From positions 5,911-69,910 of the IMG/VR virus record IMGVR_UViG_3300042451_000817: DNA of 64,000 nucleotides; one strand, 5' to 3'. This stretch comes from a virus. The notes under the pieces were generated by a model. That model did not search any database. It saw nothing but the letters and a program-made list of their open reading frames with translations, and was not told the origin of the DNA. Of the stretch, positions 1 to 64,000 are shown piece by piece (position 1 is the first letter of the stretch; each line of letters opens with the position of its first letter). The translations under genes and the position numbers were made by a program.

Positions 1-386
1 CTAATCATTTCACAATTATACCTGAGATCGTATTCACTTCTGAATATCCGTATGGTTATAGTGTAAATTCAAATAGGTCCCACCTATATTATTGTGAATA
101 TATTTGTAATCATTTATTTAAAACTATTAATATGGAGTATGTTAATTTCAAATTCTCAACTTTAAAAGATGAGAAAACAAATGACCAGTTAATTTCAATT
201 AAGACTGATTCAATATATGTTGATGATTATATTAAATCTTTAATACTTGATGTGTTCGATTTTAATATTGATAAATTTGTATTAGATAATTTATCAGGTT
301 ATGATGTTAAAAATGAAATTGATTCTCAATTAGAGAAAAAACCTTGGAATAAGGTTGATAGAATGAATGATATGGTAATATTTTAA
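1..386 (+). CDS. 5'-truncated protein, C-terminal part resembling a degenerate S-adenosylmethionine synthetase (MetK)
   Basis: Frame is open from position 3 (NHFTIIPEIVFTSEYPYGYSVNSNRSHLYYCEYICNHLF...) into the 132..386 ORF; motifs 'NRSHLYYCEYICNHL', 'LILDVFDFN' and terminal 'PWNKVDR' parallel the MetK C-terminus. Confidence 0.45.
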   Translation, partial: NHFTIIPEIVFTSEYPYGYSVNSNRSHLYYCEYICNHLFKTINMEYVNFKFSTLKDEKTNDQLISIKTDSIYVDDYIKSLILDVFDFNIDKFVLDNLSGYDVKNEIDSQLEKKPWNKVDRMNDMVIF

Positions 387-409
387 TTTGGGTGATTATT
401 CACCCAAAT
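387..409. terminator. Hairpin between convergent genes
   Basis: TTTGGGTGA-TTAT-TCACCCAAA inverted repeat at the junction of + and - strand stops. Confidence 0.55.
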
Positions 410-680
410 GTTCTTTAATAATTTTAAGACCTTCATCAAAGTCTTTGAAGTCTCTGTCAGGAGCAAACAATAAGGTGTTAGGATTTTCTTCAGGAGATTC
501 AACTATCATAAATGCCGGAACGTATTCATTTTCTGTTATTTCAACAAATAAATCATATTCTTCTTGATATTCATCAATGTCTCTTTCATAATAGTCAACT
601 TTGTTTTCGTCCAACATTTTTTTAAAGTCTACACAATGTGGACACCCCTTCATTGTGTAGACTAATAATAATTTATCCAT
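396..680 (-). CDS. Glutaredoxin-like protein
   Basis: YTMKGCPHC active site, later VP cis-Pro motif, 94 aa. Confidence 0.85.
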   Translation of the reverse strand: MDKLLLVYTMKGCPHCVDFKKMLDENKVDYYERDIDEYQEEYDLFVEITENEYVPAFMIVESPEENPNTLLFAPDRDFKDFDEGLKIIKEHLGE

Positions 681-987
681 TTACTAATTCTTTAACAAGG
701 TTTTTTATTTGCTCTTCGTTCAATAACCCTACTTTAGTATCAACAATTTCCCCCATATTGAAGGTTTTAATTGTTGGTACACTTCTAACCCCTAAAGACA
801 TTGCCACTTCTCTATTAACATCAACATCCAAAGAATACATTTGAACTTCAGTTGTATTTTCTTTAGCCACTTTTTCAAATATAGGTTTTAAGATAGAGCA
901 GGGGCCGCACCAAGACGCACCTAATTTTAATATAATCTTTTCCCCATTATTTATTTTTTCTTGTAATTCTACGCTACTAATCTCCAT
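673..987 (-). CDS. trxA: Thioredoxin
   Basis: WCGPC motif, 'GVRSVPT', 104 aa. Confidence 0.92.
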   Translation of the reverse strand: MEISSVELQEKINNGEKIILKLGASWCGPCSILKPIFEKVAKENTTEVQMYSLDVDVNREVAMSLGVRSVPTIKTFNMGEIVDTKVGLLNEEQIKNLVKELVNG

Positions 988-988
988 T

Positions 989-1300
989 TTATTTTATTTT
1001 TTTTATTATGTTTATTAAATATTCTGAAACGTTTCTTCTATCAATTGTTGTTAATATAAACAGACCTCCACTATCATTTTGGTAAATTAAAATTCCTGTT
1101 GAATCATACTCACACAATCTTTCAATGAAAACGTTTTTGTTTAATTCTGGTTTGAATGTGGATTTGAACCATATTAGATTGTATTTATCCACGAAATAAT
1201 TAATCTTTTCAAATACATCATCGTGAACTCTCATTTCAATTACTGAAGGGTAGTAATTAAATTTTTTGATAAATGTATCTATACAATTTTGTGGTATCAT
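989..1300 (-). CDS. Hypothetical protein
   Basis: 103 aa ORF abutting its neighbours in an operon. Confidence 0.65.
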   Translation of the reverse strand: MIPQNCIDTFIKKFNYYPSVIEMRVHDDVFEKINYFVDKYNLIWFKSTFKPELNKNVFIERLCEYDSTGILIYQNDSGGLFILTTIDRRNVSEYLINIIKKIK

Positions 1301-2968
1301 CTAAACTAAATAATAAATACTATCTTCTGAATTTTCAACATTACTATCCCATCTTATAGTTGCAGAAGTTTCATTTTTTTGTATGATTAACTCTCTTTTA
1401 AATTCTTTATTACCTTTTTTGGTTATTATGGTTTGAGGTTTTAGTTTATTATATTTTGTTATGGTATTTAACACATCATCTAACTCCCTAATAGGTTCAT
1501 TCCATTCTTCAGGTAGTGTTTTATTAAACCTACCTAATGTCTGAACTCTATTAAATTTAAACCTTTCATTTACAAAAAGAACTCTATATTCAATGGTTGC
1601 TCTATCTTGTGATTCGATATTATTTTTTCTTAACGAGATAATTAATGATGTTGGTCTTTCAATGTACGTTCTAACACAATTACTTTGAATTGTTGACTCT
1701 CTATTATATTCTTTAGAATTTGTTAATAACACCGGGTAATATACCTGTTCGTTAATTATAATAGGTTTATTTAACTCGTTTACCAATGTTTGGTCATAAG
1801 TTATATCGTGATTCGCCATAGTATAAAAAGTCATTTTATCCGTCCAATCTAAATGCTCTTTTTGGAAATCATCGTAGGTATTCGATAACCATTTAATGTC
1901 CTCATATTTATTTACCACTCCGTAAAAATTAGCGTGGTCATTAAAAGTTTGATTTCCAATTTTACCATCAATAACCAATTTAAATATTTCAAAAACATTA
2001 TCAAATTCTTTTTTAGTTTTAATTAACTTATTAAAGTTAATAAGATTGTGGTTCACTAACTCACTACATTCTAAAATAGATTTAATTAAACTCTCATTTT
2101 GATTCATTACATACTCTTCACCAAAATTATTAAAAACTAAATGTAAATTAGTTAATGTTAATTTGTCTACATTATGAATTATCTTTCTAAGTTTCCTACC
2201 TTTAATTTTATTCGCCAACATAAAGCTGTCCACATATTTGTAATCATTCTTTACGTAATCAATTTTTTTTGGTTGTAGGTTATCAAATATTAGGTTCTCC
2301 CAATTATTGGGTAATTTAACCCCATACTTATCAAAGAACATTTTATAAAACACATTTTGCTCTTTTTTTAAACCAGTTGTTTTATACTTTTCAATATCAG
2401 GTATATTTTTTATAAAAGAATTTATCGCCTCATCAATGATTTGGTCTCTTTTAATTTCCGAATATTCTTCTATAAAATCAGATCTAAAATTATTAACCAA
2501 TGTTTGTTTAAATTCTAATAATGGGTCACCATAAGTTAAAATTCTTCTTATTTTTCTTTTAAATTTTCTTTTCTTGTGGTAATCTTGTATGGATCCTTTA
2601 TAAATTGCGTTGGTTTTAAAATTATAAGTGAAGAAGTAACAGATTGTGGATAATTTGAAGTAAGGTTTTCCAACGACTCTATTTCTATGATATAAGAATA
2701 GTTTTAAACTAATTTTATCATCTTTTTTGGTTACAATAATTGAAATTTTTGATAGGGATACTGAGGCTAATTTATTGGCATAGTTCTCAATATAACAATT
2801 TTCATCTTTATTTACCGAAGTATCAAATTCCCATCTTGGATGTTCTTTAGTCCCGATATATTTTATTCCAATAAAATCATTGGAGTCATCATCGTGTAAA
2901 AGAGTACAAAAATTTTTGTAGAGGCCTACATAATAAATTTTACCCGTAAAATTAAATAATTCACTCAT
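1301..2968 (-). CDS. PcfJ-like domain protein
   Basis: C-terminal 'LLTNSKEYNRESTIQSNCVRTY...IISLRK...RATIEY...VQTLGRFN' matches the PcfJ-family pattern. Confidence 0.7.
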   Translation of the reverse strand: MSELFNFTGKIYYVGLYKNFCTLLHDDDSNDFIGIKYIGTKEHPRWEFDTSVNKDENCYIENYANKLASVSLSKISIIVTKKDDKISLKLFLYHRNRVVGKPYFKLSTICYFFTYNFKTNAIYKGSIQDYHKKRKFKRKIRRILTYGDPLLEFKQTLVNNFRSDFIEEYSEIKRDQIIDEAINSFIKNIPDIEKYKTTGLKKEQNVFYKMFFDKYGVKLPNNWENLIFDNLQPKKIDYVKNDYKYVDSFMLANKIKGRKLRKIIHNVDKLTLTNLHLVFNNFGEEYVMNQNESLIKSILECSELVNHNLINFNKLIKTKKEFDNVFEIFKLVIDGKIGNQTFNDHANFYGVVNKYEDIKWLSNTYDDFQKEHLDWTDKMTFYTMANHDITYDQTLVNELNKPIIINEQVYYPVLLTNSKEYNRESTIQSNCVRTYIERPTSLIISLRKNNIESQDRATIEYRVLFVNERFKFNRVQTLGRFNKTLPEEWNEPIRELDDVLNTITKYNKLKPQTIITKKGNKEFKRELIIQKNETSATIRWDSNVENSEDSIYYLV

Positions 2969-2979
2969 AAATTTAAAAT

Positions 2980-3005
2980 ATATGGCGAGAGTTACCTCGC
3001 CATAT
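2980..3005 (-). terminator. Intrinsic terminator after the DUF932 gene
   Basis: ATATGGCGAG-AGTTAC-CTCGCCATAT hairpin flanked by A/T tracts. Confidence 0.7.
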
Positions 3006-3014
3006 TTTTAGTTA

Positions 3015-3767
3015 TTAATAATACAATTCCGCTAACTCCCAAAGTTTGGTATTAACTTGATTAACCGCCATAATGTTTTTTAAACCTTTAAGTTCGGTTC
3101 TTTTACCATTATTTGATGTGTATTTAACCCCACCTCTAACAAACTTTTCCTGAACAACATTAAACACACTCCATAAGTCATTACCATTGTCACCTTCTCT
3201 GTTAGGGACTAACAATTTACTAGGTTCTAAACTTGCCGGAACTGAACCGACTTTCCATCTTAATTTTGTCGCCTCTCTAACAAAAGATACTTTTTCAGAT
3301 TCATCCATTGTTTTTGACATCATTTTTTCAACTGAATTCTGAATCATCGGTAATTTAGCGGCAAAACTTTCTGTTAATCTTTTAACATCATCAAGTTCAA
3401 AGTTTTTGTGTCTAACTTTAAACGAATCCGCAACACTTGTTGGTACGGTTAAACCATTTGAACATACTAATCTATGTAAACCTGCGGATACTGAAAAGGT
3501 AGTTAAACCATTATGGGAGTTTTTAATAACCGCCTCAACCAAAGAATCTCCAACTTTTGGTAATTCTCCATTACGGAATCTTAACTCGTGCATTGAATAT
3601 ATTCCTTTTCCTGATTGTCTCGCGGTTGATAATTCCCACCCTTCTCTTTGGAAATTTTCCATAATTTCATAGGTTGGAACGAACACATATCTATCTGACA
3701 TTTTTGGTGATTGTGTTGTTGTGAAGATTGACGGAACGTTTTGTTTTAGTGTTTCTAATGTTATCAT
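3015..3767 (-). CDS. DUF932/DUF945-family protein
   Basis: 'NSHNGLTTFSVSAGLHRLVCSNG', 'DLWSVFNVVQEKFVRGG', 'NTKLWELA' motifs. Confidence 0.85.
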   Translation of the reverse strand: MITLETLKQNVPSIFTTTQSPKMSDRYVFVPTYEIMENFQREGWELSTARQSGKGIYSMHELRFRNGELPKVGDSLVEAVIKNSHNGLTTFSVSAGLHRLVCSNGLTVPTSVADSFKVRHKNFELDDVKRLTESFAAKLPMIQNSVEKMMSKTMDESEKVSFVREATKLRWKVGSVPASLEPSKLLVPNREGDNGNDLWSVFNVVQEKFVRGGVKYTSNNGKRTELKGLKNIMAVNQVNTKLWELAELYY

Positions 3768-3790
3768 ATTATTGTGTTTTAATTATAATA

Positions 3791-3822
3791 CAAAGATATG
3801 AAATATATTTGAACTGGCCAAA
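3791..3822 (-). promoter_or_regulatory. Bacteroidota-type sigma70 promoter (-33 TTTG / -7 TATCTTTG)
   Basis: Minus strand TTTG-N20-TATCTTTG upstream of the 3767 start. Confidence 0.75.
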
Positions 3823-3837
3823 TTTATTTAAATAAAA

Positions 3838-4128
3838 TTAATTCAAACAAATTTTACCGAATTTGGTGTTTTGGAATATCTCCTCTAATTCAACTATTTT
3901 GGGGGTTAAATTATCGTTTCTGTGTAAAGAAACGATTATCTCAATGACTTGTTCTCTTTTTAAAGAAGCTTCACCATCTTTTTCAAAATTTTTCTCACAT
4001 TGTTCTCTTATTTTTTGAAAAAAGATGTCCTTATCGATTTTACCTATCAATTCTGTCAGTTCTTTTGGGTTCTTATCGAAGAACCCAATAAACTGATTCA
4101 TATAGATATCGATTTCGATGTTTTTCAT
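3838..4128 (-). CDS. Hypothetical protein
   Basis: 96 aa ORF, co-directional, typical composition. Confidence 0.7.
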   Translation of the reverse strand: MKNIEIDIYMNQFIGFFDKNPKELTELIGKIDKDIFFQKIREQCEKNFEKDGEASLKREQVIEIIVSLHRNDNLTPKIVELEEIFQNTKFGKICLN

Positions 4129-4144
4129 ACGAAATTCTTTTTGA

Positions 4145-5524
4145 TTATAATACTGAATAAAATCCCGCTCCGTTGTCTTCTAAAATATCTTTTAAACTTT
4201 CAGGTATTTTAACATTAGGATTAGAATTTTTCAAATTAAGCATTGTCAAATTTTTAAGATTTTTAATTGACTCAGGTATTGATTCTAAATCTTTATTATC
4301 AGGTAAAGATATAAACGCTAAGTTAGGTAAGTTACCAATAGATTCAGGTACGGTTTTAACCATATTCTGTAATAATATTGTGTGTAAATCTTTAAATTGA
4401 GATATCTCATCAGGAACATCTAACGCAACGTCTTCTTTACTTTTATTAATAATATTTAAAGTTTTAATATCTTTAGGTAAAGATTTGAATAAATCTTCAA
4501 ATCCGTATAACGCTACGAATTTACCTGCGGAACTTTCAGGGTAAATAATTTCCACCTTTGTTCCACCTTTAGTTGTTAATCCTTTAGCGAATTCGTGTTT
4601 GAATAAAGGTTTTAATTCAGGCGCCTTTTTATTTAAGAACTCAACTAAATTAATTTGGTGGTCATCTCTATCCATAAATTGAGCATCTTGGAAATGGAAT
4701 TGATACCTTTCTTTAGGTAATCCTGTTCTTTCTCCAACCTCACCTTTATCATCATTAGGAAATACAACGTATAGTGGACCTTTTGCAATATATCTGTCAA
4801 ACCAATTTAAACCTGGAGATGAAGTACACCATTCGGTTTCACCTTTTCTATGGTCTTTATATCCGCCATACCAAATTGCAGCATCTTTACCAGCAGGTCC
4901 TGGGTCACTAATCTTAATTAATGTCCAATCTGTACCTTGATAAAGAATTTCAGAACCTTTGTGTGAGAATCCTTCCCTAGACTTTTTAGCCTCTTTCTTT
5001 TCAGTTTCTATTCTTTTCTTTTCAGGTAATTGGAAATTAGAAAAAATATCAAATAAATCGGCAATTGATAGTTTACCAATATCTCTTTTTTCTAATGGAA
5101 GGTATTGTTTAGCTTTAGTATAAAACTCTAATCTTTCAGTTTGTTTATATAAATCTTCTAAGAATAATCTTTCAAATTCTTTTCTTGCCGTTTTATATTG
5201 TGGTGATTTAGGGTCTAAGGTATTTAAAGGATGTTCGGCGTCTAAAACGGGTTTAACAAAGTTTTTTAATAACCATTGGGTATAGTTACCTACTTTAACT
5301 TTTCCCATATCTTCAACACTAGCCCCTTCAATGTCAAAATTTTCAGGCGCCTTTGACGTTGGGTCAGCCATTATAATTCGTTTTAGGATATCAAAATCCA
5401 TTAATCCTTTGGTGGGTTTACCTCCTTCGGTTTTTTTCTCAGGAGCTTTAACCATTTTGTCGTATAAAACTTGGAATCTAGAATTCTCAACTATTAGTTT
5501 TGATAATAAAGATGTAATTTTCAT
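4145..5524 (-). CDS. Protein with C-terminal leucine-rich repeats
   Basis: LRR units 'VPDEISQFKDLHTILL', 'VPESIGNLPNLAFISL', 'IPESIKNLKNLTMLNL'; central 'WCTS...FDRY...RYQFHF' phage domain. Confidence 0.8.
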   Translation of the reverse strand: MKITSLLSKLIVENSRFQVLYDKMVKAPEKKTEGGKPTKGLMDFDILKRIIMADPTSKAPENFDIEGASVEDMGKVKVGNYTQWLLKNFVKPVLDAEHPLNTLDPKSPQYKTARKEFERLFLEDLYKQTERLEFYTKAKQYLPLEKRDIGKLSIADLFDIFSNFQLPEKKRIETEKKEAKKSREGFSHKGSEILYQGTDWTLIKISDPGPAGKDAAIWYGGYKDHRKGETEWCTSSPGLNWFDRYIAKGPLYVVFPNDDKGEVGERTGLPKERYQFHFQDAQFMDRDDHQINLVEFLNKKAPELKPLFKHEFAKGLTTKGGTKVEIIYPESSAGKFVALYGFEDLFKSLPKDIKTLNIINKSKEDVALDVPDEISQFKDLHTILLQNMVKTVPESIGNLPNLAFISLPDNKDLESIPESIKNLKNLTMLNLKNSNPNVKIPESLKDILEDNGAGFYSVL

Positions 5525-5607
5525 TTTAAGATTTTTATTTATAAATATTTCGTTTTTTGAAATTGTTTGGATTACAAAATTAAATATTTTATTTATAAAA
5601 ACAAAAT

Positions 5608-6444
5608 TTAATTCATTATTAGTAATTCCGTTCCAACATTTTGTGTTTTACCTTTTTTGGCTGCGGCGGCCTTTGCGAAATCTTTACTTACCCATCTATA
5701 TTCTGTTTTGGGAAACCATTCAGATAATAAAGGAAAATCGTAGTACGACATATTAAATTTACCTTTAATATTTTTTAAAACATTTGCCAATCTTTCGTGG
5801 TCATCCCTATCAAAATCGTGTTTAGAATAATAATTTTCAGTTTTCCAATATGGTGCGTCAATATAATGAAAAGTATTTACCCCATCGTACTTTTTAATAA
5901 CATCTTCAAAATCTAAATTTTCAACATCTGTTATTTTTGTGAAATGTTCTATCCAATCAGGTTTTAGTAATTTATCCCTAAATGTTAAATATTTAGATTT
6001 ATATTTCCCTTTTAAATCAATAAAAGAAGATTTTTCGGGTTTAGACCCACTAAAAACTTGAGTAACCACATATACGTATTTTGCAGCGGTTTCATAATCG
6101 TACTCACCTATTATAAAATTTTCGTTAAAAATTTCTCTTTGGAATCTCTCAAATTGTTCTTTATAAATTTCAGGGGTTTTTTCGACCCCTTGTTTTTGAC
6201 AATCAATTGAATTTATTGCCTTTAACATATTAGATGGGTTTTGAACACATTTAAATAAGTTATAATTCAATCGATTAAAATCGTTGTAAACTATTTTTTT
6301 GAGATTTGGGTAGTCTTTTAAGTCCATATTAAAATAACACCACATCATCCCTCCAAAAGACTCTAAATAAATTTCCATATCTTTAGGGTAATATTCAACT
6401 ATCCACTTACCAATTTTTGATTTTCCACCGATCCAACTCAACAT
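5608..6444 (-). CDS. DNA adenine methyltransferase (Dam/D12 class)
   Basis: 'WIGGKS', 'YLESFGG', 'YNDFN', catalytic 'DAPY', 'MSY', C-terminal 'ELLIMN'. Confidence 0.88.
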   Translation of the reverse strand: MLSWIGGKSKIGKWIVEYYPKDMEIYLESFGGMMWCYFNMDLKDYPNLKKIVYNDFNRLNYNLFKCVQNPSNMLKAINSIDCQKQGVEKTPEIYKEQFERFQREIFNENFIIGEYDYETAAKYVYVVTQVFSGSKPEKSSFIDLKGKYKSKYLTFRDKLLKPDWIEHFTKITDVENLDFEDVIKKYDGVNTFHYIDAPYWKTENYYSKHDFDRDDHERLANVLKNIKGKFNMSYYDFPLLSEWFPKTEYRWVSKDFAKAAAAKKGKTQNVGTELLIMN

Positions 6445-6450
6445 AACGTA

Positions 6451-7224
6451 TTAAAATTTAAAATTATATTCCGATTCCGGATTTCTAGGGTATTTATCGA
6501 GTTTGTTAAACGATAAATAACTTTTATATTGATTAAATGTAGTTATATTTTTTTCAACAATCAACTTTAAAAACTCATCTTTACTCACAAAATCTTTGAT
6601 CATTCCGTCAAATATTAGTTTTTTTCTTTCTAAACATAGAATTTTATCGTTATTGTTGTATAACAATTCCTTAAATTTAAATAAATCACTTAAATTACCA
6701 ATGGTTATACTATATATTTTACCCATTTTATAAAATCCAATGTTAGTTAGACCTTGTGTTTTTAAAAATTCGTAAACACCCGATATAAAATTATAATTAC
6801 CAACAATAGTTCCGTTATACCCGGCAGAGTCTTTCCTCTTTGAAATAGACCCATCACCATCAAAATATCCTCTTATAAAGTGAGTTATTAAATTTGATGG
6901 TAAATCGGGTAAAGTTATTTTAAAAGTCTTATTATTAACACATCCCAACTCAAAAAGTCGTTTAACAACTTTACTTGAATTTATTGATGTTTGACAAAAA
7001 TAAGATTTATTGTCTAACCCACATTTAATAGGGTGGTCACTTTCCATATGTTTTAGTAGTTTTTTAATATGGTCAACATCTGTATTTTTTAATTTCAACT
7101 TTAATTCACCGCTTTTACCATCTTTCATTCTAACATACCCATCAGCGTATAGAAACCCTAACCAATATGATGACTCTTCATTTAATATATCAAAATAATT
7201 TTCATTAACTTTGTACTTTCTCAT
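6451..7224 (-). mobile_element. Free-standing LAGLIDADG homing endonuclease gene
   Basis: Two motifs 'YWLGFLYADG' and 'FIRGYFDGDG'; N-terminal 'YKVNENYF'. Confidence 0.88.
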
Positions 7225-7369
7225 AATACTCTTTCACTAAATTCTGAACAAACTTGGACACACTAATATCCTCATTTTTCATTTTATCGAAAAGATATCG
7301 GTCAATACTAATACCATATTTAACCTTTTTATCTTTTTCATCTTTTTTAGGTCTTCCTGATTTTTTCAT
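7205..7369 (-). CDS. Small DNA-binding protein (GRPK motif plus ribbon-helix-helix-like), not in ORF track
   Basis: 54 aa MKKSGRPKKDEKDKKVKYGISIDRYLFDKMKNEDISVSKFVQNLVKEYYEKVQS, overlaps the endonuclease start, preceded by TATTTAT. Confidence 0.65.
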   Translation of the reverse strand: MKKSGRPKKDEKDKKVKYGISIDRYLFDKMKNEDISVSKFVQNLVKEYYEKVQS

Positions 7370-7465
7370 ATTATATAAATATACTAAAATATAAGAAAAG
7401 TGCGTGATAAATCAATATCACTTTGACATATTTTTAATTTTTAATTATAATTAAACAAAAAACCT

Positions 7466-7600
7466 ATGGAAAATAAAAATTGTAAAAAATGTAATAACAC
7501 AGGATTAAAACTTCGTCATTGGTTGGTTGTAATCCTATCTTTCTATCTTTTGTTTGCATCGATATATGGAACAATTAAATTATTTAAGGAGTTCTTCTGA
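7466..7600 (+). CDS. Small membrane protein with CxxC, not in ORF track
   Basis: 44 aa MENKNCKKCNNTGLKLRHWLVVILSFYLLFASIYGTIKLFKEFF; A-rich leader. Confidence 0.55.
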   Translation: MENKNCKKCNNTGLKLRHWLVVILSFYLLFASIYGTIKLFKEFF

Positions 7601-8519
7601 ACTTAACGTATAATCTAATAAACAAATCACCAAACCCATTATTTTTAAAACCTTTAGATTTAACTCTTAAAGGTTTTGAACTATCGAAATCTACCGGTAA
7701 TTTAATTAACAAATTACCATCTGGATGTGGTATAGTTACATTCTCTTTTTTTAAATCATCTAAATTTAAAAAACAATTATATATTAAATCATTACCTTCT
7801 TTTTCAAAATTAGACTCCGAATAAAGGTTAAATTTTACAACTAAATTACCATAAAATCCTTTTATAAAATCCCCTTTACCATTTAACCTAAACATCTGTC
7901 CATTATCAATCCCGTGAGGAATTTTTATTTTAACGGTTTCCATATTAGTCTTAGTACTTTCTCCGTTGCAAGAATAACATTTTGTTTTAAATTTAAATCC
8001 TTCACCTCTACAATCGTTACACGCGTGTCTTACAACCTGAGTGAAAAATCCTCCACCCATTCTTCTTTCAAAAAATCCATTACCTCCACAGGTAACACAA
8101 ATATCTTTTTCACCACCATTTCCGTTGCAACTATCACAAGATGTTTTTCTACTAAATGTAATTTCTTTATCCGCAGATATATAAGATTCAACAACCCCAA
8201 TGTTAACCTCAATTATTTTATCAGGAACCACATTTCTTCTTTGCCCTCCAAAATGTTGATTAAAAAAATCTTCAAATGGATTACCGAATCCGCCGCCTTG
8301 GTTATTATGAAATGGATTATTTTTTCTATTATCATAATCTCTACGTTTATTCTCATCTCCAATATTTTCATAAGCCTCGGTTATTTTTTTGAAATATTCT
8401 TCAGACCCTCCCTTATCAGGATGATGTTCTATAGCCTTTTTTCTATACGCTTTTTTTATCTCATCTTGACTTGCGTTTTCCGAAACTCCAAGTATTTCAT
8501 AAAAATTTTCAGTTCCCAT
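7584..8519 (-). CDS. dnaJ: DnaJ chaperone (J domain, Zn finger, C-terminal domain)
   Basis: HPD motif, four CxxCxGxG-like repeats, 'IPHGIDNG', 'GDLFI'. Confidence 0.93.
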   Translation of the reverse strand: MGTENFYEILGVSENASQDEIKKAYRKKAIEHHPDKGGSEEYFKKITEAYENIGDENKRRDYDNRKNNPFHNNQGGGFGNPFEDFFNQHFGGQRRNVVPDKIIEVNIGVVESYISADKEITFSRKTSCDSCNGNGGEKDICVTCGGNGFFERRMGGGFFTQVVRHACNDCRGEGFKFKTKCYSCNGESTKTNMETVKIKIPHGIDNGQMFRLNGKGDFIKGFYGNLVVKFNLYSESNFEKEGNDLIYNCFLNLDDLKKENVTIPHPDGNLLIKLPVDFDSSKPLRVKSKGFKNNGFGDLFIRLYVKFRRTP

Positions 8520-8552
8520 TTACTTATTATAATATTATCAAATTATTAATTT

Positions 8553-9194
8553 ATGACACAAAATTATAGTGTAGTTTTATTTAAAAATAAAATAAAAAAG
8601 AAAATAATAAATAAGTTTAAAACCGATAAGAAATGTAACGATTTCTTTAAAAGTTTAATGGACGAGTCTGATTCAATTAAATTCGAAAGAAAGTATGAAA
8701 ATGGTTATGAGGTTAGTTATAATTTGTGTGGATTAGAACCTAAAAAAGTTATTTTAGATAAATTATATTATAAAGACGATTTTGGTAGACAGATAAAAGT
8801 TGAGTTTGATGATAATGATTTTACAATAACAAGGATTGAAAATTACAAAATTGAAGAATTTATAATGGATTATAAAACAAAAAAGAAATTATCATTTGAT
8901 TCTTTTTTTAAAAAATTAAGTTCAATCAATGGTTATAAATTAATCTCAAAATTGAATAATAAAATTGTTGTACAAGTGGATGATGATTACAGATTGTACA
9001 CTTTAAAAAATGTTTTTGATTGTGATAGATTTGCGGATGTTTTATATAATTACTCAATGTCTTTAGGTAGAACGGATTTTTTAATTGTTAAAGATTATAA
9101 TACAAATCAAAGAAAGTATTTATATGAAATTTTGGTTGAGAAAGGGTTTTCTAAGACTTATCTTCAGAGGTTGTCAACAACTCATCTTCAATAA
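8553..9194 (+). CDS. Hypothetical protein
   Basis: 213 aa ORF, divergent from dnaJ, fills the gap. Confidence 0.75.
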   Translation: MTQNYSVVLFKNKIKKKIINKFKTDKKCNDFFKSLMDESDSIKFERKYENGYEVSYNLCGLEPKKVILDKLYYKDDFGRQIKVEFDDNDFTITRIENYKIEEFIMDYKTKKKLSFDSFFKKLSSINGYKLISKLNNKIVVQVDDDYRLYTLKNVFDCDRFADVLYNYSMSLGRTDFLIVKDYNTNQRKYLYEILVEKGFSKTYLQRLSTTHLQ

Positions 9195-9402
9195 ATATTA
9201 TTTCAACTCCAGATATATCAACATTAAATCTTTTTACATTTGGATCATAATTTTCAAATTGCAATTTAGCATCTTGAAAATCATTTTTACTTAATTCGAA
9301 GACTATCATTTTTTTACCCTTAGTATAAAGTTTATCTGCTTGGTCGGATAATAAGGCCAATTGTTCTACTAAGATGCTAACACTTTTTTTAGTCTTTGCC
9401 AT
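9151..9402 (-). CDS. Hypothetical protein
   Basis: 83 aa overlapping-operon ORF. Confidence 0.6.
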   Translation of the reverse strand: MAKTKKSVSILVEQLALLSDQADKLYTKGKKMIVFELSKNDFQDAKLQFENYDPNVKRFNVDISGVEIIFIEDELLTTSEDKS

Positions 9403-9557
9403 AAAGTTAATTTTTTAGGTTTTTCAGGTAGAATATCCTCTTTTTTATATTTTTTTATTTCATTAATGAAATTTTGTTTTTCTTTTGAAACCCAACTTTC
9501 ATCTTTATTAATCTCATTTTTCAACCACTCCTGTGGTTCTAAGTTCTTCTTCTCCAT
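9369..9557 (-). CDS. Hypothetical protein
   Basis: 62 aa, amphipathic C-terminus 'LTLWQRLKKVL'. Confidence 0.55.
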   Translation of the reverse strand: MEKKNLEPQEWLKNEINKDESWVSKEKQNFINEIKKYKKEDILPEKPKKLTLWQRLKKVLAS

Positions 9558-9942
9558 CTTCTAGCTCAATTTTTTTAACTTTAACATCGAATTTTAAACT
9601 CTGTAAATTTTTTAATGTTTGTTTTTCAAATAAACCTTTAAGTTCTTCAACTTTTTCGTTAAATAGTCTTTCTTTTTGTTCTCTTTCCAAGTTATAACTA
9701 ATAACATTTTTAATATTTTTGGAAGTTAATTCAACTTCAATTTCAGTTATTTCTGAAACAAAAGAAATCAATCTTTCATCAGGATTTTGTGATTGATGTT
9801 CCATTACTTTATCCTCTTGGACAAACTTTTTTGGTAATTTCCAATTTTTTGGAAAATTAACATCGAAACTCAAGTGTGTTTTTATTTTTCTAACCGATTG
9901 TAAATAAGGTAACAATGCGGAAAACTCTTTATATAAGCTCAT
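9514..9942 (-). CDS. Hypothetical protein
   Basis: 142 aa ORF. Confidence 0.7.
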   Translation of the reverse strand: MSLYKEFSALLPYLQSVRKIKTHLSFDVNFPKNWKLPKKFVQEDKVMEHQSQNPDERLISFVSEITEIEVELTSKNIKNVISYNLEREQKERLFNEKVEELKGLFEKQTLKNLQSLKFDVKVKKIELEDGEEELRTTGVVEK

Positions 9943-9943
9943 T

Positions 9944-10132
9944 TTAATTTGATAAAATATATGTTAAAAAATAGGATGTTGATAATCCTATTAAAAGTAG
10001 TTCCTTACTACTAATAACCATTTTTTGTGGCGGATTTTGTAATAAGGAACTAATAAATTTAAAAACCGTTCTCAAAATAATCAACGTTGAGAATATAAAT
10101 ACGAATAAAAATATTACGTTATAATTTATCAT
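9944..10132 (-). CDS. Small two-TM membrane protein
   Basis: Two hydrophobic segments, 62 aa. Confidence 0.65.
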   Translation of the reverse strand: MINYNVIFLFVFIFSTLIILRTVFKFISSLLQNPPQKMVISSKELLLIGLSTSYFLTYILSN

Positions 10133-10309
10133 TTATTTTTCGGTTTTTCTATGTTCCAAAATTTCTTTTCTAAGTCCTTGTAATAAGTCTTTTAAATCTT
10201 GGCAAGTTTTTCTTGCTCTAGTTCCAGCACTTTTATTACCATTAAAAAATTTTGTAGCATCAACAGATAATTCTTCTGTTAAGGTTTTGATTTTTTCTAG
10301 TGTTTCCAT
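10133..10309 (-). CDS. Histone H1-like protein (Hc1 family), not in ORF track
   Basis: 58 aa METLEKIKTLTEELSVDATKFFNGNKSAGTRARKTCQDLKDLLQGLRKEILEHRKTEK; GNKSAGTRARK signature. Confidence 0.85.
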   Translation of the reverse strand: METLEKIKTLTEELSVDATKFFNGNKSAGTRARKTCQDLKDLLQGLRKEILEHRKTEK

Positions 10310-10367
10310 TTTAAATTAATCTTAGTTTATTTATGTATTAATAATATAACATCTATTTTTTTTAATG

Positions 10368-10838
10368 TCAATATTTACCCATATTTTTATCCAAACATTT
10401 ATAAATCGCTAGTATCATATCAAGATCAGATTTAGTAAAAGGTTTGTTTAAGTCAAATAAATCATTAAAAAAGTTTCCTACAGATTTTTTAATTAAATCA
10501 TCTTTTTGTTTGTAAAAAACATCATCAAAAAATGTTTTGAAGTACTCATAGTGATCACCTTTTCTTGTGAACTTTATTTTCTCCTTCTTAAAATTATCTA
10601 AAACTTTGTCCCAACACCAATCAAAATGTTTTTCATTATCTTCATCAGACAATGATATTTTAGTCTCATTCGATTTTAACTCCTCACCTAAATAAGTGTC
10701 AACAATTGTTATATTTAAAGAATGCGAAAAATCTGAAAAAAGTTCTAATTTTTCAGGTATGATGTTATTTACCCTAAACCAAACATCAACATCATCAGGA
10801 TTTAATGGTTTTGTTACGTAATTAAAAAAATTCTCCAT
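10368..10838 (-). CDS. Hypothetical protein
   Basis: 156 aa ORF. Confidence 0.75.
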   Translation of the reverse strand: MENFFNYVTKPLNPDDVDVWFRVNNIIPEKLELFSDFSHSLNITIVDTYLGEELKSNETKISLSDEDNEKHFDWCWDKVLDNFKKEKIKFTRKGDHYEYFKTFFDDVFYKQKDDLIKKSVGNFFNDLFDLNKPFTKSDLDMILAIYKCLDKNMGKY

Positions 10839-10858
10839 AAGAGTTGTCTTATGGAGAA
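10824..10858 (-). terminator. Terminator-like hairpin overlapping the start codon at 10838
   Basis: TTCTCCATAAGA-GTTG-TCTTATGGAGAA followed by a U-tract on the minus strand. Confidence 0.7.
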
Positions 10859-10886
10859 AATATAAAGTAGTTTTTAGAAATGTATA

Positions 10887-12551
10887 TTATTGAGTCTTTC
10901 TGTCGTATGAAATTAATCCTTTCATTCTTTCAAACTCTTCGTTTAAAATCTTTTCTTGTTTTGTTATAGATTCAACTTTAATATCCAATCCTTTTCCTGA
11001 ACTATCCCCAGCGCCATCTGTAATTGGTTGTTTTGATTTTCTATAAGCGGCTTGTTTAATTTTAGCCAATTTATTTTCTTTACGTTTTTTATTAATTTTT
11101 TCATTAACTTCAGTTTCTTCGGCGTTTGCCCATTTAGGGTTATTTCCGGTTTTAGATGAACCTTCAATGGTGTCCTTCATCCATTCTTCTTCGGGTTGGA
11201 TTTCATCATAACTTAAATTTTCCATACCGGGTCTCATATAGGTATCAATAAATTCTTTTCCGTCATTAGACATATTGTATTTTTTAGAATTCATTTTCGC
11301 TAATTGACCATTTCCTTTTGGGAATTGTTTTGGATTTTCTTGAAAATCCCCTTTAGATCCGTCTTTTAAATAATCTTTCATTTTTTTAGACACGGATTTA
11401 ATATAGTCTTCATTTTCTTTTCCAGACCCTTTATGGGCTTTGTTATAGACTTCAAGACCTTTAACTTTACCCATTGATTTTAATTTCTTATCTTCTAAAA
11501 CAATATTCTCAATTAAATCTATAATTTCTTCTTCAGTTAATTGAATGGATTCTTTAACGTATTTTTTACCTTCTTTAGTTTCAGTTTTTTTATGTCTCAT
11601 AGATCTTAACATTTTAAAATCTTCTGAGTCTATTTTATTATTTTTGTTTCTATCAAGTTTTCTTTGACCTCCATGCAGTTTTTCTGTCATCTCACCAAAC
11701 TTTTTACGATTAGCATAACTTGAGCAAGATGGTCTATCGTTAAGTTCCTCTGGAGATAATTTTTCACACATATCTCTTTGCGCGGATTCATCTTTAAATG
11801 AATGTCCTTTATGTCCTTCTACATAATCAAATTCATTTTCTATATCATCGACCTCAATTTCATAAAGATTTTCATTCATTTTATAACCACACTCAGTGCA
11901 TTCACTTTCCATTATTCCTTTAGCTCCACACATTTCACAAGTTTCACCTTCACCTTCAGTAAACTCATCTTGTAAATCATCCCCTTGCTCCTCTTCTTTA
12001 TTTTTTCTTTTTAACGCTTTAAGAAGTGCGTCCATCATTTCGTCACCAACATATTTTTCAGGAGTAATTCCTGATCTTTTATGGGTAATATCGCTGTAAT
12101 CTACTTTACCTAATGGTATGTTACGTTTAAATTCTCTACTATCATAATCTTTACCCATTCTAAAATCTTTCATTGATTCATCGTCAAAACCTTCTTCCAG
12201 TTTTTCCTCATACTCATCCTCTTCTTCATAATCTTCATCCCCTCTATATCCCGAAAACTCATCAGAATCTCCTTCAGTATCACCATATTCAAGTTCAAAT
12301 TCATCATCAGATTCTTCAGCACCTTTTCTTTTTTGAGCTAAAAAAGTTCTTAATTCATCATCATTTAATTTTCCGATAAAATCTAATTGCTCTGGAGTCA
12401 TTTCGCCAAAAATATCGTGTTCATCTTCCATACCACCTAATTCTTGTAGATTTTGAATTTTAGATACTAAATTATCCGCCTTTTCTTCAAGAGTTTCTTT
12501 AAGGATTTTTGATGTTAATTTATCAATTGATTTGTTACTTAATTTTTTCAT
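10887..12551 (-). CDS. Acidic putative head/internal virion protein with EF-hand-like motif
   Basis: Glu/Asp-rich; 'LHGGQRKLDRNKNNKIDSEDFKMLR'; CxxC-x9-CxxC; upstream TATTTAT. Confidence 0.6.
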   Translation of the reverse strand: MKKLSNKSIDKLTSKILKETLEEKADNLVSKIQNLQELGGMEDEHDIFGEMTPEQLDFIGKLNDDELRTFLAQKRKGAEESDDEFELEYGDTEGDSDEFSGYRGDEDYEEEDEYEEKLEEGFDDESMKDFRMGKDYDSREFKRNIPLGKVDYSDITHKRSGITPEKYVGDEMMDALLKALKRKNKEEEQGDDLQDEFTEGEGETCEMCGAKGIMESECTECGYKMNENLYEIEVDDIENEFDYVEGHKGHSFKDESAQRDMCEKLSPEELNDRPSCSSYANRKKFGEMTEKLHGGQRKLDRNKNNKIDSEDFKMLRSMRHKKTETKEGKKYVKESIQLTEEEIIDLIENIVLEDKKLKSMGKVKGLEVYNKAHKGSGKENEDYIKSVSKKMKDYLKDGSKGDFQENPKQFPKGNGQLAKMNSKKYNMSNDGKEFIDTYMRPGMENLSYDEIQPEEEWMKDTIEGSSKTGNNPKWANAEETEVNEKINKKRKENKLAKIKQAAYRKSKQPITDGAGDSSGKGLDIKVESITKQEKILNEEFERMKGLISYDRKTQ

Positions 12552-12576
12552 ATCAGTATTTTTTATTATAAATATC

Positions 12577-13833
12577 TTATTTTTTATAAATGGTTTTATT
12601 TATTTTTGAGATTAGGATTTTCTTTATTAAATTTTCACTAATTTGTTTTTCTTTACTTATCTTTGAAATGACTTCTTTAAGTTTTTCATTTTCAAAAATT
12701 TTAAGAGCCTTTATATCTCCTTGATTACAATAAGGGAATTTTTTACACTTTTCCTTCACTTTAACAAACTTTCCTCCCGGTATTTGTTTTCTATTCTTAA
12801 CATTCTCTTCAACCTCTTCTTTACCTCTATTTAATTCTTTTTGTTTGTCTTTTATTTTATTTTCAATCTTTTCTTTTAATTTTTTTGATATGTACCCATC
12901 AAATTTTTTCTGAAATAATTCCCAAAAATTAATCATAGTTTTAACTTGGGTTAATTTATTTACGCTTTCTATGACATCAATAAGTTTTAAATATTCACTA
13001 TCCCTTAAATTATATATTTCATCTTCTGTCATATCATTCATATCTTTTTTTGTATTTTCAGATACAAATTTCCCTCCCGGTAATAAAGTTTTTTTATGTG
13101 TTTTACCAGATCCCTTTGGGTGGTTTCCTCTCATTTGAACGTCTTCAAATCCGGGAGCATCATACATTCCGACTGAAGAGGACGATGTTACTTCTTTAGT
13201 CTCAATTTTTTTCAATTTAGTATAATAGTTCGGGTCTTCGTATAAATGATCCATAGCAATTTCTTTAGCATTTTGCTTGTTATCGGTATGTTCCATCTCA
13301 ACTTTAATTCCTTTATTAAGTTCTTTTTTAAGGGTATCAATCATATTGTTAATATGATAATAACCCTTTTTATCGTGTTTTTTTGCAATATCTTTAAGAG
13401 TCATTTCATCAGATTTACCTCCCTTTAATTTTTCCTCAGAAACATTTTTTTTCTTCCCTTGACAATGGGCTCTTTGTGAAAAACCTTTTGGGTTATTACA
13501 ATCAATACTATCCTTATATTTTTTAGACCACTTTTCTTCCATTTCTTTCTTAGTTTCTGAAAATAAAGGTTCACTATAACCACCAGCACTTACCGCACCC
13601 ATAGATTCTTTAGATTCTAATTTGTCCGCGGAAAATAATTTTCCAATAGGTAACTTCATTTTTTTATTTTTAATCATTTTTTCTTCTTCAGATAGTCCTT
13701 TAACCATATCACTTGTTGCATTTAATAATTCAACACCAGGATCTGGAGGTAATTCAGTTTTACCAATATTATTAAGTATTTGACCTTTTAAATCGGTCAT
13801 CATATCTTCTTTAGTTTCTTTTTTATTTTTCAT
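12577..13833 (-). CDS. Putative internal head protein (mosaic of short phage motifs)
   Basis: 'KWSKKYKDSIDCNNPKGFSQRAHCQG' and 'GIKVEMEHT...AKEIAMDHL.EDPNYY' (DUF5661-like) motifs. Confidence 0.6.
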   Translation of the reverse strand: MKNKKETKEDMMTDLKGQILNNIGKTELPPDPGVELLNATSDMVKGLSEEEKMIKNKKMKLPIGKLFSADKLESKESMGAVSAGGYSEPLFSETKKEMEEKWSKKYKDSIDCNNPKGFSQRAHCQGKKKNVSEEKLKGGKSDEMTLKDIAKKHDKKGYYHINNMIDTLKKELNKGIKVEMEHTDNKQNAKEIAMDHLYEDPNYYTKLKKIETKEVTSSSSVGMYDAPGFEDVQMRGNHPKGSGKTHKKTLLPGGKFVSENTKKDMNDMTEDEIYNLRDSEYLKLIDVIESVNKLTQVKTMINFWELFQKKFDGYISKKLKEKIENKIKDKQKELNRGKEEVEENVKNRKQIPGGKFVKVKEKCKKFPYCNQGDIKALKIFENEKLKEVISKISKEKQISENLIKKILISKINKTIYKK

Positions 13834-14479
13834 TTTTTAAATTAAAAATTAATTCATTTTTATTAAGTTTTAATATTTCGTTTAATTCTTTAATAGAAAC
13901 ATTAATAATTTCCCCATTAATATTCGACCCAATCCAAACATAACTTATTTTTTTATTTTTTATAAAAATTATTTTGTAAAAAGAGATTGGTATTTTAATT
14001 TTACTTTTACCCAAAAATAATTTTTTATTATTATCATAAATAACCCCTGTAATAATTGTTACATCAGATTTGTATTTAGAAATAGAATCCTCTACCGATC
14101 TTTCTAATCTAGCCCATTTACCTCGATTAAATCCCGCCAATTGGGGCGCTTGATTATAAAAACTGAACGAATGATGATTAACCTTATTATCGTAAGAAGT
14201 GATATGTGATGGAGTTAGATGACCTAAATCATATCCTGAGTATTCATAAGGTTTTTTTGTATATATTCCCTTAAACTCCGAATACCAATTATCATCACGT
14301 TCTGAATCTAATTTTAAAAAATCTGCGAATTTTAATTCTTGTTTACTAATAAATGAATTATTGTCATAATCTAAATACAAATTTAAAACTTCGTTCTTAA
14401 TTTGTGTTTTGGGTTCATTGAAGGTTATTTGACCGAAACCTAAAAAACTTAATAATAGAAATAAAAAGAATATTTTCAT
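13823..14479 (-). CDS. Secreted DNA/RNA non-specific endonuclease (NucA/Serratia type)
   Basis: Signal peptide MKIFFLFLLLSFLGFG|Q; 'GYDLGHL', 'YNQAPQ...FNRGKWARLE', 'IPISFYKI'. Confidence 0.85.
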   Translation of the reverse strand: MKIFFLFLLLSFLGFGQITFNEPKTQIKNEVLNLYLDYDNNSFISKQELKFADFLKLDSERDDNWYSEFKGIYTKKPYEYSGYDLGHLTPSHITSYDNKVNHHSFSFYNQAPQLAGFNRGKWARLERSVEDSISKYKSDVTIITGVIYDNNKKLFLGKSKIKIPISFYKIIFIKNKKISYVWIGSNINGEIINVSIKELNEILKLNKNELIFNLKNEK

Positions 14480-15105
14480 TTTTTAAACTTTATTTTACAT
14501 AGTATTGACCCCTGTATTGTTATTGATTTGGAATTATTAAGTCCCAATGATACTCCATAAACATTATCTTTTTTTGTTTTAATATTTATAGTTGGACCTA
14601 TGAAATTAACTAAGTTAATTTTATCAACTCCCATAGTCCCACCCATATAAAATTCAATTTGTTTTATTGGTTCAACAACTATAGTGTCAAATATTTTAAT
14701 TTTATTAACATTAGATAAAAAAGTCCTACCTTTAATTTTATTTTTTGAGATACTATCTGTTATTGTGATAAATCCTAAACTATCTTTAAGTTTTAAAGTG
14801 TCTTTATAGATTCTTATTGAGTAGTAATCTTTCATAATTAAAGCGGTATCCACTATTTTAGGAGTTTCCACATATATTATTGAGTCTTTATAAATTGTTT
14901 CACCTTTTTTGTAAATCGTTTCTATAACAGGCTCGTAAATAGTGTCTCTAGTATGTTTTAAAATAATGTGTTCTTTACCATCGATTTTTATTGTGTCTTT
15001 TGGTTTTTCTATTAAATCATTATCACACATTCTCAGTAATAGAATAATTAAAACCAATATCACTATTACTAAAAATTTAAAATCTATTTTATTTAGAAAT
15101 TTCAT
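14476..15105 (-). CDS. Membrane-anchored protein, possible spanin
   Basis: N-terminal TM followed by Cys, 'DT' repeats, beta-rich C-terminus; near the amidase. Confidence 0.45.
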   Translation of the reverse strand: MKFLNKIDFKFLVIVILVLIILLLRMCDNDLIEKPKDTIKIDGKEHIILKHTRDTIYEPVIETIYKKGETIYKDSIIYVETPKIVDTALIMKDYYSIRIYKDTLKLKDSLGFITITDSISKNKIKGRTFLSNVNKIKIFDTIVVEPIKQIEFYMGGTMGVDKINLVNFIGPTINIKTKKDNVYGVSLGLNNSKSITIQGSILCKIKFKK

Positions 15106-15728
15106 TATTTTTCTATTTTCGTGGTTTTCTTTCTTGAGGAAATAATTTTAGCCCATTTAGATTTAAATTTTTCAAAATAAGATTTAAGTTTACCAATCAA
15201 CTCTAATAATTTATCATCAATCTTTATCATATCTCCATTTAAATATAAACCATTTTCCTCACCGATAGAAATTATAAAATCAACATCAAAGTCAATTATT
15301 TTACCTGACCATTCAACATTATTGTTATAAACATTTAATTTATTGAATTCCGCCAAATCAGAAACTTCATTTACAAATTCGTCCATAGTCTCTTGGAACG
15401 CAATTTTTTCATCGGTAGTTAGTTCTAAATCTGTTTGTTCTTTTCCGTGTAAAACTAAAATACCTCCAGATATTCTATATCCTTGTTTTTTATCTTCAGC
15501 GGTTTTAGTATCGTCTTCGATTTCATCTTCAACCGCTTTAGCAGTGTTTATTCTTTTTAATACGTCAGGTTCAGCTAAATCAACCCCATCATCTTTGATA
15601 TCATTATCTTCAGTAATTAAATTATATTTTTTCTTAATATCATAAGATTCTTTAACAGAATTTTTACTTGAAAGCATAGTTCTTGAAGCCTTCAATAACT
15701 TTTTAATTTCATCGTGAGTATTATTCAT
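15105..15728 (-). CDS. Hypothetical protein
   Basis: 207 aa ORF. Confidence 0.75.
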   Translation of the reverse strand: MNNTHDEIKKLLKASRTMLSSKNSVKESYDIKKKYNLITEDNDIKDDGVDLAEPDVLKRINTAKAVEDEIEDDTKTAEDKKQGYRISGGILVLHGKEQTDLELTTDEKIAFQETMDEFVNEVSDLAEFNKLNVYNNNVEWSGKIIDFDVDFIISIGEENGLYLNGDMIKIDDKLLELIGKLKSYFEKFKSKWAKIISSRKKTTKIEK

Positions 15729-16314
15729 TTTCTATTTTTTTTATAAATTCTTCAAAATTAAAGGCCGGACTTAAATCTGTGAAATTAGAATCATAATTAC
15801 TTCTTGTTGTCACACCTTGAAATTTTTCAATACCATTTATTTTAGTGTTATGACCTATAACTTCTTTTTTAATTAACATCTCCTTAAACAATTTATTACA
15901 CAAAAATACCGTTGAGTTTATTTGTGATGTTGTGTACGGTTGCCAATAAAAATAATCTCTCCATTTTTTATCATAAACCTCTCCATTATAAATATCACCA
16001 TTCCAGTTAACATAATAATCTTTTAGTGGTTCTTTTTGAACCCACCCCAAATTTTCAAGTACAACTATAATAGAATTCCTATTTATTTTTTCTTCAGTAA
16101 AAAAATTAGTATGCTCAATATCTTTAAGTAGATTAAAGATTTCTCCTCGTCTAGATATTACATAATTTGGTATTCTATTAAATTTACTATTAAATCTAAA
16201 CTTTAAAGAATTTAAATATTCTTCAATAGGTCTTGATGAGTGACATAAAATTATTTGATGTTTTTTCTTCTGTTTACCTAAAGGTTTAAAATTCCCATAT
16301 TTTAAAATTTCCAT
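15721..16314 (-). CDS. N-acetylmuramoyl-L-alanine amidase-like protein (Amidase_2 fold)
   Basis: 'QIILCHS', 'NYVISRRGEI', 'NRNSIIVVLEN', 'YTTSQINS', 'TDLSPAF'. Confidence 0.7.
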   Translation of the reverse strand: MEILKYGNFKPLGKQKKKHQIILCHSSRPIEEYLNSLKFRFNSKFNRIPNYVISRRGEIFNLLKDIEHTNFFTEEKINRNSIIVVLENLGWVQKEPLKDYYVNWNGDIYNGEVYDKKWRDYFYWQPYTTSQINSTVFLCNKLFKEMLIKKEVIGHNTKINGIEKFQGVTTRSNYDSNFTDLSPAFNFEEFIKKIENE

Positions 16315-16333
16315 AAAAAAATAATTAAGGAAT

Positions 16334-17173
16334 TTATTGGTCTTTAGTGTAAGTTAAAACTCTTTTATTATCTATTGTTTTTGTTGTAATTTCATCATTA
16401 AGAATATCACCAACTTCTTTTATCTGAGTTTCGTTAAAATTTATTTGTTCGTCACTTACTATTGGATTATTATTAACTTTCGTATCTATCTTTATTTCAT
16501 TTTTTTCAATTGTTTTTATTTCATTGTATGTCTCTAATATAGAATCTGAGAAAATTACATTATTTTCAATATTTTGATTATTGTTATCGATTTCGACTTC
16601 AGATAAATCATTATTAATAAACTCCTTTTCGTTAGGGATAAATTCTTTTTTTATTTTATTAGGAACTATAATCTTTTCTTTGTTTTCGGAAAGATTTTCT
16701 AACTCATTATTAGGGTTCTCATATTTTATAAAAAAATGTAGGGATGTTAATGAAATTATTGGTAATAAACCTCCACCTAAAAACGCTAACCACCTCTTGT
16801 GCACGACAACATCATTTATATCAGAACCTAGCATTTCCCAAAGAGGCCCTGTCAACTCCATCCAGGATTTAAATAAATCTCCTGTAGCATCTATTTCTTT
16901 ATAAGAGAAAAATATATTACCTATCATTTGTATGAAAGTGACCAAACCAAACATAACCCACACACCTCCTTTAATTTTATTGGTTGCTGCGACTAAAGCG
17001 GTCATCGCACCTATTTCTATCGCTATTGACAGATATATCGCCCAATTATAAGGGTTCATAATATCATACCAAGAGACTACGTGAGATATTGATATAATCG
17101 CAACAAGAATAATAGGGATTATAAACATAGCCCTATTGGGGTTATTTTTAATCCATTCCCATACTTTTTTCAT
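16334..17173 (-). CDS. Multi-pass membrane protein, possible holin
   Basis: About four TM helices followed by an acidic tail; adjacent to the amidase. Confidence 0.55.
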   Translation of the reverse strand: MKKVWEWIKNNPNRAMFIIPIILVAIISISHVVSWYDIMNPYNWAIYLSIAIEIGAMTALVAATNKIKGGVWVMFGLVTFIQMIGNIFFSYKEIDATGDLFKSWMELTGPLWEMLGSDINDVVVHKRWLAFLGGGLLPIISLTSLHFFIKYENPNNELENLSENKEKIIVPNKIKKEFIPNEKEFINNDLSEVEIDNNNQNIENNVIFSDSILETYNEIKTIEKNEIKIDTKVNNNPIVSDEQINFNETQIKEVGDILNDEITTKTIDNKRVLTYTKDQ

Positions 17174-17481
17174 TTTTGGAGATTTTCAATTTCTTTATCT
17201 ATCTCAGATTGTCGGTTAACATCTAAAATTTTTCTATCAGTAGACTGAATCATTCTTTTTTCAGATTTTAAACCTTCAATTTTAATTTCAGTTCTAATTT
17301 CTTTTTTTAAATTATCAATAACATTATATATCGAGTCTGACTCTTTAATCGTATTATCAACCTTCTTACCAACAGATTCTATTTTAGAATTGGTATTACA
17401 GGTTTTTAAAAAAACTATTAAACTCAACGGAAAAATTATTCTAAATCCCCACACATCTATAAATGACAATATTTTTTTCAT
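17170..17481 (-). CDS. Membrane-anchored coiled-coil protein, possible spanin
   Basis: Probable start MKKILSF at 17481 (the 17517 ATG lies in a hairpin); TM, then Cys, then coiled coil. Confidence 0.5.
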   Translation of the reverse strand: MKKILSFIDVWGFRIIFPLSLIVFLKTCNTNSKIESVGKKVDNTIKESDSIYNVIDNLKKEIRTEIKIEGLKSEKRMIQSTDRKILDVNRQSEIDKEIENLQK

Positions 17482-17497
17482 ATTCTTTTTTTTTAAA

Positions 17498-17538
17498 AAT
17501 AAAAAACCTTCTACCATAATAAATAGAAGGTTTTTTAT
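17498..17538 (-). terminator. Terminator after the sigma gene, containing a TATTTAT motif
   Basis: AAAAAACCTTCTA...TAGAAGGTTTTTT inverted repeat. Confidence 0.7.
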
Positions 17539-17556
17539 TTTTTGTGTTAGTATATT

Positions 17557-18357
17557 TTACATATAATCAAATAAAACAGAACTTTCGTTTCTTAATTTTC
17601 TAAGTGCCTTCGCTTTAATTTGTCTAACCCTCTCTTTAGTTAAATTAAAGTCTTCTCCAATATCCTCCAATGTTCTAGGTGTTCCTGATATCCCAAAGTA
17701 ATCTTCGACAATAACTCTTTCTCTTTCATCTAAAGATCCTAACAACCCCATCAATTTTGTTTTTAATATGTCTTTAGTGTTGAATGATTCATCGGGCATA
17801 TCCGCATTATCATTTTTAACAATATCAAATAAAGTATCGCCCTCTTCATTAATTGTTCCATCAAGATTAATTATTGATGGTAATCCCGCAAATCTATCAT
17901 CCAATCTACCATCAGTATGTTCTATCTCTTTTTTAGCTCTGTGTAAATCCTGAACAACATTAACCGGTAAACGAATGGTTCTTGCGTTGTCGTTCAATGA
18001 TTGTAATATTGATTGTTTAACCCACCAAACCGCGTAAGAAATAAATCTTAAATTTTTAGACCAATCAAAGTTTTTTATCGCCTTTAAAAGGCCTATGTTA
18101 CCTTCAGCAATAAGGTCTGGAAAATCTAAACCTTGATTTTGGTATTGTTTAGCCACGGTGATAACAAACCTTAAATTACCTACTAATAACTCTTGTTCTA
18201 TTTTACTTTTCTGTTCTTCAGTAATTTCACTTGACATCATCATTTTGGATAATTCCTTTTCTCTTTCAGGTGTCATTACCTTTATTTTACGAATATCTTT
18301 TAAGTAATGTTGAATTTCTTCTTGATTGATTGGCATTCCTGTGTTTTTCTCTTTCAT
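17557..18357 (-). CDS. RNA polymerase sigma70 factor, RpoD-like, Bacteroidota type
   Basis: 'NLRFVITVAKQYQNQG', 'FISYAVWWVKQSILQSL', 'RTIRLP', region 4 'TLEDIGEDFNLTKERVRQIKAKALRKLR'. Confidence 0.95.
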   Translation of the reverse strand: MKEKNTGMPINQEEIQHYLKDIRKIKVMTPEREKELSKMMMSSEITEEQKSKIEQELLVGNLRFVITVAKQYQNQGLDFPDLIAEGNIGLLKAIKNFDWSKNLRFISYAVWWVKQSILQSLNDNARTIRLPVNVVQDLHRAKKEIEHTDGRLDDRFAGLPSIINLDGTINEEGDTLFDIVKNDNADMPDESFNTKDILKTKLMGLLGSLDERERVIVEDYFGISGTPRTLEDIGEDFNLTKERVRQIKAKALRKLRNESSVLFDYM

Positions 18358-18358
18358 A

Positions 18359-18895
18359 TTATTTTGAGTATTTGGTTAAAAGTTCTTTTTCTTTTTTGGT
18401 TAATGAGTTGATCCCTTCTGAGCTTATTTTATCTAACAAATCATTTAGTGTGGGTTCTTTTGTTTTTTTCTTCATTTTCATAATATCATCATCTTCGTCT
18501 TCCAATTCCTCACAAAATAATTTAAACTTCTCGTCATTGAACTCCCTTAATAAGAGATTGTCAATTTCGTCTTTTTCTTCATTGGTCATTTTATATGTAA
18601 AATCTTCAGATTCAAATAAATGTTTTTTAACTTCGTCAGTCAAATAATAATCAGTTTTATCTTTATCTAATTCAGATAAAAAATAAACAACATTACCGAG
18701 GCCTAACATCACTCTAAAAAAATCTTTAACTGAGTCAAATGATTCGCTACTTTTAAAGACATATATTGCCGATTCAGGACCGAAATAAAATTTAACATCC
18801 GATAAATCAGAGACCGCCGATATCTCTTCTGCAATTGATTTTACCAATTTTTCTTGTTCCTCGTGTGCCGCGAAAACGAATAAGATATATTCCAT
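18359..18895 (-). CDS. Hypothetical protein with DUF6576-like C-terminus
   Basis: 'LNDLLDKISSEGINSLTKKEKELL'. Confidence 0.65.
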   Translation of the reverse strand: MEYILFVFAAHEEQEKLVKSIAEEISAVSDLSDVKFYFGPESAIYVFKSSESFDSVKDFFRVMLGLGNVVYFLSELDKDKTDYYLTDEVKKHLFESEDFTYKMTNEEKDEIDNLLLREFNDEKFKLFCEELEDEDDDIMKMKKKTKEPTLNDLLDKISSEGINSLTKKEKELLTKYSK

Positions 18896-18913
18896 ATTTT
18901 TCTATTTATAATA

Positions 18914-18945
18914 CAAAGATACAAAATTTTTATTGATCCACCAAA
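18914..18945 (-). promoter_or_regulatory. Bacteroidota-type promoter driving the sigma operon
   Basis: TTTG-N20-TATCTTTG on the minus strand. Confidence 0.75.
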
Positions 18946-21263
18946 CTAATATTATCTTCTTTTTTAATTTTTATCACATTATCCGCCCAATTTGTAACCA
19001 TCGGATTATGAGTGATTAAGAAGATTTTTTCAAAATATTCCTTTATTTTACTGAAAAATTCTGATACCATATCAAGATTTTCATTAGAAATTTTACCAAA
19101 AACTTCGTCAAATACTACCAAATTTGGTTTTGGTAATGAACATATTTTACTTAAAACCGCTCTTAATGCCAATGACGCTATTGTTCTTTCATAACCTGAA
19201 CCTGAAACCATTAATTTTTCAACTTGAGTATTATTGTCAATCATAATGAATTCAACCTCGTTTTTATCGTTAATTCTAATTTCCAATCTAAAGTGAGCAC
19301 TATTCTCCATCAATCTTTGTAATTCAGAATTTATTAATGGCATCATTGTTCTCATTATCATTTTAGATATCCCATTTTTACCATAAATTTCCAAATAAAT
19401 TTTATAATATTTCTCTTTTATAGATTCTTCGGATATTAATGCTATTTTATTTAGATTCTCCTTTATTTTAATGTTATACGAATTTATCTGTGATAAGTTA
19501 TCATTTATTTTCTTATCCGTTGAATTTTTTTCAAATTCAAGTTCGTCTAACCTAACATTAGCCTTCATTAACAATGAACTTATCTTAGCATTTTCCGCAA
19601 TTTTGTCTTGGACTTCGTAATATTTTTTTAATTTTTCATTTAAGGTGCCAACTTTTAATTGAAACGATTCAATACTTAGTTCATATTTTTCTTTAATAAG
19701 TTTGTTCTTTTCATACTCATCAAACTCTTTTTTAAGTTTAACAAACTCAATATCTTTGCGTGATAAATCCTGCATTAACCCTTCAATTTGGGTTTTATGC
19801 GTGATAAATCCTGCAAGTTCATTAATCTTGTTTTGAGTAATAGCCGCGTTCATTAACTCAATACCACAATGTTCACATTTAATACCACCACTAACCGACT
19901 CTTGAAGTTCCTCAATATCTTTTATCTTTGTCTCAACCTCTATCTTATTTTTAAGTTGGATGTTATACTCTTCCTTAATTTTATCGTGTTTATCTTCGTG
20001 ATAAAATTCTGATGGTTCAACTACTTTTAATTCTTTTAAAAGTTTTTCGGTAGAATCTTTTTTGGAATCAAGTCCTTTAATCTCCTCTTTAATTTCTTCA
20101 GGTTTTAAAAGACTAATTTCTTTATCAATGTCATCGTTCTTTTTACTTAATAATTGGTCTCGATATTCTTTACCCTTACCTAATCTTTCATTAATATCCT
20201 TTAAATTATTATTCAACTCATCATTTGAATTTTTTAACTCAATAATGTTATTTTCAAATGTCTCATTATCCGACTTTAATTTTTCACTACTATAAACATT
20301 TGATATCATTGATTTTGAGAAATCAGAATATAGTTCTTTTCCGACCTCTTCTTTTCTTTTTAAGAAGTCTAATCCCATAAACCTAGATAATACCTGTCCT
20401 CTTGCGGTGGGTTTTGAATCGATTAAATCTTCAAGGTTTGTTGCGGTTGTTAAGATAGTCATTAAGAAATCTTCTTTAGAGCCGATAGAAGTTTTGATGA
20501 ATTCCTCAGTTTCTCTTCTTTGTTCACCTGTGAAGTTTTGTAAAGACCCATCGGATAACTTTTTAAAGAAATCCAATTCGGTCTTTACACTCCATTCATT
20601 TGATTTTGATTTTTTTCTCTCTAATTGTCTTACTATTATATATTCTTCACCATCAATAGTAATCTCACCTTTAACAAAAACCTTATTCTTGTCTGTAAAT
20701 CTATTAAAGATTTCTTCTGCCTTAGTTGTCTTTGTGGTTTCATTAAAGAAAAGAAAAAGTAGTAGGTCAACCGTTAGAACCGTCTTACCTCCAAAATTAG
20801 GTGGGTTAGATTCTACAACATTTATCCCACTACATTTATCAAAATCTATTTTTTGATTTTCACCATAAGATAAAAAGTTTGAAAACTCAATGTTTTTAAT
20901 ATACCATTTTTTAAATGGTGTTGCTTCATTGTCTTCTAAAGATATTTTATTATCAACTAAAGAATCTATCTTTACAATCTCATCAATTAAATCTTCGTTA
21001 CCCTTAGATATTAGATATGATTTAACCAATTCAAGTTGGTAATTCTTATCGAGAATGTTAAAAGAAATATCTACATTAGTATTTTCAGTTTCCTCAGTTT
21101 TCTTTGTCTTTGTAATTACATTAACATTAGTTGAGTTGTATTTTTTCTGAAAATAATGTCTAACACTTTTAATTTTTTCTTGTGTGAAATTTTCTGAATA
21201 ATCTTCCCAAATAACTCGAATGTAGGGATTATCTAAAGTCGTATAGTCCAATTCTTTACTCAT
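18930..21263 (-). CDS. SbcC/Rad50/T4 gp46-like recombination ATPase
   Basis: 'IEFSNFLSYG', Walker A 'NFGGKT', coiled coil, Zn hook CEHC, 'SGSGYE', 'FDEVFG', 'ITH'; likely start MSKELD at 21263. Confidence 0.92.
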   Translation of the reverse strand: MSKELDYTTLDNPYIRVIWEDYSENFTQEKIKSVRHYFQKKYNSTNVNVITKTKKTEETENTNVDISFNILDKNYQLELVKSYLISKGNEDLIDEIVKIDSLVDNKISLEDNEATPFKKWYIKNIEFSNFLSYGENQKIDFDKCSGINVVESNPPNFGGKTVLTVDLLLFLFFNETTKTTKAEEIFNRFTDKNKVFVKGEITIDGEEYIIVRQLERKKSKSNEWSVKTELDFFKKLSDGSLQNFTGEQRRETEEFIKTSIGSKEDFLMTILTTATNLEDLIDSKPTARGQVLSRFMGLDFLKRKEEVGKELYSDFSKSMISNVYSSEKLKSDNETFENNIIELKNSNDELNNNLKDINERLGKGKEYRDQLLSKKNDDIDKEISLLKPEEIKEEIKGLDSKKDSTEKLLKELKVVEPSEFYHEDKHDKIKEEYNIQLKNKIEVETKIKDIEELQESVSGGIKCEHCGIELMNAAITQNKINELAGFITHKTQIEGLMQDLSRKDIEFVKLKKEFDEYEKNKLIKEKYELSIESFQLKVGTLNEKLKKYYEVQDKIAENAKISSLLMKANVRLDELEFEKNSTDKKINDNLSQINSYNIKIKENLNKIALISEESIKEKYYKIYLEIYGKNGISKMIMRTMMPLINSELQRLMENSAHFRLEIRINDKNEVEFIMIDNNTQVEKLMVSGSGYERTIASLALRAVLSKICSLPKPNLVVFDEVFGKISNENLDMVSEFFSKIKEYFEKIFLITHNPMVTNWADNVIKIKKEDNISLVDQ

Positions 21264-21300
21264 TATCTTATAATTAAATTCAACAGGTTTTAAAAACAAA

Positions 21301-21525
21301 TTAAGCTGATTCGGATCCTTCTGTTGTTTGTGTTTCTTCAGTCGTTTCATCATTAGACTTAGCAGCTTCTTGCTCCATTTTTTCTTTGAGTAGGGTCATT
21401 TGTTCTTCAAGTAATTTACTATACTTCTTCTCAAATTGTTTTTTCATAAGCCCCATTTTTTCGTTTCTTTTCTGAACTCTTTTTCTGTGAGCCTTAGCCC
21501 CTCCTCTTAATCTTGATTTTGCCAT
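21301..21525 (-). CDS. Small basic hypothetical protein
   Basis: 74 aa, 'MAKSRLRGGAKAHRKRV'. Confidence 0.65.
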   Translation of the reverse strand: MAKSRLRGGAKAHRKRVQKRNEKMGLMKKQFEKKYSKLLEEQMTLLKEKMEQEAAKSNDETTEETQTTEGSESA

Positions 21526-21536
21526 CTTATTTATAT

Positions 21537-21893
21537 TTAGTTGTTATTATTTGGTCTATTTTCTTCAAACCACTCAATTATCGAATTTATCGCCCATACC
21601 GCTCCAGATGATAAAATACCATCAAAAAACCAAGAACACCACAAAGGTAGTAAAAATAAATTATGTGTGGGAGAATAAATCAATAAACTTAACACAAAAC
21701 CGCTCCAAGTGGAAAAACACATAGGACAACTTAATATTCCCGATATAAAAATCCCAACTCCTTGGAATGATGCAAATGAACTAGACCCCCATCTGTTAAA
21801 AAAATCCCTAAATCCTTGGAATATACTTCCAAATACCATTATGTTCATAAGTCCGTAACTTAAAATGAACCAAACTATTAATTTTGTTATCAT
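21537..21893 (-). CDS. DUF1360-like membrane protein
   Basis: TM helices with 'LSCPMCFSTW'. Confidence 0.65.
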   Translation of the reverse strand: MITKLIVWFILSYGLMNIMVFGSIFQGFRDFFNRWGSSSFASFQGVGIFISGILSCPMCFSTWSGFVLSLLIYSPTHNLFLLPLWCSWFFDGILSSGAVWAINSIIEWFEENRPNNNN

Positions 21894-21898
21894 ATTGT

Positions 21899-22534
21899 TT
21901 AATCTTTATATAAATTGGAGCTTCTCATATATACAGCCCCTTGGTTTATTGTTAAATTTTCTAATTGTTTTATTTTTTCTTCAAGTTCACTAATCTTTTG
22001 AGTTTTCAAAGTTAGTTCTTTTTTCTGATTCAACAAAGTATTTTGCAACATTTTTATTTTTTCATCTGAATCATTACTAGGAACTTCTTTTATTATTTCC
22101 TTAATAACCTCTTTTTCTACAGGAACTTCAACTATTTTCTCAACTTCTTTAATTACTTCTTTCTCTATGATTTGAGGTTCAGTTTTGTCGTAAATATATT
22201 CTATTTTTGAGACAATTTTTTCAACAGGAACTTCCTTAATTACTTCTTTATCAACATATTTTATCACTTCAACTTCTTTAATCGTTTCAACAATTCTATC
22301 AACAGGGACTTCAACTATTTTCTCAACCTCAACAATCTTTTCTACGACTTCAGGTTTGACTTGGGGTGGTGTTTCTCCACCCAACATTCCGTATTTTTGA
22401 ATGTCAAACCCTTGTTTAAAACATTTATTAACAAACGAATTCATATCAATTATCTGATTAAGATAACAATAATCATAAACTTCTTTAAAGTTTTTTAACT
22501 CTATTTTAAATGTTTGCGAGTTTTTCTGTTCCAT
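21899..22534 (-). CDS. Protein with VEK/VPV repeats and C-terminal coiled coil
   Basis: 'VEKIVEVEKIVEVPVDRIVE...KEVIKEVPVEKIV' repeats. Confidence 0.7.
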   Translation of the reverse strand: MEQKNSQTFKIELKNFKEVYDYCYLNQIIDMNSFVNKCFKQGFDIQKYGMLGGETPPQVKPEVVEKIVEVEKIVEVPVDRIVETIKEVEVIKYVDKEVIKEVPVEKIVSKIEYIYDKTEPQIIEKEVIKEVEKIVEVPVEKEVIKEIIKEVPSNDSDEKIKMLQNTLLNQKKELTLKTQKISELEEKIKQLENLTINQGAVYMRSSNLYKD

Positions 22535-23288
22535 TTATAATATCATCGAAAGAATTTATATTGAAAGATAGGAATGGTTTTGGATTAGACAAATTTCTTG
22601 TTTCGTAAATTAATGTTTGAATGTTTAATATTCCGTATCCGTGATTATATATGTCTTCTCCATAGTTTTGTTGTATTACCGATCCAATCATTTCACCTTT
22701 TTTACCGTTAGGTATTGTAAAACTACTTCTCTTATGGATGTCTCCACATAATACAATGTCAAGTCCTTTAAACTTTTCAACATCATAAGCATGGTCTCCA
22801 AAGTCATAACCTAAATCAGTTTTAAGTCCTTGGACAGGTCCGTGAAATAATCCAACTTTAACACCTTTAGCTTCAGATATTTCTGGAGGTATATTCCCTT
22901 GAAACTGGGAATACACGCACCAAGAAACATTTTCATCCTCATAGACACCCCTATCTTTGTAATAAACAACATTTGGGTTTTTCATTGATTCAACGATTGG
23001 TGTTATACTATCAAGTCTTTGATTGTTATTAACAAGCCCATCGTGATTTCCGAAAATTAATATTGTTTTACTAATCTTAGAACATTCACTTAATAACCAA
23101 ACCGAAATTTCAATTAATTCAGGTGTAAGTTGATTTTTAGAATGTAATAAATCACCAGTAAACAATATCCTATCAGGATTTATCTCTCTAAACTGATTTA
23201 ACATATCGGTTAATATTTTACGATACAAATCGTGATCCTTAAATAACCTCAAATGTAAATCTGAAAAGTGAACAATTTTTTTAATCAT
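22506..23288 (-). CDS. SbcD/Mre11/T4 gp47-like metallophosphoesterase nuclease
   Basis: DLH, GD, GNHD, HG, GDIH motifs; 'GSVIQQNYGE'. Confidence 0.9.
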   Translation of the reverse strand: MIKKIVHFSDLHLRLFKDHDLYRKILTDMLNQFREINPDRILFTGDLLHSKNQLTPELIEISVWLLSECSKISKTILIFGNHDGLVNNNQRLDSITPIVESMKNPNVVYYKDRGVYEDENVSWCVYSQFQGNIPPEISEAKGVKVGLFHGPVQGLKTDLGYDFGDHAYDVEKFKGLDIVLCGDIHKRSSFTIPNGKKGEMIGSVIQQNYGEDIYNHGYGILNIQTLIYETRNLSNPKPFLSFNINSFDDIINGTEKLANI

Positions 23289-23293
23289 AAGTT

Positions 23294-23509
23294 TTAGAAT
23301 AAATCAAAATCTTTGTTAACGTGACCACAACTATTACACATATAAGTTGGGAACGGCACTAGTGTATCTTCGCTACTTCCAGTCATTAATTTTGATACTT
23401 TCTTAATTAAAACAACTTCTTTAAAGAATTTTGACCCACATTCAGGGTTTTCACAAACAACGGTTGGTTGTTCTTTTAAATCTATTTTAGGTCCTCCTAT
23501 ATTTTCCAT
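23294..23509 (-). CDS. Small zinc-ribbon protein
   Basis: 'CENPECG' and 'CNSCGH'. Confidence 0.75.
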   Translation of the reverse strand: MENIGGPKIDLKEQPTVVCENPECGSKFFKEVVLIKKVSKLMTGSSEDTLVPFPTYMCNSCGHVNKDFDLF

Positions 23510-23513
23510 AACA

Positions 23514-23545
23514 CAAATATATAAATTTATTTCTTACTTGTCAAA
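23514..23545 (-). promoter_or_regulatory. Bacteroidota-type promoter
   Basis: TTTGACA...TATATTTG with N20 spacing from TTTG on the minus strand. Confidence 0.7.
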
Positions 23546-24393
23546 TATTTTTTAACGTCCATATCTAATACGGTACCTACAACTTCTTTAGGGACTCTGT
23601 ATTCTTCAAATTGTGAATCATCTTTTAAATGAACGATTATACAACCATATAATTTTTTATCTTCAAATTTTGTTCCTTTTAACATTTTAAGTAATAATTT
23701 TCCGTATAATGGTAATTGTACGAAGTAATGACCTAAAGCGTTGTTTGGTTGATTGGTAAATGGATAATACATTCTTTTAGTGAACTGATTTTCCTCAAAA
23801 TTTTTCTTTTTGTTTGTTTTGTAATCTGTAATTATAAACCCCCAATCATCATTTGTTTTATTTTTGATTAGCCAAGCAGTATCTCCCTGTCCGGTATATC
23901 CAAGTTCAGGGTCACCTAATACAATCTCAGTATCTAATAAAACCGCTCCTCGTTCTTTCATTAAATTAAGAAAGTTAGTCCCCGCATGAATCATAGAATC
24001 ACTTTTTAATATTTGAGTAAAATCGCACTCAAATATTGGTTGTCTAATAAGTTTCATATAATCAAACAACTCTAAAGATTTTTTTTCTAACATAAAATGA
24101 ACTCTACTACCCATATTAGTTGAGTATGTCCCTGCTTCCGCCCATTCTTTAATTAACTTTTCTTTTAAAACAGGGTCTCCCTTACTTTTCTTTTCTGCGG
24201 CGTCATCTGTTGGGAATTCTTGGTAGAAAGATTTTAAAACCTTTGAAACTGAAGGCCAGTCACCTTTAATGACTCCTTTAGTGTCTCTCATACTATACTT
24301 ATGTAATTCTTCCTCAAATGTGAGGTCTAGGTTGTCTCTTCTTTTTTGTAAAATTTCCCTAATTTCTTGTGCAATAATTTTTAAATCCATCAA
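23527..24393 (-). CDS. PD-(D/E)XK exonuclease (Cas4/RecB-like)
   Basis: 'SVSKVL', 'GSRVH', 'TEIV', 'GQGD', 'DYKT', 'QLPLY'. Confidence 0.85.
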   Translation of the reverse strand: MMDLKIIAQEIREILQKRRDNLDLTFEEELHKYSMRDTKGVIKGDWPSVSKVLKSFYQEFPTDDAAEKKSKGDPVLKEKLIKEWAEAGTYSTNMGSRVHFMLEKKSLELFDYMKLIRQPIFECDFTQILKSDSMIHAGTNFLNLMKERGAVLLDTEIVLGDPELGYTGQGDTAWLIKNKTNDDWGFIITDYKTNKKKNFEENQFTKRMYYPFTNQPNNALGHYFVQLPLYGKLLLKMLKGTKFEDKKLYGCIIVHLKDDSQFEEYRVPKEVVGTVLDMDVKKYLTSKK

Positions 24394-25289
24394 TCTTTAA
24401 TATTAACATAATAGTCATTAATCTCACCTTTTAAATCACAAACATCTTTATCATCCATTAATTTTATTATTTTTATCCTACCATATAACTCTCCACCATT
24501 CAATTCGTGATAAAGTTTTTTCGCGTTTTCCCACGCATCAGCATCTAAACAAATAATAATATTCCCTTTGGATTTATTATATAGATTCTCAAATAAAAGT
24601 GACGACATATGTTTCCCCAACATTGGAATTGAATTCGGTAAAAATAGTCCGTCAAAAACGCCTTCGACAAGATGTATGTCTTCATTCCAATTAATATGAT
24701 TTTCCCAAAATATAATTTTGTCTTTTTCTTCTTGCGGATTTTTGTATTTGGCTCGCGATTTTGGATCCCAACTTCTGGCGATATAATAATTTAATTCATC
24801 CTCATTATTATATGATGGAACAACTATCCTACCCGAATGAGAACCACTATCACAAAAACCGATATCATACTTTTCTATCATACCATCAGTAATACCTCTA
24901 CTTTTTAGGTAATTATACGCCTGTTTTCTCACGGGATATATTGGACTTGAGTCTGAAAATTTAACGAATGATTCAGGTAATTTTAATTTAACCTTTTTTA
25001 CTTCTTTAATTTGTACGGTTTCAGGCTTTAAAATACCATACATTTTTTTTTGTTTTTTATTACCGAATTTATCAAATAATTTACCTAAAGTTCCGTGAGT
25101 ACCGTCACTATCCCCGCAAGACCAACAATGAAATACAGATTTATCGATATTAATCTCAAGATTACCTTTATTTTTACCTTCGTCACATATTGGGCAGTTC
25201 CAAGAAACCTGAGATTGATTCTCATATATTTTTTTTGGTCTCCCTAAAAATTCACTTATTAAATCAACAACGCTTTGAAATTCGTCCAT
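24390..25289 (-). CDS. DNA primase (Zn-binding plus TOPRIM)
   Basis: CPIC...HCWSC, 'YLKSRGI', 'KYKNP', 'VEGVFD', 'LDADA', 'KDVCD'. Confidence 0.92.
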   Translation of the reverse strand: MDEFQSVVDLISEFLGRPKKIYENQSQVSWNCPICDEGKNKGNLEINIDKSVFHCWSCGDSDGTHGTLGKLFDKFGNKKQKKMYGILKPETVQIKEVKKVKLKLPESFVKFSDSSPIYPVRKQAYNYLKSRGITDGMIEKYDIGFCDSGSHSGRIVVPSYNNEDELNYYIARSWDPKSRAKYKNPQEEKDKIIFWENHINWNEDIHLVEGVFDGLFLPNSIPMLGKHMSSLLFENLYNKSKGNIIICLDADAWENAKKLYHELNGGELYGRIKIIKLMDDKDVCDLKGEINDYYVNIKD

Positions 25290-25369
25290 ATCTAAAATAT
25301 AGTAAAAAATATTAATATTTCAAACTTCACAAGATTTTTCATTCTTCTATATTTATTAATGATAAATAA

Positions 25370-25603
25370 ATGCCGGTACAAATAACCATAAATTCAATAA
25401 CTGGATTGTCTCCATACGATGTATATTTGTGCGACGACCCAATTACTAGTTGTTTTTATATAGACACTATAACAACTGGTTCAATACCTTATGTGTTTAA
25501 TGTTCCCGCAATTGTTGAAGATAATCTCTCATTCAATTTAAAAATTGTGGATAGTAATGAGTGTGAGTTTTACACATATTTAATAGTTAGCGGATTATGG
25601 TAA
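25370..25603 (+). CDS. Small Cys-containing beta protein, paralog of 34164..34385
   Basis: 'ITINSITGLSPYDVYLCD...C..I.TITT...FNVP...LKIVDSNEC'. Confidence 0.75.
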   Translation: MPVQITINSITGLSPYDVYLCDDPITSCFYIDTITTGSIPYVFNVPAIVEDNLSFNLKIVDSNECEFYTYLIVSGLW

Positions 25604-27921
25604 CAACAGGATGTTCGTCAACATATTGTATACAAGGAACTAATTCCATATTGGATGATGTTTATAGTGCTAACACAGGTTCAACGGTACCATCATATAA
25701 TGGTGAGTTATATTGGACAGGTTCAAGTAATGGTTATTTCATATATTATAAAAGTGCAACAACTCAATGGTGTTTATCAACGGCTTTGGGTGGAACTTGT
25801 TTATTATCAGGACCATCACCATCACCTAATAGTTGTCCTAATTTATCTCCATTTTTATTTAGTGAGGGAGATTGTCCGACAACCACGACAACAACAACTA
25901 ATCCTTGTAATGATTTTGACTTTGACGCATATTTTGATTGTTATGTTCCGCCTACAACAACTACTACATCAACTTCAACAACAACCACAACAACCACAAT
26001 ACCTCCTACCATATGTGTTGGTGTTGGTGTTGACGCGATAGCTGAATATGTTGATCCAATTCCAACATCAACTACAACCACATCTACAACCACAATCGCT
26101 CCTGTAGTCAGAGATTGTATATTTTTTGGTGATGTTACTTTTAATACTATAAATTCTATTATTGAATGTCCCGCTCTTGATGGTGATCCTCTTAGTGAAC
26201 AATTTCAAGATTGTTTTACTGGTGAATTATTATACGCCCCAATTCCAATTGCGACTCCAAGTGGAGACACTATAACTAAATTTATGATTTTTAGGTCAAT
26301 AGTTAATGGAGAATCAAGATGTATATCCTATTTAGGTCAAAATACTTGTAATACCGGTGTTAATAATATTGTGTTAATTGAAGGGCCTATTGGTTACTCT
26401 AACTTGGGCGATTGTGATAAATGTATACCACCAACAACTACCACCACAACAACAATTCCAATAGAATTTTGTGTATTAGGTACTGAAGATTTTAATTTTA
26501 TTTCTAGCGAACTTGAGGAATACTTATTTGAAGTGCCTTGTTATTCTTCCACGACAACTACCACCACAACTTCTCCATCTTGTTCTTGTCCTGAAGGTTA
26601 TACTTTACTACCTGACGGAGTTACCTGTGAAGAGATATTAGAAGAATTAGCAACTCCACCATTAAATCCAAGAATAATAGGGGTTAATTATGAAGATTAT
26701 CCTGCAACAAATGGTGGTCGTTTAGGTTTATTAGTTTATGAAGAAATAACCAATAAAGGATGGCCTATTTTTGGTTTACCTAATATACAGACAGGTTCTC
26801 CATCATTAAATAGTGCAACTCCAAGTAGTTTATCAATAATACCTGTTAGTGGTTATACCAATCAAGGTATTCTATACAATTCGTTATCACCATCGTCACT
26901 TCCGAACACCCCTCACGCATCTTTAAATTATCCTTTCGGATATTGGCCAGTACCTTATCCACCAACCAATAACCCACCTAATACACCTAATTTAGGTTTA
27001 GTCGGTAATCCACAAAGTTTGTCTTACTTAGCTGAAAGTTTTGTTAATTCAGGAGTTTTAAATCTTGGCAGCGGTAGTTCTATTAATATAGAATATAATA
27101 GATACGACGCAATAAATTTATTATGGGGTAAATATTCTGTATCGGGTTCTTGGGCTTCTCAAGTCGGAGTTTGGTCTGACGCACCATCACCACCTAATAC
27201 TAGTCCTTTATACGTATTAGCAAACACTTGGATAGGTATAACTCAATGTATAGAAATACCTGAAAGTAAAAAATATTATATATTAGTAAATGCCAATAAC
27301 GCAGTTAGAATCACTATTAATGGGTTACTTGCCGTAGAACTTAATAATGGTGATGGTGAAAAACAAGCTTTAGCATTTGTGAATTGTTTCCCAATAAGTC
27401 TGTCGGCCGGTACTTCAATAATTAATGTTGAGGGTGGTAACTATTTCGGTGGAGGTAATTTAGCCTTTGAATTATTAGACATACCTATAGACGATTTATT
27501 ATCCGCGACAACATATTCGAGTATTGAACCATATGTAATATTCTCAACAAAACAAAAAAGACCTAGAGCTTTTGATATTAATTTTATTAGTGGTAGTACC
27601 ACAATAACATCATCGAGTAATTTTTCGACTAATGATGTCGGAGCATTTGTTCAATTCCCTTCTTTTGTTTATTCTGGAACATATATAACCCAAGTTATTG
27701 ATTCAAGTACCGCAATAATTAATTCAGGAGCAACCGCAACAGGTTTAGGAGTTGCGGGAGTCGCTAACGGATCATCAACAGGTAGAATTTATTTCATATT
27801 TGATACGGGTCAATTATTTGCCAGTGGATTACCTCAAGGATTTACTTGTCCGGCAGGTTATACATATGTAAATTGTGGAGGCCCAACTTGTTTAAGTGTT
27901 TCTAGAGTTAATTGTACTTAA
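25597..27921 (+). CDS. Cys-rich, poly-Thr putative virion adhesin with EGF-like and PA14-like domains
   Basis: Five Thr tracts, 'CSCPEGYTLLPDGVTC', 'WIGITQCIEIPESKKYYILVNANNAVRITING...PISLSAG'; no signal peptide. Confidence 0.7.
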   Translation: MVTTGCSSTYCIQGTNSILDDVYSANTGSTVPSYNGELYWTGSSNGYFIYYKSATTQWCLSTALGGTCLLSGPSPSPNSCPNLSPFLFSEGDCPTTTTTTTNPCNDFDFDAYFDCYVPPTTTTTSTSTTTTTTTIPPTICVGVGVDAIAEYVDPIPTSTTTTSTTTIAPVVRDCIFFGDVTFNTINSIIECPALDGDPLSEQFQDCFTGELLYAPIPIATPSGDTITKFMIFRSIVNGESRCISYLGQNTCNTGVNNIVLIEGPIGYSNLGDCDKCIPPTTTTTTTIPIEFCVLGTEDFNFISSELEEYLFEVPCYSSTTTTTTTSPSCSCPEGYTLLPDGVTCEEILEELATPPLNPRIIGVNYEDYPATNGGRLGLLVYEEITNKGWPIFGLPNIQTGSPSLNSATPSSLSIIPVSGYTNQGILYNSLSPSSLPNTPHASLNYPFGYWPVPYPPTNNPPNTPNLGLVGNPQSLSYLAESFVNSGVLNLGSGSSINIEYNRYDAINLLWGKYSVSGSWASQVGVWSDAPSPPNTSPLYVLANTWIGITQCIEIPESKKYYILVNANNAVRITINGLLAVELNNGDGEKQALAFVNCFPISLSAGTSIINVEGGNYFGGGNLAFELLDIPIDDLLSATTYSSIEPYVIFSTKQKRPRAFDINFISGSTTITSSSNFSTNDVGAFVQFPSFVYSGTYITQVIDSSTAIINSGATATGLGVAGVANGSSTGRIYFIFDTGQLFASGLPQGFTCPAGYTYVNCGGPTCLSVSRVNCT

Positions 27922-27956
27922 AAAAAATGGTGACAAAATAATCACCAAATTTTTTC
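27921..27956. terminator. Hairpin between convergent genes
   Basis: A-tract-TGGTGA-CAAAATAA-TCACCA-T-tract. Confidence 0.5.
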
Positions 27957-28541
27957 TTGTTTCATATAACCTAAAACACAACAATAAGCATCGGATTGGT
28001 CGAAATTTTCTTTTTTAAGAGTATTGTTTTTGGTATATTGCCATTGTATTTGAGGTTCTCTTTTAGCAACTAAATCCCAAATTATTTGTTTTTTATCACA
28101 ATCTTTTGGATAACCTCCAAATAATACAAACTTACCCTTTTGATTTTGTTGAACCAAATGTGGGAAAGCATTTTTTCTTGAATTATACGTTGATATGAAT
28201 TCAGGAACAATACCTAAAGAATCGTAAATGAGTTTACATAGAAAACTATTGAACCTTAATAAGGTTTGTATTGTGTAGATATTGTTAGAATTAAGTAAAG
28301 GCTCTTCTATAATAACCTTAGTAATACCTAAATCAGTATATTGTATTAATTTTGTTTTAAAAATGTCACTCTTTAAAAGAAGTTCTTTAATTTTATCTTC
28401 TTCTTTTGGTTTTGGTTTAGGGGAAATGTGAGTTAATTCTAATAATTCTTTTGTTTGAATATCGAATAATGCCCAACCAATGGTGCTAGTGGAAATGTCA
28501 AGTCCTAATACTTTAGGACTTTGCTTTAAATTTTTTCTCAT
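27942..28541 (-). CDS. RuvC-like Holliday junction resolvase
   Basis: 'LGLDISTSTIGW', 'IIEEP', 'DQSDA'. Confidence 0.85.
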   Translation of the reverse strand: MRKNLKQSPKVLGLDISTSTIGWALFDIQTKELLELTHISPKPKPKEEDKIKELLLKSDIFKTKLIQYTDLGITKVIIEEPLLNSNNIYTIQTLLRFNSFLCKLIYDSLGIVPEFISTYNSRKNAFPHLVQQNQKGKFVLFGGYPKDCDKKQIIWDLVAKREPQIQWQYTKNNTLKKENFDQSDAYCCVLGYMKQEKIW

Positions 28542-28542
28542 A

Positions 28543-30990
28543 TTAAAAATCTAATTTTACTAAGAATTGCTGAGTTCCCTGTCTTAAAACAGGTGATTGC
28601 ATCTTAGATATAATCATAAGATTTTTTTCGTTATCGTAAAGACCAATTTCGGTAATAAATCTACGTTCGCTAACGTTCCAAGTAGGATTAGAAGGTGTTT
28701 GAAATTCTGTCTGACTCAAATTTACCTTATATCTCATTTCATAAATCGTTGCCTCAATATCAGCTTCAATTGAACCGTAAAAATAATACTCGTCTCCAAA
28801 GTTAAGTGATGTTCCACTATAATTGGCCGGTGTTAGAGGTATATAATCATTCAAATTATATAATGGAGCGCTATCGTATAAATCTTTAGTTATTACAAAA
28901 GTGTTTTGAGTTAATCCGTCTTGAGTTATATAACCATTAATCATAGTTGAATCTAATTGATCGGTAAAATCAATTACTTTCCATAAAGAAGAGTCAGGTC
29001 TACCGGTTCCAGAAACTTTTTGTACTAATATCTCAAATTTATTAGCGTAATAACCTTCAATAGTATCACAAGAAGTTGGACATAATGTCGTTGTTGTGGT
29101 TAATGGTTCATATGTTGTAGTTGTTGTGACATAAGGTGAAAATGGTTGTTTTAAACAATTAAATTCGGGTCCGAATTGTAAAGTAACATTTTGAGAACTT
29201 AAATTAGTACAATCAATATTTGGTCCTTGAATTTTAGTATAATAATTACAATGTAATGAATTTAGACAAAAAATATCATCATTAAATCTATAAGTTACAT
29301 ACAAATATTCGTCACTATTAAGTAGAATTCCTGTTGAATTACCTAATGTTCCGCAAACATTTGGCGTTATTAACCCTAATTTTGGTGCCGGTAATGTCCA
29401 ATTTCTATTAGATTTATAAGACATAGCGGCAATTATTTCTTCATCATCAAAAATAATCATTTTTTGGTCAGGAAATACTTTACCAACTCTATTAGGTCTT
29501 CCGTTGCTATCATTAGCATTTGTATCCCATAAGTGATAATATCTATGTCCAGGATTATTCATATCTAAATTTTTATTAGATTCTAAATAATAAACTTGAA
29601 ACAGATTAAGATTCTCAAATCCTGGAGGGTCAACCCAAAATGTTTGACCATAACAACATTCAGGGTTTTTGTGCCACATAATCCAAGGTATATGAACTCT
29701 AAAATTTCTAGCCTGTCCCGTATTACCAGGATTATCTTGATCAAAAGGCTCTAACGCAAATTTTTCACCATAATATAAACCAGGTGAATTATTGGTATAA
29801 TGAACTATCGATATTGCTTTTTGTTCTTTAGGTTCAACAAATACTATTTCTCCTAAAGAATTATAATAATAAACATAATCGGTATCATTTTGACCATTAC
29901 TATTAGAGTAGCCAAAATATTCTTTAGAACCCAAATAATTTATCGATCCAAATTTCGTATAACCAGCATAGAATGATGGATTTAACCCTGCGGGGTTTTC
30001 AGACCAAGGAGTGTTCATATTCCACACATTTGTAAATGTTACCCCCGCATTACATTCAGATTGGAAATCTATTACCCCAGCATTATATGTTGGTACCGTA
30101 CTATCATAAATGGTGGTCATATTTGGTGGATATACCAAAGCTCTAACATAACAATCTCCACCTAAAATTGATAAATTTGGTGTTGGTCTATCTAAAGTAA
30201 CCTCATTATTACATATTGAGATTATTCTATATGTCATCATTGGATGGCAACTATCGATATTCATAACACAATCCACAGGTGGTGTTGGTATGAAAGGTTC
30301 TGTTGTCGTTGTTGTGGTTGTCGGCTCAATCGTTGTCGTTGTTGTGGTAGTAGGTGAACAAGGATTAAATGTGGTTGTGGTAGTTGTTATTGGTATTGTG
30401 GTAGTAGTCGTTGTTGTTGCGGTGCAAACACAAGTATCGGTAATGTTAGGATTATAATAAAAAGTTATAAAATCTCCCGCCGCAGGTTGTCTAACAATTC
30501 CTTCACTACAATCCGAATAAATTAAAGTAACTTTATCACTACAACCAAAATCTGAAATATGTACAACATAATTAGAATTAATCACATAATCTTCACTTGT
30601 AAAAACTTTCCAATCAACAGGTGTATCCTCAATATTTTCTGTATCCCCATCAAAAAAACCTTTCATAGCGGCGGTATTATATATTAAAGAAACTACTGAA
30701 TCGGAAAAAGGGATTCCGTAAGTATTTCCGCTAGTCCCATCTACATAGTAAGGATATTTAGTATATTGTTTGTTTGATTCCGGAACTCCCGATATATTAC
30801 TAGAATTAAATGATGGTTCTAAAACATATGAATTTGCGTGAGGAAAAGAAGGTATTGCGTCGTAAGATACTTCACTATCCCCTATTTGAAAATAAGAAAT
30901 ATTAAAATTTCCCTGAGATAATTTTCTTCTACCTGTATCAGTTAATTTTGTATTAATTAACCCTGATGTGTTTTTTATTATATAAGACAT
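28543..30990 (-). CDS. Tail/collar structural protein with poly-Thr inserts
   Basis: N-terminal 'LTDTGRRKLSQG.FNISYFQIGDSEVSY', C-terminal 'ITEIGLYDNEKNLMIISK' tail-collar-like motif. Confidence 0.7.
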   Translation of the reverse strand: MSYIIKNTSGLINTKLTDTGRRKLSQGNFNISYFQIGDSEVSYDAIPSFPHANSYVLEPSFNSSNISGVPESNKQYTKYPYYVDGTSGNTYGIPFSDSVVSLIYNTAAMKGFFDGDTENIEDTPVDWKVFTSEDYVINSNYVVHISDFGCSDKVTLIYSDCSEGIVRQPAAGDFITFYYNPNITDTCVCTATTTTTTTIPITTTTTTFNPCSPTTTTTTTIEPTTTTTTTEPFIPTPPVDCVMNIDSCHPMMTYRIISICNNEVTLDRPTPNLSILGGDCYVRALVYPPNMTTIYDSTVPTYNAGVIDFQSECNAGVTFTNVWNMNTPWSENPAGLNPSFYAGYTKFGSINYLGSKEYFGYSNSNGQNDTDYVYYYNSLGEIVFVEPKEQKAISIVHYTNNSPGLYYGEKFALEPFDQDNPGNTGQARNFRVHIPWIMWHKNPECCYGQTFWVDPPGFENLNLFQVYYLESNKNLDMNNPGHRYYHLWDTNANDSNGRPNRVGKVFPDQKMIIFDDEEIIAAMSYKSNRNWTLPAPKLGLITPNVCGTLGNSTGILLNSDEYLYVTYRFNDDIFCLNSLHCNYYTKIQGPNIDCTNLSSQNVTLQFGPEFNCLKQPFSPYVTTTTTYEPLTTTTTLCPTSCDTIEGYYANKFEILVQKVSGTGRPDSSLWKVIDFTDQLDSTMINGYITQDGLTQNTFVITKDLYDSAPLYNLNDYIPLTPANYSGTSLNFGDEYYFYGSIEADIEATIYEMRYKVNLSQTEFQTPSNPTWNVSERRFITEIGLYDNEKNLMIISKMQSPVLRQGTQQFLVKLDF

Positions 30991-31022
30991 TATAAATAAT
31001 TATTTTACATTATTTTTTTTTA

Positions 31023-33137
31023 TTAAAATAAATCATTAAAATCGTTACCTTTATTAATTAGGCTTTTAAATGAAACATTTTTACTAATTGTTTTTAAACT
31101 AATCATTATCGGGCACTCCCCCTCCACTACCGTTGCGGTTCCTGATAACCCAACAACAATCCAATTATTTAATGGTGGAAAAGCCGGATTTAAAGATAGT
31201 ACAAAATAACTTCTAACAGGATTGAAATTAACTTTCCATTGTGACGATGTATTATCCCAAATTAATGAATCTCCTCCAGATGAAACCCAAGATAATTTTC
31301 CATTAACAACTACATTAGGTTCAAATTGTATTGATTCTGTTGTAGTTCCAGTACTTTGTATTGTAGATATTGACATACAAAGTGTATTCCCTGTAGGTGT
31401 TGGAGCGATTGTCGTTGTTGTTGTAGTTGTTGGTCTTACCGCAACTAATTCACAAATTGTTACCGCAGTAAAATCACCATAATAATCAACGGTCGTTGCC
31501 GTATACGACCCTTCCGTTAAATTAAAAATGTCGGGGTTAGTGTTTCCATTACTCCAAGTTGTTAAATATGGTGAAGTTCCTCCTGATATTGATAATGATA
31601 TTGATCCGTCAGCTGAGGTAGGTGATGTAGGATTTGTTGGTATACATTCTACATCCATAGTAAATACCGTTGTAGGTATACACTCATTACAGGTAGGTAT
31701 TACATAAGGTATTGGTGTTGGTGTTGGGGTGGGTGTTGGTGTTGGAAGTTGGGGACATATTTTAGGTAAAACTGAAAAACTAATTGGGGAATCTCCAACG
31801 CAATTACAAATTTCACTATCGTCAATTTGCCATTGACCATCGTAAGGACATTCGATGTCTTTTTCCGCAATTTGTGCTAAAATTAATTGGTTGGTTGTAT
31901 CATAATAAATCCAAACACCACTATAAAATAATACTTTATCATCATTAAGATAAAAAGGTTTTCCATTTATAGTTCCTGAAGGAGTTAAATTAGATATCTG
32001 TGTCAATCCTTCACCAGCCTCCAAATCACAGGTTAATGTTGTTTTAATACAACCACAAATATCAATAGAATTACAAAAATTATAACAAGATCCTGTTGTC
32101 TCAATTATAGTGGTTGCTGAACTGGTGCTAATTGGTTTATCATATGCACAAACCTCCATAGTATCATCAATAGATAATAAAATAGCTTTTTTAGGATTTG
32201 TATTTAAATTATCATAAAAAGTTATTACTTCGTCATCTGTAGTCGCGGTAATTACCCAACATTTCTTAGATTCATTAAATTCGGGATAACAATCGTAAAG
32301 ACTTAATGTAAAATCATCTACAAAAATTGATGGTGTCCAATTGGTGTTAATAGAACCTGTTGGTGGACATATTCCTCCTCCGGTTGTGGTTGCCGATACT
32401 TGTCCGTCAATTTCAAAAACCCATTTAGAATCGTCCCAATATATTCTATAACCAACATCACTAATCCAAAATGTTTTTCCGTTGATAGTTCCTCCAACAT
32501 AAAATTCCAAATTATCGTCTTCATTCGAAACTATAATACATTCACAATATCCTGTTGGGACGCAATCTAAAAAACAATTATTTGAAGTTTTGGCGGAATA
32601 AAAATTAGATACGTTTGGTGGAACTACTATCGGTTCTCCTTTTAAACAAAATGAGGAAGTTCCTCCTGAACTTAATACAAACGCTTTCCCTTCATTATTA
32701 CAATCATAATATGAAATTGTGTAAGTACTATCCGCACTAAAAAACCAACAACTACAATCACCGCAAGTATCTCCTGTCGGGTTTGGACAAGGTTGGTCTC
32801 CTTTATAGGATAAAATAGGCGCCGTACCCCCTGAACAAAATTCAAAATCTGTAGTATCCGCAATATCCCAATTATTAAAATTACAAATACTAGAATTTGT
32901 AGATGAGGAAAAAATTGTAACTCCGGGATTCAATACGTCTTCAAAAGACCACCCGTTTATTACGAAATTCCAATATATTATATAATTGTTTCCTGAATAA
33001 CTACCAATATAATATGGTTTTTCACCATAACCTGTATTAATATAACCTTCTTGAAACAAATCGATGCTAAAAACGCTCTCATCAGAACATTCAAAACTTA
33101 ATTTAAGACAAACACAGGCACTTGATCCACCAGCCAT
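31023..33137 (-). CDS. Cys-rich repeat protein with SprB repeat and PT/poly-Thr tracts
   Basis: Repeated 'NGK..W/Y...IYW...W' units, (PT)n, 'DGSISLSISGGTSPYLTTWSNG...NLTEGSYTATTVD'. Confidence 0.7.
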   Translation of the reverse strand: MAGGSSACVCLKLSFECSDESVFSIDLFQEGYINTGYGEKPYYIGSYSGNNYIIYWNFVINGWSFEDVLNPGVTIFSSSTNSSICNFNNWDIADTTDFEFCSGGTAPILSYKGDQPCPNPTGDTCGDCSCWFFSADSTYTISYYDCNNEGKAFVLSSGGTSSFCLKGEPIVVPPNVSNFYSAKTSNNCFLDCVPTGYCECIIVSNEDDNLEFYVGGTINGKTFWISDVGYRIYWDDSKWVFEIDGQVSATTTGGGICPPTGSINTNWTPSIFVDDFTLSLYDCYPEFNESKKCWVITATTDDEVITFYDNLNTNPKKAILLSIDDTMEVCAYDKPISTSSATTIIETTGSCYNFCNSIDICGCIKTTLTCDLEAGEGLTQISNLTPSGTINGKPFYLNDDKVLFYSGVWIYYDTTNQLILAQIAEKDIECPYDGQWQIDDSEICNCVGDSPISFSVLPKICPQLPTPTPTPTPTPIPYVIPTCNECIPTTVFTMDVECIPTNPTSPTSADGSISLSISGGTSPYLTTWSNGNTNPDIFNLTEGSYTATTVDYYGDFTAVTICELVAVRPTTTTTTTIAPTPTGNTLCMSISTIQSTGTTTESIQFEPNVVVNGKLSWVSSGGDSLIWDNTSSQWKVNFNPVRSYFVLSLNPAFPPLNNWIVVGLSGTATVVEGECPIMISLKTISKNVSFKSLINKGNDFNDLF

Positions 33138-33162
33138 ATAATTAAACTTTAATCATAAATAT

Positions 33163-34143
33163 TTAGTTTTCATTTTTAATTATGCTTTTCATAATTTCAA
33201 TGTATTTTATTGTAGAACTATTCTTATCAATATAATCGAAATGATTAATATTTTGTTTTAATCTATCTAAAGGGTTGACATTAATATATTCTCCTTTATA
33301 AAATTTTTTACTTTTTAAATTTTCTGTCACACCCGCCATATGTAAAATTGGTTTTTTTTCATAAGTCTTAATGTCGTCAGTTGCCCAAGAAAAATCTAAA
33401 CTATTATGTATTTTTGTTTCAAAACCAAAATACCATAAATTCCATAATAAAGACCACATTTCAGCTGTCCAAAATTGAATTTGTCCCGGATTAATTGGAA
33501 ATCTTTTTTGGTAATCTAACATTTGATTATACAAGGGAGTACAATCTGAATATATTTTTTCCCACATATCTTTGTTTGTGTTTTTTATAATATATTGACC
33601 TCCACCTGAGTTTTCTTGATTACATTTTATACAATCAATAGTAATTCCGACAACATTAACCATTTCATCTAATAATTGTTCTTTATTTGAATTTGGGTGA
33701 TGTTTTTCATATCTGTCACAACAATCTTTTATGTAGTTGTAACCAATATAACCTATAGTATCGGATAAATAAATTATGTCGTCTTTTAATAAGTCATCAT
33801 AATTTGGTTTTTCTCTAAAAACAATATCCGCATCGTGAAGAAAAAAATTTTTACCCAAATTAGGATATTGTTCTAACCATTTTGATATTAAAAATGGTTT
33901 TATACTGGGTATATATTTTTTATCTTTTCTATCATCAATATAGTGATGAACGTTAACTTCATATTTTTTTAAATTAAGTGACCCTGTTGTGGGATTTTCT
34001 CTACCATTCTTTAACGCAAAGATAACGTGAATATTTTTTGGATTAATACCTTTTTCGATAAAATTATTTATGTAGATTTCCGATTGCCAATGGAAATAGG
34101 GTACATCGGGTTGTGCCGAAACAAATACTAAATCATTATTCAT
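33163..34143 (-). CDS. Glycosyltransferase, GT-A fold, resembling plant HPAT (GT95)/SGT1 (GT96) peptidyl O-glycosyltransferases
   Basis: 'YFHWQ', 'YIPSIKPFLISKWL', 'HDADIVFR' (DxD), 'WTAEMW', 'ILHM', 'FYKGEY'. Confidence 0.7.
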   Translation of the reverse strand: MNNDLVFVSAQPDVPYFHWQSEIYINNFIEKGINPKNIHVIFALKNGRENPTTGSLNLKKYEVNVHHYIDDRKDKKYIPSIKPFLISKWLEQYPNLGKNFFLHDADIVFREKPNYDDLLKDDIIYLSDTIGYIGYNYIKDCCDRYEKHHPNSNKEQLLDEMVNVVGITIDCIKCNQENSGGGQYIIKNTNKDMWEKIYSDCTPLYNQMLDYQKRFPINPGQIQFWTAEMWSLLWNLWYFGFETKIHNSLDFSWATDDIKTYEKKPILHMAGVTENLKSKKFYKGEYINVNPLDRLKQNINHFDYIDKNSSTIKYIEIMKSIIKNEN

Positions 34144-34163
34144 AAATCAAATATATGAATAAA

Positions 34164-34385
34164 TCAAGAACAATAAAGTATTTCGAAATTTTCACATTCA
34201 GAACACACAATTCTTAATAGTATTACGGGAGCGTAAATATATTGTGAAGGTAGATTAAATGAAACAGGAAAAGATGGTGTTGTGATTTGTCCTATTTCAA
34301 CGCATTCCGTATTATATATAGTACAAACATAAACACTACACGGAAATGAGTCGCCAGAAACGTTATTTATTTCAACTGATGTCAT
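34164..34385 (-). CDS. Small Cys-containing beta protein, paralog of 25370..25603
   Basis: 'VEINNVSGDSFPCSVYVC...C..IGQITT...FNLP...LRIVCSEC'. Confidence 0.7.
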   Translation of the reverse strand: MTSVEINNVSGDSFPCSVYVCTIYNTECVEIGQITTPSFPVSFNLPSQYIYAPVILLRIVCSECENFEILYCS

Positions 34386-36797
34386 TTAATCGCAAGAAAC
34401 ACAAGAAATTAAATATTTAATTATCATATCGATTCTAACTTGAGCGCCTCCCAAGTTGGACGCGATATCTTCGCAATCATTTTTAACTTCAATAGTATTG
34501 TTTTCACCGTCAATATCGACCGTTTGTATTCCGTTATAACTTAATAACAATTCGGTTATTGTTTCGTACCATAAATTGTTCGATGGATAATCGGTAATTG
34601 ATGTCCCAGTGTAAAAATATTTTTGTCTAATATCTCCATTGATATTTGTTTGAGCGACGAATACTGATTCATTAATTATACAATCTGTATCTCCGCTAGT
34701 TAAATCGTTGAATCCTTCTATTAGAAGAGATTTAGGTCCTTTAACTAAAACAAATCCATTGTCGTCTAAATTAGAGTCACATATATTAAAAACTTCATAA
34801 CTAACAACGCTACCTAAACCATTAACTCGTATTGTTTTTGTTTTAGTACAACCGCTACTATCAGTTACTTCCAAAGAATATGTACCCGCGGTTAAGTTTG
34901 TTATAGTTATACCTGTTTGACCATTAACATTAGGACTCCAATCCAATATAAATGGAGGTGTTCCGTCAGTTATTAATGCCGTTATAGTTCCGTTACCACC
35001 TAAATTAGCGTCTGTGGCCACCAAACTAAAATCTACGGAGTTTGTGGATATAACACTAAAATTAATATTTTGACCACAATTAGTCGCATCTGTAACCGTA
35101 CCAACATAATTACCAGGGGTTAAACCTGTAAATGTATAAGTTAATCCTGTCGTTATTACAAATTGGTCATTTATTTGATAGGTGTACGGTTGAGTTCCTC
35201 CTGTACTTATGGTTAATGTTACTTCACCTTCCGCAGAATCACATAAACTACCGATTGTTGTGGCACTTAAACCAAACTTACTAGTATTGTTAATTGTGAA
35301 ATTATTATTATATACACAAGTTCCAACCCCAGAGTCCTCAATTTGAATTGAGTATGTCCCTGACTTTAACCCTGTAAATGTGGCGTTTGGACTTGTTGCG
35401 GTTTGATTATATGTATTACCGCTCGAATCTATTATTGTAAAATTATATGGGGATGTACCTCCAACCAATGAAATTACTACTTTACCCGAACTATCGTTAC
35501 AAAATGAATTTGTTGTAATAAAACTAACTAAACTAAATGAATTAGGGGTTAAAAGAGCAACGCTTTGCGTGAAAGAACATAATCCGGCATCAGTAACAAT
35601 AACCGTAAAATTACCGCTACCTAATCCTGTGAAAGTATAACTTTGTGAAAAACTAATAGCATTAATACCATTAGACCCTAAATAACTATATGGGGGGGTT
35701 CCTCCTATTACGTTTACGGTTATTTCACCGTCACCAGCAAAACAACTTGGGGGTAGTAAATCAAATGATCCAAAACTTACGGGTTCAACGTCAACAACCG
35801 TAGCTCCGGTTACTTTAACACAACCTACAGAGTCTTCAACCGTAACACTATAAACACCTGATGTAATTCCTGTTATATTTTGAGTGGTTTCTCCATTACT
35901 CCAAAGATAAGTATATGGAGGAGTTCCTGTTAATCCTGTTATATAAATCGCTCCCGCATTATCAACTGAACATCCGGCATTATTTACAACATAAAACCCA
36001 TAATCTAAACTAGTGGAAGGTCCAACTAAAAATGTGGCACTTTGTCCTGTACATCCTCCACCATCATCACCAATTACATAATAATAGCCGCTTTCAATAT
36101 CATTAAAAACATATGTATCAGATAATAATGTTCCAGATGTTACATATGTGTTATCTTGTTTATATAATTGAAAAGTTGCTAATCCGTAGTAATTTGAGGT
36201 TTCCGCGGTAACCGCCCCATTGGGTAAATCACATAAAGTGTTTTTAATCCCTGTTATGGATACGTTAGTTCCGCTTGAAATGTAAATATCAATAGGATAT
36301 ATGTTGTTTATAGGTAAACAACTATCAATTAAATTTATTGTATAGGTTCCTGCCGATAAATTAGTTTGTGTGTATGCCGTTACTCCAGGACCTAATGGAA
36401 CAATATCGGATTCTTGTAATGAATCAACCGTTATTGTTATGTCATTAGTAGGACTTGATCCCCCAACATTACTTCCTAAAATAGTTAATGAATCTCCAAT
36501 TTGGTATCCTGTACCTGGGTCACTAAGATAAACCGTATATACCCCATATAAGTTGACAACATTAAACTTAACATCAGCACCGCTACCGCCTGAAGCTCCT
36601 ACATTTGAATAGGTGTTATTGTCAATAACATTTCCGCCGCTTGACGTATCTGTAAACCCTGAAACTCCGGTTCCAGGATATAACTCTTGTATTGAATAAT
36701 CCGGAGCACTTCCGTAAATTTCTATGGTATACGCACCTAATCCGGCGTTTCCACAATCACCCGTAACCGATAAACTATATGATAAAGCACAAGACAT
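34386..36797 (-). CDS. SprB-repeat structural protein
   Basis: Multiple 'GGTPPY.Y.WS....TGL..G.Y.V.VTD..GC' repeats; no signal peptide or T9SS CTD. Confidence 0.82.
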   Translation of the reverse strand: MSCALSYSLSVTGDCGNAGLGAYTIEIYGSAPDYSIQELYPGTGVSGFTDTSSGGNVIDNNTYSNVGASGGSGADVKFNVVNLYGVYTVYLSDPGTGYQIGDSLTILGSNVGGSSPTNDITITVDSLQESDIVPLGPGVTAYTQTNLSAGTYTINLIDSCLPINNIYPIDIYISSGTNVSITGIKNTLCDLPNGAVTAETSNYYGLATFQLYKQDNTYVTSGTLLSDTYVFNDIESGYYYVIGDDGGGCTGQSATFLVGPSTSLDYGFYVVNNAGCSVDNAGAIYITGLTGTPPYTYLWSNGETTQNITGITSGVYSVTVEDSVGCVKVTGATVVDVEPVSFGSFDLLPPSCFAGDGEITVNVIGGTPPYSYLGSNGINAISFSQSYTFTGLGSGNFTVIVTDAGLCSFTQSVALLTPNSFSLVSFITTNSFCNDSSGKVVISLVGGTSPYNFTIIDSSGNTYNQTATSPNATFTGLKSGTYSIQIEDSGVGTCVYNNNFTINNTSKFGLSATTIGSLCDSAEGEVTLTISTGGTQPYTYQINDQFVITTGLTYTFTGLTPGNYVGTVTDATNCGQNINFSVISTNSVDFSLVATDANLGGNGTITALITDGTPPFILDWSPNVNGQTGITITNLTAGTYSLEVTDSSGCTKTKTIRVNGLGSVVSYEVFNICDSNLDDNGFVLVKGPKSLLIEGFNDLTSGDTDCIINESVFVAQTNINGDIRQKYFYTGTSITDYPSNNLWYETITELLLSYNGIQTVDIDGENNTIEVKNDCEDIASNLGGAQVRIDMIIKYLISCVSCD

Positions 36798-39700
36798 TAA
36801 TTACAATCTATATTAAATTCAACCCCAATGTTTATTTTAAAATTAATTTCTAAATCCGATACCGAACAAACTTCATTATATATTATTACGGTATCATCAT
36901 CGGTTAAAAGATAACCATATCCGTAATCATTTAAAGAGTCCAAACCATTAATCAAAGCATCTTCCCATTGTGAACTTGTTGGTGTACTAAGATTAACTAT
37001 GTTATACCCATACCCTGTAAAAAAAGATTCACTAACTAATACCACATCGTCAACTCTTAAATCAACATACCAAACAGAAGATAATGAATTGGTGTTACAA
37101 TCATTTAACTCATATCCGTTTAACACCAAATAATTATTTAAAGTCGTACTTAAAACGTTGTTAAACGAAACTCCAGGATATAATCCACATTCAGTAGATT
37201 CGACAGGACAATCTTTAGCAAAAACATTAGTTTTAAATGAACAAGGTTCGCAAGGAACCGGAACTAAATTACAACCTCTTTGTCTTCTCCAAGCGAATTT
37301 TTGTCTATGAAAAATAGAGTTTTCAAATCTAGAACCTGTATTCCATATTGTACTTGCAGGCATCATTTGTTCTACAAGTCTAATCCAATAATCCCCAATA
37401 CCATTAACATATTCTGTCATAGTTTCATAGTTAAAATTATTGTTCTCTATTCCAACATTTTGTTCTGATTGTAGATATTTCCAATATATTGACTCCAACG
37501 TAGGATATCCCATAGTCTTACCATTTGTCGCATATTGTCTATCTCTAACATTAATCATATTCTTCCAAAATGTCTGAGCAAATTCGAAAAATGTTTTTTG
37601 TTTTGGTTGTGGATTTATTATTGTTTCGTCAATAGGTTTATAAGGGTAAGGTGCGTTTAAACTTAATGGTGTTGATGTTCTTAAACTACTAAGTAATGAC
37701 GGAACTACCGTTGATGGTGTGAAATCTAAACCTGAGTTTGGTATAGGGTAATTAAATTCTCTAGACATATACCAAATATCGTATAATATACCTTGAGACG
37801 GATTTAAAAATAAATCAACATTTTTAACATTTAAAACTAGTCGTTCGTCTGCGGTATAATATAAAGCATTGTAATTACCATCAAGATTTCTTCTATATCC
37901 GTTTTCACTATCAGTCCAACTTTTGTTATTATCAATTTGTTGTGTTAGAAAATAACCTAATTTCATATAAGGGAAATTTCTAAACCTATCTAAATAATCT
38001 TGACCATAACTATATGGCGCTAATGATGTTTGATAATTGGGATTTGACCCCGTAAATACATTACCGGTAAGATTTAATTGTTCAGGAGCTCTGTGTTGTG
38101 GAGTTTGTTCAAACCATCCGCTACCTGATTGGAAAAAATACGTATCTGTTTCGGGCGGTGTTGATGGGTATCCAAATTCATCAATAGGGTAGTCACTTCT
38201 TTCTGAATCAGCACTTAAAACAACTTCCTCAGTAGTAAATCCTGTATATTGAACTCCGTAAATTGTAAAAACTTCACTAGGATTCAACACAGGTATTTCT
38301 TCGACATATGTTCCTCCTGATATTCTTGCGAACTGAGTTTCAAATTGTTGTAAATTTATTTTTTGATCAGCAACATAAACATACTCATTAAAATCTATTA
38401 AAGCTTCAGGTGCCCCTATCAATTTCAATAAAATTTCAACAGACTTTCTAGTTCCTTTTGATTTGAAGAGGTACGCCGAGTTTAATACCAAATTTCTATA
38501 AAACTGATAATTTAATTCGTCAGGAGTTTTAGGTATTGGTTCACCACTAAACTGAGATTTTTCAGAATTTGTTGTTCCAAAGACTGAATTTAAAAAATCT
38601 TCAGAACTTATAGGTGAGATATTTGTTGACCAACCTAATGTTTGTGCTAAATTTTTAAGTAACTGAGATGGTATATCATTTCCAACGTTATAATTAACAG
38701 AGTTCATATAGGCCAAAGCATTTACAAATTTTTGAGTTTCATCAAAACTCCTACCGTAAATTTGTAAAACTTTCTCCATTTTTCTACCTACCGTATCGAA
38801 CTCACTAAAAGCTCCCGTAGTTAAAAATCTTGACACTAAATTAGTTCTAAAGGTATCGAAAAATTCGCAAGTTTCATTTAATTTAACCAGATAATCTTGG
38901 AAATAATTTGACGTTATATCCAAATTCCAAAGTCCATTCAAAGGCCAAGTTATCCCTACTTTTTCAATAAAATAAGTCCCTTCACTATTTTCTTTCGGTA
39001 CATTAAAAACTGCGGTGTATATTGGGAATGATGTTCTATTCAATAGAAAGTTTTCGACTTCATCTAAATTTTCTTTAAAAACTTTATTAACTTCATAGTC
39101 ATTAGGTCTTATTAATATATCATTTGTTACCGAACTTTGACCGGAAAAAGGGTCTCCTTCAACATAAATTTTTAAATCACCACTACTTAAAGATTGTGTT
39201 GGGACTATCCCTTTAACCTGATATCCTCCACCATTAAAATATAATGAGTATTTTGAATATTCGGCCGTCATATTTCTGAGGGACGAAACCTCAATCTCTC
39301 TTAGAGATAAATTCCTATCCGAATTTACCGTGAAATCAATACCTAAAGGATTTCTTATTTTAGATACTTGTAAAATAAACGATGTTTCATTAGTTGTTTC
39401 ATTAAATGAAATATTTTCGGCCGTATTTCCCGTAGAATAATCCGCACCAAAAAAATTACACTCCAATCCCGCAGGGAATTGACTAATTATTACCGTTATT
39501 GACGCTGAAACTCTTTTAGATAGAGACCCATAAACCGTAAAATTTGTAACCTCACTTAAATCAAAATTTGGATAAACTTTAAAATTATTTTCAGCAATTG
39601 CTTTAGATTGATTTACACTATCAATATTAAGTTTTTCAAGATTTATTGGTTCTGAGAAAACGCCAGTTATAAAATTCCTATTAGTTTTTTCACTAACAGA

Positions 39701-39829
39701 TTGGGTAAATTCAAAATTTCCTTGCGTAAGACCTCCTCCTTGAACTAGTTGTAGTCCTACTAAATTATCAGAAAATGTTCCTTTTCCCGAAGGTGTCTGG
39801 GGTGGGCAAGTATATTTATTATTCGCCAT
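36797..39829 (-). CDS. Baseplate wedge/tail protein (gp7/P2 gpI-like motif)
   Basis: 'IPSQLLKNLAQTLGW' and 'YLFKSKGTRKSVEILLKLIG'. Confidence 0.65.
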   Translation of the reverse strand: MANNKYTCPPQTPSGKGTFSDNLVGLQLVQGGGLTQGNFEFTQSVSEKTNRNFITGVFSEPINLEKLNIDSVNQSKAIAENNFKVYPNFDLSEVTNFTVYGSLSKRVSASITVIISQFPAGLECNFFGADYSTGNTAENISFNETTNETSFILQVSKIRNPLGIDFTVNSDRNLSLREIEVSSLRNMTAEYSKYSLYFNGGGYQVKGIVPTQSLSSGDLKIYVEGDPFSGQSSVTNDILIRPNDYEVNKVFKENLDEVENFLLNRTSFPIYTAVFNVPKENSEGTYFIEKVGITWPLNGLWNLDITSNYFQDYLVKLNETCEFFDTFRTNLVSRFLTTGAFSEFDTVGRKMEKVLQIYGRSFDETQKFVNALAYMNSVNYNVGNDIPSQLLKNLAQTLGWSTNISPISSEDFLNSVFGTTNSEKSQFSGEPIPKTPDELNYQFYRNLVLNSAYLFKSKGTRKSVEILLKLIGAPEALIDFNEYVYVADQKINLQQFETQFARISGGTYVEEIPVLNPSEVFTIYGVQYTGFTTEEVVLSADSERSDYPIDEFGYPSTPPETDTYFFQSGSGWFEQTPQHRAPEQLNLTGNVFTGSNPNYQTSLAPYSYGQDYLDRFRNFPYMKLGYFLTQQIDNNKSWTDSENGYRRNLDGNYNALYYTADERLVLNVKNVDLFLNPSQGILYDIWYMSREFNYPIPNSGLDFTPSTVVPSLLSSLRTSTPLSLNAPYPYKPIDETIINPQPKQKTFFEFAQTFWKNMINVRDRQYATNGKTMGYPTLESIYWKYLQSEQNVGIENNNFNYETMTEYVNGIGDYWIRLVEQMMPASTIWNTGSRFENSIFHRQKFAWRRQRGCNLVPVPCEPCSFKTNVFAKDCPVESTECGLYPGVSFNNVLSTTLNNYLVLNGYELNDCNTNSLSSVWYVDLRVDDVVLVSESFFTGYGYNIVNLSTPTSSQWEDALINGLDSLNDYGYGYLLTDDDTVIIYNEVCSVSDLEINFKINIGVEFNIDCN

Positions 39830-40737
39830 TATTGAGTAATATTTGTAAAGTTTTTAGTAAAATCAATATTATCTTTTCTATCTTGTCTAACCTCGTAAAG
39901 TAATTCGTTGAATTGGTCTCTAATTTCGTATAGGTTATATTGTTTGTAAATGTTATTATTAGAGTCGTAAAGAGTATACATACCATCTTCCATAGATTTA
40001 CTTTGATTACCGTAAAGAGCAATTGCAAGTGTTGAGAAGTCGTGTTCCGCCATTTCAATGTCTAATGTGATAGGATTAAAAAATGTATTAGTAACTATGA
40101 TGTCTTGATCAGGTTGTCCAATATAAGGGACTGCAATTGGTTTATTACTTGGTGCCGCTGATGGTGTTAATGTACAAAATATTAACCCTGTATTACTATC
40201 ACTATATCTATATCTGATAGCTTTTTGAGAACTATTAGTTAAATTTTGTACTACAGGTTCACAAAAAAAAGAAGAGGTAATTATTCTAAAGAAATTAGGT
40301 ATTTTAGTCCCGTTTGTATTTAAGTACTCGATTCTAAACCCTACAAGTCCCTGATTTACAAATTTATTTCTAAACTGAGTGGGGACATTATTTAAATCTA
40401 TAACTAATCCTCTGACATTAGGTAATGCCGATAAAACACCGCAATCTAGTATTTTTGTTCTTATTTCCGCCGGTCTAATTAATAATGTATATATTCCAAT
40501 TTTATTGAAGATGTCCGCCGGTAATTTTAAATTATATAATCCTCCCAATAATTCAATACCATTATTACCACCTGTACTATCATTGTTAAAATAAGGTTTT
40601 AAAATTGAGGGGGTATCTAATTTTGTTAATACAAAATTATCTGTATTATCCCTAGATGGAGTATAATTTAAAATTATATCAACATCTTCAGGGGAAACGT
40701 CCGCGGGTCTTATTGTTCCGTAAATTCCAACTGCCAT
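39829..40737 (-). CDS. Putative structural protein
   Basis: 302 aa, in the tail operon, preceded by TATTTAT. Confidence 0.65.
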   Translation of the reverse strand: MAVGIYGTIRPADVSPEDVDIILNYTPSRDNTDNFVLTKLDTPSILKPYFNNDSTGGNNGIELLGGLYNLKLPADIFNKIGIYTLLIRPAEIRTKILDCGVLSALPNVRGLVIDLNNVPTQFRNKFVNQGLVGFRIEYLNTNGTKIPNFFRIITSSFFCEPVVQNLTNSSQKAIRYRYSDSNTGLIFCTLTPSAAPSNKPIAVPYIGQPDQDIIVTNTFFNPITLDIEMAEHDFSTLAIALYGNQSKSMEDGMYTLYDSNNNIYKQYNLYEIRDQFNELLYEVRQDRKDNIDFTKNFTNITQ

Positions 40738-40753
40738 ATTTATAAATACTTAA

Positions 40754-41929
40754 TTATTCATTTATTATATTAAAAAACTTATACCCATATTTGGTTAAAT
40801 CTCCAACATTATCAACTTCTCCCAATCTTTGCAAACTTTCAAGTGCCGATATTTTACCTCTTTCAACCATTACATCACTTTGAATTAATGGTTCGTCAAT
40901 AACATTTAATAAAACCTCGTCTTTGGTTATTGCGGAACAAATTAACATATCTTGAGTATAACCGGATGATGATACCTCAAAAATTGTAGTTCCTCCTGAA
41001 TAATCCTTATATGAAATGTCGTTTATTGTATATGATGTATAAGAATTATCTGAAGAAGGTCCGAAGAATGTACCAATACACCCTGAAGTTCCGGTAACTT
41101 GTATACCGAGTTTAAATTTACCAGCATATAAACTTGTTTTAGGTCCATATTGTTGTAAATCATTAACGGATGATGTTGTATATCCCGTAACTAAAAATGG
41201 TACCGTGGTATAGTTACTACTAATTTGTGAGTTCGCATCACAATACGAATCTCCTGTAAAAATATAGTCGTAATTAACAGGTGTTGCCGACCAGTTACCC
41301 CCTTGAGGATAAAAGGTTGCGGTTCCGTATGGGTTTGATATAACCGCATCTGTAAATGGTACTATTATATCTTTTTTTATTATATTAACCCCCCAAGGAC
41401 TTACCCCCGAAAAGGTTATTGTAAAATTACCATTAGATCCGTAAGTATGGATATAATAATCAGGTGATGAAGTGGTTATTGTCTGTATTGGCGTTCCGTC
41501 GCCCCAATCTAAATTAAAATCACTAAATTGTAAGTATTTTTTATCACTATCATAAGTGTTGTAAAAATAGTAAGTGTAAGGGTCTATAGTTGTTGATGAA
41601 AATAAAAAATTTAACATCGTATCTTTTTGTAAAACCGCCCCATCAAAAACACTATAATAACCCAAATCAATTGTTTCTTGAGTTAATAATATAGGTATTG
41701 TTAACCCTGTTAACAATGATGTTTGTCCCGTCCCTCCCGATAAAACTTGCGTCATCGATGAATACACATAAGTTATACCAGTATACTTTGAGGTTGTGGT
41801 TGTTGTAACTATATCACAACAAGGGTCATCAATAATATTAGGAAATATTTCACCATAACTATAAGTTACAGGATAAATAGTATTAACAACTTCAGGTGAT
41901 ATTTTTATATAATATTTTCTATCTTCCAT
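40754..41929 (-). CDS. Structural protein with PKD-like domain
   Basis: 'LDWGDGTP...HTYGSNGNFTIT'; short Thr tract. Confidence 0.65.
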   Translation of the reverse strand: MEDRKYYIKISPEVVNTIYPVTYSYGEIFPNIIDDPCCDIVTTTTTSKYTGITYVYSSMTQVLSGGTGQTSLLTGLTIPILLTQETIDLGYYSVFDGAVLQKDTMLNFLFSSTTIDPYTYYFYNTYDSDKKYLQFSDFNLDWGDGTPIQTITTSSPDYYIHTYGSNGNFTITFSGVSPWGVNIIKKDIIVPFTDAVISNPYGTATFYPQGGNWSATPVNYDYIFTGDSYCDANSQISSNYTTVPFLVTGYTTSSVNDLQQYGPKTSLYAGKFKLGIQVTGTSGCIGTFFGPSSDNSYTSYTINDISYKDYSGGTTIFEVSSSGYTQDMLICSAITKDEVLLNVIDEPLIQSDVMVERGKISALESLQRLGEVDNVGDLTKYGYKFFNIINE

Positions 41930-42759
41930 TAAGGATTAACATATTCATACCATTTTATGGGTTGAGTTGTTCCGACTCTATTGTTTGAATAATTAAAAAC
42001 TTTATAAGTTTTTTTCGCTTTATCTAAAACAACTTTATAATAAAAGTATCTATCGGGTCTAAAGTTAAATTTATCCGATAAAGATGATTGTGGGGTGGTC
42101 ATCATTTTCACATACTCCCCTCTTCTTGCGTCAAAAAATTTTGCGGTCATATAGAAAGTATTAATATTTAAAAATCCACTATCTCTTAACCAATATATAA
42201 AAAAACCTTCTTTATCACCAATAAAATCCAAATTAAAATAAGGTTTCTTTATTTTAACGGGTGGTTTGTAAGTTGAGATTGTTTTAGTTTCAGTATCTCC
42301 TTGTTGTGTTGGTAATATTATCGTTAGATAATTAGTCTGTTTAGCACTATCCGCACTATCATAAAAATCCAATTTAAAAAATGATTTTGTGAAAGGTTTT
42401 TCAAAATAATACACTTGTGAGGTTGAGAACCCGTCGCTAACATAACTATCAAAAACATAACTATTAACCCAATTTGAGGGTGATGTTGAAGCTGTCACAG
42501 GTGATGTTATATTATAAAAATTAAATTCGTATTTTATTTTTGTTAATGTAACAGGTTCAGCCCCGTTAGTGTAAGGATCGTGAGAATATCTACTAACCTC
42601 AAAATCTTCAGGAGCACCAACTATTTCTGTTACTACTTGGTCTTCATAAATTTCAATTAAATCGTCTTTACCCAAATAATCCCATTTTAACTCTATAGGA
42701 ATATTAAAGGCGGTATCACCACTAGGTAAAGTAAAATAATATTTATCATTCACAATCAT
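41929..42759 (-). CDS. Putative structural protein
   Basis: 276 aa aromatic beta-rich ORF in the tail operon. Confidence 0.65.
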   Translation of the reverse strand: MIVNDKYYFTLPSGDTAFNIPIELKWDYLGKDDLIEIYEDQVVTEIVGAPEDFEVSRYSHDPYTNGAEPVTLTKIKYEFNFYNITSPVTASTSPSNWVNSYVFDSYVSDGFSTSQVYYFEKPFTKSFFKLDFYDSADSAKQTNYLTIILPTQQGDTETKTISTYKPPVKIKKPYFNLDFIGDKEGFFIYWLRDSGFLNINTFYMTAKFFDARRGEYVKMMTTPQSSLSDKFNFRPDRYFYYKVVLDKAKKTYKVFNYSNNRVGTTQPIKWYEYVNP

Positions 42760-44485
42760 CTATCGTAGGTTCGGCTATTATTGTCTGTTCATTATAATTA
42801 GTTCCTTCCGGTATTATTCTAAAAATAATATTAGTAAAAGGATAATGTTTACCATTTAAAAATGGATAATTAACCCCAATAAAATCACTATCAATAAAAC
42901 CATAAGAGTATATGTCTCTCCAAATAAATTTTTGTACGGTTGTTGAATAATATGAGTAATTAGGTATGTTAACTCCTGTTGTATCTCCCTCTTCAATATA
43001 TGGTGAAAACACTCTAAGAGTTATTGGGTGATGTGGTTGATAATAATATCCTAAAGGGTTTGTGGGAATCACAGAATTAATTTTAAAATGTGTCCCGTTG
43101 AAAGTGAATTTATGATATATTTTTGATAACACTCTTTCTTGTTGTTCATAATCATTCCACTCGCAAAAATCGCCATCTATTAAATCCCCATTCTTTAAAG
43201 ATTTATTATATTTAAAAGGCCCTGAACCTAATGTTGTCGTATATGCGGATGTTTGTATTCCAGTATTTGACGCCGAAGATGGTGAACTTGTTTTATCCCA
43301 CCAAATATTAGGTTGTAGGTTCGCAGGACTTAATGGTAAATTAAATTCCCAACCTTGTTTTAACCCGTCAGTCCATCCAAAATATCCAACCCAAATAGCG
43401 GTGAAAAATAATTCCGTTATAGGTCTTTTTTGATTATCTAATAATTCACTAACGTCTATATCATTATTAAATGATAAAGTATAGGATTGTGAACCTTCAA
43501 TTGTGGTTATTTTTTCTTTATTGTCAGGTGTTAGTGACGCACTTTCATACTTTTTTTTAGTTCCAAATATATTTTGCTCAAAACCGGCCTTAACTAATAT
43601 CGATTCAGATAAATCTGTTAATATTTTATGTCTTTTAACGTAGTATTTTGAAGTGGTGTCTGTAGGATTATCTTTAACTACAACCCTTTTAGCTGTTCCG
43701 GTAACGTTACTATTGAATGTTGTTCCCGTGTAACCAACGTTTATTATGTTAAAATAATATTCATCACTTCCTGAAGTTCCATTACCTAAAGAATCGATTT
43801 CAAATGTATCATCACCGTCATAATCAATACTTAATTTAACCGCCTCTCCCACGGATAATCCGTGTTTAACAGGACATTTAAACGATATTATATTTATTCC
43901 ATTCTCATTACCCGTTTCAATTATAAATGGTATACCTTCAGAACAAATCCAATCAATTGTAACATTATTTTGATTTATATAGTATAATTTTCTTGTCGTT
44001 GAATTACTAAAAGGGTAGCTGAGAAAAAAATTCCAATTATAGGTTGACGCACTTATATTTGAAAATTTTAAATGCTCGTCAGGTGGTTGTGTATACCCTT
44101 CAACATTATTATCAGTTCTTATAAAGTCAAATTCATTATATAGTGGAAAACCGCTCCACGCAACACTTGGGTTAGGTGGACAAGAATCTATCGCAGATTG
44201 TTTAGCATTTATATAGGATAAGTTATTCTCAAAAGGAGGGTAATTAGTAAAACCCGCGTACGAATTTTTAAATATCACACTAAATTTAGCCGCGGGTCTA
44301 AATATTGTCGATTCTTGCCTTTCTTTGTCAAAAACATCCTGTAATCCGACAACAACACTTCTATCGTATTCGATTAAAAGTTTTGAAGTTTGAGCTAATG
44401 GTAATTTATATTCGGAATCTTTTTTAGGTGCCGTTTTATACCTTAAATTAGGTAATACTATTCTATTTTCAAATCTGTTACCCAT
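42746..44485 (-). CDS. Putative structural protein
   Basis: 579 aa, 'HGLSVGEAV' phage structural motif. Confidence 0.65.
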   Translation of the reverse strand: MGNRFENRIVLPNLRYKTAPKKDSEYKLPLAQTSKLLIEYDRSVVVGLQDVFDKERQESTIFRPAAKFSVIFKNSYAGFTNYPPFENNLSYINAKQSAIDSCPPNPSVAWSGFPLYNEFDFIRTDNNVEGYTQPPDEHLKFSNISASTYNWNFFLSYPFSNSTTRKLYYINQNNVTIDWICSEGIPFIIETGNENGINIISFKCPVKHGLSVGEAVKLSIDYDGDDTFEIDSLGNGTSGSDEYYFNIINVGYTGTTFNSNVTGTAKRVVVKDNPTDTTSKYYVKRHKILTDLSESILVKAGFEQNIFGTKKKYESASLTPDNKEKITTIEGSQSYTLSFNNDIDVSELLDNQKRPITELFFTAIWVGYFGWTDGLKQGWEFNLPLSPANLQPNIWWDKTSSPSSASNTGIQTSAYTTTLGSGPFKYNKSLKNGDLIDGDFCEWNDYEQQERVLSKIYHKFTFNGTHFKINSVIPTNPLGYYYQPHHPITLRVFSPYIEEGDTTGVNIPNYSYYSTTVQKFIWRDIYSYGFIDSDFIGVNYPFLNGKHYPFTNIIFRIIPEGTNYNEQTIIAEPTIDDCE

Positions 44486-44486
44486 C

Positions 44487-47400
44487 TTAATCTATTACAT
44501 TATCACTATTTATCCATTTCCTATAAAATTTGTCAAATGAACTTCTACCTTTTTTAAGTCCAAAATAAAAATAATACGGAGCTCCTACCGTAATAACCCT
44601 TGGTAAGGGATAATTACCGCTTTGTGAGTTAGGATTTGGGTCTAATTCTCCCGTTGAGGGGTTTCTTGAGAATATATATCCTTTAAAATAATCTGTAGTA
44701 CTTCCATTACCCCTAAAATACCTTGAGGATGCGTTGAGTCTATCTAAAGTCTGATATCTATAACTTAAAAACTTATTATCTAGTTTATCCGAATACCATT
44801 CATTTTTTTGGGACCCAAAAATACTATCCCCTGAAGGATTTTGTTTAATCTCCCATTGATATAAAGGTATTTCTTGTGAAAAAGTTGGTATATTGTTAAA
44901 TGAACATTGTTGTGTTATTGGTGCTGTAGTATCGATAATTTCTCTTCTTGGTGAAATAAAATCTCTAATTTGAGTATCTGATGAGAAAAATATTCCAAAA
45001 ATTCCATCGCTAGAGTTACCATTATTAAAATATATAGGGTCTTGTCCTGTTGGATTGGTTGGATAATTTGCCGAATCAAATTCATTGACACCTAACTCGG
45101 AATTTATAGAAACCATTTGAGCGTAGTCAGCGTCAACAAATTTATTACTTCTACTAAAAAATCTAAGAATGTTAGTCCCTCCTATCATCTGACTTCCTAT
45201 TGAGGTGTTTGCCAATCTAGATAAAACAAAAATATTAACAACATCTGAAACATCACCAAAAGTGGTTGTGTTTAGTCTGTTAAGAATATAACCATCATAT
45301 TTATCGGAATATATAATTTCTTGTATATAGTTATTTCTAGGTCCCAAATCAATAATTGTTGTGGGATTTTTTAAATTTCTAATATTACCATCTTGTCCTG
45401 AAGATATTCCAATAAAATATTGTTCGCTGGCCCCCGAATAATAAGGGGTACTTCTGTAATAGAAGTTTTTATCATTATTATTAAGATAAATCATTTTAGT
45501 ACAAATATCACTATAAGGCTGATTGTTAGAATCAAAAAACCTTTCATTTTTAAATGAAGGTGCGTATAATGTACCGTTAATCCAATTATTTGTAAAAACG
45601 TGTGAAAAAACATTTCTACACGCTGCGAATGTTATATTTGTTCTTGACATCCATTCGGTAAATAATTTAATATCGTCCACTATTGATAGAAATGGTCTGG
45701 TTACTATAATATAACATCCGTTATTAAAAATTTGTTTTCCCCCCATTTTTTGACAATCACCGTACTGAACATAAAACTCTCCATTTGAGTACCCATAACA
45801 CCCCAAATTAACACTTTTATCACAATTATTTAAACTTTCAACAACTTGACTATTTATTGCGGTTGTAGGGTCTCCGTCATAATTTCCAGGACTTGTTGAT
45901 GGATTTGTTCCCGATATATTATTAGGAATAACCCCATCATCGGAAATTTTGTAAATTGTAAAGTTATCATTTTGTTGTAATAATAAAGACGTATCACAAT
46001 TATCTATTTTATTAGTCGATGTGGGTAATCTATCGGATCTCATAACAATTTTTCTTCCACTAATCCCCCCATCAAAGTACATTGGAGATGAAGTATCATA
46101 TATTGGTGATATATAACCAGCATAAACTACAGGATTTAATGGTGACGTAGGATAAGGAATTGTTGCATCCATCATCATTAATGACCCCCCTTCAACTATT
46201 TCATTAATATAATAACCTCTATTTTGGGTAGGCGTAAATATTATATTATTAAATTCAAATTTATAATATGTACAAGGAACCGTTTCAATAACGTTCCACT
46301 CTCTAGTAAAATGATTGTTTATATTAACTCTAAGTCCATTAGAGCTTGTTTCCGCACCCGTAGATACCGATACAAAACAAGAGCACGATGGTGTAAATAA
46401 GGAATTATTATTATCTAAATTAGAATAGTATTTTGGTAAAACACTATTAAATTGTAAGAAACTCGATGGTTGGTAATTAAAAGTATCATAATATAAATCC
46501 ATATTTGAGTATATGTCGTTGTCACTATTAGTGGCTAAACTATGTCTCACATTTTTAAATCCTCCGTTTATAGGTATATTTAACTTATAATTTCCTCTAA
46601 ATTTAATAAAACCAAAATTAGAATAACCAAATATTTTACTTAAATCATATTCAATATCGACTCTAGTTGAATATGGGTCTACCCCTCTTACCAGAAATAA
46701 AACTATCTGTTGTTGATACTCGGTATAGGACGTTAAAGGGTTATCGCTAGTATCTGTAACACAATTATTATTTGATGGGTTAGAATCGATATTAAGTCGA
46801 TTAATCCTCATATCATTATTAAGATATCTCTTGTTTAACGAATTATCTAACGATGTGTCACATTGAGAATTAAAATCGCTATATGTCATTGCGGTGATTA
46901 CTTGAAAATACTCAATGTCTGAAGGATATTTGCTGTAATTCGTGTCATTAGGGTTTGGCGGAGGGATTTGATAGGTAACACTGCCAGTTATCCCATTAGA
47001 TTTTACATAATTTATATTTATGTTTGTGTTATTTAAAGATGTCCCAGTAACCGCGTTATTACTAAAAGCGTTTTGGGTGGATCCGGTTAAATTCTTATCG
47101 GTACTTAAATCAGGGTTTTGGAATGTCATTATCATTCCGGGGCTAATATAATCAATACTATATTTATCTAAAAGAATAACTAAAACATTATCGGTATGAT
47201 AATCATTAGGGTCAGGATTTAATGTCGGTTCTATTCTAACTTTAATCTGGTTAACCCCCCCACCAGGATTTGTTGGCGAATTTTCGAAATATTTCGCCTT
47301 TGTGTTAAATAAATTTATTCTTTCGGGTAATGTTAAACTACTACTAAAATAATAATATTGGTCAGAACCCAAAGAACCTTGATATATGTAGGGTATTTTT

Positions 47401-49463
47401 GTTTCACAACTAGGTATTGTTGTGGTTGGGTATCCTCCTAACACGTTGTTAGTATTATTAATATTTTGATTCGCGCTTCCTTGATTATATGATGAACTAT
47501 TAAAACTTAAAATTGTGATGGTCTCTAAATCGGTATTTAAATTAACACCACTAGGTATAAAATCGGAAGGGGTATTTATTGTTGGAGCACTTATTGAGGG
47601 GGAGTCGGAACAATTACAAAATTCACATTGATCATATAATAATAATGGAATATTCAAACCCGACAATTTAGCGTCTTGTAATTTTTGGTAAAGTGCCACC
47701 AATCCAACCGCAACACCTATTTTAAAAACCCCACTAGCTAAAATATTCAAACCTAATAATAATGTCTGAAAATTAAAAGTGACAACAGGACCTGCTGGAC
47801 TTATCCCTGTTGCCCACGCGGATGCTATTGTTGTTCCTCCATCAATTATCGATTGTACTCCCAAATATAGAAAAAAGGCGGCAACAATAATTCCAAAATT
47901 TTTAATAATATCTAAGATAAAAAAAACTACGTGTATTACAAGTATTAAAGGTATTGCGAGTACTCTAGTAACTAACATTAGTAGTTGAAATAATAGAAAT
48001 AATATATCACTCCTATATACTGAGTCGTTTGTCGGGAACTTATTATGTTCGCTTTCACATCTATCATCAAGAACGTTTTTTATAGATACAAATCTATTTG
48101 GTAATGTTCCTGTTCTAAACCTATCAATCATTTGAGATACCGTATACACTTTATTATATACCATAGGGTAGAATGTGTCTTCGCAATCAATTGCCGATTG
48201 TGTGTCAGCATAATCATCCCAATCAAGACTAAAAGAATAAGATTTTTGTTGTAAATTTACATCCACAGAATTTCCTGCGGAATCCCAACCATATTCTCTA
48301 ATATTCGGTACTAAAAAATACCCTCTTTTTATGTTTTCAGATAAAGATGGTGATTGATTCCATTTTACTTTAAATCTATATTTAGCAGTTGTTGGTACAC
48401 CTATTTTTGGATCGTTTGAGATTACTCTTTCTCCGAACTCATTTGTTGTTATATAATCCATATTCATTGGTATATCTAACAACCAAGTTCCGTCTTCATC
48501 TATTACTTGACCCCCATTGTCCAAATCAAAACTTTCAAGTATTGGTCTACCATTTGAATCATCGAATATTGTTTGTCTTATCGCCAAAATTTGTCCGGGT
48601 CCTGCAACTAAATTACATAACTCACCTTGTTTAAATTTTGGTTTACAATTTTTTCTTAATGACAATGTTTCTAAGTCGGATATCATCGACCCCATAAAAA
48701 TTGCTGTAGGTTGTATTGTAATATTCAATTCTTCAGATAAATCAAAATCAACTCTAGTTATACCTAAATTACATACTTCGGGTTGTCCCCATAACGGCTC
48801 AACATTTGTTTGTTTATCAATTGTTACAATTTGCGGTAATCTAGATAAATTAGACGCGGTTTTAAATTTAGTACCGGCGACTTGTTCTTCATTAGCAACA
48901 CCAACCCTGATTAAATCTTGTGGTGATTGTGAAAATTCTCCAATATCAGACAAGTCAACATCCATATGAATTTGTTGTTGTCCTACAGGAACACCAAAAA
49001 TCATAAAATCACCACTATCATTCGTTACTGAAGTATATTTATAATATTTGTCAAAAACCTCAATTATTGTTTGGTTAGTTAGTACTTCATCTTTTGTAAA
49101 AAAACTACCTGTCGGTGAATGTTCACTATATGATTTAACTTTAGGTAGGAGATTATATCTATAACCATCATCATTAGTATCCGTTAATTTTTTATAAGGA
49201 TATAATTCGGTTATTACTGGATTGTTTTCATCTTCATCGGTTAATGGAACAAAGATAGAAACTTTAGAGTTAGGTATTCCAAACCCTCCATTAGTCGTAA
49301 CTCTACCTATAACAACTCCGTAATCTGAACATTGTCTTGTATAAATGTCTGTTTGACTAATTTTAAAAGACAAAACTTCTAAAAACTCAAAATCTTGGTC
49401 TAATAATACTTTAATTGATTTGTCCTTACCTACTTCGGTTCTAACCCTATATGAATTTGACAT
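44487..49463 (-). CDS. Large baseplate/tail-associated protein with internal hydrophobic helices
   Basis: 1658 aa; N-terminal carboxypeptidase-regulatory-like 'GRV...GIPNSKVSIF...TNDSGDFMIFGVPVG'; hydrophobic block at about aa 485-590. Confidence 0.65.
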   Translation of the reverse strand: MSNSYRVRTEVGKDKSIKVLLDQDFEFLEVLSFKISQTDIYTRQCSDYGVVIGRVTTNGGFGIPNSKVSIFVPLTDEDENNPVITELYPYKKLTDTNDDGYRYNLLPKVKSYSEHSPTGSFFTKDEVLTNQTIIEVFDKYYKYTSVTNDSGDFMIFGVPVGQQQIHMDVDLSDIGEFSQSPQDLIRVGVANEEQVAGTKFKTASNLSRLPQIVTIDKQTNVEPLWGQPEVCNLGITRVDFDLSEELNITIQPTAIFMGSMISDLETLSLRKNCKPKFKQGELCNLVAGPGQILAIRQTIFDDSNGRPILESFDLDNGGQVIDEDGTWLLDIPMNMDYITTNEFGERVISNDPKIGVPTTAKYRFKVKWNQSPSLSENIKRGYFLVPNIREYGWDSAGNSVDVNLQQKSYSFSLDWDDYADTQSAIDCEDTFYPMVYNKVYTVSQMIDRFRTGTLPNRFVSIKNVLDDRCESEHNKFPTNDSVYRSDILFLLFQLLMLVTRVLAIPLILVIHVVFFILDIIKNFGIIVAAFFLYLGVQSIIDGGTTIASAWATGISPAGPVVTFNFQTLLLGLNILASGVFKIGVAVGLVALYQKLQDAKLSGLNIPLLLYDQCEFCNCSDSPSISAPTINTPSDFIPSGVNLNTDLETITILSFNSSSYNQGSANQNINNTNNVLGGYPTTTIPSCETKIPYIYQGSLGSDQYYYFSSSLTLPERINLFNTKAKYFENSPTNPGGGVNQIKVRIEPTLNPDPNDYHTDNVLVILLDKYSIDYISPGMIMTFQNPDLSTDKNLTGSTQNAFSNNAVTGTSLNNTNININYVKSNGITGSVTYQIPPPNPNDTNYSKYPSDIEYFQVITAMTYSDFNSQCDTSLDNSLNKRYLNNDMRINRLNIDSNPSNNNCVTDTSDNPLTSYTEYQQQIVLFLVRGVDPYSTRVDIEYDLSKIFGYSNFGFIKFRGNYKLNIPINGGFKNVRHSLATNSDNDIYSNMDLYYDTFNYQPSSFLQFNSVLPKYYSNLDNNNSLFTPSCSCFVSVSTGAETSSNGLRVNINNHFTREWNVIETVPCTYYKFEFNNIIFTPTQNRGYYINEIVEGGSLMMMDATIPYPTSPLNPVVYAGYISPIYDTSSPMYFDGGISGRKIVMRSDRLPTSTNKIDNCDTSLLLQQNDNFTIYKISDDGVIPNNISGTNPSTSPGNYDGDPTTAINSQVVESLNNCDKSVNLGCYGYSNGEFYVQYGDCQKMGGKQIFNNGCYIIVTRPFLSIVDDIKLFTEWMSRTNITFAACRNVFSHVFTNNWINGTLYAPSFKNERFFDSNNQPYSDICTKMIYLNNNDKNFYYRSTPYYSGASEQYFIGISSGQDGNIRNLKNPTTIIDLGPRNNYIQEIIYSDKYDGYILNRLNTTTFGDVSDVVNIFVLSRLANTSIGSQMIGGTNILRFFSRSNKFVDADYAQMVSINSELGVNEFDSANYPTNPTGQDPIYFNNGNSSDGIFGIFFSSDTQIRDFISPRREIIDTTAPITQQCSFNNIPTFSQEIPLYQWEIKQNPSGDSIFGSQKNEWYSDKLDNKFLSYRYQTLDRLNASSRYFRGNGSTTDYFKGYIFSRNPSTGELDPNPNSQSGNYPLPRVITVGAPYYFYFGLKKGRSSFDKFYRKWINSDNVID

Positions 49464-49544
49464 TTACTTAATAATCTTTTTTTTGATAAATAGTTTATGA
49501 CCTATTTTTCAAAAATATAGTTTACGATTTAATAAAATAAATTA

Positions 49545-51383
49545 TCAGGAGAAATTAACGGATTTTAGATTTTTAACTCTAATGTTAATATCTCTACTTG
49601 GAAATCTCACTTGATATATTTGTGTTGGTTCCGCGAAAATCGTATCGTCTATTAACTCTATTTGTTTTGTTGCCGGGTTAGAATATCTTTGAGATGTTTG
49701 AGATGATGAGTATTGTCCTCCTACATTATTAAAAACTGAAATGTCTGATAAAGATATTACCCCGTTTTCACTTTGTATTTGTCTTCTTAATTCTGATATA
49801 TTAACGTTTTTACCTAATTGCATATTGTCGGGTGAAAAATAATTAGTAACAAGATTGACAACACTTGATATTACGTTTCCTTGGTTTTGAGTGTTATCTA
49901 ACACAATATCAATACCTAATGATAAATCAATAACTTTTGCGGTTTCAACTGAGATATAATCATTCATCATTCTATAATTAGATAAATAATTAGCAATATT
50001 ACTTTTTAAAGTGTTTGAAACAATGTCTGTTAATACCCCATTTTCATCAAATGAAAGAATTTTTATTTTAATTTTATTATCTTCTTCAACAATAGCCACT
50101 TTAGCCGGAGCTCCGAATTGGGATGGCATTGTTCTTAAAATAGAATCGTAATCATTAACCGTAACTGCTCTATTTTGAGACGCGAAATTAAAACTAACTA
50201 AATTTCTAATTTCTTCAAGTGTCGGTAAACCCGCACCCCCAATAGCTGCCGTCACATTATTACACCTTAAAGAATTGACAACATTAGCATTTACGCTTGT
50301 TGATGGTCCGTTTACAAAAAATGATACGGTTCCAATTTGAGTTATAACATTAACCCCTAAATTACTTGTAGTTCCTCCACCAATTCTATATTGAATGAAT
50401 AGTGTTGAGTTAGGTTTTAGGGTACTGCCTAAGGCGAAATTATTTGAATATTTATATAAATCTAATTTATATCCGTTTCTCGCGAACTCTCTTAATTGTT
50501 CGTCAGCAGATTGTGAACCGCCGCCAAAAGTTAGTTTACAAAAACCTTCAGGTGTATATTCGGTAATGAATTTATTATTCGCCGTTACGTATTTTCCAAC
50601 TTTAATACCCGGATTGTCAGATGTTTTTGTAGGATCTTCAATAAAAACTCTATCTTCAGCAAGAGCTTTAACTTCGTACCACCTGTTCTCGGTATTTAAA
50701 AATTCTTGCGAATTAGGAACGTTCGCGTATTGTGTCCCATCCTTCAATATTACACTTGTTACACCTAAAACATTTTTTTCGGGTAAAAAAAGTTCGTAAA
50801 ATGGTTTAACTTCTTGTGGGGTAATAACTTTCTTAAATACTTTAGTAATCCCATTAACAACGGTTTCTCTTTTAGTTATCGTATAATTAACCAATCTATT
50901 AAAACTATCAAAATTTGGTATTTTTACTCTATTTGGATATCCTTCAGCGTTTGTTGGTGAAGTAAAGTCAATATCGTATACGGTTTCAAAAACTTGTCCT
51001 GCCCCAATAACTTGAGATCCTCTTCGTAAAAGACCACAATACCTTAAATCCTCAGCATCACCATTTGCCGGAACCGTTATCGAAAAATCAACTAACGCGA
51101 CTGATGGTCTTTGTCCGGGTATCTTTAATCCGTAAGTTCTTGCGATATTATATACTGAAGATTTTTGTTGTGCGTATTGTAGTACCGTTTCTTGTATACT
51201 CCTGTCAATATTAAATTGTAGATTATCTGTTACCGCAGCATTTAAATCAATTAAAACTGAAAATATCGAGGCGTCATTGAAATTTTCTACTACTTCAGGA
51301 TAATAAATTTTTGTAAAATTTATTAATTCTGTTCTTATGGAATCAAAATCTCTTGTAGTGTAGGATATTTTTTTATTTGCCAT
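49545..51383 (-). CDS. Baseplate wedge protein (T4 gp6-like)
   Basis: 'RDFDSIRTELINF', 'NIARTYG', 'YRIGGG..SN', 'QNRAVTVNDY'. Confidence 0.88.
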   Translation of the reverse strand: MANKKISYTTRDFDSIRTELINFTKIYYPEVVENFNDASIFSVLIDLNAAVTDNLQFNIDRSIQETVLQYAQQKSSVYNIARTYGLKIPGQRPSVALVDFSITVPANGDAEDLRYCGLLRRGSQVIGAGQVFETVYDIDFTSPTNAEGYPNRVKIPNFDSFNRLVNYTITKRETVVNGITKVFKKVITPQEVKPFYELFLPEKNVLGVTSVILKDGTQYANVPNSQEFLNTENRWYEVKALAEDRVFIEDPTKTSDNPGIKVGKYVTANNKFITEYTPEGFCKLTFGGGSQSADEQLREFARNGYKLDLYKYSNNFALGSTLKPNSTLFIQYRIGGGTTSNLGVNVITQIGTVSFFVNGPSTSVNANVVNSLRCNNVTAAIGGAGLPTLEEIRNLVSFNFASQNRAVTVNDYDSILRTMPSQFGAPAKVAIVEEDNKIKIKILSFDENGVLTDIVSNTLKSNIANYLSNYRMMNDYISVETAKVIDLSLGIDIVLDNTQNQGNVISSVVNLVTNYFSPDNMQLGKNVNISELRRQIQSENGVISLSDISVFNNVGGQYSSSQTSQRYSNPATKQIELIDDTIFAEPTQIYQVRFPSRDINIRVKNLKSVNFS

Positions 51384-51388
51384 ATTAG

Positions 51389-51832
51389 TTAAATATTGAT
51401 AATTACAAAATCGCTAGCGTTAAATACACTATCAGTAATGATGTAATCTATTTTTATTTTTGCGGTATGTTCTTTAATACCTATATTTGGAACGGTATAT
51501 ACTCTTTCTCCATTGTCAACATAAGTCCCTTTATTTTCCTCATCCTCTGAAGCATCTTTTATTTCAATACTCGTTATTGTCATATTTGGTATATACTCTG
51601 AAACACTATCTCTAATTTCAGACTCTAATTGTGAAAATGTTGGTCCGTCTAATGGTTCAAAAATATATTCATATAATCTTGTTCCGAAATCAGGTAAATA
51701 ATACCTTGTACCCTTTCTAGTTAGTAATAAATGAACAAGATTTGACCTTATTTCCTCGTCTTGCGAATCCGATAAATCAAAATATGTTCCAACAAAAGAA
51801 TCTCTAAATGGGAAGTTTATTCCGTAACTCAT
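51389..51832 (-). CDS. Baseplate wedge protein (T4 gp25-like)
   Basis: 'IRSNLVHLLLTRKGTRYYLPDFGTRLYEYIFEP'; likely start MSYGINFPF at 51832. Confidence 0.9.
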   Translation of the reverse strand: MSYGINFPFRDSFVGTYFDLSDSQDEEIRSNLVHLLLTRKGTRYYLPDFGTRLYEYIFEPLDGPTFSQLESEIRDSVSEYIPNMTITSIEIKDASEDEENKGTYVDNGERVYTVPNIGIKEHTAKIKIDYIITDSVFNASDFVIINI

Positions 51833-51863
51833 AACTATTATTTTATTATAAATATAATATAAT

Positions 51864-51906
51864 ACAAAAAATCCCGACATTATGTCGGGATTATTGTCGG
51901 GATTAT
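51864..51906 (-). terminator. Terminator after nrdA with duplicated arm
   Basis: AATCCCGACAT-T-ATGTCGGGATT hairpin plus U-tract; second TGTCGGGATTAT copy. Confidence 0.75.
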
Positions 51907-54332
51907 GATGAACATCCAAAACATTCAAATTCAGAATCTTTTGGTTTTTCAGGTAGATTCATTTTTGAGAAATCTACTTTAGGTTTTTCTATCGTTTTAG
52001 GTTTTTCAACTTTAGATATATCAACCGCTAAGTGTTTTGCTCCCGTTGAAATTGCCTTTGTTCTAACATAATAACAAAGTGTTTTTAATCCTTTCTCCCA
52101 AGCGTGGAAGTGGGATGATGTTATTTTAGATATTGACGGATTCCCCATATAAATGTTCATTGATTGTGATTGGTCAATGAATGGGGCTCTGTCAGCCGCC
52201 ATATCAATAAGTTCTCTTTGTGATATCTCCCAAATTGTTTTGTATTTAGGAATTAAATGCTCAATTCTCTTAACTTTCTTATGGTAATTTTTTTCTTCAG
52301 TATCCAAATACTTGTTAAAGTTAATATTTTGAATTGACCCTTCATTTAATATAATTTCATTTTTTAAATCTTCACACCAAATTCCAAGTTTTTCAAAATC
52401 ATTAATTAGATATTTGTTAACAATCATAATTTCACCACCAACAACTCTACGATTAAAAATCGCCGAATGAGCCGGTTCTGTCATCTCATACGAACCTGTT
52501 ATTTTAGCAGAACTCGCCACAGGCATTTGAGCCGTAAATAATGAGTTACAAACTCCATACTTTTTAACATTTTCTTTTAAATCCTCCCAAGGCCATCTTC
52601 CCGATAAATCTTGTTCTTTTAATCCCCACATATCAAACTGAAATACTCCTTTTGACATAGGTGAACCTCCAAAGAATTCATAAGGTTTATAGTTACCATC
52701 AATACAAAGTTTATTACTTTCTGAGATTGATGCGAAATAAATTGTTTCAAATATTTCTTTATTTAATTTACGAGCCTCATCGGAAGTAAACTTATAATCC
52801 ATAATATAGAATACGTCAGCCAAACCTTGTGTACCAATCGCAATAGCTCTTTGTTCAAGTCCACCTTTTCTACCTTTTTCTGTTGAGTAATTGTTAATAT
52901 CGACAACTTTGTTTAAAGCTCTAACCACTTTTCTTGTTTCGTTATAAAGTAAGTTAAAATCAAATTTACCGTCAATAATAAAGTTCTTTAATACCATAGA
53001 TGATAAAGTACAAATAGCGGTTGTTCTTTCATCAGTATATTGATAAATCTCATTACATAGGTTTGATTGTTTAATTACACCTATATTTTGATGATTCGTC
53101 TTATTGTTTGCATTATCTTTAGAACATAAATAAGGAACACCTGTTTCTACTTGAGATTCTACTACTTTAGACCAAACATCTTGAGCTTTAACTTTCTTAC
53201 CCAACCCCATAGAAACCGCCTTGTCGTAATTTTCTTCATATTCTTGACCATAACATTCTTGTAGTGGTTTTATTCCCGCTCTTTTAATGTCGTTAGGACA
53301 AAACAAATACCAGTCAGAATTATTTTTAACCGCCCTCATAAAATTATCAGGAATCCAAAGTGCGGTAAATAAATCTCTCGCTCTTAATTCTTCGGCTCCC
53401 GTATTCTTTTTAATGTCTAACAAATCGAAAATATCTTTATGCCAAGGTTCTAAATAAATCGCGGCACTTCCAGGTCTTCTACCTTGTTGATTAAAGAATC
53501 TTAGTGATTCATTAACTATTTTAAGATATTTTAAAAGACCTCCCGCAAAACCTCCTGATGATGATATTCTACTTTCTTTACTTCTTATATTAGACATAGA
53601 TAAACCAATACCTGCCGCGTCTGATGAGTATGTTGATATATCATTTAAGGTGTGTAATAATCCTTCTCTTGAATCTGAATTGTTATAATGTAATACACAA
53701 GAAGCTAATTGCGGAACTTTTGTTCCTGAATTAATCATTATTGGTGTTGCTGGTGAAATTAACTGATTAGATAATGAATTATAATAATCAACCGCCTCTT
53801 CAAATGTTTTAGTCACCCAAACCGCAACTCTCATATACATATGTTGAGGTCTTTCAACAACTTTACCATTTGGTAATTTTAAAAGATACATTTCTTGTAA
53901 TGATCTCCAAGCAAAATAATCAAAATTATAATCGTTTTCGTGATTAATTACCTCATCAATCTTTTCTTTACCATAAAGAACCATAGTATCAATAAATTCA
54001 TCATTAAGAATTCCACTACGATGTAATTCCATCATAGTATCGTAAAAACTTGGATTAGTTTCTTTATGATAAGACGAAATCGCTACTGACGATGCTAGTC
54101 TTGAATAGTCGTGATGACTTCCAGTGTAAGCGGCGGCGATTTCATACACCAACTTGTCAAGTTCTTTTGTGGTGATACTACCTTCAACCGGTACTGATGT
54201 TATTACTTTAATAAAAATCTCATCAGAATTAACACTAAGACCTTTTGAGGATCGTTTAATTCTATTATAAATCTTTTGTGGATTGAATGAAACTTCGTCC
54301 CCTGCTCTTTTTTTAATCTTCAATGACATCAT
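51903..54332 (-). CDS. nrdA: Ribonucleotide reductase class Ia alpha subunit
   Basis: ATP cone, 'LASC', 'QSNLCNEI', 'MPVASS', 'GLKTLCYY', C-terminal CFGC. Confidence 0.97.
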   Translation of the reverse strand: MMSLKIKKRAGDEVSFNPQKIYNRIKRSSKGLSVNSDEIFIKVITSVPVEGSITTKELDKLVYEIAAAYTGSHHDYSRLASSVAISSYHKETNPSFYDTMMELHRSGILNDEFIDTMVLYGKEKIDEVINHENDYNFDYFAWRSLQEMYLLKLPNGKVVERPQHMYMRVAVWVTKTFEEAVDYYNSLSNQLISPATPIMINSGTKVPQLASCVLHYNNSDSREGLLHTLNDISTYSSDAAGIGLSMSNIRSKESRISSSGGFAGGLLKYLKIVNESLRFFNQQGRRPGSAAIYLEPWHKDIFDLLDIKKNTGAEELRARDLFTALWIPDNFMRAVKNNSDWYLFCPNDIKRAGIKPLQECYGQEYEENYDKAVSMGLGKKVKAQDVWSKVVESQVETGVPYLCSKDNANNKTNHQNIGVIKQSNLCNEIYQYTDERTTAICTLSSMVLKNFIIDGKFDFNLLYNETRKVVRALNKVVDINNYSTEKGRKGGLEQRAIAIGTQGLADVFYIMDYKFTSDEARKLNKEIFETIYFASISESNKLCIDGNYKPYEFFGGSPMSKGVFQFDMWGLKEQDLSGRWPWEDLKENVKKYGVCNSLFTAQMPVASSAKITGSYEMTEPAHSAIFNRRVVGGEIMIVNKYLINDFEKLGIWCEDLKNEIILNEGSIQNINFNKYLDTEEKNYHKKVKRIEHLIPKYKTIWEISQRELIDMAADRAPFIDQSQSMNIYMGNPSISKITSSHFHAWEKGLKTLCYYVRTKAISTGAKHLAVDISKVEKPKTIEKPKVDFSKMNLPEKPKDSEFECFGCSS

Positions 54333-54334
54333 AA

Positions 54335-55282
54335 TTAGAAATCCTCCGTAAAATTAATTGTTTCGTTTAACTTAGCTTTTTGATATTCAACGGTTCTTGA
54401 TTCAAAGAAATTACCCTTTGTTTCAACCGCAATTTGTTCCATAAATTTAAATGGTTGTTCAACATTAAATTGTTTTTGACATCCCATTTTAATTAAAAGT
54501 CCGTCAACAACAAATTCAAGATATTGTTTCATTAAATTAGAATTCATACCTATTAATGAGACAGGTAAAGATTCTGTAATAAATTCTTTTTCAATCTCAA
54601 GTGCGGACAATAAAATTTCTTTTATTCTCTTTTCACTTGGTTTGTTTTCTACGTGATTATTTAATAAATGAATAGCGAAGTCACAATGTAAGTTTTCATC
54701 CTTAAAAATTAAAGAATTTGCGTTACATAATCCTTGCATAACACCTCTTGATTTTAACCAAAATATAGAACAGAAAGATCCCGAAAAGAAAATACCTTCA
54801 ACCGCTGCGAATGCCACTAATCTTTCTTGGAAAGACGCATTATTAATCCATTCTAAAGCCCATTTAGCTTTCTTTTGAACCGCAGGTAATCTATCAATAG
54901 CGTTAAAACATTCATCTTTTTCTTTAGGGTTTGATACATAGGTATCAATTAATAAAGAATACATTAATGAATGGATGTTTTCCATCATTAACTGAAATCC
55001 GTAAAAGAATTTTGCTTCAGGATATTGAACTTCTCTGTAGAAATTTTCTGCCAAGTTTTCATTAACAATACCATCTGACGCGGCGAAGAATGAAAGAACA
55101 TTTTTAATGAAAAATTGTTCATTCTCAGTTAATTTTTCCCAATCTCTAATGTCCCCTGTTAAATCAATCTCTTCAGCCGTCCAAAATGCCGCTTGATGTT
55201 GTTTGTAATACTCCCATATATCGTGATATTCGATGGGGAATATAACAAATCGATTAGGATTCTCTTTTAAAATTTTTTCCAT
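54335..55282 (-). CDS. nrdB: Ribonucleotide reductase class Ia beta subunit
   Basis: '[13 protein letters not shown]', 'ENIHSLMYS', '[10 protein letters not shown]', 'DENLH'. Confidence 0.97.
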
Positions 55283-55289
55283 ACTTTAA

Positions 55290-57737
55290 TTAATTATTTT
55301 GTTGTCTTTGTTTTCTTTTTTCTAGTAAGTCTAGAACTCTTTTTCTATTTTGTTCTTCTTTCTGTTCCTCTAACCCTAAGAATGTTACGGAACTTTCTGT
55401 ATCAATTTCTAACATTCCGTTATCAAATTTACAATTTTCAAAAACAACACCATCATCACCAATACGTGACTTAGTAATTGCAATTGTCGCCAATTTCATT
55501 TCTTTTTGTTGTAATGTTTTTGCTACGGATATGATAACGTGACCAACTTGAGCCTTCTTAATTGACCCTCCCATTTGGTCGGTTGTAACTACCTCAGATG
55601 AAATTGAACTTCTATTACCTTGTGTTGCTGTCCACCCTACAATAGATAATTCGTGACACATAGCCTCAAACGCTCTCATAACTGAACCTTCAGATTTCCA
55701 TTCATCACCTAAATTCTTATCGGGTACCACACAATCAATATAATCTAATAAAACCATATCAATTTTAATACCATCAGCAATCATTTTTCTAATCTGATTT
55801 TTTATTTGTAACATTGTTAATGTATCCGAAGGTAATTTTTCAAGAATAAGTCTGTTAGTCATAGTTTCTTTTATATGATTAACTTTTGATATTATCTCTT
55901 CTTTCCTATCCGACATCTCGTCAGGGTGTATTTTCGTCCAAAGTGTAAAATGTTTTCTTTGGATAATCTTCGGATTATCTTCAAAAAATATTTGAAGTAC
56001 GTTGTATCCCAAATTGAAAGCATGATTTGAAATTTTAGTCATTATGGTTGTGTTATGGGTCAACACATAGTCTCTCGTAACGAATAATTCATCAGGATTT
56101 GATACTTTAATACAGGTGGCCGCCTCATCGTGAGAATATGTAATTGATTTAACATATTTTTGTTCGACATACTTCGTTCTTTTATAGTATCTGTCAACTT
56201 TTCTAAGTAGTTTAAAAGGTACTACGTTATTAGCAAAAGACATTGTTATTGTATACGCCAATTGACCTTCTTTTAATTCTCCATTATGTCTGTATTTAGG
56301 TATTTTTGTATTAACTCTAGCGGTACCACCCAATGACAATACCAATTCTTTAACGTCCTCACATAATTGTTTAGAGATTGTTGTGTATTGAGATGTACCT
56401 TTTTTGTTAATATATCCGTCAGTATCCATTAATCCTTGTAAAATAGCAATTCTTACGTTTAAAGAATTATAAAGATAGTCTTTAGGTATAAATTTATCAT
56501 TTGATTTTTTATTTAAAAGATTATAACTTTCTATTCTTTTTTTAATGTCGGTTTTTAAATGAATAGTTTTTATTGTTTTGGTGTTATTATCTTTTTGATA
56601 TTCTCTAAAAGAAGAGTGTTCGTTTAAATGTTTAACATTTTCAAATAATTCGTCATCTTTTGTTGTTATCTTAATACCACTATCACAAATACTACCATCA
56701 CCTAACATTAAACCTAATAAATAGGGGTCAATTAAAACTTCTCTATTTTCAAAATCAACAGGGGAAACTACCGGTAATCTATAATTATATCTTCCTCTTT
56801 TTTTGATGTCTTTCATCATATCTGAGGTTTTAACCACCTTATAACCAAATTTAGGTTTATAAATACCCTTCCCACCTTTTCCTCTTGTTTTTGCGGTTCT
56901 CATATTAAGAGTATTAACACTCCAAAGATGTTCTTCATCACAATTTACAAAAGTTTCATCGGTAAATTCTACTTTATATATTGGTCTTATCCCTTGCGGA
57001 TATACACCAATTACGTATTGTTCTTTACCATCACTACCAATAACTTTATCACCAAGTTTAATATCCCCCATTTTTACCCATCCTGTAGGGGTTAAAACGG
57101 GTTCTGAGTTACTCAAACTTTTCCCAACGCCGGTCGGAGCGAGTATTACCCCAATTTCTCCCTTAGCCAAACCACCTTTTAATAGTCTGTCAATTCCAGG
57201 TATACCCATTGGTATTGGATGTCTATAATCTTCATTAAGTACCTCGTCCAAATTAAAAAACACATCTTGAGTCCCTTCGCTTTTAGCTCCTACTTGTAAA
57301 GCCTCTCTAACCAAGGTTTCAAGTTGTTCGTAATTTTCAAACTCACCTCCATCAATAACTTTTTGAGCTTTAGTAATAGCCTTTTGAAGTTCTTGTTGTT
57401 TACAGAACTTCATAGCCTTATCTTGAACAAATAGACTTCCTTCAATTGGTGAATCTTTAATTTTAATAATGGTGTCTAATACTATTTTTGACGCCAATTC
57501 TTGTTGTAACTCAGATTTAGTTATTTGTTCAAGTGTCTCAAAATTAGGAGTGTGTTCATATTTTGAATAATATTCTTTAATCATTTGGAAAATGATTTTG
57601 AAATATTTGTTTTCAAAATACTGAGTTTCCATCACGTCAATAATTGACCTTGAAAACTCTTTGTCCAGTATAATTTGATTCAATAATTGTAGCTGAAATG
57701 TACTACCCAAATAATCGAAGTTTTTGTTTGTCGCCAT
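55290..57737 (-). CDS. Replicative DnaB/T4 gp41-like helicase containing an intein
   Basis: Walker A 'APTGVGK|TT' split by the intein, 'LDYID', 'WTATQGNR', 'KSRIG'. Confidence 0.93.
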   Translation of the reverse strand: MATNKNFDYLGSTFQLQLLNQIILDKEFSRSIIDVMETQYFENKYFKIIFQMIKEYYSKYEHTPNFETLEQITKSELQQELASKIVLDTIIKIKDSPIEGSLFVQDKAMKFCKQQELQKAITKAQKVIDGGEFENYEQLETLVREALQVGAKSEGTQDVFFNLDEVLNEDYRHPIPMGIPGIDRLLKGGLAKGEIGVILAPTGVGKSLSNSEPVLTPTGWVKMGDIKLGDKVIGSDGKEQYVIGVYPQGIRPIYKVEFTDETFVNCDEEHLWSVNTLNMRTAKTRGKGGKGIYKPKFGYKVVKTSDMMKDIKKRGRYNYRLPVVSPVDFENREVLIDPYLLGLMLGDGSICDSGIKITTKDDELFENVKHLNEHSSFREYQKDNNTKTIKTIHLKTDIKKRIESYNLLNKKSNDKFIPKDYLYNSLNVRIAILQGLMDTDGYINKKGTSQYTTISKQLCEDVKELVLSLGGTARVNTKIPKYRHNGELKEGQLAYTITMSFANNVVPFKLLRKVDRYYKRTKYVEQKYVKSITYSHDEAATCIKVSNPDELFVTRDYVLTHNTTIMTKISNHAFNLGYNVLQIFFEDNPKIIQRKHFTLWTKIHPDEMSDRKEEIISKVNHIKETMTNRLILEKLPSDTLTMLQIKNQIRKMIADGIKIDMVLLDYIDCVVPDKNLGDEWKSEGSVMRAFEAMCHELSIVGWTATQGNRSSISSEVVTTDQMGGSIKKAQVGHVIISVAKTLQQKEMKLATIAITKSRIGDDGVVFENCKFDNGMLEIDTESSVTFLGLEEQKEEQNRKRVLDLLEKRKQRQQNN
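56052..57119 (-). mobile_element. 356-aa intein with LAGLIDADG endonuclease
   Basis: Starts SLSNSEPVLTPTGW, ends YVLTHN followed by Thr+1; 'LLGLMLGDG', 'ILQGLMDTDG'. Confidence 0.93.
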
Positions 57738-57769
57738 ATTTTTACCCTTTTCGTATTTGATAAATATTC

Positions 57770-58234
57770 TTAAATAGTATTAACTTCAAGGTAATTGTAA
57801 GTTAAATTTTCGGATGAAAAAATGTCAGTTAGACCCGAAAGAATACTTTTTATACGCGGGCGTATGTCTACGGTGTATCTTATTTTAGGAGGATAAAGTT
57901 TAGCATCCATCCTTCTATGACAAATTGTCTTATCACCTTCTCTTAAAAAGATGTTAAAACTTTCAGGACCATCTGTATAAGATGTGTTAAGGACTTCAGG
58001 GTTGTTCGCGATTTCATACTCGTTGTCCATCATATAAACAACCGTCTTCATTTTTAACTCATATTCGAGTTCACTTTTTAAATCTTTAATAAACTCATAC
58101 AATTCGGCAGAATTTTTAGCCTTTGAATTGTAGTCTCTAACATTAAAGTATCTTTGAACGATAATGTTGTCATTAACCATTAACACGAACTCTAATTTGG
58201 TTGCGTCTTGTTGTTCTTTCATATACATATTCAT
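57770..58234 (-). CDS. Hypothetical protein in the replication operon
   Basis: Likely start near 58234 (MNMYMKEQ), just after the exonuclease stop. Confidence 0.7.
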   Translation of the reverse strand: MNMYMKEQQDATKLEFVLMVNDNIIVQRYFNVRDYNSKAKNSAELYEFIKDLKSELEYELKMKTVVYMMDNEYEIANNPEVLNTSYTDGPESFNIFLREGDKTICHRRMDAKLYPPKIRYTVDIRPRIKSILSGLTDIFSSENLTYNYLEVNTI

Positions 58235-58236
58235 TT

Positions 58237-59244
58237 TTATTTTTTTGTTTGATAGTTTTTCTTTTCTTTTCTTGTTAATTTTAAAAATGGTTTTAAAAAG
58301 TTTACCCAAGCATCATCAGTTTTTGGTAAGAACTTAAAAAACCCATCTTCCATCATATATTTAATTAGGTTTCTATGCCCCCTACCTTCAGGATCCAACG
58401 TTTCTTTATAATAAAGTTCAACGATTTCTTTACCTTCTTCTGTGATAATTGGTTTTGATAAGTCGATAATTTGTTCGTTAATTTGAAAAAACTCATTACC
58501 ATAAATTCCCGTTTTTGTTCTACCTGTTAGTAAATTCTTTAAAACTTTGTTTTCTTTGTCTTCTTTAAGGAGGAGTTCCGCCTTAATTAAAATATCGGTA
58601 AAAGAAACTTCTTTTTCAAGTATCTCGGGAAATAATTTTACTAAAGTTTTTTCACCTAAATAATAGATACCATCAATATTGTCTGACTTATCACCCATTA
58701 ATATCTTACAAACTTTAACATTTTCATGCGGAACCTCAATTTCATACAATTTAATTTTGTCCCCAAATTTATACAATTTTTTTGAATTTGGGGAATAAAT
58801 TGAAACATTTTTAGAAATTAATTGTGATAAATCTCTATCACCTGAAAAAATGGTAATCTGTTCATTTTCAGATATTTGACAATAATATGATATTAAATCG
58901 TCTGATTCGTTTTTATCAACAACAATCTGACGAATAAACATTTCCTCTAAGTATTGTTTTACTCTTTCTTTTTGTTGACTAAATGATAATTCCTTTAACG
59001 GGTCATCACCACTTTTTCTGTTTTCTTTGTATTGGGGGTAAATTATTTTTCTTGATAACGAATTTTGTTCTCCATCCCAAAAAACCAATACTTTGTCAAA
59101 ATTATATTCTTCAATAAATTTACGTGTGGTGTTTAGAAAGTACCATATACCTCCTACGTGTTTTCCTTCGTGATAGAAATCTTTGACTCCGTGGAACCCT
59201 ATTTTCAGTAGGTTATTCCCATCAACAATAAGTGTTTTAATCAC
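58237..59244 (-). CDS. 5'-3' exonuclease / flap endonuclease (T4 RNase H-like)
   Basis: 'LIVDGNNL', 'WDG', 'YKENR', 'ESDD', 'SGDRDL', 'GDKSDNIDG...GEKT'. Confidence 0.93.
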   Translation of the reverse strand: MIKTLIVDGNNLLKIGFHGVKDFYHEGKHVGGIWYFLNTTRKFIEEYNFDKVLVFWDGEQNSLSRKIIYPQYKENRKSGDDPLKELSFSQQKERVKQYLEEMFIRQIVVDKNESDDLISYYCQISENEQITIFSGDRDLSQLISKNVSIYSPNSKKLYKFGDKIKLYEIEVPHENVKVCKILMGDKSDNIDGIYYLGEKTLVKLFPEILEKEVSFTDILIKAELLLKEDKENKVLKNLLTGRTKTGIYGNEFFQINEQIIDLSKPIITEEGKEIVELYYKETLDPEGRGHRNLIKYMMEDGFFKFLPKTDDAWVNFLKPFLKLTRKEKKNYQTKK

Positions 59245-59256
59245 TTTTTAATTTTT

Positions 59257-60231
59257 TTAATTTTCAAAATCGTTTGATTCTTCTAATGAAAAATCATTAC
59301 TACCCATTTTTGTCGCCCAATAATCTGCATATTGTTTTTTGTACTCATCAATAGCCTCTTTTGTGTCGGGTATATACCCATTATGAACCGCTATAATCTT
59401 ACCGTCCTTATATCCAAGACCATTTACGTGATTTTTTAATATTGATATTTTAGTTCTAATTGCGAATGATACTTTTCTACCGTTCTTAGTTGCGTCAATA
59501 TGATTAATTCCCGCCTTTTTTTGATTCCCAAATAAGAAAACCAATGCCGATGCTAACCATATTGCCTCACCCCCCTTACTCTTGATTTCAGGTTGTCCAA
59601 ATGGATTATCCGGTAGTTCCACCCACGGTTGGTTGACTACCACCATAGTCGCATAAAAAGGAAAATCCTCTTTTTTAGTCTTAGATATTCTTGCCGAAAT
59701 ACCCATACCAATTTTGTCTGCTAATGTCGCAGCATTATGTTGTTTACCTCCTTTGCCATCGTATGTCATCTTACAAGGAATACTACCTATACTATCCCAT
59801 AAAAATAAAATATCATATGGTATAACCTTTTTCTCTTGAGCGTCTAAGACTTCGTTTATAAAATCTGTTGCTTGTTCAATATAGTCGAACGAATCATTAA
59901 AGATGAATTGACCCTCCCATTCACCATTTTCGTTTTTTGACGCGTCTAACCCTAATTCAACCGCGTGTTCCCACGACCATTTACGTTCGGTTATAATGAA
60001 TACAGGTAAATGACCTTTTTTCTGAGCATCCACCGCCGCCAAAATCATTGCGGTTGTTTTAGAGGAATTTGAGTGTCCTAAATTCATATTGATCGCCCCC
60101 ATAACAGGTCCTGGTAGTCCACAAGCTCCCATAAAAGCGTCACCACAATTATAAAATTGTTCAGGTTTGTATTTTGTTTTTGTGGAGAATTTCTCCTTAA
60201 TTGATTTAAAATCTGTTTTTTTTATTGCCAT
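59257..60231 (-). CDS. RecA/UvsX-like recombinase
   Basis: 'GHSNSSKTT', 'ITE', 'LWDSIGS', 'VNQ', 'KGG', 'KNHV'. Confidence 0.85.
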   Translation of the reverse strand: MAIKKTDFKSIKEKFSTKTKYKPEQFYNCGDAFMGACGLPGPVMGAINMNLGHSNSSKTTAMILAAVDAQKKGHLPVFIITERKWSWEHAVELGLDASKNENGEWEGQFIFNDSFDYIEQATDFINEVLDAQEKKVIPYDILFLWDSIGSIPCKMTYDGKGGKQHNAATLADKIGMGISARISKTKKEDFPFYATMVVVNQPWVELPDNPFGQPEIKSKGGEAIWLASALVFLFGNQKKAGINHIDATKNGRKVSFAIRTKISILKNHVNGLGYKDGKIIAVHNGYIPDTKEAIDEYKKQYADYWATKMGSNDFSLEESNDFEN

Positions 60232-60232
60232 A

Positions 60233-60907
60233 TCATTTTAATTGATTATAATAATTATCGGTAAATTTTGGTTCTAAATCAATATTTCCTTCTATTTTAT
60301 CACATAATCTTCCAACCCACTCATTAACTCTTTCTTGCGAAATATCTCCCATACCTGAAACGTGATATGTATTCATCCCCCACCTATAAATCATTGTTGG
60401 GTTTTCAACCGATTCGTGTATTTTACCATTATTTTTAAAAGTAATATCAAAATCTTCTCCAAAACTTTTATTAGTGAAATTAACTTTATTTAAGTATTTT
60501 TTAGTGTAAACGTTCCCATTATTAACATTACCTCCAACGTTTACAAATTTGTTATTAACAAAATAATAATGTTTATCTCTACGATAAATCTCATACCCGG
60601 GGTTTTCCTTAATCTGACTTTCAACTAAACTTAGAGCATTTGGTCCTAATAAATCATCATCATCTAATCTATAGATGTATTCATATTTACATTGGTCAAA
60701 TCCCCATTTTAATTTTTGAGATATATTATCGAACCTATTTTTTAAATTAAAAATTTTAACATTTTCACAATCTATGTTGTAAGTCGTATTTGGGTCATCA
60801 TTAATAATGACCATTTCAGAATTTTCATAGTCTTGTTTTAAATAAGAGCATATCGCTTCTTCTAATAAATTTTTTCTACGATAAGTTAATGTTAATACGG
60901 AAATCAT
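60233..60907 (-). CDS. Glycosyltransferase family 2
   Basis: 'ISVLTLTYRR', 'QDY', 'IIND', 'RLDDDD', 'GEDF'. Confidence 0.88.
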   Translation of the reverse strand: MISVLTLTYRRKNLLEEAICSYLKQDYENSEMVIINDDPNTTYNIDCENVKIFNLKNRFDNISQKLKWGFDQCKYEYIYRLDDDDLLGPNALSLVESQIKENPGYEIYRRDKHYYFVNNKFVNVGGNVNNGNVYTKKYLNKVNFTNKSFGEDFDITFKNNGKIHESVENPTMIYRWGMNTYHVSGMGDISQERVNEWVGRLCDKIEGNIDLEPKFTDNYYNQLK

Positions 60908-61134
60908 AAACTCTCGTACTTCATAAATGATTCAAGAGTTTTTAACTTGTCATCAGCGTTTGAGATTTTTTCAATTAATTTATCCATTTCTTCAACGTGC
61001 TGCGGATGTTCTCCAATTCCAACAGGGGATGTGAAATAAATTAAAAGTGTTGCTTCTGCCTCAGCCATCTGAGATTTGTATTTATATTGCAATGATTCAT
61101 ACATTGCCATTCTGATTCTAGGGTCTTTGTTCAT
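60904..61134 (-). CDS. Conserved small phage protein
   Basis: 'PVGIGEHPQHVEEMDKL'; likely start 61134. Confidence 0.7.
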   Translation of the reverse strand: MNKDPRIRMAMYESLQYKYKSQMAEAEATLLIYFTSPVGIGEHPQHVEEMDKLIEKISNADDKLKTLESFMKYESL

Positions 61135-61164
61135 AAGAATAATTTTAATTAAATAAATAATAAG

Positions 61165-61200
61165 AAAAAAAGGGTGTAATATCAACTATCACACCCTTTT
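61165..61200 (-). terminator. Terminator after SSB
   Basis: AAAAGGGTGT...ACACCCTTTT inverted repeat. Confidence 0.65.
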
Positions 61201-61206
61201 AGATTT

Positions 61207-62061
61207 TTAGAAAGGCATATCTTCGTCAGGTTCTTGATTTTCTTGTGGGTCAGAATATTTGTTAGATTTCTTACCTCCCATATCAATAGTTTCTGATGAT
61301 GAAGATCCATATACGTATTTTCCTGAGTCTGAATCCCAACGTGGAGTTTCTCCTCTTGCGATAGCCTCAAGATATTCTTCAGGTTTTTTAGAATAAACAT
61401 CTTCCCAAGTTAATTCATCATTAATCCAAGAATTTGAAGTTTCGATATCTGTGTGTACAGGTGCCGAATCATCATACATAATTGTTTGAATTACGGTGTA
61501 TGTCGCTCCTTTTGGAGTTTTAGCCTTTGTAAGCTCAAGGATTAAGTCTCTTCCTTTTTCAGGGTCGGTAATATCTCCTTTGTTTCTCCAAATCGGAATA
61601 ATCTTATCTAAGATTCCTTCATTTTTGTAGTTGTGTTTGAATCTCCAAAACTTAACACCATCCGATTCGTTATCTCTATCAACAACTTTTACAATATAAA
61701 ACTTACGAGGTTTATACGTTGATGCCAATTTTTTATCATTCTCCTTACCTGTCGCCATTAGTTCTTCGTAAACTTCAGTTAAAGGTGAACGCTCGTTATC
61801 GTTTTTACCTGGGTCATATAATTTAACCCATTTTCCGTCTACTTGAACTTCGTGAAACCACACTTCTTTAAAAGGTGATGATCCGTCTTTTGTTGGTAAA
61901 ATTCTTAATCTTTTTTGTCCTTGTTTTTCGTTGTCTTTAAGGATTGCTGCGAAGTATTTTTTCATCCTTTCGTCTTGTGACATTTTTGAGGTGGATGATG
62001 AACCTTGTTTTGATTGTTCGTACTGAGCCAGTACCGCGTCTAATGAATTGTTTGTCGCCAT
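61207..62061 (-). CDS. Single-stranded DNA-binding protein (T4 gp32-like)
   Basis: 'RLRILP', 'WFH', 'FYIVKVVDRD', 'DITDPEKGRDL', acidic tail ending DEDMPF. Confidence 0.85.
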   Translation of the reverse strand: MATNNSLDAVLAQYEQSKQGSSSTSKMSQDERMKKYFAAILKDNEKQGQKRLRILPTKDGSSPFKEVWFHEVQVDGKWVKLYDPGKNDNERSPLTEVYEELMATGKENDKKLASTYKPRKFYIVKVVDRDNESDGVKFWRFKHNYKNEGILDKIIPIWRNKGDITDPEKGRDLILELTKAKTPKGATYTVIQTIMYDDSAPVHTDIETSNSWINDELTWEDVYSKKPEEYLEAIARGETPRWDSDSGKYVYGSSSSETIDMGGKKSNKYSDPQENQEPDEDMPF

Positions 62062-62148
62062 TTGTTATATAATTTAATTGTTTATACGAAAATATAAGTG
62101 TCAGCCTTTAAAAAGTCAAATTTGAGGTCACATTACGTGACCCCTTAA

Positions 62149-62826
62149 TTATCTAATTTTTTGGAAATTATCTTCAATGTCATCTTTTCCTTGTTCAAAA
62201 TCTCTAAAACTTTTTTTAATTTCAGATGGTGAATAATCCTCAACCTCATCTTTAGTTAAGATATACTCTTCTTTTCCAGTTTTTTCAAAATCTTCTCTTT
62301 TATCTTCAAAAAAATCTGAAAGTTTTTGATTAAAAGGTCCTGAATCTAAAGATCGTAATTCCAATTTTTCTTGCGATGATTTAGGTCTATACTTTTCAAC
62401 CTTAGCTTCAAGATCGTTTAATTTATTAACTATAGTGTCCATATCTGATAATTTATTTTCTAAATCATTTAAATGTTTAAATAAAGTATCAAAATATTCT
62501 TCTTGTTTTTTCTCAACCGTTTTTTGAGATTTAACTAAATCAGTAATTTCTAATTCTTCTTTACCTTCTTTTTCATCACCAATTTTTTCAACATCAGGGT
62601 CAGTTGCGGTATCAACAGGTTGTGGGGTTGTATCAACTGGTGCGGGTGGAGGTGTTGCGGTTGCCGGATCAGCGGGCAATGCCGCGTCGTCAACAGGTGG
62701 TATTCCTGAGTCAGGTGGTGGGGGTAATGCAGGGTCTTCTGCGGGTGGAATCTCTTGTTCCGTTAAGTAGTTATTAATTTGCTTATATCTACCTATCTCT
62801 TTTAATATTTTATCATCAATTCCCAT
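62149..62826 (-). CDS. Pro/acidic-rich hypothetical protein, possible head/scaffold component
   Basis: Pro-rich linker, coiled coil, N-terminal 'ILKEIGRYKQI...LTEQ'. Confidence 0.65.
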   Translation of the reverse strand: MGIDDKILKEIGRYKQINNYLTEQEIPPAEDPALPPPPDSGIPPVDDAALPADPATATPPPAPVDTTPQPVDTATDPDVEKIGDEKEGKEELEITDLVKSQKTVEKKQEEYFDTLFKHLNDLENKLSDMDTIVNKLNDLEAKVEKYRPKSSQEKLELRSLDSGPFNQKLSDFFEDKREDFEKTGKEEYILTKDEVEDYSPSEIKKSFRDFEQGKDDIEDNFQKIR

Positions 62827-62830
62827 ATTA

Positions 62831-63055
62831 TTAACCGTTTAATAATTGTTTAATACCTGTTTTTGTTTCAACTTGTATTTTTTTATTTGTATTTAATGTG
62901 TTATCCACTCTCTCAATAAGACCATCTTTCATTCTTAAAGTATAACATTCTCCTGTGTCCAAATCACAAACTTGTTTAGACCCATCACCTAAATCTTTTT
63001 CTGACATTCTTGTGTTTTTACCCAAGTAATTGTCTAATATTAATTTTGTATTCAT
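62831..63055 (-). CDS. Hypothetical protein
   Basis: 74 aa, preceded by TATTTAT. Confidence 0.7.
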   Translation of the reverse strand: MNTKLILDNYLGKNTRMSEKDLGDGSKQVCDLDTGECYTLRMKDGLIERVDNTLNTNKKIQVETKTGIKQLLNG

Positions 63056-63082
63056 AATTGTTTTTTTATATAAATATCTTAT

Positions 63083-64000
63083 TTATGGAGAAATTCCTTG
63101 TGACGCAGCATTAAATAAATCTATCGCCTTTTGCGTTAAATTATTCTCAATAACTGATAATTCTTCTTGACTAAATTTTTTATACACATCTTCATTTGGT
63201 TTAAATCCCGAATATATTATTAAAAATTTAGTAATTTCCGTTTTATCAATATTTTTAACTTTACCGATAGTATTTTTCCAATGATCTCTCAACATACTTA
63301 TTAAGGCATCTAAACTATTAAAACTTGACATAGGAGTCTCGCTGTATGAACAGAAATAATTAGAATTGAAATAATTATTTCCTAATTGAGCCCAATTCTC
63401 GTTCAATCCTATAGACGCAAAATTGTAATCATACGCTTTAAAAATATTATTAGTATCATAACTATTAATATATATTGACGCGAATATTGTTACTTTTAAT
63501 TTTAAAGGATAATTTCCAACATTTAAAATTTCATTAATTTTTTCAATTATCTCTTTACTATTATATTTTCTAATTGTTGGGTTTATTTTTGTAAAGTTAC
63601 TATATTTGTTAATTGGTTGGCAACTTTGATTAATAGATAAAGTGCTAGAGTTTTTACTAGTTTCTTGTTTAATTATCTTATCTTTTTCTGCAGTATCCGT
63701 ATTGGATTGAGTATTTTCCTTATCTTTTTGAGTTTTAAAAGTGTCTTGAATTGATTGTAATAAATTCGCCTTTAAAACTTGTAAAGGATCCACAGGAGGT
63801 ACTTCTGAAGCGTTTTGTCTTACACCTGTAAAACTTGTTGTAAATGTTCCGGGACTTATTTTATGAGTAACCTCAAGTATCATATATGAACCACTAAACA
63901 TTGGTACATACCTTAAATTAAAATACATTGTTGGTTGTATCATAGCATTGCCCATCATACTCACACTACAACTATAACTCCTATTTTTATATAAATTGTA
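63083..64000 (-). CDS. C-terminal part of a large baseplate hub-like protein (5' end outside window)
   Basis: Frame is open to the window end; 'MGNAMIQP...FSGSYMILEVTHKI...FTTSFTGVR' hub/GpD-like motif. Confidence 0.6.
   Translation of the reverse strand, partial: YNLYKNRSYSCSVSMMGNAMIQPTMYFNLRYVPMFSGSYMILEVTHKISPGTFTTSFTGVRQNASEVPPVDPLQVLKANLLQSIQDTFKTQKDKENTQSNTDTAEKDKIIKQETSKNSSTLSINQSCQPINKYSNFTKINPTIRKYNSKEIIEKINEILNVGNYPLKLKVTIFASIYINSYDTNNIFKAYDYNFASIGLNENWAQLGNNYFNSNYFCSYSETPMSSFNSLDALISMLRDHWKNTIGKVKNIDKTEITKFLIIYSGFKPNEDVYKKFSQEELSVIENNLTQKAIDLFNAASQGISP

Follow-up and report, generated by a model that had tools for sequence, protein, structure and literature searches.

Why does a phage carry a glycosyltransferase (GT) gene among genes for proteins studded with threonine runs, and on what would the enzyme act? 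The question is raised by a 64,000-nucleotide stretch of viral DNA (IMG/VR record IMGVR_UViG_3300042451_000817, positions 5,911 to 69,910), referred to here as the window, for which a first reading had proposed that the phage O-glycosylates Thr-rich stalks on its own virion with a plant-type enzyme. All coordinates below are those of the window.

The glycosyltransferase and its distant relatives

33163..34143, minus strand: GT-A glycosyltransferase, 326 aa, soluble, of the unnamed phage family phrog_4417
33826-33834, minus strand: DxD motif D104-A-D106 of this GT
33340-33342, minus strand: invariant H268 of this GT

The protein belongs to phrog_4417 by a significant full-length profile match (E 2.9e-75, residues 7-320 against profile positions 3-290 of 293). 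Its AF2 model (pLDDT 97.1, pTM 0.94) confirmed a GT-A fold, predicted as a single Rossmann-like alpha/beta/alpha domain: a Foldseek search of the PDB gave 358 matches at E<=1e-3, all of them GT-A among the matches listed, and VIA-align Z scores ran from 15.0 to 13.0 across the best 12 matches. The best solved folds were glycogenin (Z 15.0), Skp1 alpha-GalT (14.3), LgtC (14.2) and GlyE (13.6), aligned over 209-230 residues at 9-12% identity, with the PBCV-1 capsid GT A64R at Z 11.5; several of these, namely glycogenin, Skp1 alpha-GalT, GlyE and A64R, have proteins as their targets. The original prediction of a GT-A enzyme at 33163..34143 was therefore borne out in coordinates, and in fold by structure prediction and fold search. 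We take the best matches to be GT8/GT24/GT6-type GT-A enzymes in CAZy terms, and because the fold is GT8-like the modeled mechanism is probably retaining, that is, one that gives an alpha-linked product from a UDP-alpha-sugar.

Sequence searches were far less informative than the fold. At E<=10, the Pfam scan yielded PF03407 alone (E 0.01, 16.3 bits, under its 22-bit cut-off) and no match to Glyco_transf_8 (GT8), to which the likeness is structural only, and NCBIfam returned no family. The protein had no match in a sequence search of the PDB, in which the family profile gave GNPTAB alone (E 0.36), and no record of the phage collection was matched when 20 kb of the window was run by megablast. 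Within the family, D106 and H268 are invariant in 59/59 sequences and D104 is kept in at least 90%, while both DxD aspartates are invariant in two alignments of fused family forms (A2, 94 sequences; A3, 88 sequences). The longest hydrophobic stretch is only 5 residues, so the enzyme is expected to have no membrane anchor.

The plant-type label of the first reading, which likened the enzyme to GT95/GT96, found no support as it stood. The motifs behind it were all found and in the order given (YFHWQ at residue 16, YIPSIKP at 77, KWL at 88, DADIVFR at 104 and WTAEMW at 225), and the first reading likened them to those of SGT1 (GT96) and HPAT; plant HPAT1-3 belong to CAZy GT95. The Pfam HPAT family PF23452 (gathering score 23.9 bits), however, did not match the GT at E<=10, was touched by 2 of 59 family members at E of at least 0.09, and was found at E<=1e-3 in 0 of 88 fused relatives; the PF23452 model found true members in two of five bacterial genomes. 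A longer-protein search with the family profile for plant SGT1/HPAT gave 13 matches, none named, and the closest folds are GT8-type. What survives is at most a remote link to bacterial PF23452 proteins. Here hhalign returned probabilities of 90% over 105 columns and 84.6% over 248 columns against such proteins, and 76.9% over 266 columns against a 40-sequence bacterial alignment, with 0.2% for a GT2 control; the pairwise E values of 2e-6 to 2e-5 are not database-calibrated and concern bacterial members only. The aligned motifs were Y-x-WQ, Y..(S/N)(I/K)(R/K)P, DxD(I/C)(I/V)F and W.(A/S)(D/E)M, and when the 30 named ESM-Atlas clusters closest to the GT were examined, PF23452 occurred in 20 of them, in 10-58% of the members. 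Altogether, these observations are suggestive of a shared superfamily, with a remote, near full-length relationship at most.

Threonine-rich proteins around the gene

25597..27921, plus strand (opposite to the GT): 774-aa protein with six Thr runs and a cEGF-like module; predicted acceptor
25879-25998, 26071-26082, 26434-26454 and 26551-26571, plus strand: Thr runs of the 774-aa protein
28543..30990, minus strand: 815-aa protein with six Thr runs, conserved widely in the phage lineage; predicted main acceptor
30301-30417, minus strand: Thr-rich linker 1 of the 815-aa protein (T7, T6, T7, T7)
29086-29127, minus strand: Thr-rich linker 2 of the 815-aa protein (T5, T5)
31023..33137, minus strand: variable protein of 704 aa, rich in Cys, immediately downstream of the GT; predicted acceptor
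31716-31745, minus strand: (PT)5 of the 704-aa protein, at residue 465
31410-31430, minus strand: T7 of the 704-aa protein, at residue 570
34164..34385, minus strand: 73-aa ORF between the SprB-repeat protein and the GT
34386..36797, minus strand: adhesin-like protein of 803 aa with SprB repeats, just upstream of the GT; context
40754..41929, minus strand: 391-aa protein with one T5 run (41792-41806, residue 42); weak candidate acceptor
49545-51383, minus strand: baseplate gp6/Baseplate_J-like gene
51389-51928, minus strand: baseplate gp25-like gene

Counted over the 79 window ORFs that reach 70 aa, there are 14 runs of four or more threonines, eight of them exactly T7, and all 14 fall within four ORFs. 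The tracts had been counted as five in 25597..27921 and about five in 28543..30990; they are present in both proteins, and each has six (at residues 95, 120, 128, 159, 280 and 319 in the former and at 192, 202, 214, 224, 622 and 631 in the latter). The (PT)n and T7 tracts described in 31023..33137 and the single tract in 40754..41929 are as predicted, and so is the mixture of Thr codons (ACA 49, ACC 16, ACT 13 and ACG 8 of 86). When the residues of each protein were shuffled 2000 times, the mean was 0.02 runs of T>=5; the counts of the proteins with five and six such runs were matched in 0/2000 shuffles, and those of the two single-run proteins were reached in 34/2000 and, for 40754..41929, in 18/2000.

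Database searches said little about these proteins. Matches to the 815-aa and 704-aa proteins were missing from the phage collection by tblastn, and an ESM Atlas search on the Thr-rich proteins gave unnamed viral clusters only. AF2 modeled the 815-aa protein too poorly for a fold search (pLDDT 50, pTM 0.38), and at E<=0.5 in PHROGs its sole match was a faint one to a tail fibre in a C-terminal piece (phrog_1162, E 0.058); this would fit a P2 gpH-like 'GLYD' motif and was not counted as evidence. Orthologues of this protein share 50-82% identity, and linker 1, poly-T here, is (TP)n in most relatives. The 704-aa protein has a weak SprB-repeat match (E 8e-4, under the Pfam cut-off), and the ORF at its position in relatives is variable in size and usually carries T runs. 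The 774-aa protein matches Pfam cEGF (E 5.5e-8), and relatives have antisense ORFs with T runs at the equivalent place. Upstream of the GT, 34386..36797 has four SprB repeats (Pfam, 2.5e-23) and no run of T>=4, and the 73-aa ORF showed neither a Pfam or PHROG match nor a Thr run.

Baseplate wedge genes recognized by PHROG 219, 261 and 43 and Pfam PF04865 and PF04965 lie upstream on the same strand (49545..51928), which places the co-directional ORFs downstream of them in a tail module. The placement of the GT inside a tail cluster agrees with these genes, but the large intervening ORFs mostly lack a family match, the SprB repeats in 34386..36797 being the exception. Judged by gene position, the four proteins with Thr runs would be located on the virion. 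A GT2 gene at 60233-60907 was considered as a further part of the system and set aside; it is absent from 3/3 near-complete relatives that carry the GT and weakly present (30% identity) in one of two that do not.

Pairing of the enzyme with threonine runs, and what else could explain it

The family occurs beside Thr-rich proteins well beyond this window. Phage phiFL1A has a major tail protein ending in GTTTTTSTTTTTTSSTTTTTTTQASSK followed by the GT gene, Bacchae has a 116-aa protein of TTTTTSTTTVKP repeats followed by the GT gene, and in Chryseobacterium phage MA9V-3 the GT gene follows a protein with PPTTTTTTSTTTTTTSSTTTTTT. When bIL285 and iLp84 were scanned genome-wide, the only coding-strand tracts made up mainly of Thr ([ST]>=6 with at least four T) were C-terminal ones, in head, decoration and tail proteins, and in phiFL1A, iLp84, bIL285 and R3.3 the phage-encoded GT is linked to capsid/tail genes with candidate acceptor termini. 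We also surveyed about 6 kb around the GT at 80 loci in bacterial genomes of different species. Of the 80, 42 have a run of T>=5 within this distance; at 35 a run precedes the GT by no more than 400 nt on the same strand and usually sits at the C-terminal end of a protein of capsid, decoration or tail-tube size. At 35 loci a run ended within 15 aa of an ORF end. The peptide and protein settings in which the family occurs elsewhere also speak for a protein target: some members are fused to GT60-type GlcNAc-T, protein O-FucT, GT7C, GT6, GT29, F5/8C or radical-SAM/SPASM domains, and Bacteroidota chromosomal copies adjoin LanC-like genes (which follow the Chitinophaga and Mucilaginibacter copies) or lie near a C39-peptidase ABC exporter (Sphingobacterium).

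Enzyme and Thr runs also tend to be present or absent together. Among homologous major tail proteins, a poly-Thr end was found in 2/2 from GT-bearing phages (phiFL1A and R3.3) and in 0/4 from phages that lack the GT in their whole records (Javan47, Javan505, Silenus and phiJL-1). In the lineage of the window phage, leaving aside five loci with a short upstream flank, the 815-aa orthologue carries T>=5 runs at 41 of 46 GT-bearing loci and at 0 of 29 GT-lacking loci, a result in line with the co-occurrence proposed for checking in the original prediction. The companion outcome, Thr tracts kept by relatives without the GT, was not seen in this orthologue, but six of the 29 loci keep a T>=5 run in another ORF. 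Two relatives, 96% and 100% complete, have no GT anywhere in the record. Once relatedness is accounted for, four independent supported pairs are left, in which the T runs agree in about three and are never opposite, a number of pairs with which a sign test cannot reach 0.05. Matches to (ACN)6 regardless of frame numbered 8-12 in complete GT-bearing genomes and 2 (1-2 places) in GT-lacking ones; a control with the pattern reversed swung from 0 to 14 per strand, too widely for these frame-independent counts to be relied on. Silenus, which has neither GT nor Thr tail, had also come up as a phage reported to be glycosylated; 'glycos' and 'glycan' occur 0 times in PMC7260188, and this candidate was dropped.

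The alternative that survives best, though we consider it unlikely, is that the tracts of Thr and Thr/Pro serve as plain flexible linkers or C-terminal tails, unmodified or otherwise modified, that the GT acts on some other target (a different phage residue or protein, or one of the host), and that the neighborhood reflects late co-expression or linkage. Thr/Pro-rich linkers are common flexible linkers for which modification is unnecessary, and the (TP)n form of linker 1 in most relatives is of this common type. Additionally, the 815-aa orthologue lacks T runs at 5 of the 46 GT-bearing lineage loci, and in 38 of the 80 bacterial loci the 6 kb around the GT hold no run of T>=5; when these 38 and one more (L119) were looked at again, at least 31 of the 39 lacked an S/T-rich window as well. 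Thus, other acceptors exist and Thr runs are not a universal partner of the enzyme. Against plain linkers stand the very specific adjacency, with 61 of the 147 runs at the bacterial loci in the 400-nt bin before the GT start; its recurrence in siphoviruses, a herellevirus, a Chryseobacterium phage and the jumbo lineage of the window; and the lack of T runs in all 29 orthologues and all four tail-protein homologues from GT-lacking phages.

Less probable still is that the GT alters a host envelope glycan (LPS, teichoic acid or capsule) for superinfection block or receptor change, as serotype-converting phage glycosyltransferases do. Many family members reside in Bacillota prophages, and GT8-type GT-A enzymes include the LPS enzyme LgtC; while the original prediction had named a match to DNA-modifying or LPS/capsule enzymes as evidence against itself, the best match was glycogenin, but LgtC also matched. 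An envelope role would sit poorly with a GT that lacks a membrane segment, that has neither flippase nor lipid-carrier genes near it in the window, and whose gene lies within structural modules between head and tail genes and not at lysogenic-conversion sites. It also occurs in a jumbo-phage lineage, no integrase family was found in the window, and the link with Thr tails would be left unexplained.

We regard as very improbable a role in glycosylating phage DNA bases against restriction, in the manner of T4 glucosyltransferases or GREB1-related TET/JBP-associated GTs. Phage GTs are often DNA-modifying, according to passages of two papers (PMC12619734, PMC7968844), and the Bacchae GT gene is near UvsX and a sigma factor genes. 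TET/JBP (PF12851) was found in 0/5 relatives, four of them at least 93% complete, a weak result since the PF12851 control matched no genome. The only match to the thymidylate-synthase family (PF00303) scored 299 bits against ThyA and would be an ordinary ThyA. In temperate siphoviruses the GT gene sits between capsid and tail genes, and a DNA target leaves the Thr-tail link and the RiPP-like and protein-GT fusion contexts unexplained. Least probable of all is maturation of a small secreted or structural peptide in RiPP-like fashion instead of large fibre proteins, which the LanC-like and exporter neighbors of the Bacteroidota chromosomal relatives, the radical-SAM/SPASM fusions and the 73-aa ORF directly upstream of the GT would favor. 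Against it, neither LanC nor an exporter or RRE gene occurs in the window, the 73-aa ORF is free of Thr runs, and phage GT copies track Thr tails of large structural proteins.

Proposed role and comparison with known systems

Taken together, the genomic evidence makes it likely, in our judgment, that the GT at 33163..34143 O-glycosylates Thr tracts in fibre- or baseplate-associated proteins that the phage itself encodes, and so puts mucin-like linkers on the particle. The enzyme would be a soluble, cytoplasmic, metal-dependent GT-A that acts in late infection and moves a sugar from a nucleotide-sugar donor to Thr hydroxyls in poly-Thr and Thr/Pro-rich linker tracts. Its acceptors would be 28543..30990, 31023..33137 and 25597..27921, and perhaps 40754..41929, and the assembled particle would then bear O-glycosylated, mucin-like linkers. 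What the analysis shows is the fold, the catalytic motif, the tracts and the tie in genomes between this enzyme family and Thr tracts; that Thr is the acceptor, that these proteins sit on the virion, which sugar is moved and what the phage gains are parts of this account that we infer. Possible benefits are protease protection and, as speculation, linker stiffening, shielding or adhesion. The O-glycosylation of Thr tracts first proposed thus gains from adjacency in unrelated phages and from joint presence and absence, and loses its plant-type label as stated and its claim to be without precedent in phages.

More generally, the family sits beside Thr-tailed capsid and tail proteins in many unrelated phages, and this pattern in their genomes suggests that phages with phrog_4417 probably sugar-coat their particles. 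A still broader proposal, on which we are evenly divided, is that poly-Thr is a portable glycosylation tag written by phrog_4417, a dedicated soluble family and distant kin of the plant extensin HPAT enzymes, in phages of Bacillota and Bacteroidota and in aquatic jumbo phages on capsids, tail tubes and fibres, that enzyme and tag come and go together, and that bacteria reuse the enzyme family on ribosomal peptides. If these proposals hold, many phages would glycosylate their virions and the trait could be predicted from the genome sequence alone, with Thr runs as a simple mark of glycosylated particle proteins, and a second, far wider enzyme family would be at work in phages of lactic acid bacteria, enterococci, staphylococci and Bacteroidota and in uncultured jumbo phages. 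They would bear on phage immunogenicity and stability in therapy and dairy settings, on fibre behavior in mucus or water and on the origin of plant HPAT-type protein glycosyltransferases, and the tag might be of use in engineering for glyco-display. Cultured phages in which the idea can be tested directly already exist.

With HPAT (PF23452), the GT has in common the aligned motifs and an occurrence of both families in peptide or protein contexts, bacterial HPAT-like proteins being fused to PqqD. HPAT is a membrane-anchored Golgi enzyme whose acceptor, hydroxyproline, is supplied by prolyl 4-hydroxylase, whereas the phage GT is soluble and its presumed acceptor is Thr and not Hyp; a 2OG-Fe(II) oxygenase or prolyl hydroxylase was not found among the 55 window ORFs scanned. 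Glycogenin, LgtC, Skp1 alpha-GalT and GlyE, which we take to be GT8-type retaining enzymes (GlyE being part of the pneumococcal serine-rich-repeat protein pathway), have the same arrangement of a DxD and a distal His, and several GT8-type enzymes act on protein hydroxyls or protein-bound glycans; the GT differs from them in its sequence, with identity of 12% or less and no Pfam GT8 match. PBCV-1 A64R, one of the giant-virus capsid glycosyltransferases, offers a further comparison as a virus-encoded cytoplasmic GT-A that glycosylates the capsid protein of its own virus, but its match is much weaker than those of the GT8-type enzymes, and PBCV-1 infects eukaryotes and is not known to use a poly-Thr tag.

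To our knowledge, phage virion glycosylation has been documented so far only in a few mycobacteriophages, whose virion O-glycosylation was reportedly described by Freeman et al. in Cell Host Microbe in 2023. The literature, covered mostly outside subscription journals, yielded no account of a phrog_4417-type enzyme or of phage poly-Thr tags. The first reading knew of no phage precedent, but passages of published work describe virion glycosylation by phage-encoded glycosyltransferases in Che8 (gp110), Corndog (gp38) and Myrna, with glycans reportedly carried on the C-terminal ends of capsid and tail-tube subunits (PMC12619734, PMC12363180, PMC12894461). That is the same place as the poly-Thr tails of the family-bearing Bacillota phages, and in both cases, if our proposal for the window phage is right, a phage-encoded GT decorates the phage's own particle proteins. 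The mycobacteriophage enzymes belong to another family, since no Mycobacterium phage is named among the 77 phage records that tblastn matched, and phrog_4417 is found instead with Bacillota and Bacteroidota hosts and in an uncultured jumbo lineage. The window, known from sequence alone, differs further in that its tracts are internal linkers of fibre-like proteins and not tails of capsid or tail-tube subunits. Phage virion glycosylation is therefore already known, by other enzymes, and phrog_4417 would, if the proposal is true, be the second family to carry it out.

Gene setting and threonine tracts of the window

The window covers 64 kb of a viral contig that is 69.9 kb long and has approximately 30% G+C. 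Near-complete relatives of the phage measure 274-321 kb and the completeness of the contig was estimated at 24% (CheckV), and thus the contig is one part of the genome of an uncultured jumbo phage. Genes for replication and nucleotide metabolism included RNR, a DnaB-like helicase, a primase, UvsX-like and gp32-like proteins, SbcCD and a sigma factor. The baseplate wedge genes are followed by a dense row of large ORFs without a family match that reaches down to 28543, and the gene of the candidate glycosyltransferase (GT) is located within this row. The features relevant to the analysis are listed here, with the wedge genes assigned by family match and the threonine runs counted by translation.

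51389-51928 (-), gp25-like baseplate wedge gene
49545-51383 (-), gp6/Baseplate_J-like baseplate wedge gene
40754-41929 (-), ORF with one run of five threonines (T5)
33163-34143 (-), candidate GT, 326 aa
31023-33137 (-), ORF with one T7 run plus (PT)5
28543-30990 (-), ORF with six runs of four or more threonines (T>=4), encoding an 815-aa protein that is the predicted main acceptor
25597-27921 (+), ORF with six T>=4 runs

Translation and the count of T>=4 runs confirmed the ORFs and tracts at the positions named in the original prediction, which had been made from the sequence alone. All 14 T>=4 runs of the window fall within four of its 79 ORFs of at least 70 aa. Residue shuffling inside each protein produced on average approximately 0.02 runs of five or more threonines (T>=5); the observed counts in the two richest proteins (5 and 6 runs) were matched by 0/2000 shuffles, and those in the two single-run proteins by 34/2000 and 18/2000. 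The 86 threonine codons within the runs were mixed (ACA 49, ACC 16, ACT 13, ACG 8), and therefore the runs are not simple DNA repeats. Exactly seven threonines were counted in 8 of the 14 runs (e.g., at 30301-30417, 26434-26454 and 31410-31430), a clustering that looks as if one tag length were preferred, and T6-T7 were also the prevailing run lengths in the tails of Bacillota prophages.

Several other features of the window were recorded. The protein of ORF 25597-27921 (+) is Cys-rich and carries a complement-type EGF-like (cEGF) module at residues 323-345 (Pfam 5.5e-8, above cut-off); its neighbours are Cys-rich too (2.3-4.8%), an unusual composition for proteins synthesized in the cytoplasm. 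At 55290-57737 (-), the ORF of the DnaB-like replicative helicase (815 aa) includes homing-endonuclease domains (LAGLIDADG_3 and Hom_end, residues 417-500) with helicase segments on either side, and looks like an intein-containing helicase. A second glycosyltransferase at 60233-60907 (-), a GT2 enzyme (Pfam 2.5e-14) flanked by the UvsX-like and gp32-like genes, was missing from all three GT-bearing near-complete relatives and weakly matched in one of two relatives without the GT; it is an accessory gene uncoupled from the Thr-tract system. Also present were a full-length DnaJ with J domain, Zn finger and C-terminal domain (7584-8519 (-)), a sigma-70-type factor (17557-18357 (-)) and a Dam-type methyltransferase adjoining a free-standing LAGLIDADG endonuclease (5608-7224 (-)).

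The enzyme and its probable distant relation to plant glycosyltransferases

The 326-aa GT matched no Pfam family at gathering score (sole match PF03407, E 0.01), no NCBIfam family and no relative in a PDB sequence search, and was assigned to the unnamed phage family phrog_4417 at 2.9e-75. A large protein collection contained 1344 relatives, none with a functional name, and a search of representatives clustered at 50% identity gave 842 relatives at E<=1e-3. Across an alignment of 59 relatives, D106, H268, Y77, Y132, G181, W225, F251 and G271 were invariant and D104 nearly so. The AlphaFold model (pLDDT 97.1, pTM 0.94) falls among GT-A enzymes by both Foldseek and VIA-align, the best solved folds by VIA-align Z score being glycogenin (15.0), Skp1 alpha-galactosyltransferase (14.3), LgtC (14.2) and WbbM (14.2), followed by the UGGT catalytic domain (13.8), GlyE (13.6) and, lower, the PBCV-1 capsid glycosyltransferase A64R (11.5). 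The leading matches are mostly retaining enzymes of CAZy families GT8, GT24 and GT6, several of which act on proteins, and a retaining mechanism is predicted for the GT. The longest hydrophobic segment of the GT has 5 residues, and therefore the enzyme is soluble and cytoplasmic.

The original prediction had likened this enzyme to the plant-type peptidyl glycosyltransferases HPAT and SGT1 (GT95/96) on the basis of motifs, all of which were found in the GT in the quoted order. Membership in GT95 itself did not hold. The window GT gave no match to the HPAT model PF23452 at E<=10, only two of 59 GT relatives touched the model (both E>=0.09), and 0/88 fused relatives matched at 1e-3; by Pfam's standard, the window GT is not a member of the HPAT family. 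A more distant relationship was indicated by the ESM Atlas, in which PF23452-bearing clusters accounted for 20 of the 30 named clusters nearest to the GT, and by profile comparison with two Pfam-verified bacterial HPAT-family proteins, one of which had 150 relatives at E<=0.001 (most of the 120 listed being fused to PqqD). Alignment of the phage-family profile to the bacterial HPAT-family proteins with hhalign gave probabilities of 90% (105 columns), 84.6% (248 columns) and 76.9% (266 columns, 40-sequence profile), with the Y-x-WQ, DxD, W-x-(A/S)-(D/E)-M and His motifs in the aligned columns, and the window's GT2, used as an unrelated GT-A control, gave 0.2%. The original motif comparison was in this respect partly vindicated, and the phage family and HPAT, compared here through the bacterial HPAT-family proteins, probably share a distant superfamily.

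Chromosomal relatives provided information about acceptors. The GT copies of Chitinophaga (L133) and Mucilaginibacter (L136) each form a fusion with a second GT domain, with a Glyco_transf_7C match in the latter, and have a LanC-like gene after them; the GT-bearing ORF of Sphingobacterium (L158), ~500 aa in length, has a GT2 and a C39-peptidase ABC exporter in its vicinity. No Thr tracts were found near any of these three loci, which are candidate glycosylated ribosomal-peptide clusters. Other family members are fused to radical-SAM/SPASM domains. Since LanC-like genes, the C39 exporter and radical-SAM/SPASM fusions are hallmarks of ribosomal-peptide maturation, peptides are indicated as acceptors of the family as a whole. 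Partners among the 88 fused relatives were Glyco_transf_7C (8/88), F5/8 type C (4), GT2 (2) and GT29, GT6 and GT25 (1 each); a GT60-type GlcNAc transferase and a protein O-fucosyltransferase were also encountered. An Acidimicrobiales genome (L099/L167) carries a GT-F5/8C-GT60 fusion adjoining a Pfam-confirmed P4H-type 2OG-Fe(II) oxygenase, together with an epimerase and a PF23452 (HPAT) protein that is encoded separately. A Myxococcales genome encodes an HPAT-like protein (L166), most of whose listed relatives are fused to PqqD (RRE), beside a 464-aa ORF, with a phrog_4417-type GT on a separate locus (L122). The gene content of these two genomes looks like a bacterial pathway in which peptides are hydroxylated and glycosylated.

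Co-occurrence of the enzyme and threonine runs

A tblastn search detected the family, at 32-37% identity, in 77 phage records; 23 of these were from Lactobacillus, 21 from Enterococcus, 11 from Staphylococcus and 8 from Lactococcus phages, the rest had other hosts, and no Mycobacterium phages were listed among them. In Enterococcus phage phiFL1A, the major tail protein gene ends where the GT gene begins, and the tail protein has the C-terminus ...GTTTTTSTTTTTTSSTTTTTTTQASSK; the capsid-region protein gp45 of the same phage, annotated as 'conserved hypothetical', ends in PTTTTTKPTTTTTTTQG. A 116-aa protein of TTTTTSTTTVKP repeats precedes the GT in the L. plantarum myovirus Bacchae, as does a protein with PPTTTTTTSTTTTTTSSTTTTTTAAP in Chryseobacterium phage MA9V-3. 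Two whole genomes were searched for predominantly Thr tracts on the coding strand ([ST]>=6 with >=4 T). The only such tract in bIL285 (35.5 kb) was the C-terminal tail of the major tail protein, and the only ones in iLp84 (39.4 kb) were the C-terminal tails of the major head, small decoration-like and major tail proteins; the GT gene of both phages is part of the head-tail module.

A scan of prokaryote genomes, with one genome per species, returned 80 GT loci, mostly prophage-like. A T>=5 run was present within ~6 kb of the GT in 42/80 loci and not found in 38/80; it lay at most 400 nt upstream on the same strand in 35/80, and ended within 15 residues of an ORF end in 35/80. The 400-nt upstream bin, ~3% of the sequence examined, held 61 of all 147 runs. 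One locus (L086), a 5.3-kb contig binned to a 'Candidatus Woesearchaeota' MAG, has a GT 67% identical to that of the window with a poly-Thr ORF adjoining, and is most likely a mis-binned phage contig of the window's lineage.

Many phages encode homologues of the phiFL1A tail protein, at 50-60% identity. Both of those from GT-bearing phages (phiFL1A and R3.3) end in poly-Thr, versus 0/4 from Javan47, Javan505, Silenus and phiJL-1, whose whole records lacked the GT by a profile search that recovered the R3.3 GT as positive control. Three of these phages, R3.3, Silenus and phiJL-1, are members of the genus Coetzeevirus.

The lineage of the window phage was represented by 80 loci gathered via the conserved 815-aa protein, five of which were set aside because their upstream sequence was too short to decide on the GT. 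The GT was present within 7 kb upstream in 46 of the remaining 75 and not there in 29. GT and runs track together in these loci: the 815-aa orthologue carries T>=5 runs in 41/46 GT-positive loci versus 0/29 GT-negative loci (Fisher p 5e-16, uncorrected for relatedness). Two GT-negative relatives, 96% and 100% complete, had no GT anywhere in their records. Because many of the loci are near-duplicates, relatedness was considered on a FastTree tree with T/P/S tracts masked, on which GT presence changes at least 8 times; supported branches provided four independent pairs, a number with which a sign test cannot reach significance, and the Thr trait changed in the same direction in ~3 and in the opposite direction in none. 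A T>=5 run was kept in another ORF in 6/29 GT-negative loci, on contigs 10-18% complete, so that a GT may lie elsewhere in these genomes. The complete GT-negative genomes contain one or two (ACN)6 stretches each, as nucleotide-level matches in any frame (G017:C1:205996-206015; G018:C1:261220-261236 and 307267-307283). Most lineage relatives have (TP)n instead of poly-T in the first linker of their 815-aa protein, and the acceptor, if any, would be better described as a Thr-rich linker than as pure poly-Thr.

Likely function and comparison with known phages

Altogether, the GT, a soluble GT8-like GT-A enzyme from a widespread family that has no name, most likely functions in O-glycosylation of Thr-rich tracts on particle proteins of the phage itself, a role that we consider quite probable. 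The adjacency in other phages and the co-presence of GT and runs support the protein O-glycosylation proposed originally, and the scanned prokaryote loci without nearby runs, together with 5/46 GT-positive lineage loci without a T>=5 run in the 815-aa orthologue, count against it. The chief competing explanation is one in which the tracts are simply linkers and the GT has a different target. Glycosylation of phage DNA is disfavoured by the placement of the GT gene inside structural modules, by an ordinary-looking ThyA and by TET/JBP matches in 0/5 relatives, but the control for that model also matched nowhere. Modification of the host envelope is likewise disfavoured by the gene position, the lack of a membrane segment in the GT and the lack of lipid-carrier genes.

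A literature search, with subscription journals mostly outside its coverage, returned no description of the phrog_4417-type enzyme family or of a poly-Thr tag in phages. The broader statement that nothing of the kind had been described for phages is out of date, as virion glycosylation of mycobacteriophages Che8, Corndog and Myrna has been published. The glycans of these phages are reported on the C-terminal ends of capsid and tail-tube subunits, with a role in antibody shielding (PMC12619734, PMC12363180, PMC12894461).
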